A stretch of DNA of 64,000 bases from an uncultured bacterium (GTDB lineage: Bacteria; Patescibacteriota; Minisyncoccia; Phycocordibacterales; CAWITU01). Within the stretch, counting starts at the first letter, position 1; each line of letters opens with the position of its first letter. Below the pieces are notes generated by a model, which saw nothing but the letters and a program-made list of their open reading frames with translations, did not search any database and was not told the DNA's origin. This document shows, in pieces, positions 1 through 64,000 of this stretch. A program made the position numbers and the translations under genes. The stretch covers positions 148,627-212,626 of the forward strand of contig CAWITU010000002.1 of assembly GCA_963839205.1 (NCBI GenBank), in the 5' to 3' direction.

Positions 1-270
1 GCAGGTGGAATAGTATATGTGAATCCAACCTATCCAACTGGGGGACAATTATCATCTGGAGTTTTTTTGAGTCAGGTTCCATACACTGGAGCAAGTTTAG
101 ACCTTAAAATGATTCTATTCCTTCTTGGCATGTTTATCTGGAGCGCTTTTGCAGCTTACTTTATAATCGGTTCTAGTAAAAAAAACCTCGTACTTTCCTC
201 AAATAACGACGATGTCTCCGATAGAATCCAAAAGTTCAAGCTTGAGAATTTGAGAAACAAGAAAATATAA
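1..270 (+). CDS. C-terminal part of a membrane-anchored/surface protein (5' end outside window)
   Basis: Frame is open to the window edge. It ends with ..LSQVPYTG, then a hydrophobic helix (ILFLLGMFIWSAFAAYFIIG), KK and a charged 35-aa tail. Confidence 0.4.
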   Translation, partial: AGGIVYVNPTYPTGGQLSSGVFLSQVPYTGASLDLKMILFLLGMFIWSAFAAYFIIGSSKKNLVLSSNNDDVSDRIQKFKLENLRNKKI

Positions 271-289
271 CCTTTGTTATAATTAATTT

Positions 290-829
290 ATGGATAATCC
301 AGAAATTGCGGTTTTCGGTGGTGGATGTTTTTGGTGTACCGAAGCAGTTTTTAAAATGCTTAAGGGAATAAATTCTGCCCAACCCGGGTATTCTGGTGGG
401 TATGTTGATAACCCAACTTATGACCAAGTTGTAAGTGGTACTACTGGTCATGCTGAAGTTGCTAAAGTGGAATTTGATCCAAAATTAATTTCATTTAGAG
501 ATCTTCTAACTGTATTTTTTGGAACTCATGATCCAACAACTTTTAACCGGCAGGGGAATGATGTCGGAGCCCAATACCGTTCAATGATTTTCTATGCCAA
601 TGAAGAACAGCGAAAAGAGGCGGAAGATTTTATCAAGGAAATTAATGAGTCTAATAAGGACGGCCGGCCAGTCGTTACTGAAGTGGTTCCACTTCAAAAA
701 TTCTGGCTGGCCGAAAACTATCATCAGGATTATTTCAGAACTCACCCTGGAAATCCATATTGCGAAATTGTCATTAATCCAAAACTTGAGAAGGTGCAAG
801 AACAGTTCTCTAAACTTTTGAAGGTGTAA
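290..829 (+). CDS. msrA: peptide-methionine (S)-S-oxide reductase MsrA
   Basis: GGCFWC active-site motif near the N-terminus. Full-length MsrA-like 179-aa ORF. Confidence 0.95.
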   Translation: MDNPEIAVFGGGCFWCTEAVFKMLKGINSAQPGYSGGYVDNPTYDQVVSGTTGHAEVAKVEFDPKLISFRDLLTVFFGTHDPTTFNRQGNDVGAQYRSMIFYANEEQRKEAEDFIKEINESNKDGRPVVTEVVPLQKFWLAENYHQDYFRTHPGNPYCEIVINPKLEKVQEQFSKLLKV

Positions 830-886
830 TATGTTGACTTAAACAACGTCCTAGATAATAATTAGAGTATCTAACTATTAATAAAC

Positions 887-2488
887 ATGAATAATTATTT
901 CAAGAAAGCTTTTGAGTTTATAAAAAAACCAGTAGGTATTATTTCGATCATTGTAGTGGTGGCGATCATCTCCATTGCTGTGGTTTTTATGATGTTATCT
1001 CCTAGTATTAAAAATAACATGTTTGTTGTTACTAAGCAGACTATAACAGATAACGTCTCTGCTACAGGCGCAATTAAGGCTGCTCAAAGTGTTGATTTAG
1101 CTTTTGTTGGATCGGGCCAAATATCTTCAATTAAAGTTGGTATAGGAGACCAAGTCACTGCTGGTCAGATTCTTCTGGAGCAAAATAACAATACTCTTTA
1201 TGCTTCACTTGAAGGAGCACAGGCAAATTTATCAGGGGAGGAAGCCACACTAAATCAATTAAAAATTGGTACAAGACCAGATCAGCTTGCCTTAGACGAA
1301 TCAGCTGTTTCGGCCGCCTCAACAAGTTTGGAACAATCTGAAAATGCTGTCCAGAGTGGAATTCAGAGCTCATATGTGGCGTCAGATGATGCAATTCATA
1401 ATCAGGTAGATCAATTTATGAATAATCCTCGAACTTCAAACCCGACGCTTGAGATAGTCGTAACAGACTCTTCTCTTCAGAATCAGATTGAAAGTGGACG
1501 TACTGTTGTTGAGGGAATTCTCTCAAATTGGCAAAGTAATTTAAGTACCTACCAATCAGACAGTGGAGCCAATCTAGATTCAGATGTTGTAACTGTTGAG
1601 ACGAACCTTTCTGCGATAACTGATTTCCTACAAAAAGTTTCAGAGGCTGTAAATAATATTACTCCATCTAATAACCCAAACCTTTCGCCAGCGACTATTA
1701 GTCAATATAAGTTAAGTATTACTACAGCAAGATCAAATGTTTCTGGTGCCTTATCTTCACTTATAGGTGGAGTTACAGCAGAAAAGGGAGCTGAATCAGC
1801 TTTGATTAGCGCAGAAGAATCACTCACCTTGGCTCAAAATGGTGCCACTGCGGATCAAATTGCTACTGAAGAATCCAAAGTTCAGGCAGACCAGGCTGTA
1901 GTTGATGGATACCAAGCTCAGATTGAAAATACAATTATGCGTGCTCCAATAGACGGTGTAATTACAAGACAAGATGCTAATCTTGGTGAAATTGCCACCC
2001 CTGGTACTACTCTTGTTTCTCTTGATTCAAATGCAAAGTTTCAAATGGATTTATATTTGTCAGAAAATGATATTGCGAATGTAAAAGTTGGACAACCTGC
2101 GACAGTAACTCTTGATGCACTTGCTTCTAGTACACCACTTTCTGCAACTGTCTTGAGTGTAAGTCCTGGGGCTCAAATGGAGAATGGAATGCTTTCCTAT
2201 AAGACAACTCTTCAAATTAATTCCGACGATCCGAGAGTAAAAGCCGGCATGAGTGCCAGTGCAAATATTACTGTGGGTAGTTCAACTGATGCACTTGTTA
2301 TTCCTCAAAGTGCGGTTATTACACAAGGTTCAAGCACTTACGTTCTCAAATATATGAATGGTTCGAAGCCAACGCTGGTGCCTGTAGCCCTTGGCCTGAA
2401 AGATGCTTCTGGCGTGGTCCAGGTACTATCTGGGCTCAATGAAGGAGATACAGTCGCAACATTTGGTTTAAACGCTTCAGGAAATTAA
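887..2488 (+). CDS. HlyD/membrane-fusion-family efflux adaptor protein
   Basis: N-terminal TM helix, lipoyl-like hairpin halves (VDLAFVGSGQISSIKV.., IMRAPIDGVITRQ), a long coiled-coil insert and a C-terminal beta-barrel-like region. Confidence 0.8.
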   Translation: MNNYFKKAFEFIKKPVGIISIIVVVAIISIAVVFMMLSPSIKNNMFVVTKQTITDNVSATGAIKAAQSVDLAFVGSGQISSIKVGIGDQVTAGQILLEQNNNTLYASLEGAQANLSGEEATLNQLKIGTRPDQLALDESAVSAASTSLEQSENAVQSGIQSSYVASDDAIHNQVDQFMNNPRTSNPTLEIVVTDSSLQNQIESGRTVVEGILSNWQSNLSTYQSDSGANLDSDVVTVETNLSAITDFLQKVSEAVNNITPSNNPNLSPATISQYKLSITTARSNVSGALSSLIGGVTAEKGAESALISAEESLTLAQNGATADQIATEESKVQADQAVVDGYQAQIENTIMRAPIDGVITRQDANLGEIATPGTTLVSLDSNAKFQMDLYLSENDIANVKVGQPATVTLDALASSTPLSATVLSVSPGAQMENGMLSYKTTLQINSDDPRVKAGMSASANITVGSSTDALVIPQSAVITQGSSTYVLKYMNGSKPTLVPVALGLKDASGVVQVLSGLNEGDTVATFGLNASGN

Positions 2489-2497
2489 AATAATAAT

Positions 2498-3211
2498 ATG
2501 AACAAGGAAGAAAAAATAATAAATAAAGAAGAAGAAATTTTGAACAGACTAGAAAAGGACGAAAAAATCCTGAAGGAAGATGAAAAGATCATCAAAAAAA
2601 ATAGCAGAAATGTTTGGATTAGTACTATTGTGTTGGCGGTTGTTATTATCGCAGCTACTGCCGGTCTTATCTATTGGAAAATTTCTTCCTCCCGCGTTTA
2701 TGTAGAAGATTCAACTATCACTGCACCTCTTATTGATTTAAGTCCTAGTGCTCCCGGCACTCTTCAGGCTGTTTATGTTAATGAAGGTGACACAATTGCC
2801 GCAAATACTCCAGTTGCTGAAGTTGGAACCAGTCTTATTTTTTCAAAAGTTGGAGGGGTTGTAGTAACTGTTAGAAATGATATCGGAAAGCTTGTAAATG
2901 CTGGCGATCCGGTTGTTACCATGATAGACCCAACTCAACTTCGAGTCGTCGGTCAGGTTCAGGAAGATAAAGGACTAAGTCAGATTGCTGTTGGTGATCC
3001 AGTTCAATTTACAGTTGATGCATTTGGTAGCCAAACATTTGATGGCGTTGTTGACGAAATTAGTCCAACCTCAGAAGCTTCGGATATTGTTTTTAGTATT
3101 TCAGATCAAAGAGAAGAACAAAATTTTGATGTGAAAGTACGTTTCGATACGTCAGAGTACAGTCAACTAAAAAATGGTATGTCTGCCAAGATGTGGATCT
3201 ATCATCAATAG
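2498..3211 (+). CDS. HlyD-family secretion/adaptor protein (EmrA-like position)
   Basis: KE-rich N-terminus, single TM, lipoyl-like motif (GTLQAVYVNEGDTI). Lies directly upstream of the MFS pump. Confidence 0.7.
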   Translation: MNKEEKIINKEEEILNRLEKDEKILKEDEKIIKKNSRNVWISTIVLAVVIIAATAGLIYWKISSSRVYVEDSTITAPLIDLSPSAPGTLQAVYVNEGDTIAANTPVAEVGTSLIFSKVGGVVVTVRNDIGKLVNAGDPVVTMIDPTQLRVVGQVQEDKGLSQIAVGDPVQFTVDAFGSQTFDGVVDEISPTSEASDIVFSISDQREEQNFDVKVRFDTSEYSQLKNGMSAKMWIYHQ

Positions 3212-3222
3212 AAAGCTAAATC

Positions 3223-4698
3223 ATGGATAAAACTACCCACAAGTGGATGATACTCACAACAGTTATCATAGGGACTTTTCTTGGTCGATTAGACCAAACG
3301 ATTGTTGGACTTGCTTTACCAAAAATCATCATAGACTTTGCGATTACTGTTACCGCCGCAGGTTGGATATCAACTGCTTATATTTTAGCTAACTCAATTT
3401 TTGTGCCAGTGTGGGGTAAGTTGGGAGACACCGTAGGTAGAAAAAAAATATACATACTTGGTTTTTCAATTTTTATTTTTGGTTCAGCTCTTGCGGGATT
3501 TTCATGGAATTTGGGATCAATGATTGTTTTTAGAATTATTCAGGCCATCGCCGCTTCAGCTGATTATCCAACGGCTATGGCTATTATTGCCGTGACTTTT
3601 GAACAGGGTAGAGAGCGCGCACAGGCGTTAGGCATTTGGACTTCTTCTTTTGCCGCCGCTGCAGTTTTTGGTCCTATAATTGGGGGACCATTGATTGACC
3701 TATTTGGTTGGAGATCAATATTTTTAGTTAACATACCGATTGGTATTATAGGAATACTCATGGCACTTTCGTACGTTCACGAATCTGTTTCGGATAGACC
3801 TACTTTCAAATTTGATATCTGGGGAGCTGTAACTTTGGGTGGTGCTCTTTCAACATTAACCTTAGTACTTGACCAAGGAAATACTTGGGGATGGTTCTCT
3901 CTTGATAGCCTTCTTTGTTATGCTGGCAGTATTTTGTTTGGAACAATCTTTTATTTTATTGAAAAAAATCATGAAGATCCGATTGTCGACTTTAAATTCT
4001 TCCAAGACTCTATTTTTGTTAATGTTCTTGGAAATAATTTTATAGTCTTCATGGGAATGTTCGGGGGAATATTTTTAATTCCAATTTTTGCCCAAACATT
4101 TCTTGGTTACACAGCCACAGAGTCTGGATTTCTACTAATGCCAATGGCCGCAGGTATTATGCTAGCTTCTCCTATTGGAGGTATGTTTGTTGGCCGTATA
4201 CAGCCGAAATATGTCATTTTTGCGAGTACCATTGTTGCTGGTATAAGTATTTATTTTCTATCTCATCTTGATCCGAGAAGTGGTCCGTTTGCAATTATGA
4301 TTCCGATGTTCTTTATGGCACTGGGTATGGGCTTTGGAATGCCACAAAGAACCGGTATCATCGCTTCAATCGTTCCAACTGCTGAGATCGGTATTGCCTC
4401 ATCAGTGTTAGCACTAGTTAGAAATATAGCTGGAGCTTTTGGTATTGCCATCTTCTCTGCAATTCTTAATACAACAGAAGGTGCTAACATTCTTCAATTT
4501 GCTAGAAATGCAGTTGTCAATACGACCGACCCAAATGTTTTGAAGGAAGTGACAAGTCTAATAATACTCAGAGCCCAAATCTCATCTTATGATTATGTCT
4601 TTGTAGTTGCCTCTATTGTTATTATCGTTGGAGCATTCACTGTTTTGTTTATGAAACCTATTGTCGAACAAAAAGGTACCAGTGTTATGGTTGAATAA
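3223..4698 (+). CDS. MFS transporter, DHA2 (EmrB/QacA-like, 14-TM) family
   Basis: 491 aa, about 14 hydrophobic helices, MFS motif-A-like GKLGDTVGRKK. Confidence 0.9.
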   Translation: MDKTTHKWMILTTVIIGTFLGRLDQTIVGLALPKIIIDFAITVTAAGWISTAYILANSIFVPVWGKLGDTVGRKKIYILGFSIFIFGSALAGFSWNLGSMIVFRIIQAIAASADYPTAMAIIAVTFEQGRERAQALGIWTSSFAAAAVFGPIIGGPLIDLFGWRSIFLVNIPIGIIGILMALSYVHESVSDRPTFKFDIWGAVTLGGALSTLTLVLDQGNTWGWFSLDSLLCYAGSILFGTIFYFIEKNHEDPIVDFKFFQDSIFVNVLGNNFIVFMGMFGGIFLIPIFAQTFLGYTATESGFLLMPMAAGIMLASPIGGMFVGRIQPKYVIFASTIVAGISIYFLSHLDPRSGPFAIMIPMFFMALGMGFGMPQRTGIIASIVPTAEIGIASSVLALVRNIAGAFGIAIFSAILNTTEGANILQFARNAVVNTTDPNVLKEVTSLIILRAQISSYDYVFVVASIVIIVGAFTVLFMKPIVEQKGTSVMVE

Positions 4699-4702
4699 AA
4701 AT

Positions 4703-5128
4703 ATGAAAGATAAACAATTTAACACATTAATACCACTTCTATTTAATGTCTCTCGTCTTATTCGAGAGAGGACGGATTCGGTGCGCCCTGACCTTGTTTC
4801 AGCACTTCGCTTGGAAACACTCCGATTCATTGAGGAGAAAAAACCAACCATGAAAGAACTTTCTGAATTCCTGCGAATTACACCACCTTCAACAACTACA
4901 CTTGTTAAATCATTGTGTAGTAAAAAACTTGTTATGCAGAAACACGAACCTAAAGATAAAAGAACGGTACGACTGTCCGTTACGAAATTAGGCAAACAAT
5001 CAATGGACAAATGCACATCAGGAAAGGTCATTTTCTTGAAAAAATTCTTCAATCATTTAACTTCGGGAGAACTAAAAATGATTATCTCAATTCTTAAAAG
5101 ACTACAGAAACAATATCAAACTTTATAA
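4703..5128 (+). CDS. MarR-family transcriptional regulator
   Basis: Winged-helix pattern (PTMKELSEFLRITPPSTTTLVKSLCSKKLV..DKRTVRLSVT). Start placed at ATG 4703 rather than the tracked 4661, to avoid overlap with the MFS gene. Confidence 0.8.
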   Translation: MKDKQFNTLIPLLFNVSRLIRERTDSVRPDLVSALRLETLRFIEEKKPTMKELSEFLRITPPSTTTLVKSLCSKKLVMQKHEPKDKRTVRLSVTKLGKQSMDKCTSGKVIFLKKFFNHLTSGELKMIISILKRLQKQYQTL

Positions 5129-6097
5129 ATTTTGGTTTGCCAAAATGCTTTTAACCATATTAATTGGAATAGCAAAGCTAATGTTGTTGGAGCCTACTGC
5201 GGTCGCTACGTTAATGGCAATTACGTTGCCAGAAAGATCTAGAAGAGGCCCTCCGGAATTGCCTGGATTAATAGCAGCATCGGTTTGAATTACACCTGTC
5301 AGTTGTTCGGTTGTTCCATTTTCGTCACTGGCTTCAATCGTTCTGTTAAGTCCTGAAATAACTCCAACAGACACCGAGTTGTTGTATTCCCCAAGAGCAT
5401 TTCCAATCGCAGCAACGCTTTGCCCAAGTTTTAATGTTGATGAATCTCCAAAGGAGACTACTGGATAACCAGTACCGTCTATTTTTACAACCGCAATGTC
5501 ATAGGTTGGGTCCCTGTATACAACAGTTGCGGTTTTTTGGCTACCGTTTGAAAGAAGTACTGTATAGACAGCGTTTGTGTCCGGAACCACGTGTTTATTT
5601 GTCACAATATACCCATTTGACCTAATAAAAAAACCTGTACCGGCAGCAACTTTTTGTAATGATTCTCCAATTTGTTTATAAACTGGAATTTGAATTCCAA
5701 AATTTTGATAATTAGGATCATTACCAAAAGGGTTCTCATAAGTTACCTGAAGTTGGGGAACATCTTCTGATTCAACAATTGAAACGACTTCAGGTGATAC
5801 TTTTGCAACCGCCGTAGTTAAAAGATTCTGACTAGAGTCAGATGCCACAGATTGGGAGTTTTGCTTCAGAGCTTCTGCTGTCTGAGTTTGTATTTTATTT
5901 ATAGTGGATGCTTCGCTTGAGGAGGAACTTAATATTGTGCTCTGAAAATTGTCCAATTCGTGTGTAAGCAGGGATACTTTTGAATTCAAATTATTAATTT
6001 CTTTAAAAACGTATACCCCTGAAATAACTGCGGCGATAGCCAATACTGCAACAACAGATATTAAAATTACCCTTATTTTTATATATTCTTTAAACAT
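5123..6097 (-). CDS. membrane-anchored trypsin-like serine protease (S1C/HtrA-like, no clear PDZ)
   Basis: N-terminal TM. Catalytic motifs TNKHV (His) and GNSGGPLLD (Ser). Confidence 0.85.
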   Translation of the reverse strand: MFKEYIKIRVILISVVAVLAIAAVISGVYVFKEINNLNSKVSLLTHELDNFQSTILSSSSSEASTINKIQTQTAEALKQNSQSVASDSSQNLLTTAVAKVSPEVVSIVESEDVPQLQVTYENPFGNDPNYQNFGIQIPVYKQIGESLQKVAAGTGFFIRSNGYIVTNKHVVPDTNAVYTVLLSNGSQKTATVVYRDPTYDIAVVKIDGTGYPVVSFGDSSTLKLGQSVAAIGNALGEYNNSVSVGVISGLNRTIEASDENGTTEQLTGVIQTDAAINPGNSGGPLLDLSGNVIAINVATAVGSNNISFAIPINMVKSILANQNL

Positions 6098-6178
6098 TTT
6101 ATATATTTACGATACTAAGACTAAATTAGTTGCTACTCATGACAAATCAAAATATGCCACTATGATATACTAAATTAT

Positions 6179-6646
6179 ATGACAAATACTCCACAAAGTG
6201 AGGCGGCAGACCTTAAAAGAAGAGAGGCCGAACACCAGCGACAAGAACAAGAGAGAAAGGATAAAGATCATAAAATGATTGATTTGAACCTTAAAAAAGG
6301 TTTGATTATTTCAACTGACAGAGAAATTAGAAGCAAGGAAGCTGAACTGGTTACTCTGTCTAGAGAATTAGCTGAACTAAAAAAGAAGGGGGACAGAAAT
6401 GTCCAAGATACTCGGGAGATTGATCAAAAAATTGAATTAGATAAGAAAGAGGTATCTAATCTGGAAAATGAAATATCACGACTTGTACAAGAGAAAAATA
6501 TTAATGAGAGAAGTATGGGGTCTGGGTCTAAGACTGCCACTATTGAAACAAAAATTAGAAATCTGCAAACACAGGTAGACCAACTAAATAAAAATAAAGA
6601 AACTCTGACTAGGGAAGCGAGTGAGCTAGAACGACTGGTGAGATAA
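6179..6646 (+). CDS. coiled-coil hypothetical protein
   Basis: 155-aa ORF rich in K/E/Q with heptad-like periodicity. No recognisable domain. Confidence 0.5.
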   Translation: MTNTPQSEAADLKRREAEHQRQEQERKDKDHKMIDLNLKKGLIISTDREIRSKEAELVTLSRELAELKKKGDRNVQDTREIDQKIELDKKEVSNLENEISRLVQEKNINERSMGSGSKTATIETKIRNLQTQVDQLNKNKETLTREASELERLVR

Positions 6647-7958
6647 GTGGGCAGATTTTTATAGGTAATTGAATTGTAAAACAAGTACCCTTGTTTGAGC
6701 TCTGAACTGAAATTTCTCCTGAAAAATCTTTCTCAATAATTTCTTTGGTAATTGAAAGGCCGAGACCAATACCTTTGTCTGCTGGTTTAGTACTAAAAAA
6801 TGGTTCAAATATTCGGCCAATATTTTCTTCCCTGATACCTTGACCGGTATCTTTTATTTTTATTATGGACATAGTTTTTTCCTTTTTAAGAATGATTGAT
6901 ACTGAAAAGTTCTTGTTGTTATCCGTTGATGAATCTAGAGCATTTGAAATTATATTGGTAATCATTTGGTTAAACCTTAGTGGATTTCCATACAGAACTG
7001 TATTCTTGTGCAAATCAGTGTGAATTCTAGCTTTACAGATTTTGGTCTTGTATGAAAAAACATCTATCACTTTTTGTATTTCCTCATAAGGATTAAAGAT
7101 TTCGCTTAGCTCCTTAGTCTGAATTTGATTTTGAGCAGCACACATAAATTTTTCAATTCGAGAAGCAATCTGTAAGGCGTTAGTAACATGTGAATCGCAA
7201 GTCTTTATTTCTTTAACATTTAAAATCATAGCCGAAAGAGGATTTATTATGTCGTGGAAAATTCCCGAAGATAATCTACCAAATTCAACAAAACGGTAGA
7301 GTTGAGACATTTTCTCAAATTCAGCATGCCTAAGTTCCTCCGTCCTAATTTTCACGATTGTCTCCAAAGAGTCTCTTTCCTTTTGTAATTTTACTTCTTC
7401 TAATGATTTGAAAATTTCTGTATTGTAGAGCCAGGAAATTCCCATAATTAGAAAATAGGTAATTATAAAAGGAAAAATATCATCAAAATCTATGGAATCA
7501 GTTCTCCAGCCTTGGTCCATCTGAATAATTCCGCGTGTATCGGTAAACCATAATATAAGTACTGTGAATGAAATGATGCCGGTCATTATAAACCCATACC
7601 TAGTGCCACATAGTATGTTTGAAACTACTATGACTAACGCATAACCTAAAATCGCTGCTGGTAAATTAATGCCCCATATATAGGAAAGGTAAGTGGGACT
7701 CAATAAATAGATCCACGTTAATTCGTAAGCAGCAGCCTCATAATATTTTGCTTTATATGTAGCTGAGACAAAAAGGAGAAGGCAAAGAAGAATGCCAAAA
7801 TCTGTAAGGTGCCAATTATTGTGAACTGAATTACGAATAATTTTATCTACTATAAACGCAAATTCTATGCCACCTATACATATGACAGAAAATATTAAAA
7901 GAATTTTAAGTATAAACCTTTGCCGATAAGTTTCTTCTAAATTCATTTTAAATCTCAA
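6609..7958 (-). CDS. sensor histidine kinase
   Basis: Multi-TM N-terminus, H-box FHDIINPLSAM, G-boxes DTGQGI and GIGLGLSI. Confidence 0.85.
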   Translation of the reverse strand: MRFKMNLEETYRQRFILKILLIFSVICIGGIEFAFIVDKIIRNSVHNNWHLTDFGILLCLLLFVSATYKAKYYEAAAYELTWIYLLSPTYLSYIWGINLPAAILGYALVIVVSNILCGTRYGFIMTGIISFTVLILWFTDTRGIIQMDQGWRTDSIDFDDIFPFIITYFLIMGISWLYNTEIFKSLEEVKLQKERDSLETIVKIRTEELRHAEFEKMSQLYRFVEFGRLSSGIFHDIINPLSAMILNVKEIKTCDSHVTNALQIASRIEKFMCAAQNQIQTKELSEIFNPYEEIQKVIDVFSYKTKICKARIHTDLHKNTVLYGNPLRFNQMITNIISNALDSSTDNNKNFSVSIILKKEKTMSIIKIKDTGQGIREENIGRIFEPFFSTKPADKGIGLGLSITKEIIEKDFSGEISVQSSNKGTCFTIQLPIKICPLISPVVLAHSLP

Positions 7959-8613
7959 GCTTGTAGCCCCTTCCTGGTAATGTTTTAATCATTTTTTTCT
8001 TGCCAGTATCAACTTTCTTACGAAGATTTAAAATATGAGCCTCAATTGTGTTTGAAAAAGGATCGCTCTCTCTGTTCCAGACATGCTCCAAAATCATTTC
8101 TCTCGATAAAACTTTTCCAACATTCCCCATCATGTATTCTAATAAAGAGAATTCTTTTCTTGTTAGATATATTTCACGTTTGTTTCTAATTACTCTTTGA
8201 GTCGATGGATCAAGTGTTAAATCAAGAATCTTCAAAATTGTTGGTTTAATTGTTGGGGGCCTACGGAGGATTGCCCGCACTCGAGCTAAAACTTCTTCAA
8301 AGAAGAAAGGTTTGGTTATATAATCATCAGCCCCCATATTAAGAATGCCAGTCTTAAGGGCTACCCCAGTTTTGACCGAAAGCATAATAATTGGTATTTC
8401 TTTGCCAGACGCTCGAATCTCCTGACAAATTTGAAAGCCGTCTTTTTTTGGTAAAACATTATCAAGCAGGATAATATCGTAACTATTTGTTCTAGCTAAA
8501 TAGGAACCCTCTTCTCCATCTTCGGAACCGTCAACCGCAAAGGAAGCTTGCTCAAAACCATTTTGGAGAGCATTTAGTATGTCTGGGTCATCTTCTACAA
8601 TAAGCATTCTCAT
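7948..8613 (-). CDS. OmpR/PhoB-family response regulator
   Basis: Receiver domain (LIVEDDPD ... ILLDNVLP ... K) plus winged helix (LTRKEFSLLEYMM). Its 3' end overlaps the start of the downstream kinase gene. Confidence 0.95.
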   Translation of the reverse strand: MRMLIVEDDPDILNALQNGFEQASFAVDGSEDGEEGSYLARTNSYDIILLDNVLPKKDGFQICQEIRASGKEIPIIMLSVKTGVALKTGILNMGADDYITKPFFFEEVLARVRAILRRPPTIKPTILKILDLTLDPSTQRVIRNKREIYLTRKEFSLLEYMMGNVGKVLSREMILEHVWNRESDPFSNTIEAHILNLRKKVDTGKKKMIKTLPGRGYKLEI

Positions 8614-8719
8614 ATTTTTATGAAAATTTAGTAAATAGAATATAAATTATACAACGAATAAAGTTAAAAATGTCAAAAAGTTGTCTTCATAATTTCTTCA
8701 TCTTTTTTACGAATGAAAA

Positions 8720-8747
8720 GGCGCTGGGCAAAATTATGCCCAGCGCC
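8720..8747 (-). terminator. rho-independent terminator after the 8764-9165 gene
   Basis: GGCGCTGGGC / GCCCAGCGCC 10-bp GC stem followed on the minus strand by TTTTC. Confidence 0.6.
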
Positions 8748-8763
8748 TGATTTTAGAGACTAC

Positions 8764-9165
8764 TTAGTTGGTGACTTCTAGTGGCGTATAAAGCCACTTT
8801 GGAACAGCGAGCTCACCCTCGGTCGAGATGGTGATAAGAGGATGCTCTTGGCCGATAGCCAGCAGAACCTTCTTGGTGTGGCTTTCCCAGTTCGGATCGA
8901 AGACCTCATTGTGGAGTCCTTCAAAGCAACTGTCTGCATCACTGCGGTCAAAGAAGAGTCCGACTGGTGGGAAGGCATGCATGGCACGCCGGCTCTTACC
9001 TAATTCCTCCAGTCTTTTGGGCGGTTCCGACAAAGGAGCTCTCTGGTGGTTAACCATATTGTATTTGAAGAGCCCCTGGCTAGTGATCGCAACGTAGAAG
9101 CCTCCTTGCAGGATTCCAGCCACAGGAATCATGGGATTCTTCTTGCCAGGCTGTTTTATGGCCAT
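8764..9165 (-). CDS. hypothetical protein in a GC-richer islet
   Basis: Start chosen at ATG 9163-9165, 8 nt after a GGAGG motif. Composition is visibly GC-richer than the flanks, which gives shadow ORFs on both strands. No domain recognised. Confidence 0.5.
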   Translation of the reverse strand: MAIKQPGKKNPMIPVAGILQGGFYVAITSQGLFKYNMVNHQRAPLSEPPKRLEELGKSRRAMHAFPPVGLFFDRSDADSCFEGLHNEVFDPNWESHTKKVLLAIGQEHPLITISTEGELAVPKWLYTPLEVTN

Positions 9166-9329
9166 TTTCATGACCTCCGGACTTGTGACCAAATCTATGA
9201 CCTTAATACGAAATATGGAGTACAACGTGACAAAATAAAATTGACCGACAAAAAAAGTTTCATAATTTAAAGTACTGACAACCTTTCTTGAGGCTGACAT
9301 TACCATCATTCCTTGTAATGTCAATAAAT

Positions 9330-9764
9330 TTATAGAGCCGATTTTATTAAATCGGAAATTGATTTTAATTCTGATTCAGGAGTATTTTCTCTTGGGCCTG
9401 GTCTATATAAAAATTTTCTTGGTTCATATTCTGTTATGCCCTCGTCACCACTTTTTCTTGGAAGCATGTGTAGGTGAAAGTGGGGAATTGACTGACCAGC
9501 AATTTTTTCTTCATTCCAGGCATAATTAAAACCTTGAGCACCAAAAGTTTTCGCTAATGCTGATTTCAATTTAATTCTAATTTCCTCAATCGCTTCTTTT
9601 TCGGCTAGTGTCAGATCTTCATATTTTGCTACACAACGAATTGGAAGGATTAGTGTGTGGCCAGGAACTACTGGAATATTTGTCGGAATTGCCCAAGCAG
9701 ACTCATTGCGAATGATTTCTCTTTCTTTTACTTCGGCTGAATTGCAATAAATGCAGGCTTCCAT
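9330..9764 (-). CDS. HIT-family (histidine triad) protein
   Basis: HFHLHMLP histidine-triad motif and an N-terminal CxxC. Confidence 0.9.
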   Translation of the reverse strand: MEACIYCNSAEVKEREIIRNESAWAIPTNIPVVPGHTLILPIRCVAKYEDLTLAEKEAIEEIRIKLKSALAKTFGAQGFNYAWNEEKIAGQSIPHFHLHMLPRKSGDEGITEYEPRKFLYRPGPRENTPESELKSISDLIKSAL

Positions 9765-9913
9765 GCATAGGATTCTATAGTATGAACTTTATAAAACAAG
9801 CAAAATCGGCATTTTAGATGAAATTTTTCTGAAAAAAGTCTAAAAAAGTCCTGAATGACGGCTTAAGATATGAGCGGTTGCATAACGAAATAAGCTATGG
9901 TACTCTTTCGCCT

Positions 9914-10411
9914 ATGACCGAGGAAACAACAATTGGCGATAATAAAGTATATGAGGCAGGATATTTGATCCAGCCAACTTTGGCTGAGGATCAGATCAGT
10001 GCTGAAGTGGTACTAATCAGAGATATTGTTGAGAAAAACAAAGGCGTTGTTATTTTTGAGGAATTTCCAAAACTCCGTCCTCTAGCTTATTCCATTTCTC
10101 CAACAACTTCTAAGGGCAGTTTTGACAGGGCTTATTTTGGTTTTCTTAAATTTACCGCTGAACCAGAAGATGCTAATTCAATAAAAGATATTCTTTCTAA
10201 AAAAGAAACAATCATTCGCTCTATTCTAATTAAAACAATCAAAGATAATACTATGTATGGTCCTAAGCTTGCTCGAAGTGATGGTGGAAGTAAACCAATT
10301 CGAAAGACGACCAAAGAACGTGGAGCATCTAAGGATTCAAAAGAAACCGCACCAGCTCCTATTAATGAAGTTGAGCTCGATAAAACTATTGAAGAATTAG
10401 TTGTTGAATAA
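9914..10411 (+). CDS. rpsF: 30S ribosomal protein S6 with C-terminal extension
   Basis: S6-like core (VYEAGYLIQP...FEEFPKLRPLAYSI). Conserved rpsF-ssb-rpsR order. ATG 9914 preferred over the tracked TTG 9878. Confidence 0.85.
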   Translation: MTEETTIGDNKVYEAGYLIQPTLAEDQISAEVVLIRDIVEKNKGVVIFEEFPKLRPLAYSISPTTSKGSFDRAYFGFLKFTAEPEDANSIKDILSKKETIIRSILIKTIKDNTMYGPKLARSDGGSKPIRKTTKERGASKDSKETAPAPINEVELDKTIEELVVE

Positions 10412-10416
10412 ATAAT

Positions 10417-10872
10417 ATGTATATAAACAAGGCTATAATCTATGGAAATTTGACAAGAGACCCTGAACTTAAGTCTCTACCATCTGGCCTACAGGTTGCA
10501 TCATTTGGGGTCGCTACAAACCGAGTTTATAAGGACAAGACTGGTGCTAAGCAAGAATCAACCGATTTTCATAATATCGTAGTTTTTGGAAAGCAGGCGG
10601 AGCTCGTTTCTCAATATTTGAAAAAGGGAAGTGGAATCTTTGTTGAAGGCAGAATGCAAACAAGGTCATGGGATGGACAAGACGGCCAGAAAAAGTATAG
10701 GATGGAGATCGTCGCTGACAGAATCCAGTTCGGACCAAAGGGTGGGTCCAGTAGCGGTAATTACGACAAGTCAGCTTCAGCTTCTAAAGCGCCAGCAAAA
10801 AGTGCTGCATCATCTGAAGAGGCAATACAATACCCAGAAGAAGAGATTAACGCAGAAGATATACCATTTTAA
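10417..10872 (+). CDS. ssb: single-stranded DNA-binding protein
   Basis: OB-fold SSB N-terminus ([15 protein letters not shown]), Gly/Ser-rich linker, acidic tail ending DIPF. Confidence 0.95.
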
Positions 10873-11135
10873 TGATAAAACAAAATTCAAAAAACATGCA
10901 GGCTAAACACATGCAGACCAATATTGCTCCAAAATCAAAACAGTGTTTTTTTGCGCAAAATAATATAAATCACATTGATTACAAGGATGTTGAGCTTTTG
11001 AAAAAGTTCCTTAATCCTCATGCTCGACTTCTTTCAAGAAAGAGAACAGGAGTTAGTGCTAAAAACCAAAGAAAGCTGGCTAATGCTGTAAAACGCGCTA
11101 GATTCATGGCCATTCTTCCTTTTGTTTCTAAATAA
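10872..11135 (+). CDS. rpsR: 30S ribosomal protein S18
   Basis: [46 protein letters not shown]. Its ATG (10872-10874) overlaps the last base of the ssb TAA stop. Confidence 0.9.
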
Positions 11136-11144
11136 TAAAAATAA

Positions 11145-12314
11145 ATGAGAAATGGGCTATTAGCTCTAGCTTGTTGCCTATTAGTTCTCCCATTATTTTT
11201 CGTATTCTCTAAAGAAGCTTCTGCTCAGACTCTTCTTCAAGATCAGGTGTCTTACATGAAGGCTAAGGTTATTTCCATTGATAGTAGTCATATGGAGGAG
11301 GTTCCTGGTACTGATACGGAAGAGAATTATCAGACCATACACGCCTTGGTTCTAGGTGGAACAGACAATGGTCAGACAGTTGTTCTTGATAATGATTATT
11401 TAAAACTTTCTGTCGGTGAAGAATTTTATCTAACTAAAACGGTTAGAGCAGAGGATGGCCAAATACTTTACGCTGTTTCTGATCCATATCGTTTGCCGGC
11501 ATTAATTTTCTTTGGAGTTTTGTTTTTGGTCTTGGTACTTATTTTTGGAGGCCTGCAAGGTCTCCGTGGACTCATTAGCTTAGCTGGAAGTTTTATTTTA
11601 ATACTGTATGTTCTTTTGCCAGGCATTCTTCATGGCTACTCACCAATTCTTTTAAGTATCGGGATTTCATCTCTTATAATTATTCTTGGTTCGTATATTA
11701 CCCACGGTTTCAACAAGACTACGAGCTCGGCGGTCATTGGAATGATAGTAACAGTTATCATAACTGGGGCTCTCGCTTATTGGGCAGTCACTTGGGCGAA
11801 CTTGAGTGGTTTTAATAATGAGGAGGCGACCTATCTGAATTTCGATACTCACGGTAGTATTAATTTTGTTGGCCTTCTCTTTGGTGGAATTATGATCGGT
11901 CTTCTTGGAGTTTTGTATGACATTGCTATTGGTCAGGCGATTTCTGTTGAGGAGCTCCACAAGGTCGCTCCTCATTTACCTCGCCTGACCATCTATAACC
12001 GCGCTATTCGCATCGGCAGGGAACATATAGGGGCCTTGGTTAATACTCTTGTTATTGCTTATGTTGGAGTTTCGCTTCCACTACTTCTTCTTTATTCAGA
12101 ATCTGCAACCGCTGGTTCTATCGGTCTTACAATTAATAGAGAAATATTTGCAACAGAAATAATCAGAACGCTTATCGGAAGCATCGGTTTGGTATTGGCT
12201 GTACCAATTACTACATTGATTACAACCCTTATATTAATTAGAACTACAGAAGCGCCTGCAGAAGTCGTTAAATTGGAGAAAGAAAAAATCGAGCACGCTG
12301 GGCACCATCACTAA
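11145..12314 (+). CDS. YibE/F-family membrane protein
   Basis: Signal/TM, an extracytoplasmic N-domain, then about 7 TM helices typical of YibE/F. Confidence 0.75.
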   Translation: MRNGLLALACCLLVLPLFFVFSKEASAQTLLQDQVSYMKAKVISIDSSHMEEVPGTDTEENYQTIHALVLGGTDNGQTVVLDNDYLKLSVGEEFYLTKTVRAEDGQILYAVSDPYRLPALIFFGVLFLVLVLIFGGLQGLRGLISLAGSFILILYVLLPGILHGYSPILLSIGISSLIIILGSYITHGFNKTTSSAVIGMIVTVIITGALAYWAVTWANLSGFNNEEATYLNFDTHGSINFVGLLFGGIMIGLLGVLYDIAIGQAISVEELHKVAPHLPRLTIYNRAIRIGREHIGALVNTLVIAYVGVSLPLLLLYSESATAGSIGLTINREIFATEIIRTLIGSIGLVLAVPITTLITTLILIRTTEAPAEVVKLEKEKIEHAGHHH

Positions 12315-12370
12315 GTTTCCCTAAAATATTTTTAACTTTTCTTCATATTGTTTATGATATGTTTTTTTGC

Positions 12371-12907
12371 ATGAAAAACATCACAAATACTGAGGTTACT
12401 TTACCTTCAGAAATTATTAAGGATAAGATCTATTTTATAAGAGGAAAGAAAGTGATGTTAGACAGAGATTTGGCAATTCTTTATGGAGTTCCAACCAAGG
12501 TTCTTAATCAGGCCGTAAAAAGAAATTTAGATCGGTTCCCTGAGGATTTTATGTTTGTGCTGAATGATGTGGAACTATTAAATTGGAAGTCACAATTTGT
12601 GACTTCCAATTCGACGCTTAAGCAAAGTCTTAGAAAACCACCGCTTGCTTTCACTGAGCAAGGAATCGCTATGCTTTCAAGTGTTTTAAACAGCAAAAGA
12701 GCTATACAAGTTAATATTCAAATAGTCAGAATATTCACTAAACTTCGGGAGATGATTGATATTTATAAGGAATTAAGGGAAAAAGTGGAGGAAATGGAAA
12801 AGAATAACGAAACTAATTTTAAGGAAATATTTAGAGTAATCAGACTACTTGTTAAAGTTGAAAAGAAGCCAAAAGGTAAAATGGGGTTTGAGACAGACCC
12901 GTTGTAA
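12371..12907 (+). CDS. ORF6N-domain protein (anti-repressor-like)
   Basis: IYFIRGKKVMLDRDLAILYGVPTKVLNQAVKRNLDRFPEDFMF motif. Paralog of 35775-36344. Confidence 0.8.
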   Translation: MKNITNTEVTLPSEIIKDKIYFIRGKKVMLDRDLAILYGVPTKVLNQAVKRNLDRFPEDFMFVLNDVELLNWKSQFVTSNSTLKQSLRKPPLAFTEQGIAMLSSVLNSKRAIQVNIQIVRIFTKLREMIDIYKELREKVEEMEKNNETNFKEIFRVIRLLVKVEKKPKGKMGFETDPL

Positions 12908-12922
12908 AGTTTTAAGCCCCAA

Positions 12923-13504
12923 TTAAGCGCCGACTCGTTCGCGGTAGTCACCACTTTCAGTATTGATTCGAATAACGTCACCTTGTCTTACAAACATTGG
13001 CACGTTAATAGTAGCTCCAGTCTCAAGTGTGACTTGTTTCAAAGCACCACTTGAAGTATTGCCTCTAACGGTATCAAATGCCTCAGTAACTTTAAGATCA
13101 ACTGTAATTGGAATTTTGACTCCAATAATTTTCTCTTCGTCTTCACTGTCTGTCCAGATTAATGCATCGGCGAGCATATTTCCTTTTAGAAATTTCATAC
13201 CGTTTGATAGGATTTCTTCTTTAAGCTCAAATCGTTTTGCCGCATCCTTTTCATCACAGAACCAATATTCACCCTTATTATGATATAAGTATTTGATCTT
13301 TCTTGTGAGGATATCAGCTTCTTCAACTTTTTCGGATTGATGAAATGATCTTTCAGTAACTCTGCCAGTTAAAAGGCTCTTTAACTTAGTCGCGTTAACT
13401 GGTTTTCGCTGTTGTTTTCGAAAGACATGAGAAGTGATAACTTCCCAAGGTTCGTTATCCAATATGATATATTTTCGCTCTGTTATTTCGTTGTATTCAA
13501 GCAT
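12923..13504 (-). CDS. efp: elongation factor P
   Basis: Full-length EF-P-like, 193 aa, three-domain pattern (..RKPVNATKLKSLLTGRV.. loop). Confidence 0.95.
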   Translation of the reverse strand: MLEYNEITERKYIILDNEPWEVITSHVFRKQQRKPVNATKLKSLLTGRVTERSFHQSEKVEEADILTRKIKYLYHNKGEYWFCDEKDAAKRFELKEEILSNGMKFLKGNMLADALIWTDSEDEEKIIGVKIPITVDLKVTEAFDTVRGNTSSGALKQVTLETGATINVPMFVRQGDVIRINTESGDYRERVGA

Positions 13505-13567
13505 AGTTCGGCTATATTACCGCATCTTTTGATAAAAATCAAAAGTATATAAGGTATAATTATCTTT

Positions 13568-14155
13568 ATGACTGAATCCGTATTAATCACCCTCCTAATC
13601 AAATATAAATATGAGATTCTTTTCCCAGGATTGGTCATTGAAGGCCCAATTCTAACTCTGCTAGCAGGCTTCCTGGCTACTCCGGCAGGTGGTTCAATTT
13701 TTAATTTAGCAACTTTATATTTTGTGGTTCTGTTTTCTGATGTCTTTGGTGATGTTTTGTATTACTCGGTTGGCAGGTGGGGAAGGGGGACAAAACTTTT
13801 TAAATGGCTTTTGTATAGAATGAAGCGAACGGAAGAGAGTTTTATCTTTGTCGAAGAATACTTTAGAGACCACGGTGGTAAAACACTGGCGTTGGCAAAA
13901 ATTACTCATGGTTTGGGTTGGCCAGTTATGGTCGCATCGGGAAGCGCCCGAATGAAATTCGGGCGCTTCTTTGCTTTTTGCTTTGCGACAAGTATTTTTA
14001 AATCAGCTGGCTTAATTCTTCTCGGCTATTTTTATGGACGAAGTTATGAGCTTGTAGATGATTACCTAAGTTATACCAGCTTCATAATTACCTCCGTTGT
14101 CATCCTTATTCTAGTTATCTATATAGTTAGGTCTTGGCGAAAGTCCAAAAAGTAA
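13568..14155 (+). CDS. DedA-family membrane protein
   Basis: About 195 aa, 4-5 TM, DedA/SNARE-associated pattern. Confidence 0.8.
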   Translation: MTESVLITLLIKYKYEILFPGLVIEGPILTLLAGFLATPAGGSIFNLATLYFVVLFSDVFGDVLYYSVGRWGRGTKLFKWLLYRMKRTEESFIFVEEYFRDHGGKTLALAKITHGLGWPVMVASGSARMKFGRFFAFCFATSIFKSAGLILLGYFYGRSYELVDDYLSYTSFIITSVVILILVIYIVRSWRKSKK

Positions 14156-15171
14156 TTACTTAAGACCCGCTTTTATTTCTTTGAGGATTTCATTTGCAAT
14201 TTTTGAGTTCTCTTTCAAAAATTGTCTTGTAGCATCATATCCTCTCCCTAGAATTTCCTCTTTATACTTGTATGAGTTTCCAGATTTGGAAATAATCTCC
14301 ATTTTTTCTCCAAGGGCGATGATTTCACCTTCCCTTGAGATTCCTTCGTTGTACATAAGATCAAATTCGGTCTGTTTGAATGGAGCGGCAACCTTGTTTT
14401 TGACTACTTTAACTCTGACACGGCCACCCATAATTTCTTCGCCTTTCTTAATCTGGGCAATGCGACGAATATCAAGACGCACTGATGTGTAGAATTTTAG
14501 AGCCTTTCCACCTGGTGTCGTTTCAGGATTGCCAAACATCACGCCAATCTGCATTCTAATTTGGTTAATGAAAATAACAATTGTTTTGCTCTTAGCGACG
14601 ATACTTGTGAGCTTACGAAGAGCTTGAGACATGAGTCTGGCTTGTTTACCAACATGCATTGCTCCCATATCACCCTCAATTTCATCTTTTGGAGTAAGGG
14701 CTGCGACTGAGTCTATAACGATTACATCCATCTTTCCTGATCTAACAAGTGATTCAACAATTTCAAGAGCTTGCTCACCTGTGTCTGGTTGAGAAATTAA
14801 CAGTTCGTCAATTTTTACACCAAGTCTTTTGGCGTATTCTGGGTCCATGGCGTGCTCGGCATCTATAAAAGCACAGATGCCATCTTTCTTTTGAGCCTCT
14901 GCAATGACATGAAGGGTAGAGTTGTCTTTCCAGATGATTCTGGTCCAAAGACTTCAATAATGCGTCCTCTAGGAAGACCACCGACTCCAAGAGCGGCATC
15001 TAATCCAATTGAGCCAGTCGAAATAGCATTAACATTAACTCTCGGTTTATCACCGAGCTTCATGATTGAATCTTCACCGAACTTACTTCTAATTTGTTTT
15101 AGAGTGTCTTCGACGTTTGTGACCCCAACTGTTTTATCTTCCTTTGGTTCTTTCTTTTTTCCAAATGCCAT
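14156..15171 (-). pseudogene. recA: recombinase RecA, reading frame broken once (near 14915)
   Basis: The N-part ends [10 protein letters not shown] (Walker A). The C-part, read in another frame, continues [34 protein letters not shown] single-base indel at cta-ccc-ttc restores a normal RecA. Confidence 0.9.
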
Positions 15172-15232
15172 AATTTTTTATTAAAACTAGACTAATAATA
15201 CTTCTTCTATATGAAATTTCTATAAAAATTTT

Positions 15233-15659
15233 CTAAAATTTAGATGAAGAAGTTCCTGCTTCGTTAGTAGACGTGGCTGTAGAAGAGCTCGTGGTGGCAG
15301 TTGTGATTGAGGCTTCATAATAAACCTCTAGATTTTTCTCGGTCTTTCTGCCGAATCTATCCTGCGCTTTCATAGTCAATTATAGTATAGCCAGGAGGGA
15401 GCAGCAATTTTTCATCAAAATTTCCACTCTGGTCCACTGATATTGGTCTGTCGTCAAGACTGATGGAGGTGATATTTTGGGCAACGCCCCTAATTTCAAT
15501 AAAAGATTGATTGAATACCTGACCATTAGTGGGGGAATCAATGCTTATTTCTGGGCCATTTATCAATTTTCTAGCTTGAAAATAAGCATAGCCACAAATA
15601 ACTATGACAAATAGTATGAATATGCTTAATCTTAGAAGGAATTTGGCGTCTCGGTTCAT
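15233..15659 (-). pseudogene. TM-anchored hypothetical protein with Thr/Ser-rich tail (one apparent frameshift near 15357)
   Basis: The tracked ORF 15357-15659 continues in another frame as DRFGRKTEKNLEVYYEASITTATTSSSTATS.. to a TAG at 15233. Its ATG overlaps the ftsK TGA stop (ATGA). Confidence 0.45.
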
Positions 15660-17887
15660 TCGATTTCTTCAGGTACAGCTCCTTCATAGCCCATAACTTC
15701 ACGAGGTTTGGCACCGTTTGATGGTCCAATAACTCCTCGCTCTTCAAGCATGTCCATTAGTCTGGCAGCCCTGGCGTAACCGACGCCTAATTTGCGTTGC
15801 AAGTACGAAGTTGAGGCTTTACCGGCCTTAACGATAGTTTCTCTGGCTTCTTCGTATAGGTCATCGTCGTCATCGAGCGACTGATCATCAAAATTTACTG
15901 AATTAAGGGTGTCATTTTTTTCAACAGCATCTCCGGAAATATTGATATCACTGGTTGGTAGGGCATCTCTGTAGGAATCAATTAAATACTTAACAACTTT
16001 CTTAACTTCCATTTCTGAGATGTAAGCCGATTGAATTCTTTGTGGATTAGACATTTCGCCAGAAAGATAAAGCATGTCTCCGGCGCCGAGGAGCTCCTCG
16101 GCGCCTCTCATATCAAGAATGGTCCTAGAATCAATCTGTGAAGCCACCTGGAGAGCGATTCTGGCTGGTACGTTAGCTTTGATAAGACCAGTAATAATGT
16201 CTACAGATGGTCGCTGTGTGGAAAGGATGAGATGGATACCGACGGCGCGACTCATTTGAGCTAGTCTTACGATAGCTGACTCCAATTCTCTTGGATAGGC
16301 ATGCATGATATCAGCCAACTCATCGATAATGATGACTATATATGGAAGAGTCTCCACAAATTCCTCATTTTCACCATCCTTTTTATTTGTCGCTATCTTC
16401 TTGAGTTTTGGTTCAAGAATGTTCTTGTGATATGACTCAATATCTCGAACAGATTCATTTTCAAGAATGTTATATCGTCTATCCATTTCTTTCGCTGCCC
16501 ATTTCAAAGCAAGAATAGCTTTCTTGGCGTCAGTAATTACAGGAGTTAATAGGTGAGGAATTTTATTATAAAGAGTAAGTTCAACACGCTTTGGGTCAAC
16601 CATAATAAATCGCATGTTCTCTGGTGCGTTTCTATAAAGTAGGGAAGTGATAATTGTATGAATAGCGACTGACTTTCCTGATCCAGTTGCACCAGCTACA
16701 AGGAGGTGAGGCATTTTAGCTAAGTTAGCAAAATGAGACTTCCCAGAGATTCCTTTACCAAGTCCAATCATCAAAGGTTTTTCTGACTTCTGAAATTCCT
16801 CTTGAGATAGGAGTGTTCCGAGCCCAACTGTTGTCTTAATAGTATTTGGAATTTCAATACCAACTAATGATTTTCCTGGAATTGGTGCTTCAATACGAAT
16901 AGGGTGGGCGGCCAAGGCCAATGAAAGATTATTTTGAAGCCCAATAATTTTGGAAAGTTTGACCCCTTCTGCTGGTTTCAAAGCGTAACGAGTAACCGAT
17001 GGTCCAATTGAAATTTCATCCATTTCAACATTGATGCCGAAATTCTGCATTGTTCGTTTGATGATGTTTGAGTTGGCTTTGATATCTCCGACTCCTGGCT
17101 TCCCTCGGTCATTCTCAAGTAATGAAAGCGATGGGGGAATGTAAACAGAGTTGAGACGTCTAATTGCTGATACCTCAATACCTTCTTCTTTATCAATTTT
17201 AGGTGCTATAGCTTTTTTGAAGAAACCAGCCGCTTTTACTTTCTCCTCCTTTGTTTCTTCAGCTGGGACTTCCTCATCAACTTCTTCTTTTTCCATTAAC
17301 GCTTCCTCAGCAATTTCGTTTGGTTTTGAAACGAAAAGTTTTCTCCAAATATAAACAAAAACATTTCCGATTGCTGAGAATGATAATTTGGTATCGAAGA
17401 TAATGAAAAGAGAAATGATAGATAGTGCTCCAAGCAAGATTGCCGAAGCTTCAACATCAAAAAGTTTTACAAGGGGCTCGGCGATAATCTTTCCAACAAT
17501 TCCACCTTGTTCATATGAGTAGAGACTGATTAGTCCAAGACCTGACAAAAACAAAAGAAGACCACCAACAACTCTTAAGCTTGAAAATCTTTTTTCCGGT
17601 TCATTCCAGAAGCTGATGCCTAGTAGAATCAAAACGATTGGAATAAGAAAATATCCGAGTCCGAGAAGATATGAAAAGAAAGAATAAAGGGCATCTCCAA
17701 CTGGTCCAGCTCTTCCGTGAAGAGGTAATCCAGTTTGCCAAGCAGAGAGCAGAAAGAAGATTGAGATGACGAAAAGTAAGATTGCGATGATAGCGTGTGC
17801 AGTGTCTTGTTTTAATTCTTTTAGTACGTTGATAGAGTGGCCGTTGCCGTTATTTTTCTTTTGGTTTTTGTTATCATTTTTTGCCAT
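15656..17887 (-). CDS. ftsK: DNA translocase FtsK/SpoIIIE
   Basis: 4-5 N-terminal TM helices, linker, motor domain with Walker A GATGSGKS, C-terminal gamma winged helix (SYLQRKLGVGYARAARLMD). Confidence 0.95.
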   Translation of the reverse strand: MAKNDNKNQKKNNGNGHSINVLKELKQDTAHAIIAILLFVISIFFLLSAWQTGLPLHGRAGPVGDALYSFFSYLLGLGYFLIPIVLILLGISFWNEPEKRFSSLRVVGGLLLFLSGLGLISLYSYEQGGIVGKIIAEPLVKLFDVEASAILLGALSIISLFIIFDTKLSFSAIGNVFVYIWRKLFVSKPNEIAEEALMEKEEVDEEVPAEETKEEKVKAAGFFKKAIAPKIDKEEGIEVSAIRRLNSVYIPPSLSLLENDRGKPGVGDIKANSNIIKRTMQNFGINVEMDEISIGPSVTRYALKPAEGVKLSKIIGLQNNLSLALAAHPIRIEAPIPGKSLVGIEIPNTIKTTVGLGTLLSQEEFQKSEKPLMIGLGKGISGKSHFANLAKMPHLLVAGATGSGKSVAIHTIITSLLYRNAPENMRFIMVDPKRVELTLYNKIPHLLTPVITDAKKAILALKWAAKEMDRRYNILENESVRDIESYHKNILEPKLKKIATNKKDGENEEFVETLPYIVIIIDELADIMHAYPRELESAIVRLAQMSRAVGIHLILSTQRPSVDIITGLIKANVPARIALQVASQIDSRTILDMRGAEELLGAGDMLYLSGEMSNPQRIQSAYISEMEVKKVVKYLIDSYRDALPTSDINISGDAVEKNDTLNSVNFDDQSLDDDDDLYEEARETIVKAGKASTSYLQRKLGVGYARAARLMDMLEERGVIGPSNGAKPREVMGYEGAVPEEIE

Positions 17888-18085
17888 TGTCTAAATATTA
17901 TACATCAACTCCACCTTACGGTTCATTCTTTCGATAAAGCGAAAAAGAAAGGCACTTCTTTGAAGCCTTACTTGCATTTCAAAATGTCTTATATATAATT
18001 CGAGCTACGTTTTAACTTTGACTCCATGTCCTTAACAAGAGGCGACTCTTATAAAGGACAAATCATAAAAGACACATAAAAAGTC

Positions 18086-18913
18086 ATGAATAATCAAGAC
18101 AATAAGCCATTAGGTGATAACCAGCAAAATAGTAACCAAATAGGGAATCTTTCTATTTTTGAAGGTAAAAGACATCACGCTTATTTCCATGAAAAGATTC
18201 AGAAACTTCTCATTGCCATCTATCTAGTCACTGACCTTATAAAAGACAGCGAGCCAATCAAGTGGAAGATCCGCGAAAGGGTATTGGAGCTCCCACCAAT
18301 TAACTTGTCCTTGATAGATGCTTTTGGGGATGAGAAAAGAATTGCATTTCGCGACATGTCGGCTATCTGTCTTGAAGTAATTTCAATGATAGAAGTTGCT
18401 TTACATTCAGGGTTAATTTCCCGAATGAATTTCGAGCTTATCAAGACTGAGATGATTGCCGTTCTCGCACTCATGGAAGAAAGACTTGGATATAAAATTG
18501 GTGCATCAAATCTGGTACTTTCAGAAAATTTCTTTAAGACAGACGAGACACTACTTGAGCCAGACGCCCCAGCCCTATTTACTCTAAATCAGGGTAATCC
18601 TCCTAAAGGACAAAGTGAGTATAAAGGACATTATAAAGGACAACAGACGATTAAGGACATTAAACCTTTTGGCCACTCAAACAGTACTACTGCTAGGAAT
18701 ACCGCAACAAACAATGAAGATAAACGTCTTAGACAGAGAGCCATTGTTGATCTTATTAAAAAATTGAAAAGAGAAGTCACCATAAAGGACTTACTTTCTG
18801 GTGTGTCTGGCTGTAGTGAGAAAACTATCCAAAGGGAACTTATTGCCCTAGTTGATAAAGGTGTCCTTAAGAAGACGGGGGAAAGACGTTGGAGCAAATA
18901 TTCCCTGAATTAG
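18086..18913 (+). CDS. hypothetical protein with C-terminal winged-helix (DeoR-like HTH)
   Basis: C-terminus VTIKDLLSGVSGCSEKTIQRELIALVDKGVLKKTGERRWSKYSL. The rest is unrecognised. Confidence 0.5.
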   Translation: MNNQDNKPLGDNQQNSNQIGNLSIFEGKRHHAYFHEKIQKLLIAIYLVTDLIKDSEPIKWKIRERVLELPPINLSLIDAFGDEKRIAFRDMSAICLEVISMIEVALHSGLISRMNFELIKTEMIAVLALMEERLGYKIGASNLVLSENFFKTDETLLEPDAPALFTLNQGNPPKGQSEYKGHYKGQQTIKDIKPFGHSNSTTARNTATNNEDKRLRQRAIVDLIKKLKREVTIKDLLSGVSGCSEKTIQRELIALVDKGVLKKTGERRWSKYSLN

Positions 18914-19423
18914 GGAGGTAGGGATAGAAAGCCCAATTTATTGACTTGTTTTGTCAAGGGCGGTATTATTAAAAAACCAGCAAAATCAAGGTTATCCACA
19001 CAAAGTGTTTGGTTTGAGCTAGTCATTGATTTATAATTTGCTGTAAGGACGAAGCATTTTTGCTAACGTCTTTACAGCAGATTAGAAAGAGAAGGATTCA
19101 GAGCGAATAAGCCCATTGACAATCCGTAGAAAATGTTAGAAATCAGACTTACTGAAAAGTAAGTCAATTAGATATTACTGAAATTTCCGCAAGTTTAAGT
19201 CATGGTAGATCTCTAGAAATTCAGTCTTCATTCGTAACTAATCTTTTGACTTCACGTCGAAAAAATTTGAAGTTGAAAGAGTAGTAAAAGTAGTGACGAA
19301 CACACATTGTCAGTTGTCGAACTGATTAGTTTGTCATTTTAGAAAGACGATTCATCCGCTTCCAAACATTATTAACAATTAGTAGATAATTGGAAGAAGA
19401 ATCGTTAATCAATAATTATAATT

Positions 19424-22400
19424 ATGAGTAATAAATTAAGAATAATCATTGGAGGTGTCGCCGCTTCTGCTGTCGCTCTTAGTGCCATCATTTCACTTGG
19501 TACTGTTGCTACTGCTTCTGCCGCTTCCTTCAGTGGATACACTTTCTCCGCTCCTCTTAAACAAGGATCAAGCGGTCAGGAAGTTTTGGAACTTCAGCAG
19601 GTTCTTAACTCGAACCCTGCAACACAAGTTTCAACAACAGGTGCTGGTTCCCCTGGTAATGAAACAACTTACTTCGGAGGCCTAACCAAAGCTGCAGTTA
19701 TCGCTTTTCAGAATCTTTATGCATCAAGCGTTCTTACACCACTTGGCCTGACATCAGGTACAGGATATGTAGGAGCTGCCACATTGGCAGAGCTTAATGC
19801 TATTGCTGCTGGTAGCCCAACTACAGTTACAACAACAACTGCTGGATGTGCTGCGGGTGCTGCTTTCAGTTCAACAACTGGACAGCCATGCACAACAAGC
19901 ACAACTACAGGTACAGTAACAACATCAGGAAATGTCACAGCTTCTCTTGCTGCTGACAATACTCCTGCTCGTTCTATTGTATTGGGTCAGTCTTCAGCTG
20001 AACTAGCTAGATTCGTCTTCAGTGGTAATGGATCAGTTACAAACGTAACTCTCCAACAGACTGGACTTTCTGCTTACAACAACACATTAAACAATGTCTA
20101 CCTATACAATGGTGGAACTCGTTTAACTGATTCAGGTTCAGTATCTTCAAATGGTGTCATTACTTTCAACAATCCAGCTGGATTGTTCACAGTAAGTGGT
20201 AGCATGGAAGTTACTGTCCGCGCCGACCTTGTTCCTGCTAGTCAGAACAGTGGTCAGACTGGAACTGTAGGTGTTGAACTTACAGGCTTTGCTGTTAACA
20301 GTGGTACTGAAGCTACAACAGCTTTGAATGGCAATTTGATGACAATCATCAATGTCACTCCTGCTCAAGTTACCTTTACACAACCAATCAGTAATCCAGT
20401 AGCTCCAGGCAATACTGTTAGTGTAAATGCTGGTACAACTAACTATACAATTTGGTCAAATACTCTCGGTGTTTCAACCCGAGCCGTTGATCTATATGAT
20501 GCAACATTCCAAATCGTAGGTTCAGCCCCAGCAAGTTCATTTGCTAACATCAAACTTTATGTTGATGGAACACAAGTTGGAAATGCTGGAACAATCCAGA
20601 ACATTAGTGGAAGCAGTTACATTGTCTTCGACGAAACTTCAAACCCATATGTAATCTCAACAGGTTCACATGATCTAGAAGTTAGAGCTGACATTGTCGG
20701 TGGTGCAAGTGATAACTTCACTGTCGCTATCCGAAATCCTGCTGACTTGATGTTACAAGACTCACAGCTTGCTGGTGTCTTCGTTGCTCCATCAACAACA
20801 ACTGTTGGTGTCGCTGCAATTCCTGGTAACACAGTAGAAGGAACAATTGACATTAACCAGGGTTCAAACTCTGTAACTAATGATCCTAACTTTACAACAA
20901 CAACTCTTTCTAGTGGATCAACAAATACGACAATTGCGTCGTATGTCTTCACTGGTTATGGTGAAAATGTAAAGATTTCTTCATTGAATGTTCTCCCACA
21001 ACTTACTGGTAGTTCTCTTGGTAACAGTTTGAACAACGTTTCACTTTATGCAAACGGTGCTCAGATTGGTTCAACTCAGAATTACAATGGAAATGGTACA
21101 CCTTTGTCCTTTAATCTCGGATCATCTTTGATTATCCCAGTTGGACAATCAGTTACAGTTTCTGTAAAAGCTGACTTGATTAATTCAACAAGTAGTAATC
21201 CTTACACAAGTGGTAATTTGGATGTCCAGTTGAGTTCTGTTACCTCTGGAAATGCTCAGGGTCAGAGTTCACAACAGTTGGCAACAATTCCTGCTTATGG
21301 AACTTATGTTCAAAGCCCAACTTTGACTATCGGTGGTAATTCAGTAACTGTTTCTGCAAACTCTGCTTACTCAAACCAGACAGTTGCTCCAAATACCGCA
21401 GCCTTCAAGGTTGGTTCATATACCATTCAAGCTGGCTCATCTGATAGCTTTAGAGTTACAAACTTGGTAGTCGGTGTTACTTCAAGTGCTGGGCTTACAA
21501 ACTAATCTTGCTAACTTGAAGGTTGTCGGAACTGGTATTGCAGTTAATCCTGTAAATCCACAAGGTTCAAACAACTTCTCAACTAACTTCACTATTCCTG
21601 AAAATGGTTCAACTCAAGTTGATGTCTATGCTGATGTTGGTGCCTCAATTGGTACTGCTTCAACAACATTGACTGTAACTGGTACAACCGTTTCAGGTAA
21701 TGTAAGTACAACAACTGCTGCTGTTAATGGTCAGAATATCTCAATCTCAACAGGTCAGCTTTCTACTCCAACAATTGTTACCTCAAATACTGCGGTATCA
21801 CAATATGTTGTTGGTGGAACCTCACCTCAGATTGCTGAGTACAACCTTGTATCAACTTCAAGTCCTGCTACTGTTCAAGAATTGCAGTTCACAGTTTCTG
21901 GTTCACAATCAGGTACTGTCAGTGCAGTTACTTTGAAAGTTAATGGTACGACTGTTGGTGGTCCTATTACTGTAAACAATGGTGTTGCCGACCTTTCAGG
22001 TCTTAACATCGCTGTTCCAGTAAGCAATGCCGGTATCTATCTTGATGTAGTTCCTACCTTTGGTGGAGTTGGTATTAACCAACCTGTCTCCTCTGGTGCT
22101 ACTACAACAATTGCTCTTACCTACCTCAAATCAATTTCTGGTAGCGTAACGACAGTTAATAGCACATTGAATGTTGGTTCAGGAAGCACAATTACATTAG
22201 TATCTTCAAAGCCTACAATCAGTATCGCAACACCATCAAATGTTACGTTAACTGCTGGTTTGGTTGAAGTTGCTGATGTAACAGTATCTGCTGACAGTAA
22301 TGGTTCAATCGGTCTTGCACAATTACCAATCAAAATCTCAACTGGTAACATCGCTCTAGGAAGCACCCAGCTTGTCGTTAAGGTTGGTGGAGTTCAGCTT

Positions 22401-22715
22401 TCAACAAATGTGTTGTCAGCCGCAAGCTCAACATTGTCAAGCACCAGTTCAAACGCTAGTGGTAACATAACCTTCAACACTGATAACAATGGACAAGGTT
22501 ATATCATCAGCGCCGGTCAGTCTGTAACCTTCCAGGTCTTCGCTACTCTAACAGGTGGTGGTGCATCAGGTACTACAGATTCAACTGTTACTTCGATTGG
22601 TACAAATACCAGCTTCAAGTGGATTGATATAAATGGAAATGCAACTCATCAACTCGATGGTTCAGCCATTTACAACTATCCAACTGGGCAGTCTTACTTG
22701 TCTCGATCTAACTAA
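19424..22715 (+). CDS. large repetitive cell-surface protein (PG-binding domain + about 8 beta-rich modules); one apparent frameshift near 21485
   Basis: Signal/anchor MSNKLRIIIGGVAASAVALSAI.., PG_binding_1-like segment (GSSGQEVLELQQVLN...LTKAAVIAFQ), Thr-rich linker, then repeated modules of about 110-130 aa ending ..V(R/K)AD(L/I). The two tracked ORFs join as ..SSAGLTN/NLANLKVVG. Confidence 0.7.
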
Positions 22716-22728
22716 CCTCTTGTGAATC

Positions 22729-22890
22729 TTCTGAAATAGGGAAACTTATTTCGGCCCCACTTCGCTCCTTCGGAGCTTCGACGGGGCAGGAAGATTTGGT
22801 TGAGAAAAGCCCTTCCGCTTTAAGCGGAAGGGCTTTTCTTTTTGCCAGTAATTTAATTTGGTACGTCTCTAGAGTAACTAGTATTGATTT
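22729..22890. repeat. copy A of a roughly 160-nt structured intergenic repeat (contains a terminator)
   Basis: TTCTGAAATAGGGAAACTTATTTCGGCCCC..GCTCCTTCGGAGC..GATTTGGTTGAGAAAAGCCC-hairpin-TTTTCTTTTT..ACGTCTC..TAGTATTGATTT. About 85% identical by eye to 23600-23757. Confidence 0.8.
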
Positions 22891-22964
22891 ATGATTTTGG
22901 TTTGAGTGTAACTTGAAACTTTTCAGTTATAGTCAAAGTATTATAGATAAGCTATAATCGACAT

Positions 22965-23291
22965 ATGAAAAAAGATACAAGCAATAGGGCCTTAATATTT
23001 GCCGGAATTACTGTATCTCCAGAGGAGAGTTTTAGGGTTGGTTTAGAAATCAAGAAGATAGGGGGACTGACTTTCAGCAAGATTAAAAGAAGCAAAGAAG
23101 GTTGGTTTACCCAATGCGACCAGGTTCCAGGCATTATTGCTGGTAATACTAATCCCAATCCAGACAATGTTGAAATTGAAGCTCATATCCGACAGGCAAT
23201 AATTGCAGCTTTTAATATAAAAGTTGTCGGAGAAACTTCCATTGAGTCTCCTTTTAGGTTCGAGTATGACAGTGTCTCACATAAGGAATAG
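22965..23291 (+). CDS. HicB-like antitoxin-fold protein
   Basis: GWFTQCDQVPGIIAGNTNPNPDNVEIEAHIRQAIIAAF resembles the HicB/UPF0150 N-domain. A HicA-like ORF follows after 5 nt. Confidence 0.55.
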   Translation: MKKDTSNRALIFAGITVSPEESFRVGLEIKKIGGLTFSKIKRSKEGWFTQCDQVPGIIAGNTNPNPDNVEIEAHIRQAIIAAFNIKVVGETSIESPFRFEYDSVSHKE

Positions 23292-23296
23292 GGGAA

Positions 23297-23590
23297 ATGG
23301 TCAGTTCAGGAATTACAAATCGTGAGCTGAAGAAGAGGCTGGGCAATATTGGTCAAAAGGAGTGGCTGAAACTTGCCAAAGACAATGAACTTTTGGTTCT
23401 ATCTGGTAAGAGCGGTTCTCATTACATTAACATTAGAGATCCAAAAAATTCTGATCCAAAAGATCCTCGTGGATTAATCACTACACTGATTCCCAAACTA
23501 TTTAAACAAGCTAATGAAGAAATTTTCAAAAGATTTCTTAAATATGGCCTTTCAGAAAATGATATTTGGAAGGGATTAGGAATGATGTAA
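23297..23590 (+). CDS. HicA-like (YcfA-type) putative toxin, divergent
   Basis: SGKSGSHYINIRDP motif (GSH core) and a C-terminal ..GLSENDIWKGLG similar to HicA C-termini. Confidence 0.45.
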   Translation: MVSSGITNRELKKRLGNIGQKEWLKLAKDNELLVLSGKSGSHYINIRDPKNSDPKDPRGLITTLIPKLFKQANEEIFKRFLKYGLSENDIWKGLGMM

Positions 23591-23599
23591 TTTTCTAAA

Positions 23600-23757
23600 T
23601 TCTGAAGTAGGGAAACTTATTTCAGCCCGCCTTCGCTCCTTCGGAGCTTCGGCGAGGCAGGGAGATTTGGTTGAGAAAAGCCCCCATAATGGGGGCTTTT
23701 CTTTTTGGGAGTAATCAAGGTTGTGTTATTACGTCTCGAAGTTAATAGTATTGATTT
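23600..23757. repeat. copy B of the roughly 160-nt structured intergenic repeat
   Basis: Same order of blocks as 22729-22890. The terminator stem differs in sequence (GCCCCCATAATGGGGGC versus GCCCTTCCGC..GCGGAAGGGC) but remains a hairpin. Confidence 0.8.
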
Positions 23758-23784
23758 TAGGTATTAATTTGCTATATTTATATC

Positions 23785-23873
23785 GTGCCTGTGGGCGAAA
23801 GCCCCGTTCAGCTAAGGTATTTCTAAGCTGAAGGCAGGCATAACAAAGGTACCGCCTCCGAGCGGTATTTTTG
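23785..23873 (+). ncRNA. candidate small structured RNA (three-way junction + intrinsic terminator)
   Basis: TTGATT-16nt-TATATT promoter-like boxes upstream. P1 TGCCTG/CAGGCA, P2 GGGC-GAAA-GCCC, P3 TTCAGCT/AGCTGAA, then a TACCGC/GCGGTA hairpin + TTTTT. Confidence 0.35.
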
Positions 23874-23965
23874 TTACTCATCAAGAAATCCTGTCCAGCA
23901 CTACATACTTAAAAGTTGGTGTCATAATTTGAAACTCAGCGCGTCTGGTGTTAGTATAGAAAGGT

Positions 23966-24286
23966 ATGAAAAATAATTTAAAACAAGGTTCAATACGAAC
24001 AATCATATTCAAAGAAGATGACATATGGTATGCCGTTGGTCTTGAGTTTAATATTGTGACCGAGGGAGACACCCCTGAGATGGCGTCTTTCAATCTTCAT
24101 GAGGCTATTTCAGGTTATGTAGAATCTCTACAACATAGTAAGGTAGGAGGAATGAGGACTGAGGCCACTCTAAACCAGAAGTCTGATCCTGAATATGAAA
24201 AGCTTTGGGATAAGCTAGAAGGCAATAAGCCTATTCCATCTCCGTACCATGTACATTCATTTGGTAGATTTCTTTTATCTAAATAA
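23966..24286 (+). CDS. hicB: HicB-family antitoxin
   Basis: IWYAVGLEFNIVTEGDTPEMASFNLHEAISGYVESL matches the HicB N-domain pattern. Immediately upstream of a clear HicA. Confidence 0.65.
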   Translation: MKNNLKQGSIRTIIFKEDDIWYAVGLEFNIVTEGDTPEMASFNLHEAISGYVESLQHSKVGGMRTEATLNQKSDPEYEKLWDKLEGNKPIPSPYHVHSFGRFLLSK

Positions 24287-24295
24287 TCATACTAA

Positions 24296-24526
24296 ATGCC
24301 GAATGGCCTAATGAATTGGACATTTGACGATGTAATTAAATTTCTAAAGAGACATTCTTTCCTCTATAACTATACGAAGGGAAGTCACTATTTCTATATT
24401 GGCTCTCATGGTGGCATCTCAAGACAAGTTGCTGTCCCATTTCACGGAAGTAAGAGCATAAAGCCAAGGACACTAAAGGGTATTATCCTCCAGTCTGGCA
24501 TATCAAAGGAAGAATGGATGAAATAA
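24296..24526 (+). CDS. hicA: HicA-family mRNA-interferase toxin
   Basis: VIKFLKRHSF...KGSHYFY...VAVPFHGSKSIKPRTLKGIILQSGISKEEW is the canonical HicA/YcfA pattern. Confidence 0.8.
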   Translation: MPNGLMNWTFDDVIKFLKRHSFLYNYTKGSHYFYIGSHGGISRQVAVPFHGSKSIKPRTLKGIILQSGISKEEWMK

Positions 24527-24604
24527 ATAAGGATGTAAGTCGTAACAAAATACAAGCTATCACGTCTTATTATGTAAGAGTATTAAAAGTTTAATTATAA
24601 AAAT

Positions 24605-25096
24605 ATGGATAAAAATTCCAAGATTGTCTGGACGGTTGTGGCTGTTGTAGTAATCATTATTTTGGGTATTTGGATTTGGACAGCTAATAGCGTGTCAGTA
24701 ACTCCTGTAACTGATACAGGGACGGCTACAACGACTGCAACAACAACTGTTGCAACTACTACAGTTCAGGCTGCTGAAGTTGGACTTACAGCCGGACAAC
24801 CAGCTATCGCTTATGAGGACGCGCTCTCACTTTATGCTAATGAGCGAATCCAGTTTAGTAATCCGGGAGCTACTGCGACTTGTCAGGCGCTTCCAACTGC
24901 AGTGACTTTCCGATCTGGTGTTTCGTTTATGCTTGATAACAGATTAGATAGAACTGCCGTTATCCATTTCACAACTGGTGTTGTTTATACACTACCTGCC
25001 TATAGTTTTGAAATCATTACTCTAAATAGCATTCATTCATACAATGTTGATTGTAATGCCTCCCAGAACGTAGTTACTGTATCTATCCAGAAATAA
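24605..25096 (+). CDS. TM-anchored secreted hypothetical protein with Thr-rich linker
   Basis: N-terminal TM (IVWTVVAVVVIIILGIWIW), TGTATTTATTTVATTTV linker, globular C-domain. Confidence 0.5.
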   Translation: MDKNSKIVWTVVAVVVIIILGIWIWTANSVSVTPVTDTGTATTTATTTVATTTVQAAEVGLTAGQPAIAYEDALSLYANERIQFSNPGATATCQALPTAVTFRSGVSFMLDNRLDRTAVIHFTTGVVYTLPAYSFEIITLNSIHSYNVDCNASQNVVTVSIQK

Positions 25097-25110
25097 GAAG
25101 GAAAACAAAA

Positions 25111-25145
25111 AGAGCCCCGACATTATCGGCGGGGCTCTTTGTTGT
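25111..25145 (+). terminator. rho-independent terminator
   Basis: AGAGCCCCG..CGGGGCTCT hairpin followed by TTGTTG. Confidence 0.6.
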
Positions 25146-25156
25146 ATAATATCTGA

Positions 25157-25309
25157 ATGTTAGACAAAGCTTCAATTAAATTCATCTTCGGCTTCCTCGG
25201 AATCGTCTTCATCAGCTTCCTTATCTTTATTGCTGTCGGTTTCTACAAAAAATTCGTTGGTGACGACAGTACCGCTATCTGTTGTACGGCCTCAACTTCA
25301 GTTCAGTAA
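25157..25309 (+). CDS. possible 50-aa small membrane protein (not in ORF track)
   Basis: ATG 25157 ... TAA 25307-25309 translates to MLDKASIKFIFGFLGIVFISFLIFIAVGFYKKFVGDDSTAICCTASTSVQ, with one clear TM helix. Confidence 0.3.
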   Translation: MLDKASIKFIFGFLGIVFISFLIFIAVGFYKKFVGDDSTAICCTASTSVQ

Positions 25310-25376
25310 AATTACATCATATTTTCTTTAACTAATTTTTAAGCGTTTTTCATGCGCCTCTTGTTATAAAGATGGC

Positions 25377-28324
25377 ATGAAAAAAATAATTAAATTAGGT
25401 TCCGGTATTTTACTATCGACACTTTTTATTATTGGTAATGCTCATGCTTCAACCATTGTTTCGGGCGATATCACAACCGATACCACTTGGACCGAATCTG
25501 GCAGTCCATACATTCTTTCAAATATTATTCAAGTGGCGCCTGGGGCGACTCTAACTATTGACCCAGGCACCACGATTCAATTTGATCCAAGCCCCGATAA
25601 CCAATCAGTTTTTATTGCTGATAATGGAACAATTAAGGCGCAAGGAGATATTGATAATCCGGTAAAATTCAATGGAGTTGGTCTTTATTTTTATTCAGCA
25701 AGCTCAACATTGCGAAATCTCTCTTTTGAAAATGCGGGTTCCGCTATTTCTTTATTCGGCGGAAGCCATATTGATGCAAATAATATTTTAGTTGTTAACA
25801 CGTCTGGGAAATCCAGCAATTCAAATTTATGAGAATTCTTATCTTTCACTTGCCAGTAGTACTATCACCAACAGTCACGGTCAGTACGCTGTTGAAATTT
25901 ATGAATCAAATGCAGACATATCAAGTTCAACATTCTCAGGCGGAGATAACGTGGGGTTCGGGCTATATGGTGCTAATTTGAAATTAGATCATTCTGTTAT
26001 CAGCCATTTTACATCAGGTCTCTATTCTTTTGATGAAGTTGGTTCTTCAAGTACATTTGTCTCAATCAGAAATTCAGAAATATCAAATAATCAGTTTGGA
26101 ATTAAGTCTTGGGGTAATGGCAATAATTTTTCAATATCGACGAGTACCATTTACGGCAATACTTCCTACGGAATTTATAATTATGATTCTAACCAACTAT
26201 CTGCCGAAAATAATTGGTGGGGAGATCCATCTGGCCCGAAGAATCAAACAGCTAATCCAAAAGGTATGGGTAATTCAGTTTCAGATAATGTTTTAGTTTC
26301 ACCATGGCAAGTTTCCTGGCCACCAGTTTTAAAAGATCCATGCTGTTCTAATGTTTTATTTATTCCAGGAATTGAGACAAGTCGGCTATATTCAGGAAAT
26401 TCCACAACAACCGAAAAGCGCTTGTGGGAACCAAATATGATTACAAGCACAGTTCCAAAACTTTTTCTTAATACAGACGGGACAAGTCAGGATTCATCAA
26501 TTCACGTCAAAGACGTTATTGCTACGAGTAGTATTTGTAATTGCTTTCTTGATCAAGATGTTTATGCAGATTTCAATTCCTTCATGGATTTACTGAAGAA
26601 AAACGGAACCATAAACGATTGGCAAACTGTTCCGTATGATTGGCGTCTGGATATGAATAGCGATATTGATAACGGCATACAATACCCAAATGGCGTTATT
26701 TGAATATCATAGATCAGTTGAGATCCGAAGCTAGTTCATCAAAGACTCATAAGGTGACAATAATTACTCATAGTAATGGTGGGACTATTTGCCAAATTGC
26801 TTTTATATAAACTTGAGCAGATGAAAATTAAATCAGAGTGACAATTTAATTGACTCAATCGATAAGGTAATTATGGTGGCTGCTCCACAAATAGGAACTC
26901 CTGATGCTCTTGGCGCACTCCTTCACGGGGATGATCAGTCCATTGGTTACGGCGGTTATATCTTGAATGGCACAACGGCCCGGAGTCTCGCTGAAAACAT
27001 GCCGACCGCATATGCATTATTACCTTCATCTGCGTATTTTCAAAATGCCAGTGACACAGTAATAAGTTTTGATGAAGGGGCAAAGAAAATATCAGGATTT
27101 TCACACTATGGTTCTGCGATCACCGATAAGAGCACTCTAAGTAATTTTCTACTGAGTAATAACGATTCAAGAACTAAGCCACCTGCGAGCGATTTAAACG
27201 ATCCAAATATTTTAAATAGTAGCTCTAATAGTGAAGGCCGATCGAGCTTCACTCTATAATTGATAATTTTGTCGCTCCATCATCAACTCAGATTTATAAG
27301 ATAGCGGGTGTTGGCGTGGATACATTAAAAAGTATTGATTATTCAACGGCAGAAGATTGTACCATTCCATATATTCTCAATTGTAAAAATGTACTGACAA
27401 GGACTTTAGCAAAGAACCGCTCTGGGTGACGGCACGGTTATAAGTAAGAGTGCAATCTACGGAGGGGGCCAAGGTTTCTATGTAAACTTGCTCAAGAAGA
27501 ATATGGATTCTAGTACTAATTATAATCACCAAACAATTATGGAGGTTCCAGAGGTGGATCAATTTATCCAAAATATATTTACTAATGCAACTCAGACCCC
27601 GAATTATATTACTTCTATACCGGCTGATGTATCAAACACAAACAAACTTGAATTAAGTGTTCACTCGCCGGTTTCACTGGATGTTTATGATCAAAACGGC
27701 AGACATGTTGGTTTATCAAAAATTGCTTCATCAACACCCGATGGTAGTTTTATTGATACTCAAATACCAAATAGTCAGTATTATCAGATTGGAGATGATA
27801 AATATATAACTATTCCAAATGCCGCAAACTATACAGTAAAACTTCAAGGACAGGCGCAAGGTTCGTTCACACTAGATACCGAGACTTTAAGTGGGGATAA
27901 TGTTGTGTCATCAAGTAGCTTTGAAGACGTACCGGTTTCAACATCGACTGAGGCAACTCTTTCAATTTCTTCTAGTATACCCGTCGCTAGTAGCACTCTA
28001 TCAGTTGATTTGAATGGTGATGGTAAATCTGATTATGTTTTGAAATCAGATCAATCTGGCGATTTAAATCTATATCTACAGAGTATTAAAAATATGATTA
28101 CCGGTTTAGGCCTAACTTCAAAGATCCAAGATGAATTATTTATGAAATTGGATAAACTCTCGGCTCAGTATAAAAGTGGTAAAATTAAAGATGTTGAAAG
28201 GAAGATCAAAGAATATATTTATCGGCTCAAAAAAGAAGAAGGACCACGTCATCGAATTAATGCAACAGATAGGGACGAGCTCGTGACTATCTTCCAAGAT
28301 TTCCTAAATGATTTAACACCATAA
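25377..28324 (+). pseudogene. secreted parallel-beta-helix + alpha/beta-hydrolase (lipase-like) protein, fragmented by at least 5 frame changes
   Basis: Signal peptide MKKIIKLGSGILLSTLFIIGNAHAS, beta-helix repeats and NNWWGDPSGP, nucleophile elbow ITHSNGG (in a third frame near 26770), then VIMVAAPQIGTP. The pieces lie in frames 0/1/other/2. Confidence 0.7.
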
Positions 28325-28325
28325 T

Positions 28326-28649
28326 ATGATTCTTTATAAAATATGTTACGTTGTTCTAAGTCTGCAGGTACTACTTCTTGGAATTCTTGCTCTTATTGGT
28401 TTACATAATCCGGCCATCTGGGTCTTTGGACCTTTGTTTATCGGAATGCCATTGTCCGCCTTAAATCTTTTCTTGATTATCTATACAAATTTTCGGCCAG
28501 AGTATTTTAATCAACCAATCGTTAGTAAAAGATTATTTCAGATGTTAGTAATCGGATTTATTCTGTTTATTATGAATTTCTTTTGTTATTTTTGGTGGCT
28601 ATACGTTGGTTCTCAAGGTCTCTGGCACGGCTTAGGCAGTATAGGATAA
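28326..28649 (+). CDS. small integral membrane protein
   Basis: 107 aa with 3-4 hydrophobic helices. Confidence 0.5.
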   Translation: MILYKICYVVLSLQVLLLGILALIGLHNPAIWVFGPLFIGMPLSALNLFLIIYTNFRPEYFNQPIVSKRLFQMLVIGFILFIMNFFCYFWWLYVGSQGLWHGLGSIG

Positions 28650-28704
28650 TTACAATTATATTGGGTCTCTTTATTTTCCAGCTTAAATCGTCTATAGTTC
28701 TCAT

Positions 28705-30424
28705 ATGAAGAGTGCTCTTATCAGGCTAAGATTTGTCTCGGTAATAATTATTCTCATTGGTCTGGTTCTTATTGTAAGACTTTTTTCTCTGCAGGTAGTA
28801 TCCGGTTCGGACTTTAGAGATGAAGCAAACCAACAATACATAGCACCGACTAGCAATATATACGACAGAGGTTCAATCTTTTTCCAGGATAAAGATGGAA
28901 ATCTTTTGGACGCTGCAAATCTTGAGAATGGATATATTATGGCGATTAATCCTGAATTGGTTACCGATCCAGAAGGTGAGTATTCTAAGATTCAAAATAT
29001 TTTACCTACTGACCACACCACATTCATCCAGAAGGCTACAAAGAAAAACGATAAATATGAACAAATTGCTGATAGAGTAAATTCAACAACTACTAATGCC
29101 GTGATTGCCTTGAATCTTCCAGGAGTAAGTTTTTATCAAGAAAAATGGCGTGATTATCCACTAAGTACGCTAGCCTCCCAGGTTATTGGATTTGTCGGCT
29201 ATGATGGGAATATTCTTGATGGGAGATACGGATTGGAAAAATATTACGACAGTACTTTGGAAAGGACCAACCAAGATCAAAATGTGAATCCTTTTGCTGC
29301 TCTTTTTGCTAGTATTCCTTCAGTTATAAATTGTGATTCCAACGCAAAAGAGGGTGACATTGTAAGTACGATTGATCCGAACGTTGAATCCTATCTTGAG
29401 CAAGAATTACAGACATTACAAGATGACTACCATTCAAAAATTTCTGGCGGAATTATTATTGACCCAAATACAGGTACAAATATATGCCATGGCTGGTAAT
29501 CCATCTTTTGATCCAAACACTTATCAAGATGTTGATGACATTGGAGTTTACACTGATCCACTGGTTCAGAATGTTTATGAACTTGGTTCAATTATGAAAT
29601 CAGTGACGATGGCAATTGGAATTGATACAGGAGCAGTTACCGCTACAACTACTTATGATGATACGGCCTCAATCACTTTAAACGGTAAGACAATTCACAA
29701 TTGGGATCTTACTAGTCACGGACTTATAAATATGCAAAAAGTCTTGAATGACTCTCTCAACGTTGGTGCGGCTTATGTCGAAAGTAAAACCGGTAATCAG
29801 AAGTTTGCAGATTACATGTTTAATTTTGGTTTTGGTGGAAAAACTGGTATCGATTTACCTGGTGAAGCCACTAATCTCGTAGCCAACTTAAAAAGTTCTC
29901 AAGATGTTAACTATGCGACAGCGGCTTTCGGGCAGGGTATTGCGGTAACTCCAATTTCAATGGTTCGCGCTTTGAGTGCGCTAGCAAATGGAGGCTATCT
30001 CATTACACCTCATATCATAAGCCAAATACAATATACAGATGGCACTGTTGAAAATATTAATCCACCAAAAGGGGCACAAGTTATCTCAACTTCAACATCA
30101 AAAATTATTACAGGAATGCTTGTAAATGTGGTGGACCAAGCTATGGATGCCGATGTTGGAGGTGGATTGAAACAGGCTCATTACGCAATTGCGGCAAAAA
30201 CTGGAACCGCCCAACTTGTTGATACTCAGGATGGTGGTTATTATGATAATCGATTTCTACATTCTTTCTTTGGCTATTTTCCAGCAAATAATCCACGTTT
30301 TCTCATCTTTCTTTTCACTGATGATCCACAGGGGCAGGAACTGGCTGTCCATACTCTAGCATTTCCTTTCATAGACATTGCTAAGTTTATGATAGGCTAC
30401 TATAGTATTCCACCAGATAGATAA
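28705..30424 (+). pseudogene. penicillin-binding protein 2 / FtsI-type transpeptidase (one apparent frameshift near 29475)
   Basis: N-terminal TM and dimerisation domain. Transpeptidase motifs S-I-M-K (SxxK), SLN, KTGT. The junction reads IIIDPNTG/QIYAMAGNPSFDPN. Confidence 0.85.
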
Positions 30425-30428
30425 AATC

Positions 30429-31511
30429 ATGAAAAACAAAATACTTTTTACAATTATTTTTATAGTTATCCTCGGGATTGTATTCTTTGAGATTTTTCAT
30501 GATCACAATCCGTCGTCAGTCTCCAAGATAGTTGATTCTGATACGGCTACAACAAGCGCCGCAGATCAACTTCCTGCTGAAGCACTTCTCCAAAGTAATT
30601 ACTACGTTTCTCAAACTTTCAATAACTGTGGGCCGTCAGCACTTTCAATGGCCCTATCTTTTTACGGCATCCAAGCAAGTCAGCAGACAATTGCCGATGA
30701 CATTCGTCCCGATAATAATTTAACTGGACATAATGATGATAAATCAACTTCTCCTGATCAGATAGTACAGGAAGCAGAGAAGTATAGATTGGTTGCTTAC
30801 TACTTACCAAACGGAAATATTCAAACTCTAAAGGAATTTATTTCAAATGGTATTCCGGTAATTACGAGGACCTTTCTGAATACCCAGGAAGACTTTGCGC
30901 ATTATCGAGTAATTAAGGGTTACGATGATGCAACTGGAGAAATTATAGATGAGGACGGATTTCAAGGGCCGAATGCTCGTTTTTCCTATAGTGATTTTAT
31001 GACTCTTTGGCAACCCTTCAATTATGAATATGTTGTTATGGTAACTCCAGACAAAGAAGCTCTGGTCCAAAAAATTTTGGGAAAGGAATTTGACTCAAAT
31101 GTCGCGTGGCAGGATGCCGTTCAAACAGCAAAGCAAGCTTTAAACCAAAATCCTAATTCTGTTTATGCTTCTTTTGATCTCTCAGTTGCGCTTTATCACA
31201 CGGGTGATTACCAAGATTCCGTTAATCAATTTGAACAAGTTCAAAATCAGTTATCGGAACATGCCTTGTGGTATCAAATTGAACCTATTGAAAGTTATTA
31301 CGAGCTCGGAAATTATTCAAAAGTTTTTTCACTAAGTAACGCTATCTTAAATGACGGTAATCCAGCTTTTCCAGAATTGTATGTCCTTCAGGGTGAGAGT
31401 TATCTCAAGGAGAGGAATACGGTATCAGCTAAATCTTCATTTGAGCAAGCTTTGGTGTACAATAAAAACCTTCAAAGCGCTAAAGATGCTCTGAATTCTC
31501 TCAATAACTGA
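30429..31511 (+). CDS. C39-like cysteine peptidase domain protein with C-terminal TPR repeats
   Basis: TM, NNCGPSALSMALSFYG (papain-like Cys), HYRVIKGYD (His), TPR-like C-terminal third. Confidence 0.7.
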   Translation: MKNKILFTIIFIVILGIVFFEIFHDHNPSSVSKIVDSDTATTSAADQLPAEALLQSNYYVSQTFNNCGPSALSMALSFYGIQASQQTIADDIRPDNNLTGHNDDKSTSPDQIVQEAEKYRLVAYYLPNGNIQTLKEFISNGIPVITRTFLNTQEDFAHYRVIKGYDDATGEIIDEDGFQGPNARFSYSDFMTLWQPFNYEYVVMVTPDKEALVQKILGKEFDSNVAWQDAVQTAKQALNQNPNSVYASFDLSVALYHTGDYQDSVNQFEQVQNQLSEHALWYQIEPIESYYELGNYSKVFSLSNAILNDGNPAFPELYVLQGESYLKERNTVSAKSSFEQALVYNKNLQSAKDALNSLNN

Positions 31512-31546
31512 AACAAAATGGGTATCCTACGTCGTATATAATATAT

Positions 31547-32110
31547 ATGGCCACTAATCGGTCTAAAAACGGTGTGATGAAACGCTATGCGTGGCTTTTT
31601 GTCGGTTTATTTGTCCTTCTCTGTGTCATTTTGGTATCCCAAATCTCAAATCAGTCCACATATGTATCTTCCGATATTTCTACTTCTTCAGCCCCACTGG
31701 TCTCAAATGTAGTAGCATCTAATAGTAACCCAACCACATCTGGTCCGGAAGTTATTATTGATGGAACGGATATATCTGTGGACCTCTCAACTACAACTGC
31801 AGAGATTGATCAGGGATTATCTGGACGTCCGACTTTGGGTGCTTTGGACGGAATGTTTTTTGTTTTTAATTCTGCAAAGTTATATCGTTTCTGGATGCCG
31901 GATATGAATTTTCCGCTAGATATGATTTGGATTGGATCTGATATGAAAGTTGTTGATATAAGTAAAGATGTACCAACCACTTTTGATCCCGCTCACCCAA
32001 TTTTCTATAGCCCAAAGATTCCGGCGCAATATGTGCTTGAAGTTAATGCTGGATTTAGTGACGCTCATAATATTGCGCCGGGCGATAGTGTAAATTTCTC
32101 ATCTATATAA
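31547..32110 (+). CDS. DUF192-domain protein, membrane anchored
   Basis: FWMPDMNFPLDMIWIGSDMKVV ... YVLEVNAGF is the DUF192 pattern. Confidence 0.75.
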   Translation: MATNRSKNGVMKRYAWLFVGLFVLLCVILVSQISNQSTYVSSDISTSSAPLVSNVVASNSNPTTSGPEVIIDGTDISVDLSTTTAEIDQGLSGRPTLGALDGMFFVFNSAKLYRFWMPDMNFPLDMIWIGSDMKVVDISKDVPTTFDPAHPIFYSPKIPAQYVLEVNAGFSDAHNIAPGDSVNFSSI

Positions 32111-32112
32111 AC

Positions 32113-33171
32113 ATGAAAATAATTTCCGTAGAAGAAGATAAAAAGAAAGAGTGGAATACTTTTGTTTCTGACAATTTTCCGCCAGTCGGTGCATTTCTAC
32201 AAAGCTTTGAATGGGGAGACTTCAAAGCCAAATTAAATTTTCCAGTTAAAAGGTATGCTGTTACTTCTGATGGCCTTTGGGTAGGATGTCTTCAACTTGA
32301 GACACATTCACTACCCTTTGGTTACAAGTATGGATATGTCCCGCGTGGGCCAGTTTTAAAAAAAGACATTTGGCATGATGCTAAATTAACAGAACAAATA
32401 TTTATAGAAATAACTAGATATTTGAAACAGCAATGTCCACTTTTTGTTTTTGTTCGTTTTGAACCACCTTATAAAAATTCTTTTAGTTGGTATAAAAGTA
32501 AACCATTTAATATTCCTTCGTATTATATTCAGCCTCGATTTAATCAAATAGTGTCTGTTGTCCAGACAGAAGAGCAATTGAAAGCTGGGATGGTTGCTGA
32601 TGTACGGCATGACCTTCGGGCAGCGGAAAGATTAGATATAAAAACTTGTGTTAAAGATTCTCTGAATGAATTTGATGATAAAGCTTTTGAAGCCATGAAG
32701 AGTGATACCTCAAAGAGAAGTGGTAAACAAATATTTCCAAACGATACCTATTTCTCTTTTTTATATTCAATTTTCAAAAATAGAAGTGGTATTGAAGAGG
32801 CTTCTCCATACATCAGATTTTTTATTGCAACAAAAGAGGATTCACCAGTTGCAATATACCTAGCGATTTTCTTTGCTCATACAGTTACCTATCTATACGG
32901 GGCCTCGTATTCTGGTTCAAAATCAAAAAGGGCCCCGGCCTATCTTCATTGGGGAGCGATTCAGGAAGCTAAAAAAGCTCAATTTCACTATTACGATATT
33001 GGAGGAGTTGATGAAGTCCTGTGGCCGGGGCTCACTTTCTTCAAGAAACAATTTGGTGGTAAGACTCTTGAATATGTTGGAGTAGTGGACTTTATCATTA
33101 ACCCTTTTCTATACAGTTTGTATTCTATTTTTAAGCGATGTTTATTAGCTACCAAACTTTTAAAGGAATAG
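32113..33171 (+). CDS. FemAB-family peptidoglycan interpeptide-bridge aminoacyltransferase
   Basis: FLQSFEWGDFK start and two GNAT-like halves, typical of the FemA/FemB/FemX family. Confidence 0.8.
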   Translation: MKIISVEEDKKKEWNTFVSDNFPPVGAFLQSFEWGDFKAKLNFPVKRYAVTSDGLWVGCLQLETHSLPFGYKYGYVPRGPVLKKDIWHDAKLTEQIFIEITRYLKQQCPLFVFVRFEPPYKNSFSWYKSKPFNIPSYYIQPRFNQIVSVVQTEEQLKAGMVADVRHDLRAAERLDIKTCVKDSLNEFDDKAFEAMKSDTSKRSGKQIFPNDTYFSFLYSIFKNRSGIEEASPYIRFFIATKEDSPVAIYLAIFFAHTVTYLYGASYSGSKSKRAPAYLHWGAIQEAKKAQFHYYDIGGVDEVLWPGLTFFKKQFGGKTLEYVGVVDFIINPFLYSLYSIFKRCLLATKLLKE

Positions 33172-33174
33172 TTT

Positions 33175-33335
33175 GACAATTTTGTTATTATCAGTAAACT
33201 GCTCTACATAAGGCCAGAGACAACAGGCGACCAATAAGTCCTGTCTAGGCGATAGTTTTGAACTTTGTTCAGAACTTTCCGATCTACAATCGGCCTTACA
33301 AGGTCGATTATTTATTTGTCTAAAACAAATACACA
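33175..33335 (+). promoter_or_regulatory. rplJL promoter (TTGACA-16-TAAACT) and structured 5' leader (possible L10-leader-type autoregulatory RNA)
   Basis: TTGACA at 33175, then a roughly 130-nt leader with long-range AAGGCC/GGCCTT pairing and internal hairpins before the rplJ ATG. Confidence 0.3.
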
Positions 33336-33824
33336 ATGCCATTATCAAGAGAAAAAAAGAAAGGAATACTCGAAGATTTGAAAAGCCATTTGGTTAAAGC
33401 CAAAAGTGCTGTCTTCGTAAATTTCCACGGTTTATCTGTCGGTGACGCCACTTCACTTCGTAAGTCTTTAAAGACTGCTGGGGTTGATTATGTTGTTGCT
33501 AAAAAATCTTTGGTTAGGAAAGCTTTGTCAGATTCAAAAATTGAAGGAACACTTCCTCAGTTGGATGGGGAATTGGCAATCGCTATGAGCCAAGATCTTA
33601 TTGCTCCAGCTCGTGGAGTTTATGAGTATCAGAAAAAACTTGATGGAAAGGTAGCGATTCTCGGAGGAATTTTTGAAGGGGAATATAAAGACAAAGAGGC
33701 CATGGTCTCTATTGCTTCAATTCCACCTCTTCAAGTTCTTTACGGTCAGTTCGTCAATCTTATTAACTCTCCGCTTCAGGGTTTGGTTATTGCATTAAAT
33801 GCAGTAGCTGAAAAGAAGCAATAA
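33336..33824 (+). CDS. rplJ: 50S ribosomal protein L10
   Basis: L10-like sequence, with the rplJ-rplL order conserved. Confidence 0.95.
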
Positions 33825-33846
33825 TTATTCATTAAAATTTATTAAC

Positions 33847-34251
33847 ATGTCAGAAGACACAACAAATACTGGAGTAGTTGAAACTCCTTCAAAGTTCAAA
33901 ACGGTTGTTGATTCAATCGAAAAAATGTCAGTTATCGATCTTCATGAATTGGTAAAATTCTTGGAGGTAAAGTTCGGAGTATCAGCCGCTGCTGTCGCAG
34001 TTGCTGGTCCTGCAGCCGGAGCTCCTGCTGAAGAAGAGAAATCAGCCTTTACTGTTGAATTAACAGATTCTGGTGCAAACAAGATTTCAATTATCAAAAT
34101 TGTTAAGGAAGTTTTGGCTCTTGGCCTTAAAGAGGCTAAGGATCTCGTTGATGCCGCCCCTTCTAAGCTTAAAGACGGTATGAAGAAGGATGAAGCAGAA
34201 GCTCTCAAGAAAAGAATTGAGGAAGCTGGCGGAAAGGTAACATTGAAATAA
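33847..34251 (+). CDS. rplL: 50S ribosomal protein L7/L12
   Basis: Ala-rich hinge ([19 protein letters not shown]) and conserved C-domain ([19 protein letters not shown]..). Confidence 0.97.
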
Positions 34252-34277
34252 GCTTGTAGATACTAGCTTATAGAATA

Positions 34278-34316
34278 AAAAAAGGGCCTCAGCCTTCGGC
34301 TGAGGCCCTTTTGTTT
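34278..34316 (+). terminator. rho-independent terminator of rplJL
   Basis: GGGCCTCAGC-CTTCG-GCTGAGGCCC followed by TTTTGTTTG. Confidence 0.8.
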
Positions 34317-34349
34317 GTTAAAGTGGCTCAAAACTGTTATATTTTCTGC

Positions 34350-34928
34350 ATGGAAATTCTCGGAAAACTATTCGGATCAGTAGCTCGGGTAAAAATAATG
34401 AGGCTTTTTCTGTCTAATCCAGAATTGGTTTTTGAGTCAAAGGACGTCGCTCTCAAATCTAAAGTAACTCCCAAAACTGCGAGAAGGGAATTAAACGCTC
34501 TCAAGTCAGCAGGGCTAATAAAATCCTCAAGTCGGTCAAAAAATACGTCCTTCTCGTTGAACCAGTCGTTTCAATTCATCGAACCGATCAAGGTCCTTCT
34601 TGTAAATCTCGGGTCAGGTACTCATCAAGATATTACTAAGCGCTTGCTTTCCGTTGGTAGAGTTAAAGTAATTATGCTTTCGGGTATTTTTGCTCATAAT
34701 TGGGACGGTAGGATAGATATTCTTGTGGTGGGGGACAAAGTTAAACCCAATCTTCTTACAAAGGTTATTAAATCCATTGAGTCTGAAATTGGCAAAGAAG
34801 TCCATTATGCGGCTCTAGATACTGCCGATTTCTACTACAGAATGGGTATTGGCGATAAACTGGTTAGAGACGTTCTGGACTATCCACATCAAATTGTCCT
34901 TGATAAATTGGGTATTTTCCGTAAATAG
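34350..34928 (+). CDS. hypothetical protein with N-terminal winged-helix-like domain
   Basis: ARVKIMRLFLSNPELVFESKDVALKSKVTPKTARRELNALKSAGLIK. ATG 34350 is preferred because the tracked start lies inside the rplL terminator. Confidence 0.5.
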   Translation: MEILGKLFGSVARVKIMRLFLSNPELVFESKDVALKSKVTPKTARRELNALKSAGLIKSSSRSKNTSFSLNQSFQFIEPIKVLLVNLGSGTHQDITKRLLSVGRVKVIMLSGIFAHNWDGRIDILVVGDKVKPNLLTKVIKSIESEIGKEVHYAALDTADFYYRMGIGDKLVRDVLDYPHQIVLDKLGIFRK

Positions 34929-35023
34929 GCTATCCACAGCGCTCCTAAAGAACTTACCACTAAGCCCAATTAGCTTGGTATAATGTATGTATTATTAATT
35001 AGTAGTTTAACTTATAAATACGC

Positions 35024-35723
35024 ATGACATTCCAAGATTGGGGTAATGTCTTAAGTACTTCCTTCCAAGGACTTTGGTACGGGAGTGCTTGAATACATTC
35101 CTAAAATTATTGTTGCCTTGATCATTTTTGTGATCGGCTGGGTTATCGGGGCTTTTATTGGAGAACTTATCGAACAGCTCTTTAAGTCTATCAAAGTTGA
35201 TATTGCCTTGAGAAAAGCTGGAGTTGAAGGCGTCCTCAATAAAGGAGGTATTTCTTTGAATTCTGGAAAATTTGTTGGTGAACTCGTAAAGTGGTTTATC
35301 ATTGTTGCTTTTCTTGTAGCATCATTTGATGTTCTTGATCTTACACAGGTCACCATCTTTCTTCAGCAGGTTGTTATTGGTTACTTGCCTCATGTTATTG
35401 CTGCCGTTCTTATTCTTATTGTCGCTGCTATAATCGCTGAAGCTGTTCAGAAAGTAATTGCCTCTTCAGTTAGAGCTGCTGGTGTTAGATACGGTAATCT
35501 TATGGGCAATGTTGCTAAATGGGCTATTTGGATTTTCGCAATCCTCACCGCTTTTGTTGAACTTGGTATTGCCGCTCAATTGATTGAGACCTTGTTCACT
35601 GGAGTTGTTGTGGCTCTTTCTCTCGCTTTCGGTCTTTCCTTCGGTCTTGGAGGACAGGACGCCGCTGCTCAATACATTGAGAAAGTACGTACTGAAATTG
35701 CTGACAGACATCACAATATTTAA
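35024..35723 (+). pseudogene. conserved-TM-helix repeat membrane protein (MscS-N-terminal-like); apparent frameshift near 35080
   Basis: ATG 35024 gives MTFQDWGNVLSTSFQGLWYG.., which continues in the tracked frame as VLEYIPKIIVALIIFVIGWVIG. The helix-loop unit is repeated. Confidence 0.6.
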
Positions 35724-35742
35724 TTTAACGAAAGTTTAATGA

Positions 35743-35776
35743 AAAAGAGGCGGCCCTTTGGGCCGCCTCTTTTGTT
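35743..35776. terminator. bidirectional terminator between convergent genes
   Basis: AAAAAGAGGCGGCCC-TTT-GGGCCGCCTCTTTTGTT. Confidence 0.8.
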
Positions 35777-36344
35777 ATAAATTTGTCTTCAAATTAGAAG
35801 TTCTAAACCCTAATTTTTCTTTTGGTTTTTCTTCTTCCTGAATAAGTTGTCTCAGTGCCTCAAATACTATTTTAAATTGCCCATCATACTTCTGCTCTAG
35901 TTTTTCTATTTTATTTTGCAAATCTTTGTGAGAAAGGAGAAGCTCCCGAAGTTTACTAAAAATTCTCATAATTTGAATATTTACATTAATTGCCCTTTCG
36001 CTATTTAATACTGTAGAAAGCATGGCTACTCCTTGTTCGGTAAATGCAAATGGCAGTTTTCTTCGACCGCCATATTCAGTCAAACTTGATGTCGCAAATT
36101 GCGACTTCAAGTTTCGGTTTTCATCTTTAGTAAGTTGAAACATAAAATCTAGAGGAAATCTGGTCATGTTTCTTCTCACCGCTTCGTTTAACCTTCTGGT
36201 TTCAACTTCATAAAGTTCAGCCAAATCATAATCCAACATTACTTTTTGGCTTCTAATAATATAGATCTTATTGTTAATTTTACTTTCTATAGTTGTTATA
36301 CCTTGTGTCATCTTAGAATCATGGTTTTTCATGCCGGTATTCAA
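35775..36344 (-). CDS. ORF6N-domain protein (anti-repressor-like), paralog of 12371-12907
   Basis: IYIIRSQKVMLDYDLAELYEVETRRLNEAVRRNMTRFPLDFMF. Roughly half the residues are identical to the other copy by eye. Confidence 0.8.
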   Translation of the reverse strand: MNTGMKNHDSKMTQGITTIESKINNKIYIIRSQKVMLDYDLAELYEVETRRLNEAVRRNMTRFPLDFMFQLTKDENRNLKSQFATSSLTEYGGRRKLPFAFTEQGVAMLSTVLNSERAINVNIQIMRIFSKLRELLLSHKDLQNKIEKLEQKYDGQFKIVFEALRQLIQEEEKPKEKLGFRTSNLKTNL

Positions 36345-36407
36345 TCATATTAAGATGAAATTTTTATGAGGAAATAGGGGTTATTTGTACCCAAATTATC
36401 CCCAGGC

Positions 36408-36435
36408 TTGACTTTGAATGCGTCCCGACTATAAT
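36408..36435 (+). promoter_or_regulatory. sigma70-type promoter of the 23S-5S unit
   Basis: TTGACT (36408-36413), 16-nt spacer, TATAAT (36430-36435). Same hexamers as the 16S promoter. Confidence 0.65.
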
Positions 36436-37243
36436 AACCATCACGACTGAATTATGTTAAAAACATCCAATTTTAAGCGGCCAAAATAACAGCTATTTTT
36501 AACTGTTGTCTTGAGAAGACCGCTAAAAGCGGTTTTTTTAATAACATAACCGACTGTAACTTGAAAAAATAATCCCGCAGCAACGTTCCCTTTTATACAA
36601 GGGGTCTTTAAGACGTTGAACAGCGGAAACAGGTAAATTCCAAACAGTAAGTTTGGAATAGTAGAATAAACAAAAAACGTGGTTTTTAAATATCCTAATA
36701 GGATATTAAGAGCGTATGGTGGATGCCTAGACTCCAAAGAGGCGATGAAGGACGTGGCGTAGCTTACGATAAGCTTCGGGGAGGTGCCTAGCAACCTTTG
36801 ATCCGAAGATTTCCGAATGGGGAAACCCCACTTGATTTAATTCAGGTGATCTCTTCGCAAGAAGAGGAGCAAACCCGGGGAAGTAAAACATTTCAGTACC
36901 CGGAGAAAAAGAGACTAATAAGAATTTCCTAAGTAGCGGCGAGCGAAAAGGAAGAAGCCCAAACTCAGCCTTCCTATAGAGGGCACTCGTAAACTCGTTT
37001 ACTCGAGTATGCGTCGTACACTCTATTGGGTGGCTGGGGGTTGTAAGGTGACAGTCGTATTTGATACAAAGAGTTACAAAATAATTCGTTAATAGAAAAC
37101 GCTGGAAAGCGTTGCCCTAGAGGGTAATAGCCCCGTACATGAAAATGAATTATCTCTAACTGTCATTCTTGAGTACTTCGAGACACGAGTGGCTCGGAGG
37201 AATCTGCCGGAACTAACCGGTAAGGCTAAATACTCTTGGAGAT

Positions 37244-37282
<39 letters not shown>

Positions 37283-38721
37283 GCCCGACGAGGGCAGTGA
37301 AATAGATCTGAAACCATACGTTTACAAGGTGTCGAAGAGGTGCTTGCACCTCGACGGCGTGCCTATTGAAGAATGAGCCAACGAGTTGATGCATATTGCA
37401 GACTAAGCCCGAGAGGGTGGAGTCACAGGGAAACCGAGCGTGAATAGCGCGTAAGTATTATGCATCAGACCCGAAGCCAAGTGAGCTTGTCATGTGCAGG
37501 GTGAACCAGGGAGAAATCTCTGGGGAGGCCCGAACCGGTAAGCCGTTCAATACTTTCGGACGACATGTGATAAGAAGTGAAAAGCTAATCGAACTTGGTA
37601 ATAGCTGGTTCTCTCCGAAATAGCTTTTGGGCTAGCGTCGGATGTTCCTCTTAGGGGTAGAGCACTGGAAGGTCTCGACAGGTCGAAAGATCGCGAGACC
37701 TATCAAACTCCGAATACTAAGAGTTAAGAATCCGGCAGTTAGACTGCGGGGGCTAAGCTCCGTCGGTCAAAAAGGAAACAGCCTAGATCTCAAGTTAAGG
37801 TCCCTAAATTTATGCTAAGTGCACTTAAGGCGGTGAAATTTCTCTGACACTGAGGAGGTTGGCTTAGAAGCAGCCATCCTTTAAAGAAAGCGTAACAGCT
37901 CACTCAGTAAGAGATTTCGCACCGAAGATAATCGGGGCTAAGCATAGTACCGAAACTGAGGGTTTATTTTGTCTTAGGACAAAGTGAGCGGTAGGAGAGT
38001 ATTCTAATCTGCTGTGAAGGTAAAGGGGTGACCCATACTGGAGCGTTTAGAAGTAAGAATGTTGGCACAAGTAACCACAATGCGAGTGAAAAACTCGCAC
38101 GTCGAAAGATCAAGGTTTCCTTGGCAATGATTGTCAGCCAAGGGTTAGTCGGGCCTAAGGGGATGGCGAACGCCGAACCCAATGGACACATGGTTAATAT
38201 TCCATGACTTCTTCATTTTCTGATGGAGTGACAAAGGTCAGTATTGTACGCGATTTATGGATTATCGTTATTGGATTAAGGGTGTTTTACAGGCAAATCC
38301 GTAAGACATAAGCCCAAGATCAGATAAAATGCTTCGCTTAGGCGAAGATAATGTACAAAAGCGGCCTTTCAAGAAAAGCTTCTAAAGATAAAAATGAAGG
38401 AACCGTACCGCAAACCGACACAGGTGATCAGCTCGAGTAGAGCAAGACGAACGAATGAGAGGTCCCCAAGGAACTCGGCAAAAAAGCAGCCGTAACTTCG
38501 GAATAAGGCTTGCCCTTTGTTAACTCAAAGGGCCGCAGCTAAAGTATCTCTGGCAACTGTTTATCAAAAACACAGCTCCCTGCGAACTCGTAAGAGGATG
38601 TATAGGGGGTGACACCTGACCAATGCCAGAAGGTCAAATATCGACGTTGATAGTAGCAATATTATTGGTGATTGATATAAGCCCTGGTGAATGTCGGCGA
38701 TAACTATAATCGTCCTAAGGT

Positions 38722-38956
38722 TCTCAACTGATTCTTTTTGAATGAGTTGAGAAGGACTGGGACGATCATAGGAAATGATAAATAGTTTTAATAATCAAAG
38801 TTAATTACACAAAAGCTACCTACAATGCAGTAATGTATTGTTAGTCCAATATGGTTAATAAGAGACCAACACCATACATCCTAAACAATTTTGCAACGGA
38901 CTTGTCCTCTGCGAAGTCGAAGGATGAAGATAGAGTCCAACTTGAAGGAATAGTTG
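38722..38956 (+). other. 235-nt group-I-like intron/IVS in 23S after U1931
   Basis: The flanks join to CCTAAGGT|AGCGAAATTCC (conserved sequence). The insert follows a T and ends in G. R/S-like blocks AAGAGACCAACA and AAGATAGAGTCC. No ORF. Confidence 0.65.
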
Positions 38957-39619
38957 AGCGAAATTCCTTGTCTGGTAAGTTCAGACGCGCACGAATGGTG
39001 TAATGACTGGAGAACTGTCTCGGGGACTTGTTCGGTGAAAATACAATACCGGTGAAGATGCCGGTTACCTGCAGTTAGACGAAAAGACCCCAGAAGCTTT
39101 ACTACAACTTGGTATTGAGGATATGTTTTTGATGCGTAGCATAGTGGTGAGACTTTGAAGTTTTGTTCTCGGATAAAATGGAGTCAACAGTGAAATAGCC
39201 ATCTTTAAAAATATATTTTCTAACCTCATCGGTAAAAACGGTGAGAGACAGTACCTGGCGGGTAGTTTTAGTGGGGCGCTATCCTCCTAAAGAGTAACGG
39301 AGGAGTTTATTAAGGTTAGCTAGGCGCGAATGGAAACCGTGCCGATAGTGTAATGGCATAAGCTAGCTTGACTGCAAGACGGATATGTCGAGCAGGTGCG
39401 AAAGCAGGACATAGTGAACCGACGGTCCGTATTAGATGCGGCCGAAGATTATCAGACAAAAGCTACTCTGGGGATAACAGGCTGGTTGCGCCTAAGAGTC
39501 CAAATCGACGGCGCAGTTCGGCACCTCGATGTCGGCTCATCATATCCTGGGGCTGGAGAAGGTCCCAAGGGTTTGGCTGTTCGCCAATTAAAATGATACG
39601 CGAGCTGGGTTCAGACCGT

Positions 39620-39916
39620 TCAGAATCGAATTTTTTCGGTTTTGGACCGTCTGAATCGTCGAGGAAATATTATTGTTGCGACCACGCAATATCTGTTAAC
39701 TTGTCCATCACGGCGGCCATAAGGAGAAATTCTTGTGTGCACAGCTGACTTATATCGGTGAATTCCACATTCTATGAAAAGAAGTGCGAGGACGCCTAGG
39801 GAAAATAAAACGAAATTTTATTGCCCGTAGAGACTAAACGTCAGCCATCTTCGTTTGAATTTATTCAAAACAGATGATTACATAGTCCATTCCACACAGT
39901 GATGTGTGAAAAGAAG
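39620..39916 (+). other. 297-nt group I intron in 23S after U2593 (peptidyl-transferase centre)
   Basis: The flanks join to GGGTTCAGACCGT|CGTGAGACAGGTT. The insert follows a T and ends in G. R-like GTAGAGACTAAACG (39827-39840) pairs via GACTA/TAGTC with S-like ACATAGTCC (39880-39888). No ORF. Confidence 0.75.
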
Positions 39917-39968
39917 CGTGAGACAGGTTGGTCTCCTATCTACTGCAGGCGTTGATTTTTGAGAAGAT

Positions 39969-39999
<31 letters not shown>

Positions 40000-40310
40000 T
40001 GACCTCTGGTGTGTCGGCTGTCCTGCCAAGGGCACTGCCGAGTAGCTAAGTCGGGAAAGGATAAACTCTGAAAGCATCTAAGAGTGAAGCCTACTTCAAG
40101 ATTAGAAATCGTAAGACCCGTAGGAGATGACTACGTTGATAGGCGCTAGGTGTAAGACAAGCAATTGTTTCAGCCGAGGCGTACTAATTGTCATTCCTAT
40201 TAGGAAATTTGGAAGTCACGCATTTGTTTATCGGCGCAGGCGAATATCAGTTGAAAAGGTTTTGCGCCACAGAATACCTGTTTAAATAAATTAAAGATCG
40301 AACGTTCAAT

Positions 40311-40419
40311 TCTGGTGATTTGGCGGAAGGGCAACACCTGTTCTCATTCCGAACACAGAAGTTAAGCCTTCTTGCGGCGATGATACTCTTTTGGAGGGGA
40401 AAGTAGCTAGTCGCCAGTA
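40311..40419 (+). rRNA. rrf: 5S ribosomal RNA
   Basis: TCTGGTGA..CCGAACACAGAAGTTAAGC..TCGCCAGT with paired termini, about 100 nt after the 23S. Confidence 0.9.
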
Positions 40420-40446
40420 TCGAGCGTTTGATCTCATTAAATACAG

Positions 40447-40475
40447 AAAAAGCTCCCTTTAATGGGAGCTTTTTC
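40447..40475 (+). terminator. terminator of the 23S-5S unit
   Basis: AAAAAGCTCCC-TTTAAT-GGGAGCTTTTTC. Confidence 0.8.
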
Positions 40476-40557
40476 ATTTTGACTTTATATATCATAGATG
40501 ATACTGTTCTGCGGAATCATTTTGTTCAAACCATTAAATCTGAAGGAGGTGAGTTGA

Positions 40558-40866
40558 ATGGCGAATATTCTATTTGTTGGTTATGGCTATGACGAGGCAC
40601 ACAGGTTGCGCATAAAGGTCGGGGAGATTTTGAAGGAAATTTCCTTGGATAAGGAGTCGATTACCACGGTGGTTCAAGCACAAACTTATCCTGCCGACGT
40701 TTGGCAAAGTGCTGATATGCCTAAACTGGAGGCCCCGTTCATAATGGTCAGGGATACTGACCTGGTTAAGGCCAGAAAAATTGCTGAAATTATCAATGAA
40801 CGTCTGGTTCAGGACGTTGAGATGCAGATAATTGAGGCTTTTTTCCCCAAAAAACCTGCAACGTAA
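40558..40866 (+). CDS. hypothetical protein (GC-richer, strong SD)
   Basis: 102-aa ORF preceded by GAAGGAGGTGAGTTGA-ATG. No recognised domain. Confidence 0.5.
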   Translation: MANILFVGYGYDEAHRLRIKVGEILKEISLDKESITTVVQAQTYPADVWQSADMPKLEAPFIMVRDTDLVKARKIAEIINERLVQDVEMQIIEAFFPKKPAT

Positions 40867-40935
40867 TAAAAGAAAATCAAAACCGAAAGCCCACTTGGGT
40901 GAGTAGGTTTTTCTTTTGTCTGTTATAATATCTCC

Positions 40936-41706
40936 ATGTCATCTTGGGCTCAAAGAAAACAAGTTACCTACGCCAGCATCATAATTATTGTTTTTTTGTT
41001 GATAATTGGAATTCCAATTTATTTTGCATTCTTCAGACATGCACCAAGCTGTTTTGATGGGATTCAAAATCAAGGTGAGGTGGGTGTTGATTGTGGTGGG
41101 CCATGTTCTAAGCTCTGCCCTGACGAAGCACAAAATCCAGTAACTCATTGGACCAGATTTTTTGAAATATCTCCTGGAGTTTATTCAGTAGTGGCGGATG
41201 TTGAAAATCCAAATATAGGAACTTTTGCCGATAATGTTCCTTATTCCTTCAAATTATATGATGAAAATAATGTTCAGATTGCTGAAATTGATGGATCAAC
41301 ATTTATTTTACCAGGAACGCAATTTCCGATATATGAAGCCGGACTTCTTACGGGGGATAGAATTCCTGTAAGAGCCGATTTTGAATTTACTGCGACTCCT
41401 GATTGGCAGAAGAAAAGCTATTCTTTACCCGGGTTAGCAATCATTAATCAATCATTTAGCGCTAGTTCTTCGCCTAGACTGGAGGCCGATGTTCAGAATC
41501 AATCTGATTACACGATAACAAATATTGAACTTATTGCTTTGGTTTATGACGAGAACAACAATGCAATCGGAGCATCCAAGACAATCATCGATTCTTTAGC
41601 ACCAAAAGCGACAGGTAATGCAGTATTTACTTGGCGCGATCAATTTTCTAGTACATCTTCTAAAGAGGTTATTACCCCTGTCGTCTATCCCACTTTCAAG
41701 CAGTAG
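40936..41706 (+). CDS. TM-anchored extracytoplasmic hypothetical protein with Cys-rich motif
   Basis: TM (IIIIVFLLIIGIPIYFAFF), then CFDGIQNQGEVGVDCGGPCSKLCPDE and a beta-rich domain. Directly upstream of rodA. Confidence 0.5.
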   Translation: MSSWAQRKQVTYASIIIIVFLLIIGIPIYFAFFRHAPSCFDGIQNQGEVGVDCGGPCSKLCPDEAQNPVTHWTRFFEISPGVYSVVADVENPNIGTFADNVPYSFKLYDENNVQIAEIDGSTFILPGTQFPIYEAGLLTGDRIPVRADFEFTATPDWQKKSYSLPGLAIINQSFSASSSPRLEADVQNQSDYTITNIELIALVYDENNNAIGASKTIIDSLAPKATGNAVFTWRDQFSSTSSKEVITPVVYPTFKQ

Positions 41707-41709
41707 TTT

Positions 41710-42855
41710 ATGGAGAAAGCCCTTCAGAAATCATGGTATGGAGCTATGCGTGTAGATTGGGTTCTTTTAGGTGCTTGCATCCCAATTCTTCTAGCAGGGT
41801 TAGTAACAATGAGTTCATTTGGTACTGGAGATAATCATTTCTTCACTCACCAATTAGTTTGGATTGTTGTTTCCCTAGTAGTATTTTTTGTCTTGAGCCG
41901 AGTTGATTTTAGTTTTTTAAGACGGACGAATGTTGTTGTTACTCTTTTCATCACCTCGTGTGTTGTTTTGATTTTTCTTTTCGTGCTAGGACACACCTCA
42001 AGAGGAGCTAGAAGTTGGTTTACTTTTGGCGGGGTTGCGTTTGAGCCAGCCGATCCGATTAAACTTATTTTAATTATTATTTTGGCAAAATATTTCTCCA
42101 GACGTCACACTGAAATTCGAAATATTCGCCACATCATTGTTTCTGGTTTTTATGCATTTACTATTTTTACTTTGATTCTTATTCAGCCAGATTTTGGTTC
42201 GGCGATTATTATTTTCCTTATCTGGTTCGGAATGATTATGGTTTCAGGTATTTCTAAAAAACATCTATTAATCGTTATTCTGGTTGGTTTAATTGCGACA
42301 GCCGGACTTTGGCAGTTTGGCTTTAAACAATTTCAAAAAGATAGAATATTAAACTTCCTTCACCCATTAGCGCACATTTCTGGAAGTGGTTATAACGCCT
42401 ATCAATCTATGATAACTGTTGGTTCTGGTCAGGTTTTAGGAAAGGGGATTGGATATGGAACTCAATCTCGACTAAAATTCTTACCGGAGTATCAAACTGA
42501 CTTTATTTTTGCTGCTTTTGCTGAAGAGTGGGGATTTGTTGGAGTTTTAATTATTTTCACTCTTTTTGGAATTGTTATTTGGCGTATTCTATTTAATGCA
42601 ATGAGAGGGTCAACTAATTTTGAAATTCTGTATGGTGCAGGGTTGGCGATATTTTTTATGAGCCATCTGTTTGTAAATATCGGTATGAATGTTGGTATCT
42701 TGCCCGTGACTGGAATCACGGTTCCCTTTATGAGTTATGGAGGAACACATCTTTTGACAGAATTTACAGGGCTTGGAATTCTTATGGGTATGAGACGATA
42801 TTCTCGTGCGGCCCACAAGGATGTCATTCAGAATGAATTTTTAGGAATGGCTTAG
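41710..42855 (+). CDS. rodA: FtsW/RodA/SpoVE-family peptidoglycan glycosyltransferase
   Basis: 10-TM SEDS pattern (PDFGSAIIIF, LPEYQTDFIFAAFAEEWGF, PFMSYGG). Confidence 0.9.
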   Translation: MEKALQKSWYGAMRVDWVLLGACIPILLAGLVTMSSFGTGDNHFFTHQLVWIVVSLVVFFVLSRVDFSFLRRTNVVVTLFITSCVVLIFLFVLGHTSRGARSWFTFGGVAFEPADPIKLILIIILAKYFSRRHTEIRNIRHIIVSGFYAFTIFTLILIQPDFGSAIIIFLIWFGMIMVSGISKKHLLIVILVGLIATAGLWQFGFKQFQKDRILNFLHPLAHISGSGYNAYQSMITVGSGQVLGKGIGYGTQSRLKFLPEYQTDFIFAAFAEEWGFVGVLIIFTLFGIVIWRILFNAMRGSTNFEILYGAGLAIFFMSHLFVNIGMNVGILPVTGITVPFMSYGGTHLLTEFTGLGILMGMRRYSRAAHKDVIQNEFLGMA

Positions 42856-42859
42856 CTAT

Positions 42860-43990
42860 TTAGTTGCTTTTGTAGAGAAGAAAAGTTTTCTCAAGCATTT
42901 GGTTTAGAGAAAACTTTTCTTCGACTTTCTGGCGAAGCCGCGAAGCCATTCGCGCGGCTTCGCCCCTATTTTTCATAATGTATTCAATACCTAACTTAAT
43001 GTCTTCTGGGTTTTTTGGCTTCACCAATATGCCGGTCCTCATGTTCTCAATAATTTCTGGAATTCCACCCGCCTTACTTGCTACCACTGGCATCTCGGCA
43101 AGCCCAGCTTCTAGCAGAACGTAAGCTAGGCCTTCATAAAGAGAGGTGAGTGCGAATATGTCAAAAGCCTTTAATAGAGAGGCGGCATTGTCTATGTGTC
43201 CTGTTAAAAAAACAGAATGATTAAGGTGTAGTTTGTTAATTAGAGTCTCTAAATTTTTTCTCTCCTCTCCCTCGCCAATTATTATCAATGTAAAAGCGAA
43301 AGGTGCTTTGTATAGGGATTGAATAAGGTACTCTAAACCCTTGATGTGATGCAATTCCGCAATAGCGCCTATCCAGACGCTATTGACTTTCGAGAAGCTT
43401 CTAATTAATGGTTGAAATCCAATTATCTTATTTCTGGCAGTCAGTTTTTCAACAAAATCAATTTGATCTACACTGTTATTAATTACAGTTATTTTATTTT
43501 TTATTAATGGCCATGTCTCAATTTCTTTTTTTAATTCGTGAGAAACGGCAATTACATTGTGTGAGAGTAGAAAAGTTATGTAGTAGGATAATCTAATAAA
43601 CCACTTTGAGATAGAGCTGCGGTTTTCCTTAAAAGCTAAGCCGTGTAAAGTAAAGACTATTTTTTTAATTCCGCATAATCTTCCAGCGAGAGCCCCCATA
43701 GCACCCATCTTTGAACTATTAACATGAAAGACATCTGGTTTTTCTTGTCTTAAAATCTTCCAGAGTGTAAAAAAACTATTGAAATCTTTAGATATTGAAA
43801 TATCCCTACTAAGAGTATCAAGAGAAATAGTTTTAATATGTGCTTGGTCAAGTTTTGCCTTCAAAACTCCATTACCGCCGAGTAATACGAGAGTTTGGTT
43901 TTTATGTTTTGTGGAATGAATAGCAAGATCGTACACATATCGTTGGGCTCCACCCCAATTTGATTTAGTAATGGCGTAAATGATTTTCAT
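42860..43990 (-). CDS. GT4-family (GT-B) glycosyltransferase
   Basis: MKIIYAITKSNWGGAQRY start and C-terminal YEGLAYVLLEAGLAEMPVVASKAGGIPEII (E-x7-E region). Start trimmed to ATG 43988-43990. Confidence 0.85.
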   Translation of the reverse strand: MKIIYAITKSNWGGAQRYVYDLAIHSTKHKNQTLVLLGGNGVLKAKLDQAHIKTISLDTLSRDISISKDFNSFFTLWKILRQEKPDVFHVNSSKMGAMGALAGRLCGIKKIVFTLHGLAFKENRSSISKWFIRLSYYITFLLSHNVIAVSHELKKEIETWPLIKNKITVINNSVDQIDFVEKLTARNKIIGFQPLIRSFSKVNSVWIGAIAELHHIKGLEYLIQSLYKAPFAFTLIIIGEGEERKNLETLINKLHLNHSVFLTGHIDNAASLLKAFDIFALTSLYEGLAYVLLEAGLAEMPVVASKAGGIPEIIENMRTGILVKPKNPEDIKLGIEYIMKNRGEAARMASRLRQKVEEKFSLNQMLEKTFLLYKSN

Positions 43991-44046
43991 GCTTAATAAA
44001 TTAGATACCTTGAAAATAGAGCCTATATGACATATCATTATGCACT

Positions 44047-45402
44047 ATGAACTTCTTTAAGAGAAGAGAGGCCTCCCTTCTTCTTCTGGGCGACATTATC
44101 TTTCTAATTTTAGCACTCTGGCTAAGCCTTTTTGTAAGGTATTTGGCATTTCCCTCAACCACATTATTCATTGGCCACCTCGTTCCATTTTCCATACTTT
44201 TTGTCGTATTTGTTTTGATATTTTTTATAAGCGGTTTGTATGAGAATCATACGACTGTTTTAAGAAATAAATTACCTTCACTTATCTTGAATGCACAGAT
44301 AGTGAATATCCTTTTGGCAATTTCTTTTTTCTATTTTATTCCTTACTTTGGAATTACACCGAAGACGAATCTATTTATTGATCTTATTATTTCATCTATA
44401 GCAATTTTCTTTTGGCGTTTGTATATATTTCCTCTTTTTCATATTGGGAAAAAGGCAAAAGCACTTCTAATCGGTACTGGTTCAGAAATTAGCGAACTAC
44501 AAAATGAGGTCAATAATAATGATCGATATCCTTTAAAATTTGTTCATTTTATAAATGTTGATGGTCTTGAAAAAATTGATACTCAGAAAGAAATTGTAGA
44601 CAGAATACATAAGGAGGGTATAACGGTTGTGGTAATTGATTTGTATAATCCAAAGATTCAGCCATTGTTGTCTAAATTTTACAGTTTAATTTTTTCTGGG
44701 GTCACTTTTATTGAACAATATCGAGTATATGAAACTATTTTTGAAAGAGTTCCTTTTTCATTGCTTACTGAAAGTTGGTTTTTGGAAAATGTTTCAACTC
44801 AGTCCGAATCAATTTATGACGCTTTCAAACGAATCGTAGATATTCTTTTGTCTCTAATTTTAGGAATAATTTCGCTATTACTTTATCCGTTTGTTTGCAT
44901 AGCAATAAAGATAGACGACGGTGGTCCTATTTTTATAAACCAAGTACGTGTCGGAAAGGGGAGAAGACCAATAAATATCTTGAAGTTTAGAACCATGCAA
45001 AAGAGTGAGGATGGGGTCTGGATTGGAGAGACTGAAAATAAAATTACAAAAGTCGGATCATTTTTAAGAAATACTAGGATTGATGAATTACCACAGCTTT
45101 GGAATATCATCCGTGGTGATTTATCTCTGATTGGGCCAAGACCGGATCTAATTGGTCTAGAAGAGAGGCTACAAAAAGTTATCCCATATTATAGTAGCCG
45201 CTATTTAATTAAACCGGGTCTCTCTGGTTGGGCCCAAATTAAGCAAGATTATGAAGGGGGCAATATTAGCCCACAGTCCATTGATGAAACCAAAATGAGA
45301 TTAGCCTACGATCTTTATTATGTTGAAAACCATTCATTCTTTTTAGATATAAAAATTGCACTGCTTACAATTAAGATACTTTTGTCTCGACTTGGTAGGT
45401 AG
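44047..45402 (+). CDS. polyprenyl-phosphate sugar-phosphate transferase (WbaP/EpsB-like bacterial sugar transferase)
   Basis: 4-5 N-terminal TM helices and a C-terminal Bac_transf domain (DELPQLWNIIRGDLSLIGPRP, KPGLSGWAQI). Confidence 0.9.
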   Translation: MNFFKRREASLLLLGDIIFLILALWLSLFVRYLAFPSTTLFIGHLVPFSILFVVFVLIFFISGLYENHTTVLRNKLPSLILNAQIVNILLAISFFYFIPYFGITPKTNLFIDLIISSIAIFFWRLYIFPLFHIGKKAKALLIGTGSEISELQNEVNNNDRYPLKFVHFINVDGLEKIDTQKEIVDRIHKEGITVVVIDLYNPKIQPLLSKFYSLIFSGVTFIEQYRVYETIFERVPFSLLTESWFLENVSTQSESIYDAFKRIVDILLSLILGIISLLLYPFVCIAIKIDDGGPIFINQVRVGKGRRPINILKFRTMQKSEDGVWIGETENKITKVGSFLRNTRIDELPQLWNIIRGDLSLIGPRPDLIGLEERLQKVIPYYSSRYLIKPGLSGWAQIKQDYEGGNISPQSIDETKMRLAYDLYYVENHSFFLDIKIALLTIKILLSRLGR

Positions 45403-45426
45403 AGTTATATTCGCTATACTTCATAA

Positions 45427-46473
45427 ATGAACAAGAAACTTCGACTTTTTATAACAGGGGGCTCTGGCTATGTTGGTGCCATGCTTGCCCAACAATTTTC
45501 TGCTCTAGATGAAGTAGAATCGATTGTTTGTTTGGACAAGGAGCCAATGTCAGAACTTTTGATTGGTAATTCTAAAATTCATTTTATTCAGCAGAATTTA
45601 GGTGATGACGGCTGGCAATCGGAGGTGTCTAAAGAAAATCCGGGTGTGGTTATACATACCGCTTGGCAGATTAGGAATTTATATGGAGAAGAAGAGAAGC
45701 AGTGGAAGTGGAATGTTGAAGGAACAGATAAAGTTTTTGATTTTGCTCTCTCAACTCCCTCGGTGAAAAAACTGATATATTTCTCTACAGTCGCTTCATA
45801 CGGGGCTTTTCCTCAAAATACCGTTGACCATTTTTTCAAAGAGGAAGAGGGCTTTCGTAAGACAAATTATCTATATGCCGAAGAAAAACGGGTGTCCGAA
45901 GAGCACCTAGAAGAAAAATATAAAAACTATCTCGCAAAAGTCGGTAAAGACACAGCCAAACTACCCCAAGTTTTTATTGTCCGCCCAGCAGCTATAACAG
46001 GTCCTCGCGGTAGATATATGAGGATAAGATTTGGATTACAGTCCGCCCTGTCTGGTCAGCTTACGGGATCATGGGCTTATAACATTGTCACCGCTATGGT
46101 GTCATTTGTTCCAATTACACCAAAGTGGTGTAGACAATTTATCCATGAGGATGACGTTACTGATATCGTTAAACTCTTCACCTTCTCAGATCTTAAGGGA
46201 ACATACGAAGTCTTTAATATCTGTCCCCCAGGAAAAGTTGTTCTTGGTAAAGATATGGCTCAAGCGGTAAATAAAAAAACACTCATGGTCTATCCATGGA
46301 TGGTTAGGTTAGCTTTTTTTTGGTTCTGGCATTTGACGAGAGGGAAGATAACCACTTCCCCAGGGGGTTGGAAATCATACTCATTTCCAATTGTTGTCGA
46401 TGGCTCAAAACTTACAAAACAATACGGTTACATATACAAATATCCTTCATCTGGATGCATTCAGAAAAGTTGA
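45427..46473 (+). CDS. NAD-dependent epimerase/dehydratase-family protein
   Basis: ITGGSGYVGAML Rossmann motif and YAEEK (YxxxK). Confidence 0.8.
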   Translation: MNKKLRLFITGGSGYVGAMLAQQFSALDEVESIVCLDKEPMSELLIGNSKIHFIQQNLGDDGWQSEVSKENPGVVIHTAWQIRNLYGEEEKQWKWNVEGTDKVFDFALSTPSVKKLIYFSTVASYGAFPQNTVDHFFKEEEGFRKTNYLYAEEKRVSEEHLEEKYKNYLAKVGKDTAKLPQVFIVRPAAITGPRGRYMRIRFGLQSALSGQLTGSWAYNIVTAMVSFVPITPKWCRQFIHEDDVTDIVKLFTFSDLKGTYEVFNICPPGKVVLGKDMAQAVNKKTLMVYPWMVRLAFFWFWHLTRGKITTSPGGWKSYSFPIVVDGSKLTKQYGYIYKYPSSGCIQKS

Positions 46474-46510
46474 AGGAAGATACGCTAAATACGTTACAAA
46501 AAAATAGACA

Positions 46511-46543
46511 AAAAGGGCCCCGCCAAAAGTTGGCGGGGCCATT
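46511..46543. terminator. bidirectional terminator between convergent genes
   Basis: AAAAGGGCCCCGCC-AAAAGT-TGGCGGGGCC. Confidence 0.75.
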
Positions 46544-46545
46544 AA

Positions 46546-46992
46546 TTACGGGAGCATTTGTCGACCGAACAAAATTCTAAAAAAATTTCCAATCCAAGCT
46601 ATAGGTTCCTTAAGCATTCCTTTCCAGTCGCTCCATATCCAGACCGGAACAAATTTCAATTTAATGTTCTTGGTGTCACCGAAGTGATACAGCACGAGAC
46701 CGTAAACTCTCGGTAGGTGCCAAAAACGAACGACCACTATAAGTTGAATCTCGTTCTTGCGGACTAAAGGTCTCAGAAAATCCTTAAGCCTTTTGACCTC
46801 GCCCTCCGTATTGAAGCTACTTGCCTCGAGAGAGGTGACGTTTTTGACCCCGAGTCTCCCAAGATAATGTGCCATTTTGTGTGACAACACTACATTGAAC
46901 TTTGGGCTCCGCCCAGCAGCAACGACTATTTGTGGGTAACTGTTTTTTGCGATTTTTTCAATCAGCAGTTCAATCTTGTCACAAACCGCCAT
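46546..46992 (-). CDS. DUF218 (YdcF/SanA-like) domain protein
   Basis: ..LEASSFNTEGEV.. DUF218-like core. The frame stays open upstream to 47067 (..KTIIFGIAADLK..) behind a GGAGGTGA motif but has no canonical start there, so the true N-terminus is uncertain. Confidence 0.55.
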   Translation of the reverse strand: MAVCDKIELLIEKIAKNSYPQIVVAAGRSPKFNVVLSHKMAHYLGRLGVKNVTSLEASSFNTEGEVKRLKDFLRPLVRKNEIQLIVVVRFWHLPRVYGLVLYHFGDTKNIKLKFVPVWIWSDWKGMLKEPIAWIGNFFRILFGRQMLP

Positions 46993-47165
46993 GCTCTGAT
47001 CACCTAGAAAGACTTGGTTATTAGTGCACTTAAGGTCTGCAGCGATACCAAAGATGATTGTCTTAAGTTAAAATCACCTCCTTTTTTCTGCACGATACTA
47101 CACCATATTAATTAAGTCAATATTGGTTTGGACTCAAAATCGTTATAGTATGGGCCAATACTGAA

Positions 47166-49417
47166 ATGATTAAAACAAGAGTTATTGCCGCTTCGATTGT
47201 ACTTCTGGCCTTGGTCATTGGTGCTTTCAACTATTATTCCGAATTTAAACCGGCATCTTTTGTCGGTGGTTTTCCTTTTAAATTAGGTCTAGATTTAAAT
47301 GGTGGTTCAGAGCTTACATATCAAGCGGATGTTTCTAAAGTTGATCCAAGCGATGTTGCTGGATCTATGCAGGCTCTACATGATGTCATTGAAAATAGAA
47401 TTAATGTTTTCGGTGTTTCCGAACCGGTTGTTGAAACTCAAGAGGCGACACTTCTAAATGGACAGAAAATCCAAAAGTTAATTGTTCAGCTTCCTGGCGT
47501 TACGAATGTTAATGAAGCAATTTCAATTATCGGCCAGACACCGGTTTTGGAATTTCGTTTAGTAAATCCAGCTAAGGCAAAACTTATTACAGCTTCTTCA
47601 ACCCAAGCTGATATTGACGCCGCTTTCGTTCCAGTTGGTCTTACAGGCAGATATTTACAAAGTTCACAAATTCAATTTGATTCACAAAGTGGACAGCCAG
47701 TTGTGTCTTTAAATTTTAATACTGAAGGCGCTGCGATTTTTGCTTCAACAACTAAAAATAATATTGGTCAGATGTTGGCGATATTCTTGGACGGCAAAAT
47801 TATTTCTAGCCCAGTAATTCAGCAGGAAATTGATAACGGTCAGGCCCAAATATCAGGTGGTTCAATGACTGCGTCAGAAGCCAAGACTTTGGCTCAGAAT
47901 TTGAATTATGGTGCACTTCCAGTTCCAATCACACTTATTGGTACTCAGACAATTGGTGCCTCACTTGGTATTGATGCCTTGAATAGAAGCGTTAAAGCTG
48001 GTATTATAGGCTTTGCAATAATCGTTCTATTCCTTATCCTTTGGTACCGATTGCCGGGACTATTGGCAGGAATTTCACTTTCAATATACGTTCTCATGAT
48101 GCTCGCAATCTTTAAGTTGGTTCCAGTAACACTTACCGCAGCTGGACTCGCAGGTTTCGTTCTCTCTATCGGTATGGCTGTTGATGCGAACATTCTTATC
48201 TTTGAAAGAATGAAAGAAGAACTTCGAAATGGTAGAACTCTAGAGGATGCGACACGAGAAGGATTCACACGAGCTTGGACATCCATCCGTGACGGAAACC
48301 TATCAAGTATTATTACTGCAATCATCTTGTTCTGGTTCTCCAGCACCTCAGTTATCAAAGGTTTTGCTTTAATCTTCGGAGTTGGAGTTTTGGTAAGTAT
48401 GATTACAGCCATCAGTATTTCTAGAACATTCCTATTGGCTGTGACACCAAAGAGTAATTCAAAATTTGTGAGATTTTTATTCAGTAACGGATTTAATTTA
48501 ATAATCATGTTCGTCATTAAATACAGAAAAATATTCTACTCATTCTCAGCACTGCTCGTGGTTATTTCAATCGCCTCACTTTTAATTTGGGGCCTTCATT
48601 TCGGAGTTGATTTCACCGGTGGTTCAGTTTTAAATGTCTCATACTCTCCAGCACGTCCATCATTGGATATAATTAATGCTCAAGTTAAGCCTCTTTCCTT
48701 ACAATCAACTAAATTCAGCCAAGCGGAAACAATGGTTACATAATTACGACTAAAGCACTTACAGAAGATCAACATCAAGGTCTTCTAAATGCCATTTCTC
48801 CTAGTGGAAGTTCAACGCTCACGGTTGATAGTTATAATACAGTTGGTCCGATACTTGGTTCGGAACTAGAAGGGAAGTCAATCGTCTCAATTATTTTAGT
48901 TATTATGGCCATTGTTCTTTTCATAACCTGGGCTTTCCGAAAAGTTTCGGAACCTGTTTCTTCCTGGATCTATGGTCTCATCGCCATTTTTGATTTGATT
49001 CACAACGTTATCGTGCCTGTGGGTATCTTTTCAATTGTTGGACATTTCTTGCACTTCCAAGTAGATACACTTTTCGTTAACGCAATTTTGGTTATTCTTG
49101 GTTTTTCTATTCACGATACGATTGTTGTATTCGATAGAACTCGTGAGAATTTGAAATTAAATAGAGAACATAATAAGAAAGAATCTTTTGATAACGTTGT
49201 TGGGCGAAGTATTAGTCAGACTATGGTCAGATCAATCAATACTTCACTTACAGTAGTATTTACACTGCTTATCCTGTATTTCTTCGGCTCAACTACTACC
49301 AGAGACTTCTCGATGGTTCTTCTCGTTGGTATCGTGGTTGGTACCTATTCCTCAATCTTTTTGGGTTCTCCTCTCCTAGTTACTATTGAAAAGTGGCAGA
49401 ATAGAAAGAAAAACTAA
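47166..49417 (+). pseudogene. secDF: fused protein-export membrane protein SecD-SecF (one apparent frameshift near 48730)
   Basis: SecD periplasmic domain and 6 TM, then a SecF N-terminus in the same ORF. The frame changes at ..SQAG/NNGYIITTKALTEDQ.. and the SecF TM bundle continues to 49417. Confidence 0.9.
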
Positions 49418-49434
49418 TAATTTAGGCTAAAAGC

Positions 49435-49462
49435 TTGACTCTATCTAGCGGCCGTATATAAT
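49435..49462 (+). promoter_or_regulatory. sigma70-type promoter of the 16S unit
   Basis: TTGACT (49435-49440), 16-nt spacer, TATAAT (49457-49462). A roughly 370-nt structured leader follows. Confidence 0.65.
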
Positions 49463-49837
49463 ACCCCCTACGTCCTTAATGGGCGGTTCTTTGAAAATTA
49501 TCTGTCTAAAATCACGATTTATCTTGAATTTAGACAGATTGAAATATTGCCCTGTGTAGCTTTAGCGTAGAGCGGGTAGGACCGAGAACGTATTAACGCT
49601 CTGTATTGCCTCCTATCGAGCAGCTATGGAGGGAAAACGTGCAAGTCAATTAAAATATTTTTTTGTTCTCCCGCGGAGCTCGTCAGAGCAAAGTGGGAGT
49701 AAATAATTCCAAAAACAATGATCAATTGTTGGATGAGCTAGGATCAAACTTGTTGGTGAAATATAAATTTAGATTAAGTACTATTTTTTATTTTGCCTCA
49801 TTCTAATAAATATAAGTATTTATACTTTTTATTTAAT

Positions 49838-51324
<1,487 letters not shown>

Positions 51325-51493
51325 TGAATACGTCTCACGTTCTTCGTAAGAAGGGCGTGGGGCTGACAGTGTCGATGTTGCGGGTTCCAATTGGACTCAC
51401 AACGGATAATGATGAATAATCCTTAAAAATCATTGGACATTTGGGAAAGACCAGAAAATAAAGAATGAGGCAAAATAAAGGATGGTACTGAAT

Positions 51494-51524
51494 AGAGAGG
51501 GCGGCCCAAAGGGCCGCCCTCTCT
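51494..51524 (+). terminator. terminator after the 16S trailer
   Basis: AGAGAGGGCGGCCC-AAA-GGGCCGCCCTCTCT. Confidence 0.75.
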
Positions 51525-51819
51525 TGCTATTTGTATAAGTTTATGATATAATCCTTAGACAAATAAACATTAGCCTACTTGAAAGGGGGTGTAGGGCATT
51601 GATCAATAATGAAACAAGTACTCCAGAAATAAGAATCTAGAGGATGAAATTCGTCCTTATGGTTCTCCTATCTCCCTTCGTGGTCTTTACGGTGTGGGCA
51701 ATCGCTTGCACGTATCATGAGTCTCTACAGGAGATAGGGAGTCGAGCCGGCGTGGAAACATTCGCGCCGGCTCTTTCTTTTTCCTGCATCTTTTGTTATC
51801 TTAAGGAAGCTTCTTTTGC

Positions 51820-51895
51820 GCGCGCATAGCTCAGTTGGTAGAGCATTCGACTGATACTCGAAAGGTCCTAGGTTCGAACCCTAGTGCGCGCACCA
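51820..51895 (+). tRNA. tRNA-Ile (anticodon GAT), CCA encoded
   Basis: Manual cloverleaf: acceptor GCGCGCA/TGCGCGC, D arm GCTC-AGTTGGTA-GAGC, anticodon loop CTGATAC, T arm CTAGG-TTCGAAC-CCTAG, ACCA. Confidence 0.9.
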
Positions 51896-51969
51896 TTTTT
51901 ATTTTATACAGAGAAGACCTTTTCATCAGAAAGTATTTGTGATATATTTTTTTAGAAAAGGGGAGCTCC

Positions 51970-52344
51970 ATGATTTCATCTATACGTGCTGTGTCGGTTA
52001 CTCGTGTTGTGCCAGTCGTTCTTTATCTTTTCCGAAAAGTATTAATTCCCCCCGAAGCCTATCTAAAATTAAGATTGAGAAAATTTGAAAATTGGCTAAA
52101 AGCCTATCCTGGAAGAATGCGATTAGCTGAATTTGAGGAGGATGCTAAACTTCAACTTGATGATCACCTTGAGACTGTCAGACAAGCCTATCGGCTCTAC
52201 TTAAAAAGTGATGGTTATACTTATATTAGTTTCCCGGGAGTAAGGTTTATTTTTCAAAGGCCTGAAGCAGAAATCAATGAGCTAACCGTTCATTGTGTGC
52301 TCTGGAAAATCAGAGCTACTCAATTAGGCTGGTCCATAATATGA
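51970..52344 (+). CDS. hypothetical protein (SD-bearing)
   Basis: 124-aa ORF preceded by AAAAGGGGAGCTCC-ATG and followed by a GC-rich terminator. No recognised domain. Confidence 0.45.
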   Translation: MISSIRAVSVTRVVPVVLYLFRKVLIPPEAYLKLRLRKFENWLKAYPGRMRLAEFEEDAKLQLDDHLETVRQAYRLYLKSDGYTYISFPGVRFIFQRPEAEINELTVHCVLWKIRATQLGWSII

Positions 52345-52377
52345 CCGGCGGCGCGCTCCAAAACGCGCCGCCGGCTT
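52344..52377 (+). terminator. rho-independent terminator
   Basis: ACCGGCGGCGCG-CTCCAAAA-CGCGCCGCCGGCTTT. Confidence 0.75.
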
Positions 52378-52397
52378 TACTTTTAATTAATATAAAA

Positions 52398-53451
52398 ATG
52401 CAAAATAAAAAAACTAAATATAATTGCCACAATTGGTCCTGCTACTGAAAGTCAGTCACAGTTAGAAAAACTACTCAAAGCGGGTATGACTTTCATGCGC
52501 CTAAATTTTTCGCATGGTGATTTTGAAGAGCATGCTAAGAAAGTTAAGAATCTAAAGAAGGCTTCCAAGGCTACTCATATGAAGGCAATAACATTTCAGG
52601 ATCTCGGGGGACCAAAAATACGAACTGGAGAATTTCATACTCCAAGTGGTAGGGCCCATATTGAAGCAGGTGAAAAGTTTATACTTACCACTTTAAAAGC
52701 AAAAGGAGATGGAACCCGAGTTCATATAACTTACAAGAAATTACCAAAAGAAGTTAAAGTCGGTCATCGAATTATGCTTGATGATGGAAAAAAGGAATTG
52801 GATAGTTACTTCCATAAAAGGAACAGAGATTATTACTAAAGTAATCGTCGGTGGGGAACTCAAAGGGAGACGCGGAGTTAATCTTCCTGATACCAATCTT
52901 TCAATCAGTTCACTAACATCGAAAGATAAAAAAGATTTAATTTTTGCTATTAATCATAAACTTGATTATGTCGCGCTTTCATTTGTCAGGATCCTTCTGA
53001 TGTGATTGAACTTCGCAAAATTCTTAAAAAAGCTGGATCAAAAGCTGGTATCATTGCGAAAATAGAAACACCTCAGGCTGTAGACCATATTGATGAAATT
53101 ATAAAATTATCTGACATGATTATGGTAGCGAGAGGAGATTTGGCAGTTGAAATTCCTGCTGAAACAGTTCCATTGGTTCAGAAAATGATTGTTAGAAAAT
53201 GTAATAAGGCTGGTAAGCCAGTCATTGTGGCCACTCAGATGTTTGAATCAATGATCCATGCTTCAACACCAACTCGCGCCGAAGTCTCAGATGTGGCTAA
53301 TGCGGTCTTGGACGGCGCAGACGCTGTTATGCTCTCAGAAGAAACCACTTTAGGTTCTTATCCGATTGAATCAGTAGTTATGATGAATAAAGTAATTACT
53401 GCAACTCAAAAGGAAATGCGAAATCCTCATTTTCTTAAACACATAGTCTAG
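52398..53451 (+). pseudogene. pyk: pyruvate kinase (A/B domains only), about 3 apparent frameshifts
   Basis: [78 protein letters not shown] 52398 is out of frame across a 7-A run. Further frame changes near 52805 and 52995. Confidence 0.85.
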
Positions 53452-53487
53452 ATAGTAGAATTTTGTTATTGTATCAATTGGCAAAAT

Positions 53488-53574
53488 GCCGATGTGGTGA
53501 AATTGGCAAACACGTAGTGTTCAGAACGCTATGGGCGCAAGCCCTTGGAGGTTCAAGTCCTCTCATCGGCACCA
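53488..53574 (+). tRNA. tRNA-Leu (anticodon CAG), class II, CCA encoded
   Basis: Acceptor GCCGATG/CATCGGC, anticodon loop TTCAGAA, long variable arm TGGGCGCAAGCCCTT, T loop TTCAAGT. Confidence 0.9.
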
Positions 53575-53577
53575 ATT

Positions 53578-53650
53578 CGGAGCATAGTGTAACGGCTAAC
53601 ATACACGATTCGGGTTCGTGTGATTCTGGGTTCGAATCCCAGTGCTCCGA
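53578..53650 (+). tRNA. tRNA-Pro (anticodon CGG), CCA not encoded
   Basis: Acceptor CGGAGCA/TGCTCCG, anticodon stem-loop CACGA-TTCGGGT-TCGTG, T arm CTGGG-TTCGAAT-CCCAG. Confidence 0.9.
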
Positions 53651-53677
53651 TGTAAGAGGCGAATCCCAGTGCTCCGA
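53633..53677 (+). repeat. 18-nt direct duplication of the tRNA-Pro 3' end
   Basis: CGAATCCCAGTGCTCCGA occurs at 53633-53650 (inside the tRNA) and again at 53660-53677, separated by TGTAAGAGG. Confidence 0.9.
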
Positions 53678-53700
53678 AAACAGAAGTTGAAGTTAATGAT

Positions 53701-53946
53701 ATGTTGGTTTATAGTAGTGTCATGAATAAACATCTGATTGTTGCAATTTTAGGGTTAGTTTCATTTCTTTTAATTTTTCCAAGTTTTCCGATTATGTGGA
53801 AACTTTATTTCTTTGCAATTTCAGGCCTCGTGCTTTGTTGGATTGGTACAACACTTTATTTTCAAGACCGAAAAGAAGCCAAAAATAAAAGAGGCAGTAG
53901 ACCTATGTTGGAAGAAGCAAAAACATTCGTTGAGAATGTTGTATAA
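53701..53946 (+). CDS. small two-TM membrane protein
   Basis: 81 aa with two hydrophobic helices and a basic C-terminal tail. Confidence 0.45.
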   Translation: MLVYSSVMNKHLIVAILGLVSFLLIFPSFPIMWKLYFFAISGLVLCWIGTTLYFQDRKEAKNKRGSRPMLEEAKTFVENVV

Positions 53947-53960
53947 TTAGCTCATAGATA

Positions 53961-55763
53961 ATGAATAATGAGGAAAAAGTAACTTATTTTGCCGAGACCG
54001 ACTCGCGCAACAAGCGGATTCCTTTTGGCATCAAAAATAAGGATAGATCTCGCCACACTTATGTGATTGGTAAAACTGGCATGGGTAAATCAACTTTGCT
54101 TGAGAATATGGCTGTTCAGGATATTAAAAACGGCGAAGGCTTTGCTTTCATTGATCCTCACGGAAAATCAGCCGATCTTCTTCTTGAATATATTCCAGAG
54201 TCGCGAATTAAGGACGTACTGTACTTTGCGCCATTTGATATGGAGTACCCAGTCTCCTTTAATGTGATGGAGGATGTAGGGGCTGACAAAAGGCATCTTG
54301 TTGCAAATGGTTTGATGAGCGCTTTTAAAAAGATTTGGGTTGACGCTTGGTCAGCTCGTATGGAATATATTTTGAATAATATTCTGTTGGCCCTCCTTGA
54401 ATATCCAGATTCAACTTTGATTGGTGTTAACAGAATGTTGGCGGACAAGGATTATCGAAAGAAAGTCGTTGATAATATTACTGACCCGTCGGTTAAATCT
54501 TTTTGGGTTGATGAATATGCTAAATACACTGATCGTTTTGCTGCCGAAGCCGCACCTGCAATTCAAAACAAAATTGGACAGTTCGTTTCTAATCCGCTCG
54601 TTAGAAATATTATTGGTCAACCAAAATCAACTTTTGATATTAGAAAATTGATGGATGAGAAAAAAATTCTCATTATTAACCTTTCCAAAGGAAGAGTGGG
54701 TGAATCAAATGCCAACCTTTTGGGGAGTATGCTTATCACTAAGATTTATCTAGCGGCAATGTCTCGAGCCGATCTAAGTGAAGATGAACTTAAAACCAGG
54801 CCCCATTTTTATCTCTATGTGGACGAATTTCAAAACTTTGCTAATGAATCATTCGCAGACATTCTTTCTGAGGCTAGAAAGTATAAATTAGATTTAACTG
54901 TAGCCCATCAATATATTGAGCAAATGTCGGAAGAGGTGAGGGCGGCGGTTTTCGGAAACGTTGGTACGATGATTGTCTTTAGAGTGGGTGCTTATGATGC
55001 TGAAGTATTGGAAAAAGAATTTGCACCACAATTTACAGCGGAAGATCTAGTTAATCTTGGTTTTTGTCAGATATATTTAAAATTGATGATTGATGGGGTA
55101 AGTTCATCACCTTTCTCGGCCGTAACATTACCGCCAATTAAAAGGGAAGCAACTTCTTTCCATAATCAGATAATTGAAAGTTCCAGAGATTCTTATGCTA
55201 GACCTCGTAATGTTGTTGAAGAAGAAATTAAGATTTGGCATGCTCCAATTGAATCACCAAGACCCGCTCAAGCCCCAAGATCTGCTTTTGTGGACAAGAA
55301 GACTATTCCAACAACTCAAAATCAGTCACCAAAATTTACAGCGCAGCAACCCAGAGAATCAATTAACCGAGATAGAAAACCATTCGCACCTCCGCTTCCA
55401 CCACCTGCTCCGGTTCAACAAACACCAGCTCAGACTCGACAAGCGGAGCGTAATGTTCGAGATTCACGTGAGACTGAGATTCGAAAGGCGATGTCATTGG
55501 ATTATTTAAAACCAAAGGTTGAACCTGAAAAGAAAAAAGAGCCAAGTGCTCAAAATATTGCAGACTTAAGAGCGGCACTTCTTTCGGTATTGCCAGCAGA
55601 ATCAATTAAGCAGACCCAGCCACCAGCTCCTCAACCTAAGCCTAAAATGCTAGAAGTAAAAAAAGAGGAGACTACTGCTGTTCAAAATAATGAAGCTAAG
55701 ACAAAAGAGGTTCCGGAGGAGGTTCTAAGAAAAATATTACATGTCGATGAACCCGAAAGTTAA
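53961..55763 (+). CDS. TraD/VirD4-like (type IV coupling-protein family) P-loop ATPase with Pro/Gln/Lys-rich tail
   Basis: Walker A GKTGMGKST, Walker B-like HFYLYVDEFQNF, AHQYIEQM. The C-terminal roughly 190 aa are low complexity (PPLPPPAPVQQTPAQT..). Confidence 0.65.
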   Translation: MNNEEKVTYFAETDSRNKRIPFGIKNKDRSRHTYVIGKTGMGKSTLLENMAVQDIKNGEGFAFIDPHGKSADLLLEYIPESRIKDVLYFAPFDMEYPVSFNVMEDVGADKRHLVANGLMSAFKKIWVDAWSARMEYILNNILLALLEYPDSTLIGVNRMLADKDYRKKVVDNITDPSVKSFWVDEYAKYTDRFAAEAAPAIQNKIGQFVSNPLVRNIIGQPKSTFDIRKLMDEKKILIINLSKGRVGESNANLLGSMLITKIYLAAMSRADLSEDELKTRPHFYLYVDEFQNFANESFADILSEARKYKLDLTVAHQYIEQMSEEVRAAVFGNVGTMIVFRVGAYDAEVLEKEFAPQFTAEDLVNLGFCQIYLKLMIDGVSSSPFSAVTLPPIKREATSFHNQIIESSRDSYARPRNVVEEEIKIWHAPIESPRPAQAPRSAFVDKKTIPTTQNQSPKFTAQQPRESINRDRKPFAPPLPPPAPVQQTPAQTRQAERNVRDSRETEIRKAMSLDYLKPKVEPEKKKEPSAQNIADLRAALLSVLPAESIKQTQPPAPQPKPKMLEVKKEETTAVQNNEAKTKEVPEEVLRKILHVDEPES

Positions 55764-57108
55764 GGCACTCATTGAGGGAAAGAAAATAACTGTTATGGGC
55801 CTCGGCCTACTCGGCCGAGGCCTTGGTGATGTCCGTTTTTTAGCTTCTCATGGAGCTATACTTACTGTCACCGATCTTAAATCTAAAGAAGCACTCAAAG
55901 AGAGTCTGGCTTCACTTCAGGATATTCCAAATATAGTTTTTCATCTCGGAGGCCACGTTCCTCAAGATTTTAAAAATTGCGACATGGTTTTAAAAGCCGC
56001 TGGAGTTCCACTAGATTCCCCCTACATTGCTGAGGCTAGGAAGAATAATATACCGATTGAAATGAGTTCTGCTCTTTTTACAAAATATGCAGAGGTGACA
56101 GTGATTGGAGTCACAGGTACAAGAGGGAAATCAACGGTGACCCACCTCATCCACAATATGTTGGTAAATAATTTTGAAGGTTCTGATACCGAGGTGTTTC
56201 TTGGTGGAAATGTGAAAGGAATTTCCACATTAGCTCTTTTTGATGAAATTAAAAAAGGGGACTACGTTGTTCTTGAACTTGATTCATGGCAACTACAAGG
56301 TTTTGGTGAAGATAAGATAAGTCCCCATATTGCGGTATTTACGACATTCATGCCTGACCACATGATTTACTATAAAAATGATATGAATCTTTATCTTGAA
56401 GATAAGGCAAATATTTTTAAATTTCAAAATGGTAATGATTTCTTGGTGCTCGGAGAGCAGGCAGTGGACTTGATAGAGGAAAAATATGCTGGAGTTATTA
56501 AATCAAAGAAAATAATTGCAAAAAATAGCGACATTCTGAGTAATACTAGAATCCGTATCCCCGGAGAACATAATATAAATAATATTTCTGTCGCAACTCA
56601 GGTCGCAAAAGCTTTAAATATTTCTGATTCGGTCATTAGAAGAAGTATTGAATCATTCAAGGGTGTGCCTGGAAGGTTAGAATTTTTAGGCGATAGGGAT
56701 GGTGTAAAAATTTATAATGATACAAATGCGACTTCACCTGAGGCAACCATTGTTGGTCTGAAAGCACTCTCGAAAGATAAGAATATTGTTCTAATTATGG
56801 GAGGGCACGATAAAGCACTAGATATGGCTGAGCTGATTAAAGAGATTCCGAACCACTGTAAGAAAGTAGTTATCCTGCCTGGGACCGGAACGGATCGTGT
56901 TTATGAGTCTATCGTTGGGACTAATGTGCCTGTAGAGAAGGCAAATGACTTGGCCGAAGCCGTGGGAAGTGCCTTGGCTTCGGCCACATCTGGTGACATT
57001 GTCCTCCTAAGCCCTGCTTTTGCCTCATTTGGCCTGTTTAAGAACGAATATGACCGGGGTGATCAGTTTAATATCCTTGCTAAAAAATGGCTTAGCAAAG
57101 GCGTATAG
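55741..57108 (+). CDS. murD: UDP-N-acetylmuramoyl-L-alanine--D-glutamate ligase
   Basis: Rossmann-like N-domain (ITVMGLGLLGRG) and Mur ligase P-loop GVTGTRGKST. Full three-domain length. Confidence 0.9.
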   Translation: MSMNPKVKALIEGKKITVMGLGLLGRGLGDVRFLASHGAILTVTDLKSKEALKESLASLQDIPNIVFHLGGHVPQDFKNCDMVLKAAGVPLDSPYIAEARKNNIPIEMSSALFTKYAEVTVIGVTGTRGKSTVTHLIHNMLVNNFEGSDTEVFLGGNVKGISTLALFDEIKKGDYVVLELDSWQLQGFGEDKISPHIAVFTTFMPDHMIYYKNDMNLYLEDKANIFKFQNGNDFLVLGEQAVDLIEEKYAGVIKSKKIIAKNSDILSNTRIRIPGEHNINNISVATQVAKALNISDSVIRRSIESFKGVPGRLEFLGDRDGVKIYNDTNATSPEATIVGLKALSKDKNIVLIMGGHDKALDMAELIKEIPNHCKKVVILPGTGTDRVYESIVGTNVPVEKANDLAEAVGSALASATSGDIVLLSPAFASFGLFKNEYDRGDQFNILAKKWLSKGV

Positions 57109-57170
57109 TTTAGGTAATTATCCTCATATCCATTTGATTTATCCCTTGTTTGTGATATAATAGGCAACGT

Positions 57171-57458
57171 ATGAAAAACAGACATTCAAACGGGAACAGC
57201 GGTTTCATTTATGCGGCTTTTCTGGTTTTGGGAGCACTTTTCATCTTAGCTTCAGGGGTTTCAACCCTCTTAAGTGATGGAGGAAAAGCTGACCCAGGAG
57301 ACCTCTCAGGGGCTACTCCTTTTACTGTGGCTGCAGTAGCAACAAGTACAGCAACCTCAACAGATGATCTAGTTGCCTCAAGTAGTGTGGATATGACAGC
57401 TTCGTCTACAGCAACCACAACTATTGATTCAACTTCTACAGCAACTTCAAGTAATTAA
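57171..57458 (+). CDS. small TM-anchored Ser/Thr-rich protein
   Basis: TM (FIYAAFLVLGALFILASGV) followed by a low-complexity tail, ATSTATSTDD..SSTATTTIDSTSTATSS. Confidence 0.4.
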   Translation: MKNRHSNGNSGFIYAAFLVLGALFILASGVSTLLSDGGKADPGDLSGATPFTVAAVATSTATSTDDLVASSSVDMTASSTATTTIDSTSTATSSN

Positions 57459-57497
57459 TCTTAGTTAGTAAGAGATTTTGTACTATAATAGGTTTCT

Positions 57498-58768
57498 ATG
57501 AAAGAGGAAATAAATATTTCTGATATTAAAAATGTCTACTTTATAGGCATTGGTGGTATTGGCATGTCCGCTTTAGCTCTCTATTTAAAACACCTTGGGA
57601 AGAATGTTGTCGGTTCTGATACTGGCTTCGCTTCGTATGAAAATTTAGTTGAAACTGGTATAGATGTTCACAAAGATTATGACTCAACCAGAATAACTTC
57701 TTCGTATGATGTTGTTGTTTATACTTTAGCAACTCCGAAAGATAATGAAGAACTTTTGAAAGCGGGTGAGTTGGGACTGCCAATCTTCACTTATGCTGAA
57801 ATGTTGGGTTTGGTCTCAAAGAATAAAAAAACTATCGCTATCTCGGGCACTCACGGTAAGACAACTACCACCGCCATGGTCGCTAAAGTATTAATTGATG
57901 CCGGCCTTTCACCAACTGTTATTGTTGGAAGTTTACTTAATTATCCTTTTGGCCAATCAGAAAAGAAAACTAATTTTATTGCAGGCGATAGTGAATACTT
58001 TGTCGTTGAGGCGTGTGAATATAAAAGATCATTTTTAAATTTATATCCATATATTTTGGTAATAACAAATATCGAAGCTGATCATTTAGATTATTATAAG
58101 GACCTCAGTGATATTCAAGAGGCATTCAAGGAGTTGTCAGATAAGGTGCCGAAAGATGGTCCATAATCACTTCAGCGGAATATGACAAGTATATTCAGTC
58201 AGTACCACCTTTAATGAAACCAGGAGAACATAATCGGAAAGATGCTGCTGCGGCATATGCTGTGGCTAAGAAACTTGGAATTCCAGAGGAGGTGATAAAG
58301 AAATCACTTGCTGATTTTCCAGGAACCTGGCGACGGTTTGAATACAGGGGAAAAACTCAAATTGGCGCCTTAATTTATGATGATTATGGTCATCACCCAA
58401 CCGAAATTAAAGCTACATTAGAAGGAGCCAGAGAATTGTTTGGAGATAAAAAAATAATTGCCGTTTTTCAACCTCATCTATACAGCAGAACTAAAGATCA
58501 CCTTCGTGATTTTGGTGAAGCGTTCACAGATGCAGATAAAGTTATTATTGCTCCAATCTTTGCTGCAAGAGAACCATTTGATGATTCAATCTCTTCTGAG
58601 ATGCTAGCTGAAGAAATAAATAAAAATGAAACTGGAAAAGCCCGCGCTATTTCATCTTTCGATGAAATAGCGCGGGCACTTCTTTCTGAAATTTCTTCAA
58701 ACGACGTAATAATTACTATCGGCGCAGGTGATATCTACAAAGTCATTGATCATCTGATGAATAAGTAG
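57498..58768 (+). pseudogene. murC: UDP-N-acetylmuramate--L-alanine ligase (frameshift near 58165; shortened central segment)
   Basis: GIGGIGMSALA, ISGTHGKTTTTAM, NIEADHLDYY, then after a frame change ..PGEHNRKDAAAAYAVAKKLG..GTWRRFEY..DDYGHHPTEI. Confidence 0.85.
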
Positions 58769-58776
58769 ATTAAAAT

Positions 58777-59913
58777 TTATCCGTTGAGTATTGGTTCTAG
58801 TCTTTGAAATAAATCCAAAGCATTGCGAAAAGTCTGGTCCATATTAAAATATTTATAATTGGCCAATCGCCCTACAAAATAGATACCATTATCTTCTAAC
58901 TTTTCAGCTTCAATTTTATACTTATCGTAAATTGAGCGATTATTTGCAGATGGAACAGGATAATATGGTTCACCGTCCCAAGTTGGATACTCGCGCACGA
59001 TTGTTGTTTTTGGATTTATCTGTTTTGTTTGATGCTTATACTCAACTATTCTTGTAAAGGGTATTGAAATGTCTGGATAGTTTTCTTGCACAACCTCCTG
59101 AAAAAATTCTTGATTCAATGTTTCCTCTTCGAAACGAAGTGATCTATATTCTAATTTACCAAGTTCCTCTTTAAAATATGAATCAATCTTACCTGTAAAA
59201 AATAGCTTATGGTATGACACAGAACCCTGAATTTCTTCCCAGCTAGTGTTAAGTCTAATCTCTATATTTTGACGATTAAGCATATTTTCAAAAATCTTAG
59301 TGTATCCATCCTTTGGGTAATATTGATATTTGTCAGTAAAGTATCTGTCGTCATGGTTTTTTCTAATTGGAATTCTGTCCATAACACTTGGTTCAAGTTC
59401 TCTTGGACTTTTATCTCATTGCTTGGTCGTGTAATTCTTAAGCATCTTTTCATATAATCTTTTACCAGCTCTTTTTAGTGCGGATTCCTCAGAATTTTGA
59501 GGTATTTCTATTTTCTCGACCTCTTTGTCTAACCATTTCTCCATGTCAGATTCGTCTTTAATCCCAGCATTAAAAATAATATTCACCGTATCCATGTTTA
59601 TAGGCATCGGTACTTTTTTGCTGTCTACATGACTTAATACCTTAGCCTCAAATGGCACCCAATCCGAAAATTTCTGAACATACTGCCATACACCTTCGTC
59701 ATTCGTTCTGAAATAATGTGGCCCATATTTTGAAATTCTAATTCCAGATTCATTATCCTGATCATAACAGTTTCCACCTATATGATTGCGTTGTTCTATA
59801 ACAAGAATTTTTATTTCTTTATTTTGTGCGTACCTTTCTGCAAGAGTTGCTCCAGATATTCCAGCCCCAACAATAACAATATCCCACCTTTCTTTGGTTA
59901 AGGTAGTCTTCAT
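58777..59913 (-). pseudogene. glf: UDP-galactopyranose mutase with in-frame TGA at a conserved Trp
   Basis: FAD motif VGAGISGATLAERYA. The two tracked ORFs are in the same frame, separated only by TGA (59416-59418) in ..NYTTKQ*DKSPRELEPSV.., where UGMs have KQW. Confidence 0.85.
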
Positions 59914-60776
59914 TTTCTTAATTCCGTATCAATTTTTTGGAAGATAGCCGAATCAATATTCAAATCAAATTTACGAGCAAACAATTCGGGAGTTTTTTTA
60001 AGTGATTCAAGATCATGAACAGTGAAGGTTGCGGGATAGGGGCCATAGGGCTTGGACCAGTCTACGTAGGTTAAGTTTTTATTAATAATGTTTCCCTTGA
60101 TATCATCGTTGCTATTTAATAGTACTGTTTGAAAGAATAATTCATCAGCTAAATAGACATGTTTAAAGAAATTCAAAAAAACTACATTATTGTTTGAAAA
60201 GTTCACTAAATATTCGGCAACTGATCTTGGGCAACCAAACCAGAGTTCACCACCATATGCCTTGTAATTTAATGGTATCTTTCTGCGTGGTAAGAAGAAA
60301 TTCATTATATTTTCAATTCTTCTCAGATACCTATTGCGCGAAACAAACAAATGATATCGCTTAAAGCGGTGCGTTCCACCACCTTTCCAGCTTGAAATGG
60401 GTAGGGCAGTAAAGGACATAAATGTTTTGTCCCTGTTCTTGCCCAAGTAGTCTATAATTTCTCGAGTTGTTTTAATTGGGTAATCCTGACCACTTAAAAG
60501 ATACAAATAATCAGGATCTATCCTTTCAATTGCAAACTTAAAAGCACTCAATACCGCCCCAAGAACATTACCCCATTTAGATTCTATTTGCGGAGCAAAA
60601 AATACTTTAGAAATGTTTGCAAGTTCTTGCTCAAATTGCTTTATTCCAACTTTTTTATCAACGTGAATGACAAAAAAGCTATTTTCAGATTGGAGGCTAA
60701 GTACAAGCTTTTTTAGCTGGATTGGGTTTTTGTGAACTAAGATAACATATGATATTTTTATATCTGAGTCGCTCAT
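59910..60776 (-). CDS. GT14-family (core-2/I-branching type) glycosyltransferase
   Basis: ISYVILVHKNPIQLKKLVLSL...FFVIHVDKK and the downstream Branch-domain pattern. Confidence 0.75.
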   Translation of the reverse strand: MSDSDIKISYVILVHKNPIQLKKLVLSLQSENSFFVIHVDKKVGIKQFEQELANISKVFFAPQIESKWGNVLGAVLSAFKFAIERIDPDYLYLLSGQDYPIKTTREIIDYLGKNRDKTFMSFTALPISSWKGGGTHRFKRYHLFVSRNRYLRRIENIMNFFLPRRKIPLNYKAYGGELWFGCPRSVAEYLVNFSNNNVVFLNFFKHVYLADELFFQTVLLNSNDDIKGNIINKNLTYVDWSKPYGPYPATFTVHDLESLKKTPELFARKFDLNIDSAIFQKIDTELRK

Positions 60777-60860
60777 TGTATTTGTTGGTTTTCATTATAC
60801 AATAGAACAATATTAATTACAGAATTACTATGAAAGTTGACGCTGAGGACTAAATAATCT

Positions 60861-61706
60861 ATGACAAAACCAATTCTCAGTATATTTTATGTTGTGGGTG
60901 GTGGCGACGAACACTATACCAATCTAGAGCGGAGTATAAAAAGTTTGGAGGAAAGGCTCGGGGTTCCATATAAAGTGGTAGTACTTGAGGTTGGTGAGCG
61001 CCTAGTTTCTACTCTAGGAGTCACCGTTTATCACATTTCTCCATTCGAGAAATCACAAGGAAGAAAAATGGATTTTAAGTTTTGGCAGCAGAAATACACT
61101 ATAGGTGATTATATTGATACCGAATACGGCCTCTATCTAGATACTGACACAGTTCTTGTACAGGATAATTTTGCGGAGATTATGCCTGCAATTGGAAATA
61201 AATTTGGTGTGGCGTTACATTTTTGGTCACCGAATTTTTGGCGCTATGGACGTTTGGCTATTCCTTTAAAAAATGCCTGGCGATTCATTATGTTGATGAG
61301 AAAGCTCGACGTGGGTTTGAGTACCCCATTCTTTGCAGGGGGAGCGTTCATTTTTAAAAATATTGAACAGAATAGACGTCTCCTTAAAGAGGTTCTTTCT
61401 CTTTATGACTATGTTTATCCTGGAGTATCAAATTATTTCAAAGGCATTACTGACGAAGTTTTTTTTAGTGCACTATTGTGGAAAGAGAACAAATTTGTTT
61501 CAATTGGTGGCGGCTTCAATCATTCTTGTATGGGGGATGAATTTATGCCATTGCGTATCGAAAATAATGTTATTTATGGAAAAAATGCCAATGAGGCCAA
61601 ATGGAGGAAAGTAACTTTTTTTCACTGCGATCCATCCAGAAGGGACCCATCCTTGCCTTATCAAGGTAAGTTAAAGGAGCTAGTACGCAGGGTATGGTTT
61701 ATGTAG
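60861..61706 (+). CDS. putative GT-A-fold glycosyltransferase (DxD)
   Basis: 281 aa with YLDTDTVLV (DxD-like). Sits inside the glycan locus. Family not recognised. Confidence 0.4.
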   Translation: MTKPILSIFYVVGGGDEHYTNLERSIKSLEERLGVPYKVVVLEVGERLVSTLGVTVYHISPFEKSQGRKMDFKFWQQKYTIGDYIDTEYGLYLDTDTVLVQDNFAEIMPAIGNKFGVALHFWSPNFWRYGRLAIPLKNAWRFIMLMRKLDVGLSTPFFAGGAFIFKNIEQNRRLLKEVLSLYDYVYPGVSNYFKGITDEVFFSALLWKENKFVSIGGGFNHSCMGDEFMPLRIENNVIYGKNANEAKWRKVTFFHCDPSRRDPSLPYQGKLKELVRRVWFM

Positions 61707-61779
61707 GCCAATTATTTATAATATGCATTGCCTTGGCAACGGTTATACAATGTACAGATGACACCAGTCAACAAATTTC

Positions 61780-62467
61780 ATGAATAAAATAAGCGTCATT
61801 ATGCCGGCATATAATGCTGAGCGTTATATAAAAGATTCCATAGAAAGTATTCTAAACCAGAGCGAACGTGATTTTGAATTTATCATAGTAGATGATGGAT
61901 CTACAGATAAAACTTCATTGATTATTTCTTCTTTCTCAGACCCACGACTTAGAGTTTTTAAAATTAATCATTGTGGTCTTATTTACTCATTAAATTTTGG
62001 AATCTCTAAGGCAAATGGTGAATATATTGCTCGAATGGATGTTGATGATATTTCAGAACCAAACCGTCTCAAAAAACAGGCTGATTTTCTTGATGACCAT
62101 CCAGATATAGCCCTGTGTGGTAGTTTCGCTACAATCATTGATGAAAATGGAAAAGTAAAAGGGAGGTTGGAATATTCGCCGATAGAAGATAAAAATATTA
62201 GGAGATATGCTCTACTCCATAATCCATTTATTCATCCAACGATTATGATTCGTAAGAAAGTTTTCGATTCAGTCGGGATGTATAAATCACTTTTTCAAGC
62301 ATGTTGAAGATTATGAATTATGGACTCGAGTACTCAGAAAATATAAAGGAGCAACATTATCTGAAGCTCCTTTTAAATATCGCATTCATGAAAACCAAAT
62401 TACAAAGAGAGGAAATTTTGAGATGAGATTGCGTGGCCATATATGTAAGGTTATTAGCATTCTATAA
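61780..62467 (+). pseudogene. GT2-family glycosyltransferase (one apparent frameshift near 62300)
   Basis: ISVIMPAYNAERYI..IIVDDGSTD..ARMDVDD, then after a T5 run the frame changes to ..FKHVEDYELWTRVL..YRIHENQITK. Confidence 0.85.
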
Positions 62468-62473
62468 GAATAT

Positions 62474-63269
62474 TTATATTTTAATCCAAGCTACTGGAAC
62501 AATGTCTGAATCTTCTTTTAGTTGAAACCATTTTTTTGGAGCAATCACTATTTTCTCTGAATTTGAATTAAGCCAAGCAGCCCACCAACTAAATGAAGAG
62601 TTGGCTATTATTTGATTTTGCACGAACTCATTAAATGGATTTCTTCATAATCTTTAATTACGTGCGTTTGATACCAAAATTATAGGTTCACAAAATTAAT
62701 ATTTTTTTTTGCCCATTCAATATCATCCGAAAAAATAAAAAACGTGGGGGATTGAACTTTTTCTTTAATGTATTTAACTGCCTTTTTATAATATTCCAAA
62801 TCACAAATTCCATGGTACGCGTTGGTTTTTTGGTCCGTAACATAATCACCACGTCGGATGTGGACTGCGATTGGACTCTGGACTCTGAATAATTAGATCT
62901 GATATTTTATTTGAGTCGCTCGCCAGTGGCAGTTTCAGTGTAAAATCTTCTCGAATAATTTCCTCAATATCCTTGAAATATTTCTCATTCTGGTAATGTG
63001 GGTAGGTGGTGAACAGCTTTTTGGATTCCTTTTTGATAAAATCTTTTTAAATAATTTTTTTTACTAGGTTTAAAAACAACAGCTTGTATATTAAATACAT
63101 CTAAACCAAATCTACGAGAAGTATCTATTTTTTCTGGAAAAATCAAATATTCTAGGTCAAGTATTAATTTCTGGTTTTTTTTAATACTCTGACTTTTACC
63201 TTTAGCATATTGAAACATCTGATTTCCGAGGCCTCCACTAAGATATTGAACAAATGCCCTGTCCACCAT
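62474..63269 (-). pseudogene. GT11-family alpha-1,2-fucosyltransferase, at least 4 frame disruptions including a 7-bp tandem duplication
   Basis: [49 protein letters not shown] are recovered from three frames. GACTCTG is duplicated at 62874-62887. Confidence 0.85.
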
Positions 63270-64000
63270 ATTTTTTCTGATAATGTTTCTTAAGTAATTC
63301 TTAATATAGCTCAAAAATATAATAAGTTTATCCCTTGAAGTCATTTGAATGTTTCTTAAGAAAAAATGTCCACCATATTTTTTCTTGTCTCTCATTAGTA
63401 TTATTGGACCATACGGTAGAACCATTCCTTCTGGATAAGCAAACGAAGGTAATAATATTTTTGTTTCGTCTAATCTTGACGATAAGTATTTGTTCCAATG
63501 GGATTCATCGTGCCATATTGCAGTAATATTTTTTTTAGTGTCATTATCAATATCATTCTGTAATTGTTTTATTGCAGCACAAAACACCTTACTACTTCCA
63601 CCATTTATTGCTCCCTGAAAATATGGTTCATTATCTTTAGGGGTAAAGAATGCTTTAGACATAGGATTGGATTCAAAAGGCTTTTCATTAATTAAAGCGT
63701 TGGAATATCCTGGATGAGTAACCGCAACAAAATTTTCCTTACCGCTTGGTAGTATTTCATTACTTGCTAATGGCTTGATAAATAAAGTATTTGCGTTGAA
63801 ATAAAAAATAAAATCGAATTGGGCGATTTCATCAATATCGTCGAGAACATCTCGTAACGTCTCAAGGTATTATTTGGCCAACCCAAGTCTTCTTGATAAA
63901 TTTTTTTTACGTTTAGGTTATTCTGGCATTCAAATTCGATATTGGAGCATCAGTAAAAACAAAGTATTTTTTTTGCGCCCCAGAAATAAAATATTCCTCA
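63270..64000 (-). pseudogene. GT6-family glycosyltransferase (NXN type), 5' end outside window, 2 apparent frameshifts, no stop before the GT11 ORF
   Basis: EEYFISGAQKKYFVFTD, LGWPNNTLRRYEMF, FDFIFYFNANTLF (NAN instead of DXD), AIWHDESHWNKY, PIILMRDKKKYGGH. Confidence 0.8.

Follow-up and report, generated by a model that had tools for sequence, protein, structure and literature searches.

Introduction

The known bacterial UDP-galactopyranose mutases (UGM, Glf), such as 3HDQ of D. radiodurans, 1I8T of E. coli and 4MO2, combine a full GLF domain with an N-terminal FAD-binding Rossmann fold in one uninterrupted frame of about 370–380 aa. The glf gene described here shares both parts with them, but the codon for the tryptophan numbered W184 in the D. 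radiodurans enzyme (DrUGM) and W156 in that of E. coli reads TGA, so that two fragments are encoded instead of a continuous protein. The gene lies in a 64 kb stretch of DNA, called the window in what follows, where it belongs to a cluster for glycan synthesis; the genome is one of Patescibacteria (CPR) and uses the standard code.

Other described systems can be compared with this locus. Genomes in which UGA has been recoded resemble it in that TGA occurs in frame where a Trp is conserved, and the window belongs to a CPR-type genome of low GC content (38.5%). However, the in-frame TGA is here a single case in 68 ORFs, and TGG serves as the Trp codon and TGA as a terminator. Nonsense pseudogenes in surface-polysaccharide loci likewise have one premature stop in a gene for a glycan precursor, and they occur in clusters with strain-level differences, as is also the case for the present one, which comprises Branch, GT2, GT6 and GT11-like glycosyltransferases. 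In contrast to them, glf shows no second lesion and no sign of relaxed selection, and the allele is putative. Finally, consensus errors in nanopore MAGs give rise to many single-base frameshifts in essential genes that look intact otherwise, and these errors are assembly-specific, accumulate at GATC and, as substitutions, are mostly transitions. The window has all these features, whereas the glf TGA is a substitution outside GATC. Everything involved is of a known kind: the Glf is an ordinary one, the code is standard, and the stop is either a consensus error or a loss-of-function allele of a common type.

The glf gene and its in-frame stop codon

Translation of the window gives glf on the minus strand (59913–58777) as a single frame of 378 codons, in which a TGA at codon 166 (59416–59418, minus strand; TCA on the plus strand) is the sole internal stop. 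The N-terminal part of the gene, codons 1–165 (59419–59913, minus strand), encodes the FAD-binding Rossmann fold with its VGAGISGA motif, and the GLF domain starts in it. The C-terminal part, codons 167–378 followed by TAA (58777–59415, minus strand), continues in the same frame. The two ORFs into which the gene is divided, 59416–59913 (165 aa) and 58777–59382 (201 aa), both on the minus strand, share this frame as well (59913 − 59382 = 531 = 3 × 177). Around the stop the translation is ..KNYTTKQ*DKSPRELEPSVMDRIPIRKNHDDRYF.. or, in a longer rendering, ..KNYTTKQ*DKSPRELEPSVMDRIPIRK...

By its sequence the gene is a bacterial-type UGM gene, and the catalytic activity of its product is predicted. 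In the joined product the Pfam GLF domain (PF03275) is matched over the whole profile (1–203 of 203, 230 bits), beginning at residue 156, and NAD_binding_8 is found at residues 14–82 (E = 6e-17), with the GxGxxG motif present as IVGAGISGA. The alignment with the D. radiodurans UGM 3hdq extends over residues 9–373 (E = 1.8e-97). The nearest homolog among the GTDB species representatives searched is from Patescibacteria and has 73% identity, and the homologs are 367–385 aa long, compared to the pieces of 165 and 201 aa in the record. A GLF score of 230 bits over the full profile, together with a stop placed on an invariant residue, indicates a genuine interruption of a real gene and no accident of ORF calling.

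When glf is aligned with the UGM structures 3hdq, 4mo2 and 1i8t, the stop occupies the place of the W in the motif YT(R/E)KQW, and this column is W in all of the 120 best homologs that were aligned (120/120). Counted along the 3hdq alignment, codon 166 corresponds to W184 of DrUGM, an active-site residue that equates with KpW160, EcW156, MtW166 and AfW167 (PMC3322874, table). A single G-to-A transition separates TGG from TGA at this codon. A previous reading of the sequence alone had proposed that both ORFs are in one frame, with the TGA at 59416–59418 as their only interruption, and that the stop falls exactly on a conserved Trp, one transition away from TGG; all of these points are borne out.

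The rest of the gene is very well conserved. The active-site set of DrUGM used for comparison comprises H85, Y179, T180, W184, R198, Y209, F210, N296, R305, E325, Y335, R364, Y370, N372 and M373 (PMC3322874, table), and 14 of these 15 residues are present in glf, the equivalent of W184 being the TGA. The counterparts are H66, Y161 and T162 before the stop, and R180, Y191, F192, N278, R288, E308, Y318, R349, Y355, N357 and M358, which are kept in the C-terminal part. In addition, 95 of 97 other columns that are conserved at ≥95% in the 120-homolog alignment are retained, the exceptions being F158L and A361T. The first of them corresponds to DrF176, which is not constant among UGMs (PMC3322874, table). 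With glf undamaged on either side of the stop, the lesion must be either very recent or not real.

Other single-base lesions in the window

At least eight single-base frameshifts are found in the window, affecting recA, a PBP transpeptidase, secDF, pyruvate kinase (three), murC and GT2. The splits were detected by reading the translated ORFs together with Pfam profile coordinates. Each break is a single-base change of frame at the nucleotide level with strong amino-acid conservation on both sides, as exemplified by GKTTL|.. in recA, by ..DPNTG|..IYAMAGNPSFDPN and by SecF. An automatic count of frameshifts by abutting open frames gave no discrimination in a genome so compact.

The recA frameshift (14908–14922, minus strand) leaves positions 3–78 and 92–262 of the RecA profile on two ORFs. 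In the PBP2/FtsI-like transpeptidase gene (29473–29488, plus strand) the PBP_dimer and Transpeptidase domains lie on overlapping ORFs in different frames. The secDF gene is broken within its SecF part (48717–48735, plus strand), with SecD and the SecF GG motif on one ORF and SecF from profile position 54 onwards on a separate one. The break in murC (58152–58166, plus strand) separates Mur_ligase and Mur_ligase_M from Mur_ligase_C on the next ORF. The GT2 glycosyltransferase gene (62285–62300, plus strand) is read as 175 aa with a T5 run, versus 226 aa with T4 in an independent contig described below. In pyruvate kinase (52402–52999, plus strand) positions 29–135 and 206–328 of the PK profile lie on separate ORFs and the three shifts occur within 600 nt: at an A7 run (52402–52419), at TTGGATAG (52794–52809) and at CAGGATCC (52985–52999). 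A fragment of this enzyme still reaches 189 bits over 123 residues. Neither a viable genome nor an old pseudogene would be expected to look like this, with three frameshifts and no other decay in one gene and with secDF, murC and PBP broken as well; a gene that is truly frameshifted three times would have accumulated many substitutions and stops.

We think that fresh inactivation of secDF, murC, PBP, recA and pyk, all together in a viable cell, is implausible. About one gene in eight in the window is broken by single-base lesions, and the load of single-base errors amounts to at least 1.3 per 10 kb. A test for clustering of the lesion positions was weakly significant, the signal coming from the three pyruvate kinase lesions. 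It was also observed that a GGATA context is common to the TGA site and one of the pyruvate kinase lesions; this is a post hoc observation on two sites, to which we give no weight.

Comparison with independent contigs

All the broken fragments, both glf pieces included, occur on one NCBI/ENA contig only, according to the cluster table; this contig has 279,057 bp and is presumably the source of the window. Exact look-ups of the two glf pieces in a gene index gave no match. The window is also overlapped by three independent contigs of the same population. L081 of the Logan run ERR10755936 (3145 nt) corresponds to positions 59603–62749 and is 100% identical to the window over 59603–62271, which includes glf codons 1–103. 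Beside these 2.67 kb of perfect identity, the remaining part (62272–62749) has 28 mismatches and 6 indels. L084 (Logan, 998 nt) matches positions 57006–58003 with 100% identity, and the two Logan contigs together are 100% identical to the window over 3.67 kb. L083 (ENA assembly ERZ25039472, 'contig_89363', 3170 nt) corresponds to positions 55335–58506 with 99.34% identity, 13 mismatches and 8 gaps.

Two frameshifts of the window can be checked against these contigs, and both (2/2) are absent from them. At the murC lesion, 1.26 kb from the TGA, L083 reads AAGATCGGTCC and is in frame, while the window has AAGAT-GGTCC, the lost base being the C of GATC. The GT2 gene, whose lesion is 2.9 kb from the TGA, is intact in L081 (226 aa), and the window carries an extra T in the T-run. 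The murC and GT2 lesions are thus assembly-specific, and therefore the assembly is unreliable at the single-base level near glf. L083 bears indels of its own, which break murD, a gene that is intact in the window. A gap of about 44 residues in murC relative to solved MurC structures was also considered as an assembly deletion, and this was rejected because L083 has the same gap; judging from both contigs, the gap is a real feature of the lineage.

The coverage given by the overlapping contigs omits positions 58507–59602, within which the TGA lies. With the Logan contigs alone the omitted stretch is 58004–59602, which also holds the erroneous murC base and forms part of a lesion-rich region of 5 kb. 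A DNA pattern across the TGA with the third base left free gave no match in JGI metagenome contigs, and a protein search with the C-terminal part of glf returned at 100% only the record's own 201-aa fragment. Exact look-ups of intact genes beside the recA, PBP, pyk and ftsK lesions gave no matches either.

The differences between L083 and the window follow a pattern. Six of the 21 are located inside GATC, a motif that accounts for 37 of the 3175 alignment columns (P = 1.2e-7), and 11 of the 13 substitutions are transitions. As for the lesions of the window, the murC one lies in GATC, one of those in pyruvate kinase is at GGATCC and another is at the A7 run. Where L083 and the window differ by a substitution (13 positions), it is the window that seems to have the right base. 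The 'contig_N' name of L083 is Flye-style, as may be compared with the nanopore-derived MAG L005. Uncorrected nanopore MAGs below about 40x coverage are known to retain residual indels that lead to frameshifted gene calls (PMC9262707). Methylation-linked nanopore errors can exceed 50% of the reads and survive in assemblies (PMC11610603). Substitutions in nanopore data are biased mainly to G-to-A and A-to-G and can mimic SNPs (bioRxiv 10.64898/2026.01.14.699587), and these errors are amplified near methylation motifs (PMC11610603; bioRxiv 10.64898/2026.01.14.699587). We infer that the source assembly is probably a long-read one, of nanopore type, and the link of the errors to GATC hints that the organism methylates this motif.

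Consensus error or recent null allele

In our opinion, the glf TGA is slightly likelier to be a consensus error than a very recent real null allele. If so, the true codon 166 would be TGG, changed by a G-to-A consensus error in a long-read metagenome assembly rich in single-base errors, and the cell would encode a normal, active UGM of 378 aa. This enzyme would convert UDP-Galp to UDP-Galf for the adjacent glycosyltransferases. That the glf base is one of the errors is inferred from several lines of evidence. The frameshifts counted above lie in conserved and mostly essential genes, the two that could be checked belong to this assembly only, and the differences between the contigs have an error-like character in both their GATC enrichment and their transitions. 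The demonstrable errors of the window are, however, all indels, while the glf lesion is a substitution, and the TGA site (AATGAGATAAAA) is outside GATC and outside any long homopolymer, so that no specific error mechanism can be named for it. The change from TGG to TGA is of the G-to-A type that dominates nanopore errors according to the literature. On the other hand, the window seems to be right at the 13 substitution differences with L083, so its substitution error rate may be low. The intactness of glf, with 95 of 97 columns and 14 strictly conserved active-site residues preserved, is in line with an error. Against an error speaks that surface-glycan genes are often really inactivated. In addition, the k-mer-based Logan assembly left a single stretch unreconstructed, and the TGA is found in it.

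The alternative is a real nonsense mutation of very recent date, which may be fixed in the sampled population or polymorphic there and which would abolish function in a variable cell-surface glycosylation locus. This is a serious candidate, to which we give somewhat less than an even chance. The base is in the deposited record, with both fragments called as separate proteins, and in this record alone among the contigs compared. A Trp codon is most commonly lost by a change from UGG to UGA, and a substitution away from GATC and long homopolymers does not look like the proven indel errors. After a very recent mutation the remainder of glf would be intact as well, yet the complete lack of further decay in the gene counts against a real lesion. 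Turnover of the locus at the strain level is suggested by the end of the cluster at 62272–62749, with its 28 mismatches and 6 indels relative to L081, and by the remnants of GT11-like and GT6 genes that are fused in the ORF 62985–63662. Against this stands the unreliability of the assembly at distances of 1.26 kb (murC) and 2.9 kb (GT2), and no copy of the gene from another assembly, whether intact or broken, was found among the collections searched.

A rough expectation can be formulated for both cases. A handful of substitution errors, of which 2–4% would create stops, would yield approximately 0.1–0.5 error-made stops per window, and real nonsense alleles among about 68 genes would be expected at approximately 0.1–0.3. 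As these estimates are similar, the priors are comparable, and it is the local evidence that tips slightly to an artefact. The sequence-only reading had described the TGA as a nonsense mutation that inactivates Galf synthesis. This holds in so far as the gene, translated as written, gives a null enzyme; as to the origin of the stop, it is one of two roughly equal explanations in a window with at least eight other single-base lesions.

Genetic code and possible decoding of the TGA

It is very unlikely that the TGA is real but decoded, be it by low-level read-through with near-cognate tRNA-Trp or by a reassignment of the type of code 4 or code 25. Of the stop codons, UGA generally leaks the most, and tRNA-Trp is its near-cognate. 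Insertion of Trp at codon 166 would restore the exact wild-type residue. Code 4 (UGA = Trp) is used by Mycoplasmatales and by certain endosymbionts; in the CPR lineages Gracilibacteria and Absconditabacteria code 25 (UGA = Gly) exists. Nevertheless, recoding of either kind was rejected for the window. The 68 curated ORFs, with 16,897 codons, contain 167 TGG and one in-frame TGA, that of glf, and within glf TGG also stands at five further conserved Trp columns. TGA ends 10 of these ORFs, TAA 44 and TAG 14, and reading TGA as a sense codon lengthens no well-formed gene in the window except glf. One of the genes terminated by TGA is ftsK (at 15656, in an ATGA overlap). Another is that of the Branch-family (core-2/I-branching) glycosyltransferase upstream of glf (59910–60776, minus strand), whose TGA overlaps the ATG of glf (ATGA). 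The exact 288-aa product of this gene recurs in an independent Logan contig, which indicates that TGA is a working terminator directly beside glf. Moreover, Gly would misfit a column that is W in every one of the homologs. These counts agree with what had been noted from the sequence, namely that Trp is encoded by TGG elsewhere and that TGA ends several genes including ftsK. A code-4-type reassignment, previously called unlikely, can now be excluded for the window, and the proposed count of in-frame TGA at conserved Trp columns finds glf alone among the 68 ORFs.

As for read-through, the suggestion that the stop might be leaky through tRNA-Trp has found no support. No tRNA with a UCA anticodon occurs among the three of the window, which are Ile(GAT), Leu(CAG) and Pro(CGG). 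The RNA 3' of the UGA has a best fold of −10.4 kcal/mol (z = −1.55), which 11 of 200 shuffled sequences equal, so no significant structure follows the stop. The base after the stop is G, which is not the leakiest context in E. coli, and no context that favours read-through was identified. Functional recoding of the TGA, taken in general, is highly improbable. Less likely still is that the TGA is real and maintained, with read-through yielding little, possibly condition-dependent, fully wild-type UGM. If this were true, the UGA in glf would act as a translational dimmer switch, or as a device for phase variation, on a surface glycan that contains Galf and might be involved in host attachment or phage evasion.

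The idea that the TGA is a selenocysteine codon, which could call on a weak hairpin about 10 nt after the UGA, roughly at the position of a bacterial SECIS, has next to no chance and is effectively refuted, since that hairpin is no better than those of shuffled sequences (−10.4 kcal/mol, z = −1.55, 11/200), all 120 homologs have Trp in this column and none has Cys or Sec, and UGM chemistry relies on reduced flavin and no redox Cys/Sec.

Implications and perspectives

The chief use of this finding is as a quality flag. Calls of pseudogenes, recoding, frameshifting or metabolic loss on this contig need confirmation at the read level. The same caution is due before the broken murC, recA or pyk genes are taken to mean that peptidoglycan synthesis, recombination or glycolysis has been lost.

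If the stop is real, translation would end after residue 165, leaving the FAD-binding part and some of the helical domain, with more than half of the enzyme missing. A 165-aa fragment that lacks W184 and the equivalents of R198, R305, R364, Y335 and Y370 would be a null enzyme. UDP-galactofuranose would then no longer be made and any Galf-containing surface glycan would be lost, although rare read-through by tRNA-Trp could restore wild-type UGM at trace level. In that case, one uncultured strain of Patescibacteria would simply carry a loss-of-function allele, of an ordinary kind, in a gene for a surface-glycan precursor.

Reading-frame interruptions and surface proteins

Conserved genes of the 64-kb window are interrupted by at least eight single-base frameshifts, the coding sequence being intact apart from these. 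There is one such frameshift each in recA (14908-14922), a PBP transpeptidase gene (29473-29488), secDF (48717-48735), murC (58152-58166) and a gene of glycosyltransferase family GT2 (62285-62300), and there are three in the pyruvate kinase gene (52402-52999). Broken genes make up about one eighth of the recognisable genes in the window. Further frameshifts are probably present in two long regions encoding Thr/Ser/Gly-rich surface proteins (19424-22715 and 25377-28324), each of which is broken into several ORFs in differing frames. The first of these regions begins with a PG_binding_1 N-terminus at 19424, and the second includes a Beta_helix domain at 25792-26703. A HicA toxin gene is also found at 24296-24526, and the small ORF that precedes it (region 23966-24526) may encode its HicB partner.

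The pyruvate kinase frame (52402-53451) stops just past the barrel domain, residue 125 of the final fragment marking the end of the domain profile (328/328). The PK_C domain is absent from this reading frame, which is directly followed by tRNA-Leu and tRNA-Pro genes. This pyruvate kinase may be naturally short.

Shortened MurC

Repair of the frameshift still leaves MurC about 44 residues shorter in its central domain than solved MurC structures (window 58160-58225), with residues 229 to 238 of the query aligned opposite residues 225 to 278 of the 9ir5 chain. The same gap is present in L083, an independent contig from the same population, which rules out an assembly deletion as its cause. The gap is therefore a real, lineage-specific shortening of the enzyme.

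Ribosomal RNA genes

The 23S rRNA gene (36696-40204) is 3509 nt long, around 580 nt more than the 2925 positions of the model, and encloses an ORF of 126 aa (39368-39748) for which the Pfam search gave no match. No intron family was reported by Rfam for this gene. The 5S gene is located at 40311-40419, and the 16S gene (49834-51324) is separate from both, lying 9.4 kb downstream of them and followed by tRNA-Ile, an arrangement that is typical of CPR genomes. Two ORF6N-domain paralogues are encoded 23 kb apart on opposite strands, at 12359-12907 (+) and 35775-36344 (-).

Variation between assemblies

At the far end of the glycan cluster, the window was compared with L081, an independent Logan contig. 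Directly adjoining 2.67 kb of perfect identity, the stretch 62272-62749 shows, over 476 nt, 6 indels and 28 mismatches, of which about half are transversions. The divergent stretch is located in a fucosyltransferase-like gene (GGLGNQMFQYA), and the ORF at 62985-63662 is a C-terminal remnant of a GT6 glycosyltransferase (profile 213-290 of 313) fused to other sequence. The cluster end could be strain-variable or decaying, or the consensus could be a chimera of two strains.

The window and L083 are two assemblies of the same population, and GATC sites are strongly enriched among the differences between them in 55335-58506 (6/21, P about 1e-7). In the window as a whole, GATC is somewhat rarer than base composition predicts (169 observed vs 224 expected). 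Because the assembly differences concentrate on GATC, the comparison suggests a nanopore origin of the data, together with Dam-like GATC methylation in this Patescibacteria organism.

Follow-up and report, generated by a model that had tools for sequence, protein, structure and literature searches.

Small tandem duplications are a routine route to gene death, and glycan clusters are often found in a decayed state. Among surface-polysaccharide genes, Yersinia pestis provides an example with its O-antigen cluster, which has been inactivated by frameshifts. Glycan modules that resemble histo-blood-group synthesis and combine GT6 with GT11 glycosyltransferases occur in Bacteroides and in Escherichia coli of the O86 type. 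In Helicobacter pylori, fucosyltransferase genes are phase-variable through repeats; the tracts of futA and futB are given in tables as 12-14 C, and FutC is an alpha-1,2-fucosyltransferase (PMC2583950). Like the gene described here, futC belongs to the GT11 family, a repeat within its coding sequence sets the reading frame, and its product fucosylates a surface glycan (PMC2583950). The heptad repeats found in H. pylori coding sequences are 21-nt in-frame units with another function (PMC2583950).

The phase-variable genes of H. pylori carry long homopolymeric C tracts in otherwise intact genes, and on and off variants are found together in one population. The locus under study lies near the end of a 64,000-nt stretch of DNA, the whole of which was analysed and is referred to here as the window, and in contrast to H. 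pylori its repeat is a 7-mer present twice, within a gene that carries at least four other lesions. It shares with the Y. pestis O-antigen cluster the presence of adjacent glycan-synthesis genes that are disabled by small indels and intact in relatives. Unlike in Y. pestis, the putative lesions here are those of a MAG assembly from an uncultured member of the Patescibacteria. As a whole, the feature is of an already known kind: the duplication is an ordinary scar of a multi-lesion pseudogene, or part of a low-quality patch, and a reading as phase variation is not supported.

A 7-bp tandem repeat in a GT11 gene

The gene is encoded on the minus strand at 62474..63269, with its ATG at 63269 and its TAA at 62474-62476, and reading it to the end requires four changes of frame. 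With the frame corrected, its translation matches Pfam PF01531 with 119.7 bits (cut-off 23.9; E = 1.9e-34) over profile positions 36-294 of 298. In an alignment with 10 homologues, the motifs GGLGNQMFQYA (N-terminal), HIRRGDY, FSDD..W and IANSSFSWW all fall in invariant columns. The best database homologue is 57% identical, and no solved structure was detectable for the protein by sequence. This match above threshold, together with the full set of family motifs, bears out the initial annotation, which had taken the gene for a GT11 fucosyltransferase. More specifically, alpha-1,2-fucosyltransferase is a predicted family membership, and the gene as it stands is a homologue rather than a functional member.

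The repeat spans 62872-62887, with the minus strand as the coding strand, and is reported by Tandem Repeats Finder with a period of 7, 2.3 copies and 100% matches. The plus-strand letters at 62874-62887 are GACTCTGGACTCTG, and the periodic stretch as a whole comprises 16 nt, TGGACTC TGGACTC TG on the plus strand and CAGAGTC CAGAGTC CA on the coding strand, with the unit flanked by a 2-nt microhomology. The minus-strand sequence across the junction is att att cag agt cca gag tcc aat cgc. Across the repeat, frame 0 translates as LIIQSPESNRSPHPTW* and frame +1 as ..QSPIAVHIRRGDYVTDQKTNAYHG. The duplication inserts 7 nt, a +1 change of frame, between ..LIIQSP and IAVHIRRGD, and the codons of the HIRRGD motif (62845..62862, minus strand) lie in the +1 frame, 9 nt downstream. 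Removal of one 7-mer joins ..LIIQSP to the IAVHIRRGDY.. of GT11. Thus the sequence and Tandem Repeats Finder agree with the initial annotation that a perfect 7-bp tandem duplication is present, and the two translations agree with it that the repeat breaks the frame shortly before HIRRGD and that deleting one CAGAGTC copy reunites the frame locally. Its further statement that the lesion is no homopolymer miscall holds as well, given a perfect 7-bp tandem copy.

Taken by itself, the repeat is not significant, since perfect 7-bp tandem doublets are near the chance level in the window (7 loci versus 4.4 +/- 2.2 in first-order Markov simulations). What argues for a duplication is its position, because the repeat sits inside the ~25-nt interval where the GT11 frame must change, a placement with a chance of ~1e-4. 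An alternative would dispense with the duplication altogether: QSPES would be native and incidentally 7-periodic, and a 1-nt insertion just downstream (tcc aat c from tcc atc) would break the frame. The spacing between EKYF and HxRR speaks for this alternative. When both copies are kept and 1 nt is removed, the spacing is 41 residues, as in 40 of the 143 homologues and in the five closest, whereas the one-copy protein has a spacing of 39, found in only 1 of the 143, which also counts against real decay of the gene. Furthermore, the remaining small lesions of the window are all 1-nt indels. On the other side, a perfect 7-periodic stretch of at least 16 nt is expected 0.29 times per 64 kb and was observed once, and the ~1e-4 odds of chance placement outweigh the length prior. 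A native repeat with a nearby insertion is therefore improbable in our judgement, and we favour a duplication over it roughly ten- to twentyfold, a figure that is our own estimate and not a computed one. Neither the ten-homologue alignment nor the 143-homologue spacing set showed a repeat at the corresponding position of GT11. The duplication would most likely have arisen by replication slippage or by microhomology-mediated duplication across the 2-nt CA..CA.

Programmed ribosomal frameshifting was ruled out, as the junction has no slippery heptamer of the form X XXY YYZ, and recoding at the duplication is in any case moot because of the other lesions in the gene.

The gene carries at least four further lesions

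In total, GT11 contains at least five frame-breaking defects, namely the duplication and at least four more lesions, and tblastn of the closest homologues spreads the gene over three frames. Following the coding strand, the first lesion is a net +1 change in or between two A5 runs at 63018..63034 (..RFYQK / KKLFTTYPHYQNEKYF..), seen as tblastn HSPs in frames -3 and -1 against P0001. From this point to the duplication, which is the second lesion, the segment no longer shares the frame of the start codon. The lesions beyond the duplication were located by comparison with the intact allele on L001, a Logan contig of 3145 bp assembled from the short reads of run ERR10755936. Relative to this allele, one nucleotide is lost at 62689/62690 and one is gained at 62662 (together 62662..62690, minus strand); the 27 nt between the two are out of frame and contain a TAA at 62680-62682. 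A further 1-nt deletion lies at 62617..62618, where L001 has tgcaaGaatcag. This last deletion puts the final 49 codons, including IANSSFSWW, out of frame. The final 280 bp of the gene thus differ from L001 by three extra indels and contain the out-of-frame TAA.

With four frame changes and an out-of-frame TAA, the gene offers no continuous ORF able to encode a GT11 enzyme, and loss of the duplication alone would restore none, since at least four further lesions stay. Homology to a functional family, multiple independent disabling lesions and intact counterparts in relatives are all present, as is characteristic of a pseudogene.

Poly-A tracts were ruled out as frameshift sites of GT11 and GT6, as the A8-A9 runs are in frame and encode lysines. 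Between 62531 and 63974 the window has seven homopolymer runs of at least 7 nt (A8-A9 on the coding strand), compared with ~1.3 per 2 kb elsewhere.

The duplication as a candidate phase-variation switch

The initial annotation had proposed either inactivation or a reversible on/off switch of fucosylation. Inactivation stands, with the duplication as one lesion among many, while the reversible switch falls in view of the other lesions, if these are real, and of the two copies. It had also named further frameshifts in the same gene as a finding that would make the duplication irrelevant to function, and at least four such frameshifts are present, so a functional role of the duplication is not upheld.

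A switch would operate by slipped-strand gain or loss of one 7-bp unit, toggling fucosylation. A direct tandem repeat could in principle revert by slippage, the H. pylori genes provide a precedent among fucosyltransferases, and in a near-identical strain at least the C-terminal third of GT11 is intact. However, the hypermutable tract of many units that is typical of a contingency locus is replaced here by 2.3 copies of a 7-mer, and the duplication is no contingency tract because two copies are far below known tract lengths. Nor would a change in repeat number alone switch an otherwise intact ORF: after loss of one copy, the gene would still be broken at 63018-63034 (+1), by the -1/+1 pair around the TAA, and at 62617 (-1). 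The GT6 and GT2 neighbours, which belong to the same pathway, are broken too. The intact allele differs by ~6% in substitutions and is therefore a different allele rather than a repeat-number variant, and the homologues lack a repeat at this position. Taken together, a reversible switch is highly improbable, and the site should stay off lists of candidate phase-variation switches.

A degraded GT6-GT11-GT2 cassette

The lesions extend to both neighbours of GT11. The convergent GT2 glycosyltransferase gene (61780..62484, plus strand) is truncated at 175 aa, with an extra T at about 62287-62291 (T5 versus T4 in L001). Two more 1-nt insertions at 62439 and 62459 bring it to three +1 insertions in all relative to L001, which carries an intact 226-aa GT2. 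The GT6 glycosyltransferase pseudogene (63270..64000, minus strand; Pfam 5.4e-21) extends past the window with its N-terminal ~27 codons and is frameshifted twice, at about 63944-63949 and at about 63843-63846. It also lacks a stop codon at the point where its homologues terminate, i.e. before the GT11 ATG. Because no stop codon lies between GT6 and GT11, a 225-aa chimera is called in the source annotation; this ORF (P0129, 62985-63662, minus strand) consists of the C-terminal 131 aa of GT6 and the N-terminal 94 aa of GT11. The cassette thus holds at least ten lesions in 1.7 kb, and ORF coverage is 0.59 in the last 2 kb, compared with 0.9-1.0 in most protein-coding bins and lower values in rRNA bins.

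An intact GT6-GT11-GT2 cassette is present on L014 and L015, the contigs with the closest GT11 homologue, which represent a relative more distant than the L001 strain, in the order GT6, GT11 and convergent GT2, with an 8-nt spacer between GT6 and GT11. Identity to the L014 proteins is 57% for GT11, about 51% for GT2 and about 40% for GT6. The window cassette shares its gene order and families with this cassette and with the bacterial GT6 + GT11 modules. On L014 and L015, however, the genes are intact and separated by stop codons, whereas none of the three window genes is intact and GT6 continues into GT11 without a stop. The window holds a degraded copy of this conserved three-gene glycan module. 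We suggest that the module, from GT6 through GT11 to the convergent GT2, decayed as a unit in this Patescibacteria (Paceibacteria-type) strain. The duplication would then sit in a non-functional, multiply disrupted GT11 gene, with no regulatory role and as one scar among many.

The cassette is flanked by a gene for a eukaryote-like Core-2/I-branching (GT14-type) enzyme (59910-60776, minus strand) and by a gene for a 281-aa protein without a Pfam match (60861-61706, plus strand), both intact and 100% identical in the related strain. The 281-aa protein has no relative among GTDB representative genomes. Neither GT11 nor GT6 was found in the MurD neighbourhoods of ten relatives.

Protein searches with full GT11, the N-terminal half of GT11 and GT6 gave best hits of 57% or 50% identity besides the window's own ORF, and DNA pattern scans of JGI metagenomes gave no match to the site. 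Exact look-ups of the window's ORF fragments, and of proteins close to its remaining frameshifts, likewise found the window allele in no independent assembly among those searched, which argues against real decay and for an artefact of the assembly.

Comparison with a near-identical strain

L001 and a second Logan contig of the same run, L013, represent a near-identical strain. L001 ends at window position 62749, 123 bp short of the repeat, and contains the C-terminal 91 codons of GT11 in intact form. Over window positions 59603-62289 it shows 0 differences in 2687 bp, and over 62290-62749 it shows 28 substitutions and 6 indels in 460 bp, which places the boundary of divergence in the pairwise comparison at 62290..62370. 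Within GT11, 12 of 21 substitutions fall at third codon positions. Of all 28 substitutions, 14 are transitions and 14 transversions, versus the 1:2 expected at random. Where the alleles differ, the window agrees with the family consensus at A, K and Y (EWAKKN, KDYEE) and L001 does not. Because of this third-position bias, the share of transitions and the consensus-like residues, the window allele is a real and different allele and not noise on the L001 sequence.

The intact and the window cassette alleles are ~6% apart in substitutions, and since vertical neutral decay cannot give ~6% beside 0%, either an exchange of alleles by recombination or a strain-mosaic contig is called for. Of these, an exchange of degraded and intact cassette alleles by recombination is the step we propose. 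Mutagenesis by a diversity-generating retroelement was considered as a source of the dense differences and set aside, as the substitutions are not adenine-specific.

L013 matches window positions 1-9801 without mismatches except for two events. One is an A5 in L013 (7930-7940) against an A6 in the window (6426-6431): the window keeps a 155-aa ORF at 6179-6646, which the A5 of L013 splits into 86 and 43 aa. At this site the strains seem to be truly polymorphic for a homopolymer frameshift. The second event, at about 8517-8520, is a complex change of 3 nt. Apart from these two events, the window matches independent short-read contigs over 12.5 kb, many homopolymers included.

Disrupted genes elsewhere in the window

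Several core genes outside the cassette are disrupted as well. The recA gene (14156-15171, minus strand) is split into two ORFs by a 1-nt deletion at about 14850, which falls just after the Walker A motif (GKTTL / LHVIAEAQ); Pfam RecA positions 3-78 lie in 14863-15171 and positions 92-262 in 14156-14848. The gene for a PBP2-type penicillin-binding protein (28705-30424, plus strand) has a 1-nt insertion at about 29455 (DPNTGT / IYAMAGNPSFDP) that divides it into two ORFs, PBP_dimer and Transpeptidase, with a 128-nt overlap. In secDF (47166-49417, plus strand), a 1-nt deletion at about 48735 (..FSQAE / NNGYIITTKALTED..) cuts the C-terminal part of SecF off from the rest. The pyruvate kinase gene pyk (52400-53451, plus strand) carries three frameshifts in ~600 bp, at about 52425, 52790 (an A6 run) and 52985, and its N-terminal segment has no in-frame start codon.

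The murC gene (57498-58768, plus strand) is split at 58160-58225. The gap from ..VPKDG to PGEHN.. measures 62 nt in the window versus 117-120 nt in three relatives whose sequence was read throughout, and in 10 of 10 relatives the two halves share one frame with a longer gap, which indicates a putative single frame-shifting deletion of 55/58 nt. In the UDP-galactopyranose mutase gene glf (58777-59913, minus strand), a TGA at 59416-59418 replaces the conserved Trp of ..YTTKQW... UGA recoding is unlikely as an explanation for this codon, as TGA terminates 6 of the 39 long open frames. Damage to so many core genes points either to an assembly prone to indels or to a genome in decay.

Real decay or assembly artefact

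We consider GT11 to be probably a multi-lesion pseudogene in a degraded GT6-GT11-GT2 cassette, with lesions that are real mutations rather than consensus errors. An unlikely but serious alternative is an assembly or consensus artefact, in which the last 1.7 kb would vary between strains and have read coverage that is thin or error-prone. The organism itself would then lack most of the 1-nt indels, and perhaps also the duplication (which could stem, for example, from consensus-window stitching), and its GT6, GT11 and GT2 may be intact.

The state of the other genes weighs towards an artefact. Disruption of recA, PBP2, secDF, pyk, murC and glf would be odd in a living cell. The first four of these are essential-looking genes with frameshifts, and recA, PBP2 and secDF are otherwise well conserved and carry one 1-nt lesion each. 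Within the cassette, frameshifts and nonsense substitutions stand at ~10 to 0, in-frame nonsense substitutions being absent, and insertions outnumber deletions, a pattern more typical of consensus errors than of the way bacterial pseudogenes decay. Furthermore, the six indels in 460 bp against L001 amount to about 1.3%, within the range of raw long-read error, and a 279-kb MAG contig with 23S, 5S and 16S genes hints at a long-read assembly.

In favour of real decay, the perfect 7-bp copy and the 55/58-nt deletion in murC are atypical of base-calling errors. The agreement with short-read contigs over 12.5 kb, homopolymers included, argues the same way, as does the homopolymer frameshift that the Logan strain carries and the window lacks. 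Lesions are ~60 times as dense in the cassette as elsewhere in the window, which likewise favours real decay over an artefact. The cassette indels lie mostly outside long homopolymers with insertions at least as frequent as deletions, and the substitutions show third-position bias and consensus-like residues; these points also tell against an artefact. We infer that the lesions are real, that slippage produced the duplication and that cassette alleles were exchanged by recombination.

A more far-reaching form of this reading, which we hold to be doubtful, is that the lesions are real, that the two strains differ by wholesale replacement of a blood-group-like GT6-GT11-GT2 module, and that the genome carries genuine core-gene lesions. 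If true, one cassette allele would be intact and the other ~6% divergent and degraded, despite the absence of substitutions over the 12.5 kb shared. This would amount to population-level glycan variation in an actively decaying CPR genome, one that, with recA, murC, PBP2, pyk and secDF disrupted, is losing surface-glycan and cell-wall functions. The many disrupted genes on the source contig are a warning about MAG quality or, if reads confirm them, a case of a CPR bacterium in which genes are still decaying and alleles of a surface-glycan locus are exchanged.

Genome context

The taxonomic placement is based on relatives of the MurD encoded in the window, which at 52-55% identity come from MAGs of Paceibacterota, Yonathbacteria and Nomurabacteria. 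In the window, the rRNA genes lie apart, at 36696-40419 and 49834-51324, with 23S-5S lying 9.4 kb upstream of 16S, which is an unusual order. The 23S gene spans 3509 nt versus a 2925-nt model, equivalent to an insertion of ~580 nt, and an ORF inside it (39368-39748) has no Pfam match. An unlinked rRNA order and an enlarged 23S are typical of CPR bacteria. Two genes with ORF6N domains are present at 12359-12907 (plus strand) and 35775-36344 (minus strand), and a gene for a TraD/VirD4-like coupling protein (53961-55763) adjoins a tRNA pair (53488-53650). The ORF6N genes and the TraD/VirD4-like gene may be remnants of mobile elements.

Follow-up and report, generated by a model that had tools for sequence, protein, structure and literature searches.

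Among described enzymes of CAZy family GT6, BoGT6a from Bacteroides ovatus (PDB 4ayj, 4ayl and 4cj8) is metal-independent and makes the blood-group A antigen. Metal-independent GT6 enzymes carry Asn-x-Asn (NXN) in place of DXD, and the basic-hydrophobic-basic (BHB) domain of the family has likewise been described (PMC3516806). GT6 and GT11 enzymes together form the enzyme set for H and then A/B-type caps (PMC4202792, PMC3516806). Escherichia coli O86, with the GT6 enzyme WbnI and a GT11 enzyme, and Helicobacter mustelae BgtA represent the same two CAZy families, which act one after the other in making A/B-type surface determinants (PMC4202792, PMC5377540); these enzymes are encoded by separate genes in Gram-negative O-antigen clusters of host-associated bacteria, whereas the locus described here belongs to Patescibacteria. 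The window (the whole stretch of DNA that was analysed, 64,000 nucleotides) carries at its end a GT6 and a GT11 coding sequence that are adjacent, on one strand and above the thresholds of their families, and the view of the initial annotation that the two constitute an H-then-A/B enzyme set is upheld. On balance we favour the explanation that this is a terminal-cap module whose gene has been broken mostly by consensus errors, and the window gene appears to be a fairly ordinary example of a GT6-GT11 kind already present in databases. The features of the GT6 half are as follows.

63270 to 64000, minus strand: GT6 coding sequence (Pfam PF03414), retaining alpha-1,3-Gal/GalNAc transferase family, NXN type
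Within 63845 to 63946, minus strand: LGWPNNTLRRYEMF, a GT6 hallmark read in the sequence
63789 to 63800, minus strand: FNAN, the Asn-x-Asn that replaces the DXD metal-binding site, aligned with FFNAN (Asn95/Asn97) of BoGT6a
63597 to 63620, minus strand: FQGAINGG, donor-specificity motif, aligned to BoGT6a residues 154-161
63498 to 63515, minus strand: WHDESH, equivalents by alignment of Trp189-His190-Asp191-Glu192 of BoGT6a (acceptor and donor binding)
63366 to 63392, minus strand: RDKKKYGGH of GT6, read in the sequence
63270 to 63359, minus strand: C-terminal BHB membrane-association tail of GT6, 30 residues, LRNIQMTSRDKLIIFLSYIKNYLRNIIRKN, collinear with homologue tails

The GT6 coding sequence is spread over three frames (63946-63999, 63845-63946 and 63270-63845 in the frame map), and its N-terminus, about 24 codons, lies past the window end. 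With PF03414 (cut-off 25) the frame-corrected translation reached 77.5 and 73.8 bits, and the 225-aa ORF described below reached 42.2 bits without correction; BoGT6a (4ayj) matched over 208 residues (phmmer, 1.3e-43). The hallmark strings from which an NXN-type GT6 had been recognized are all present on the minus strand, the coordinates first reported are right, and the assignment to the metal-independent type is confirmed by the Pfam score and by the alignment of FNAN with BoGT6a; its two asparagines correspond to the invariant N71 and N73 of the homologue alignment. Like BoGT6a, the window GT6 has NXN for DXD, and in both a BHB tail comes after the catalytic domain. The phmmer alignment with 4ayj shows that the equivalents of His122, Tyr153, Trp189, His190, Asp191, Glu192 and Lys231 are kept, whereas those of Lys128 and Thr134 are changed to Ala and Pro. 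The two also differ in the donor motif, where Q-G-A of the window GT6 takes the positions of human residues 266-268 (M-G-A in GTB, L-G-G in GTA) and BoGT6a has A-G-G. Bacterial donor motifs have been classed as A (AGG/CGG), B (MGS/QGC) or AB (MGG/QGG/TGA) (PMC5377540), and Q-G-A suggests a Gal-type donor and a B-like or AB-like rather than an A-like cap. A final difference from BoGT6a is that the tail of the window GT6 continues into GT11, in a gene that is frame-broken as assembled. The tails of 12 stand-alone GT6 homologues end at the point where the Met of GT11 comes in the window. BoGT6a, which is truncated in crystals, had seemed shorter, and the 66 nt that separate two short repeats in this region were considered as an insertion; this was rejected because a tail of about 25 aa is common to the 12 homologues.

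The GT11 half shows the following features, the motifs having been read in the sequence.

62474 to 63269, minus strand: GT11 coding sequence, alpha-1,2-fucosyltransferase family, short CPR type of about 260 aa (PF01531, tblastn frame map)
63267 to 63269, minus strand: GT11 start ATG (MVDRAFVQYLSGGLGNQ...), an internal Met of the read-through frame as assembled
63204 to 63236, minus strand: GT11 motif GGLGNQMFQYA
62975 to 62995, minus strand: GT11 motif YQNEKYF
62842 to 62862, minus strand: GT11 motif HIRRGDY
62722 to 62739, minus strand: GT11 motif FIFSDD
62570 to 62617, minus strand: a further GT11 motif of 16 residues

This coding sequence is split into six frame segments and ends at a stop codon at 62474-62476. 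The corrected translation scored 129.4 and 127.4 bits with PF01531 (cut-off 23.9), and the full set of conserved GT11 motifs (GGLGNQMFQYA, HxRRGDY, FSDD and NSSFSWW) was found, in agreement with the GT11 identity first proposed. The check by hidden Markov models that had been suggested was run with Pfam, and both domains clear their thresholds after frame correction. The best GT11 homologues are stand-alone proteins of 50-57% identity, and in protein searches neither half had a relative of more than 57% identity. A loss of about 25 codons ahead of YQNEKYF was considered and rejected, because short CPR-type GT11 proteins (260-270 aa; P0117, L003 and L006) are equally long.

Neither GT6 nor GT11 is an intact ORF, as seven frame breaks of 1-nt type fall within 1.53 kb. 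These, and one in the neighbouring gene, are placed as follows.

62617 to 63946, minus strand: span of the seven frame breaks (frame map)
About 63946 (-1) and about 63845 (-1), minus strand: two GT6 frame breaks (frame map, tblastn)
About 63010, within 62996-63020 (1 nt), minus strand: GT11 frame break (frame map, tblastn)
About 62880 (+1, or a 7-nt duplication), minus strand: GT11 frame break (frame map, tblastn)
About 62688 (-1), 62662 (+1) and 62617 (-1), minus strand: three GT11 frame breaks, indels relative to the intact allele of contig L001
61780 to 62484, plus strand: GT2 gene, convergent, its frame broken by +1 at 62291 (T5 vs T4; Pfam, L001 comparison)

The break density is 7 in 1.53 kb (about 1 per 220 nt), whereas the rest of the window has roughly one break in 11 kb, a local excess of 20- to 40-fold, and the indels lie mostly outside homopolymers. 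Single-base frameshifts also occur in recA, PBP/FtsI, murC and pyk (two), and among the matches listed the close RecA relatives are nearly all intact (335-390 aa). CAGAGTC-CAGAGTC near 62880 might have been taken as a 7-nt tandem duplication that proves a real mutation; this was rejected because the frame is restored just as well when a single A is removed, and because chance alone should produce about four such 7-mer tandems in 64 kb. After correction, the columns conserved at 90% or more in homologues are retained at 28 of 28 positions in GT6 and 35 of 36 in GT11, which is no worse than in intact homologues. The 3.1 kb Logan contig L001 is 100% identical to the window over 2.69 kb and divergent from 62291 on, with 28 substitutions and 6 indels; the substitutions fall preferentially at third codon positions (10 synonymous vs 8 non-synonymous codons). 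On L001 the GT2 gene is intact (226 aa) and the 3' end of GT11 is in frame. A near-identical strain was sought further, but the contig search gave only L001 and exact-pattern scans of metagenome contigs gave none.

The initial annotation described a GT6 ORF that reads in frame into GT11. The junction is in frame as assembled, but the two-domain ORF is not continuous, given the seven frame breaks. The frame is free of stops from 63845 to 62988, with both domains in the same frame as assembled, and, as had been claimed, there is no stop between the GT6 tail and the GT11 Met, with 27 residues from ...FFLRN to that Met. The elements at the junction are listed here.

62985 to 63662, minus strand: the sole uninterrupted ATG-started ORF, 225 aa (ORF list)
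63271 to 63276, minus strand: A6 run (T6 on the plus strand), directly upstream of the GT11 ATG, read in the sequence
63282 to 63294, unstranded: 13-nt repeat AATGTTTCTTAAG, copy 1, encoding LRNI in the tail (repeat search)
63348 to 63360, unstranded: 13-nt repeat AATGTTTCTTAAG, copy 2, encoding LRNI right after YGGHFF (repeat search)
63260 to 63278, unstranded: 19-nt repeat copy X2, TGTCCACCATATTTTTTCT on the plus strand, encoding RKNMVDR at the junction (repeat search)
63367 to 63385, unstranded: 19-nt repeat copy X1, encoding the conserved KKKYGGH of GT6 (repeat search)

The 225-aa ORF runs from the C-terminal third of GT6 through the tail into GT11, of which it includes the first 85 aa, and terminates at a stop made by a frame break. 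Its NCBI/ENA entry (P0001) lies on a contig of 279,057 bp. The 13-nt direct repeat reported earlier is present, its copies 66 nt apart, but three 13-nt repeats within 200 nt were observed against a mean of 0.44 expected from Markov-3 simulations of the window, and taken alone the repeat is within chance and not significant. Near it lies a perfect 19-nt direct repeat that had been overlooked and that includes the GT11 start codon. Its copies are spaced 107 nt apart and are read in different frames; the repeat is unique in the window and significant (repeats of at least 16 nt in 0 of 100 Markov-3 simulations). The in-frame junction depends on the length of the A6 run. By reasoning from the sequence, with A7 the GT6 would end in ...RKKYGGQGICSIS and a stop codon, and GT11 would be a separate ORF with an overlap of 37 nt. 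A Shine-Dalgarno check for an independent GT11 start was uninformative, as the motif precedes only 6 of 43 genes.

A GT6-GT11 fusion had been thought an unusual design. This did not hold, as in species-representative genomes other than the source GT11 lies within 10 kb of GT6 in 69 of 80 loci and single-ORF fusions recur in both orders. GT11 is directly downstream on the same strand in 20 of these GT6 loci, typically with a 4-nt NTGA stop/start overlap. Eleven tight GT6-to-GT11 junctions were compared: seven have a stop-start overlap (six of the 4-nt NTGA type, one of 16 nt), the other four have gaps of 0 to 12 nt, and all 11 are one indel short of fusion. Single ORFs in the order GT6-GT11 occur at L039 (577 aa) and L002 (Saccharibacteria, truncated where the contig ends), and in the order GT11-GT6 at L064 and L071; among the fetched proteins and locus ORFs scanned, two-domain proteins number 19 in the former order and 6 in the latter. 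The search of other genomes proposed in the initial annotation thus recovered recurrent GT6-GT11 fusions. With HMMER against 1.84 billion representatives, the best non-self matches of the junction ORF include fusions of 528-557 aa aligned in one stretch across the junction (query residues 2-194 for P0024, 8-193 for P0026, 2-201 for P0054 and 10-196 for P0058), and tblastn agrees on a collinear alignment for P0024 and P0026; P0041 likewise matches across the junction but lacks a GT11 domain. One fusion comes from a cultured organism, Desulfocurvibacter africanus (WP_005984176.1), and bears the annotation 'Glycosyl transferase family 11/Glycosyltransferase family 6'. For P0024, AF2 models two domains with confidence and predicts a helix (246-261) between them, and the modelled N-domain matches BoGT6a with a TM score of 0.92. 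Full-text literature searches found neither a described GT6-GT11 fusion or an assay of one, nor ABH-type glycans in Patescibacteria.

The database fusions (WP_005984176.1 / EMG38429.1, 557 aa; P0024, P0026, P0054 and L039) share with the window the domain order and the use of the GT6 tail as linker; both Pfam families are above threshold and the alignment with the window junction ORF is continuous. They differ from it in that identity to the window domains is only 37-48%, that the window linker is about seven residues longer and holds the Met and a copy of the 19-nt repeat, and that the window copy has no continuous ORF. Coupled pairs in Chitinophagales, Bacteroidota and CPR genomes (L028, L073, L054 and L037) also have GT11 directly after a GT6 that ends in a BHB tail, both on one strand, but there the TGA of GT6 and the start of GT11 share bases (NTGA) and are read in different frames, whereas the window has no stop and the frames coincide. 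The closest GT6 (49-52%) and GT11 (48-49% identity) are those of L003 (uncultured bacterium bin-2449) and L006 (Magasanikiibacteriota). L003 shares the neighbourhood of the window (GT2, GT6, GT11, then convergent GT2 and murC), but between GT6 and GT11 it has a 230-aa gene on the opposite strand and L006 a gene for a 346-aa membrane protein, where the window has none. Each half has its nearest relatives among stand-alone CPR genes. A GT6 domain was found in none of the best 120 GT11 matches, one of which (P0413) also has GT2-type Pfam domains, and the best GT6 matches either stand alone or have other modules at the C-terminus. With the nearest relatives of both halves unfused, a fused ancestor is not indicated, and a real fusion in the window copy would be recent. 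Together with the separated genes in L003 and L006, the stand-alone relatives make it a priori improbable that this lineage has a true fusion. The window copy is at most a candidate fusion, because its nearest relatives stand alone and because the junction depends on the A6 run in an indel-bearing assembly.

We propose that in this Patescibacteria (Paceibacteria-like) genome the locus is part of a gene cluster for a cell-surface glycan, of which it would encode the terminal-cap module. The GT11 enzyme (inverting, GDP-Fuc donor) would form Fuc-alpha1,2-Gal, an H-type structure, and the NXN GT6 enzyme (retaining) would presumably act after it, adding an alpha-1,3 hexose onto the same Gal; with Q-G-A this hexose would be Gal and the cap B-like or AB-like. 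In the as-assembled frame the BHB membrane tail of GT6 would serve as the linker to GT11 and might tether the product to the membrane, and the one-frame arrangement would fit the recurrent natural fusion family of about 530-560 aa. Most breaks would be artefactual, consensus errors clustered in a strain-variable stretch, with damage that consists of indels only and leaves conserved residues untouched. The real gene is probably functional, or only very recently inactivated. The locus does not imply 'mimicry' of host blood groups; environmental genomes of CPR and Bacteroidota commonly have this module too.

Surface-glycan loci are often strain-variable, and the GT6-GT11 pair (fused or not), GT2 and glf could have been truly inactivated here while a sister strain keeps the module intact. 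The seven breaks in 1.53 kb, the GT2 frameshift at 62291 and a TGG to TGA change in glf would all be accounted for in this way, as would the L001 sister haplotype with its intact GT2 and in-frame GT11 3' end, and the nonsense codon in glf and the broken GT2 make a cluster-wide loss of function plausible. The flanking 2.69 kb identical to a short-read contig would mean that the assembly is accurate beside the lesions, which are chiefly outside homopolymers. These last two observations also count against consensus error, which explains the local excess of breaks only if consensus quality is taken to have dropped in this stretch. However, seven indels from natural decay should be accompanied by several times as many substitutions, whereas the damage consists of indels only, with 63 of 64 highly conserved residues retained, no worse than in intact homologues, and the substitutions relative to L001 look selected in their third-position bias. 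The same contig also has frameshifts in recA, ftsI, murC and pyk, and it is unlikely that a free-replicating cell truly carries these. Because of these core-gene frameshifts, the lack of amino-acid decay and the second haplotype, consensus indel errors seem to us the likelier source of the breaks and true pseudogenisation the less likely, though a substantial, one; the broader scenario of an inactivated cluster beside an intact sister strain has perhaps one chance in three. Breaks that act as on/off switches of a surface antigen, as in futC of Helicobacter pylori, are very improbable. GT11 genes are classic phase-variable loci, and futC is switched by homopolymer slippage and -1 ribosomal frameshifting. 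The GT2 break at 62291 does lie in a short homopolymer (T4/T5), but there are seven independent breaks where one switch would suffice, most at non-repetitive positions, and no long homopolymer or simple-sequence tract was found at the break sites.

The arrangement of the two domains is a separate question. That these are two separate genes, coupled or overlapping, and that the apparent fusion stems from a single-base junction indel, real or artefactual (A6 for A7, for example), is quite conceivable, although we place it somewhat short of an even chance. All 11 tight junctions lie one indel from fusion, the nearest homologues of both halves stand alone, indels occur locally at about 1 per 220 nt, and A7 would give GT6 its own stop and GT11 its own ATG. 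Against this, the A7 tail of GT6 would be about 13 aa longer than in any of the 12 homologues and the overlap would be 37 nt instead of the usual 4 nt, whereas the as-assembled tail ends with the homologous tails, the alignment to bona fide fusions crosses the junction unbroken, and fusions exist in CPR relatives (L002 and P0024). An intact single polypeptide, a recent fusion in which the amphipathic tail of GT6 joins a GT-A galactosyltransferase to a GT-B fucosyltransferase and tethers both to the membrane, with a 19-nt patch copied from 107 nt upstream, is in our view unlikely, though well worth considering. It would mean that a complete B-like Gal-alpha1,3[Fuc-alpha1,2]Gal cap is made by one protein in genome-reduced Patescibacteria, and that the natural fusion family is a ready one-enzyme route to ABH determinants. 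The 19-nt repeats could also form a recombination switch, a 107-nt deletion turning a tethered fusion into a tail-less GT6 and a separate GT11. The perfect repeat is statistically unexpected and, by reasoning, the predicted deletion product has sensible ORFs; such a deletion would however be irreversible, a second example is absent, with no close relative in the collections searched, and a single templated repair event accounts for the repeat equally well, all of which makes a switch highly unlikely.

To return to consensus errors as the source of the breaks, the locus would on this reading add one more natural GT6-GT11 fusion, possibly a compact catalyst for H/A/B-type glycans, and would suggest that minimal-genome CPR bacteria invest in ABH-like caps along with a GT14 'Branch' enzyme. 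Were the breaks real, the locus would record how a surface epitope was lost at the level of strains. On a contig with frameshifted core genes, neither apparent fusions nor apparent pseudogenes should be taken at face value unless reads support them.

The neighbours of GT6-GT11 are the GT14 'Branch' gene, the GT2 gene, whose homologue occupies the equivalent place in L003, a syntenic CPR locus, glf and a gene of no known kind; no O-antigen polymerase or flippase was found among the neighbouring genes scanned (53961-62307). The glf nonsense codon, at 59416-59418, is of substitution type and falls at a conserved Trp. An alternative genetic code was considered for this TGA and rejected, because the window genes are long ORFs under table 11. 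The relatives of the RecA protein are from Paceibacteria, Nomurabacteria and Parcubacteria, which bears out the CPR-like host that had been proposed from the window.

Three-frame translation of the minus strand over 62400-64000 recovered all the peptides quoted in the initial annotation in their places, and the enzyme families and glycan logic proposed there were right. In the frame-corrected translation both domains scored above the Pfam curated thresholds (GT6, PF03414, 74-78 bits against a cut-off of 25; GT11, PF01531, 127-129 bits against 23.9). BoGT6a, the solved Bacteroides ovatus enzyme, matched the GT6 part with E = 1.3e-43; in the alignment Asn-x-Asn is kept, as are the equivalents of His122, Tyr153, Trp189-His-Asp-Glu192 and Lys231, residues with described roles in BoGT6a (PMC3516806). 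The GT6 tail (63270-63359, ...NYLRNIIRKN) does run stop-free, as had been claimed, to the Met (63267-63269) with which MVDRAFVQYLSGGLGNQMFQYA begins. Although the frame passes across this junction as first read, a frame map built by tblastn with homologues showed that the gene is broken by seven frame breaks. The visible part of GT6 lies in three frames (breaks at ~63946 and ~63845), with ~24 codons beyond the window end, and GT11 lies in six segments (breaks at ~63010, 62880, 62688, 62662 and 62617). The sole uninterrupted ORF, 225 aa at 62985-63662, comprises the C-terminal third of GT6, the tail and 85 GT11 residues.

The tail of ~25 residues recurs in 12 stand-alone GT6 proteins, homologues of 240-283 aa that are 38-49% identical to the reconstructed query, which rules it out as an insertion; it is the membrane-association segment of basic-hydrophobic-basic type known from bacterial GT6 (PMC3516806). 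As the homologues end at the position where the Met comes next in the window, the GT6 coding sequence lacks nothing before the junction except its stop. The in-frame passage hinges on a single A6 run (63271-63276). Read with A7 at this site, GT6 ends ...RKKYGGQGICSIS* and GT11 becomes a separate ORF overlapping GT6 by 37 nt. The 13-nt direct repeat reported at the junction is present but at chance level (0.44 expected per window in simulations, 3 observed). It adjoins a perfect direct repeat of 19 nt that had been missed (63260-63278 and 63367-63385), the only direct repeat of at least 16 nt in the window and a class that occurred in none of 100 simulations. One copy codes for KKKYGGH, conserved in GT6; the other, in a different frame, codes for RKNMVDR at the junction and has the GT11 ATG inside it. 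The two copies are not a tandem duplication; one possible origin is a templated patch that made the junction.

The frame breaks could reflect errors or decay. Isolated single-base frameshifts occur in four core genes of the window (recA, PBP/FtsI, pyruvate kinase and murC), so the assembly evidently contains consensus indel errors. The lesions seen in other genes were as follows:
14156-15171, minus strand: recA, as ORFs of 102 aa and 230 aa, with a single-base deletion between ...GKTTL and LHVIAEAQ
28705-30424, plus strand: class-B penicillin-binding protein (FtsI/PBP2), with one extra base at ~29478, between the dimerisation and transpeptidase domains
52486-53451, plus strand: pyruvate kinase, with two frame shifts ~200 nt apart, at ~52800 and ~52995
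57498-58768, plus strand: murC, as two ORFs with a single-base shift at ~58160
58777-59913, minus strand: glf (UDP-galactopyranose mutase), with an in-frame TGA (59416-59418) at a conserved Trp (YTxKQW)

Almost all of the RecA relatives listed (89-96% identity) are intact at 335-390 aa, with a few shorter fragments of 230-300 aa, so the split recA points to consensus indel errors; the murC homologue in L003, a syntenic CPR locus, is likewise intact (434 aa). Such errors would concentrate in a strain-variable stretch, and on balance we favour an artefact, or a very recent inactivation of the GT6-GT11 gene, as the source of the breaks. Genuine pseudogenisation is a credible if somewhat doubtful explanation, and would fit the large excess in break density, 7 in 1.53 kb where the rest of the window has ~1 per 11 kb, and the TGA in the adjoining glf, where TGG to TGA is the sole substitution-type lesion seen. 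It would also fit a comparison with L001, a 3,145 bp Logan contig from run ERR10755936. This contig is 100% identical to 59603-62290 and then, across 460 nt, shows 28 substitutions and 6 indels, with its GT2 intact (226 aa) and the final 91 GT11 codons in frame. However, the substitutions lean to third codon positions (10 synonymous against 8 non-synonymous codons), which argues for a second, selected haplotype and not for decay. Also against decay, columns conserved in at least 90% of 90 homologues are kept after frame correction at 28 of 28 positions in GT6 and 35 of 36 in GT11, a retention no worse than that of intact proteins.

The fusion had been regarded as an unusual design, but its rarity was overstated. 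A GT6 profile scan with one genome per species gave 80 loci, in which every stop-to-stop ORF was scored with GT6 and GT11 HMMs made from the matches. GT11 lay within 10 kb of GT6 in 69 of the 80, directly downstream on the same strand in 20 and directly upstream in 6. Of the tight downstream junctions, 11 were examined: six had a 4-nt NTGA stop/start overlap, one a 16-nt overlap and the rest gaps of 0-12 nt, a layout that is one indel from fusion. Single-ORF fusions were present in four loci, two in the order GT6-GT11 (L039, of 577 aa, and L002, from a Saccharibacteria MAG and cut at a contig edge) and two in the order GT11-GT6 (L064 and L071). When the 225-aa ORF was compared exhaustively with 1.84 billion cluster representatives by HMMER, the best non-self matches included proteins of 528-557 aa (P0024, P0026, P0054 and P0058) that align in one stretch over the junction. 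P0041 also does so, but it gave no GT11 match in an HMM scan. Scanned proteins and locus ORFs together held 19 GT6-GT11 and 6 GT11-GT6 fusions, some within larger multi-domain proteins. A protein of the cultured Desulfocurvibacter africanus (WP_005984176.1) is annotated 'Glycosyl transferase family 11/Glycosyltransferase family 6'. The AlphaFold model of P0024 (mean pLDDT 82) has two confidently predicted domains, with the GT6 tail as a helix between them, and its N-domain superposes on BoGT6a with a TM of 0.92. Our literature search found no paper describing or assaying GT6-GT11 fusions. We note that CPR GT6 often carries other C-terminal modules after the tail, namely GT2, an FkbM-type methyltransferase or an unknown domain of ~270 aa (loci L007, L008, L012 and L024; proteins P0025, P0041 and P0050); GT6 seems to act as a fusion hub.

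The window copy is probably not a descendant of the known fusions. The corrected GT6 domain has its best matches in proteins that lack a GT11 domain (P0025, L003 and P0005, 52-54% identity), and the best matches of the corrected GT11 lack a GT6 domain (P0117, L003 and the CPR locus L006, 48-50%); in a separate GT11 search, GT6 was found in none of the best 120 matches (top identity 57%). L003 shares the window's neighbourhood of GT2, GT6, GT11, convergent GT2 and murC, although both L003 and L006 have another gene between GT6 and GT11. A real junction in the window would mean a recent fusion that arose independently.

GT11 enzymes transfer Fuc from GDP-Fuc to terminal beta-Gal, giving the H-type disaccharide, and A/B-type GT6 enzymes require that fucose to put alpha-1,3-GalNAc or Gal on the same Gal (PMC4202792, PMC3516806). 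At the equivalents of human residues 266-268 the window GT6 has Q-G-A, whereas human GTB has M-G-A and BoGT6a A-G-G. Bacterial donor motifs have been classed as A (AGG/CGG), B (MGS/QGC) and AB (MGG/QGG/TGA) (PMC5377540), and from the Q-G-A motif we infer a Gal-type product, B-like or AB-like. In a fused form, the amphipathic tail would keep both catalytic domains at the membrane, beside the lipid-linked acceptor.

The source organism is a member of the Patescibacteria, with RecA relatives named Paceibacterota, Nomurabacteria and Parcubacteria. Its rRNA genes are arranged as follows:
36696-40204: 23S rRNA, 3,509 nt against a 2,925-nt model, with an insertion of ~580 nt
40311-40419: 5S rRNA, adjoining the 23S
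49834-51324: 16S rRNA, unlinked, 9.6 kb away

The 23S insertion and unlinked 16S are typical of CPR. In the 80-locus scan GT6 with GT11 was common in CPR MAGs (Saccharibacteria, Nomurabacteria, Paceibacterota and Magasanikiibacteriota among them) and in Chitinophagales, so the module is not specific to host-associated mimicry. Nearby in the window are GT2, glf, a GT14 'Branch' gene and an unknown gene of 281 aa. The GT14 gene (core-2/I-branching family, 288 aa) and the 281-aa gene, which has no Pfam match, occupy 59910-61706, in one cluster with GT2, GT11 and GT6; here a CPR genome has a set of glycosyltransferase families that are 'animal-like'. Over 59603-62749, the 2.69 kb with 100% identity to L001 covers GT14, the 281-aa gene and most of GT2, and from 62291 L001 is ~7% divergent, a sharp haplotype or recombination boundary within the glycan cluster. 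Elsewhere, at 53577-53677, the final 18 nt (CGAATCCCAGTGCTCCGA) of a tRNA-Pro gene recur 9 nt downstream of it, followed by a small ORF (~53656-53943) and a TraG/VirD4-like coupling ATPase (53961-55763); this region may be an integration scar. Across the window a Shine-Dalgarno-like motif precedes 6 of 43 gene starts, and TATAAT lies a few bases before the ATG of many genes, which suggests leaderless or non-SD initiation.
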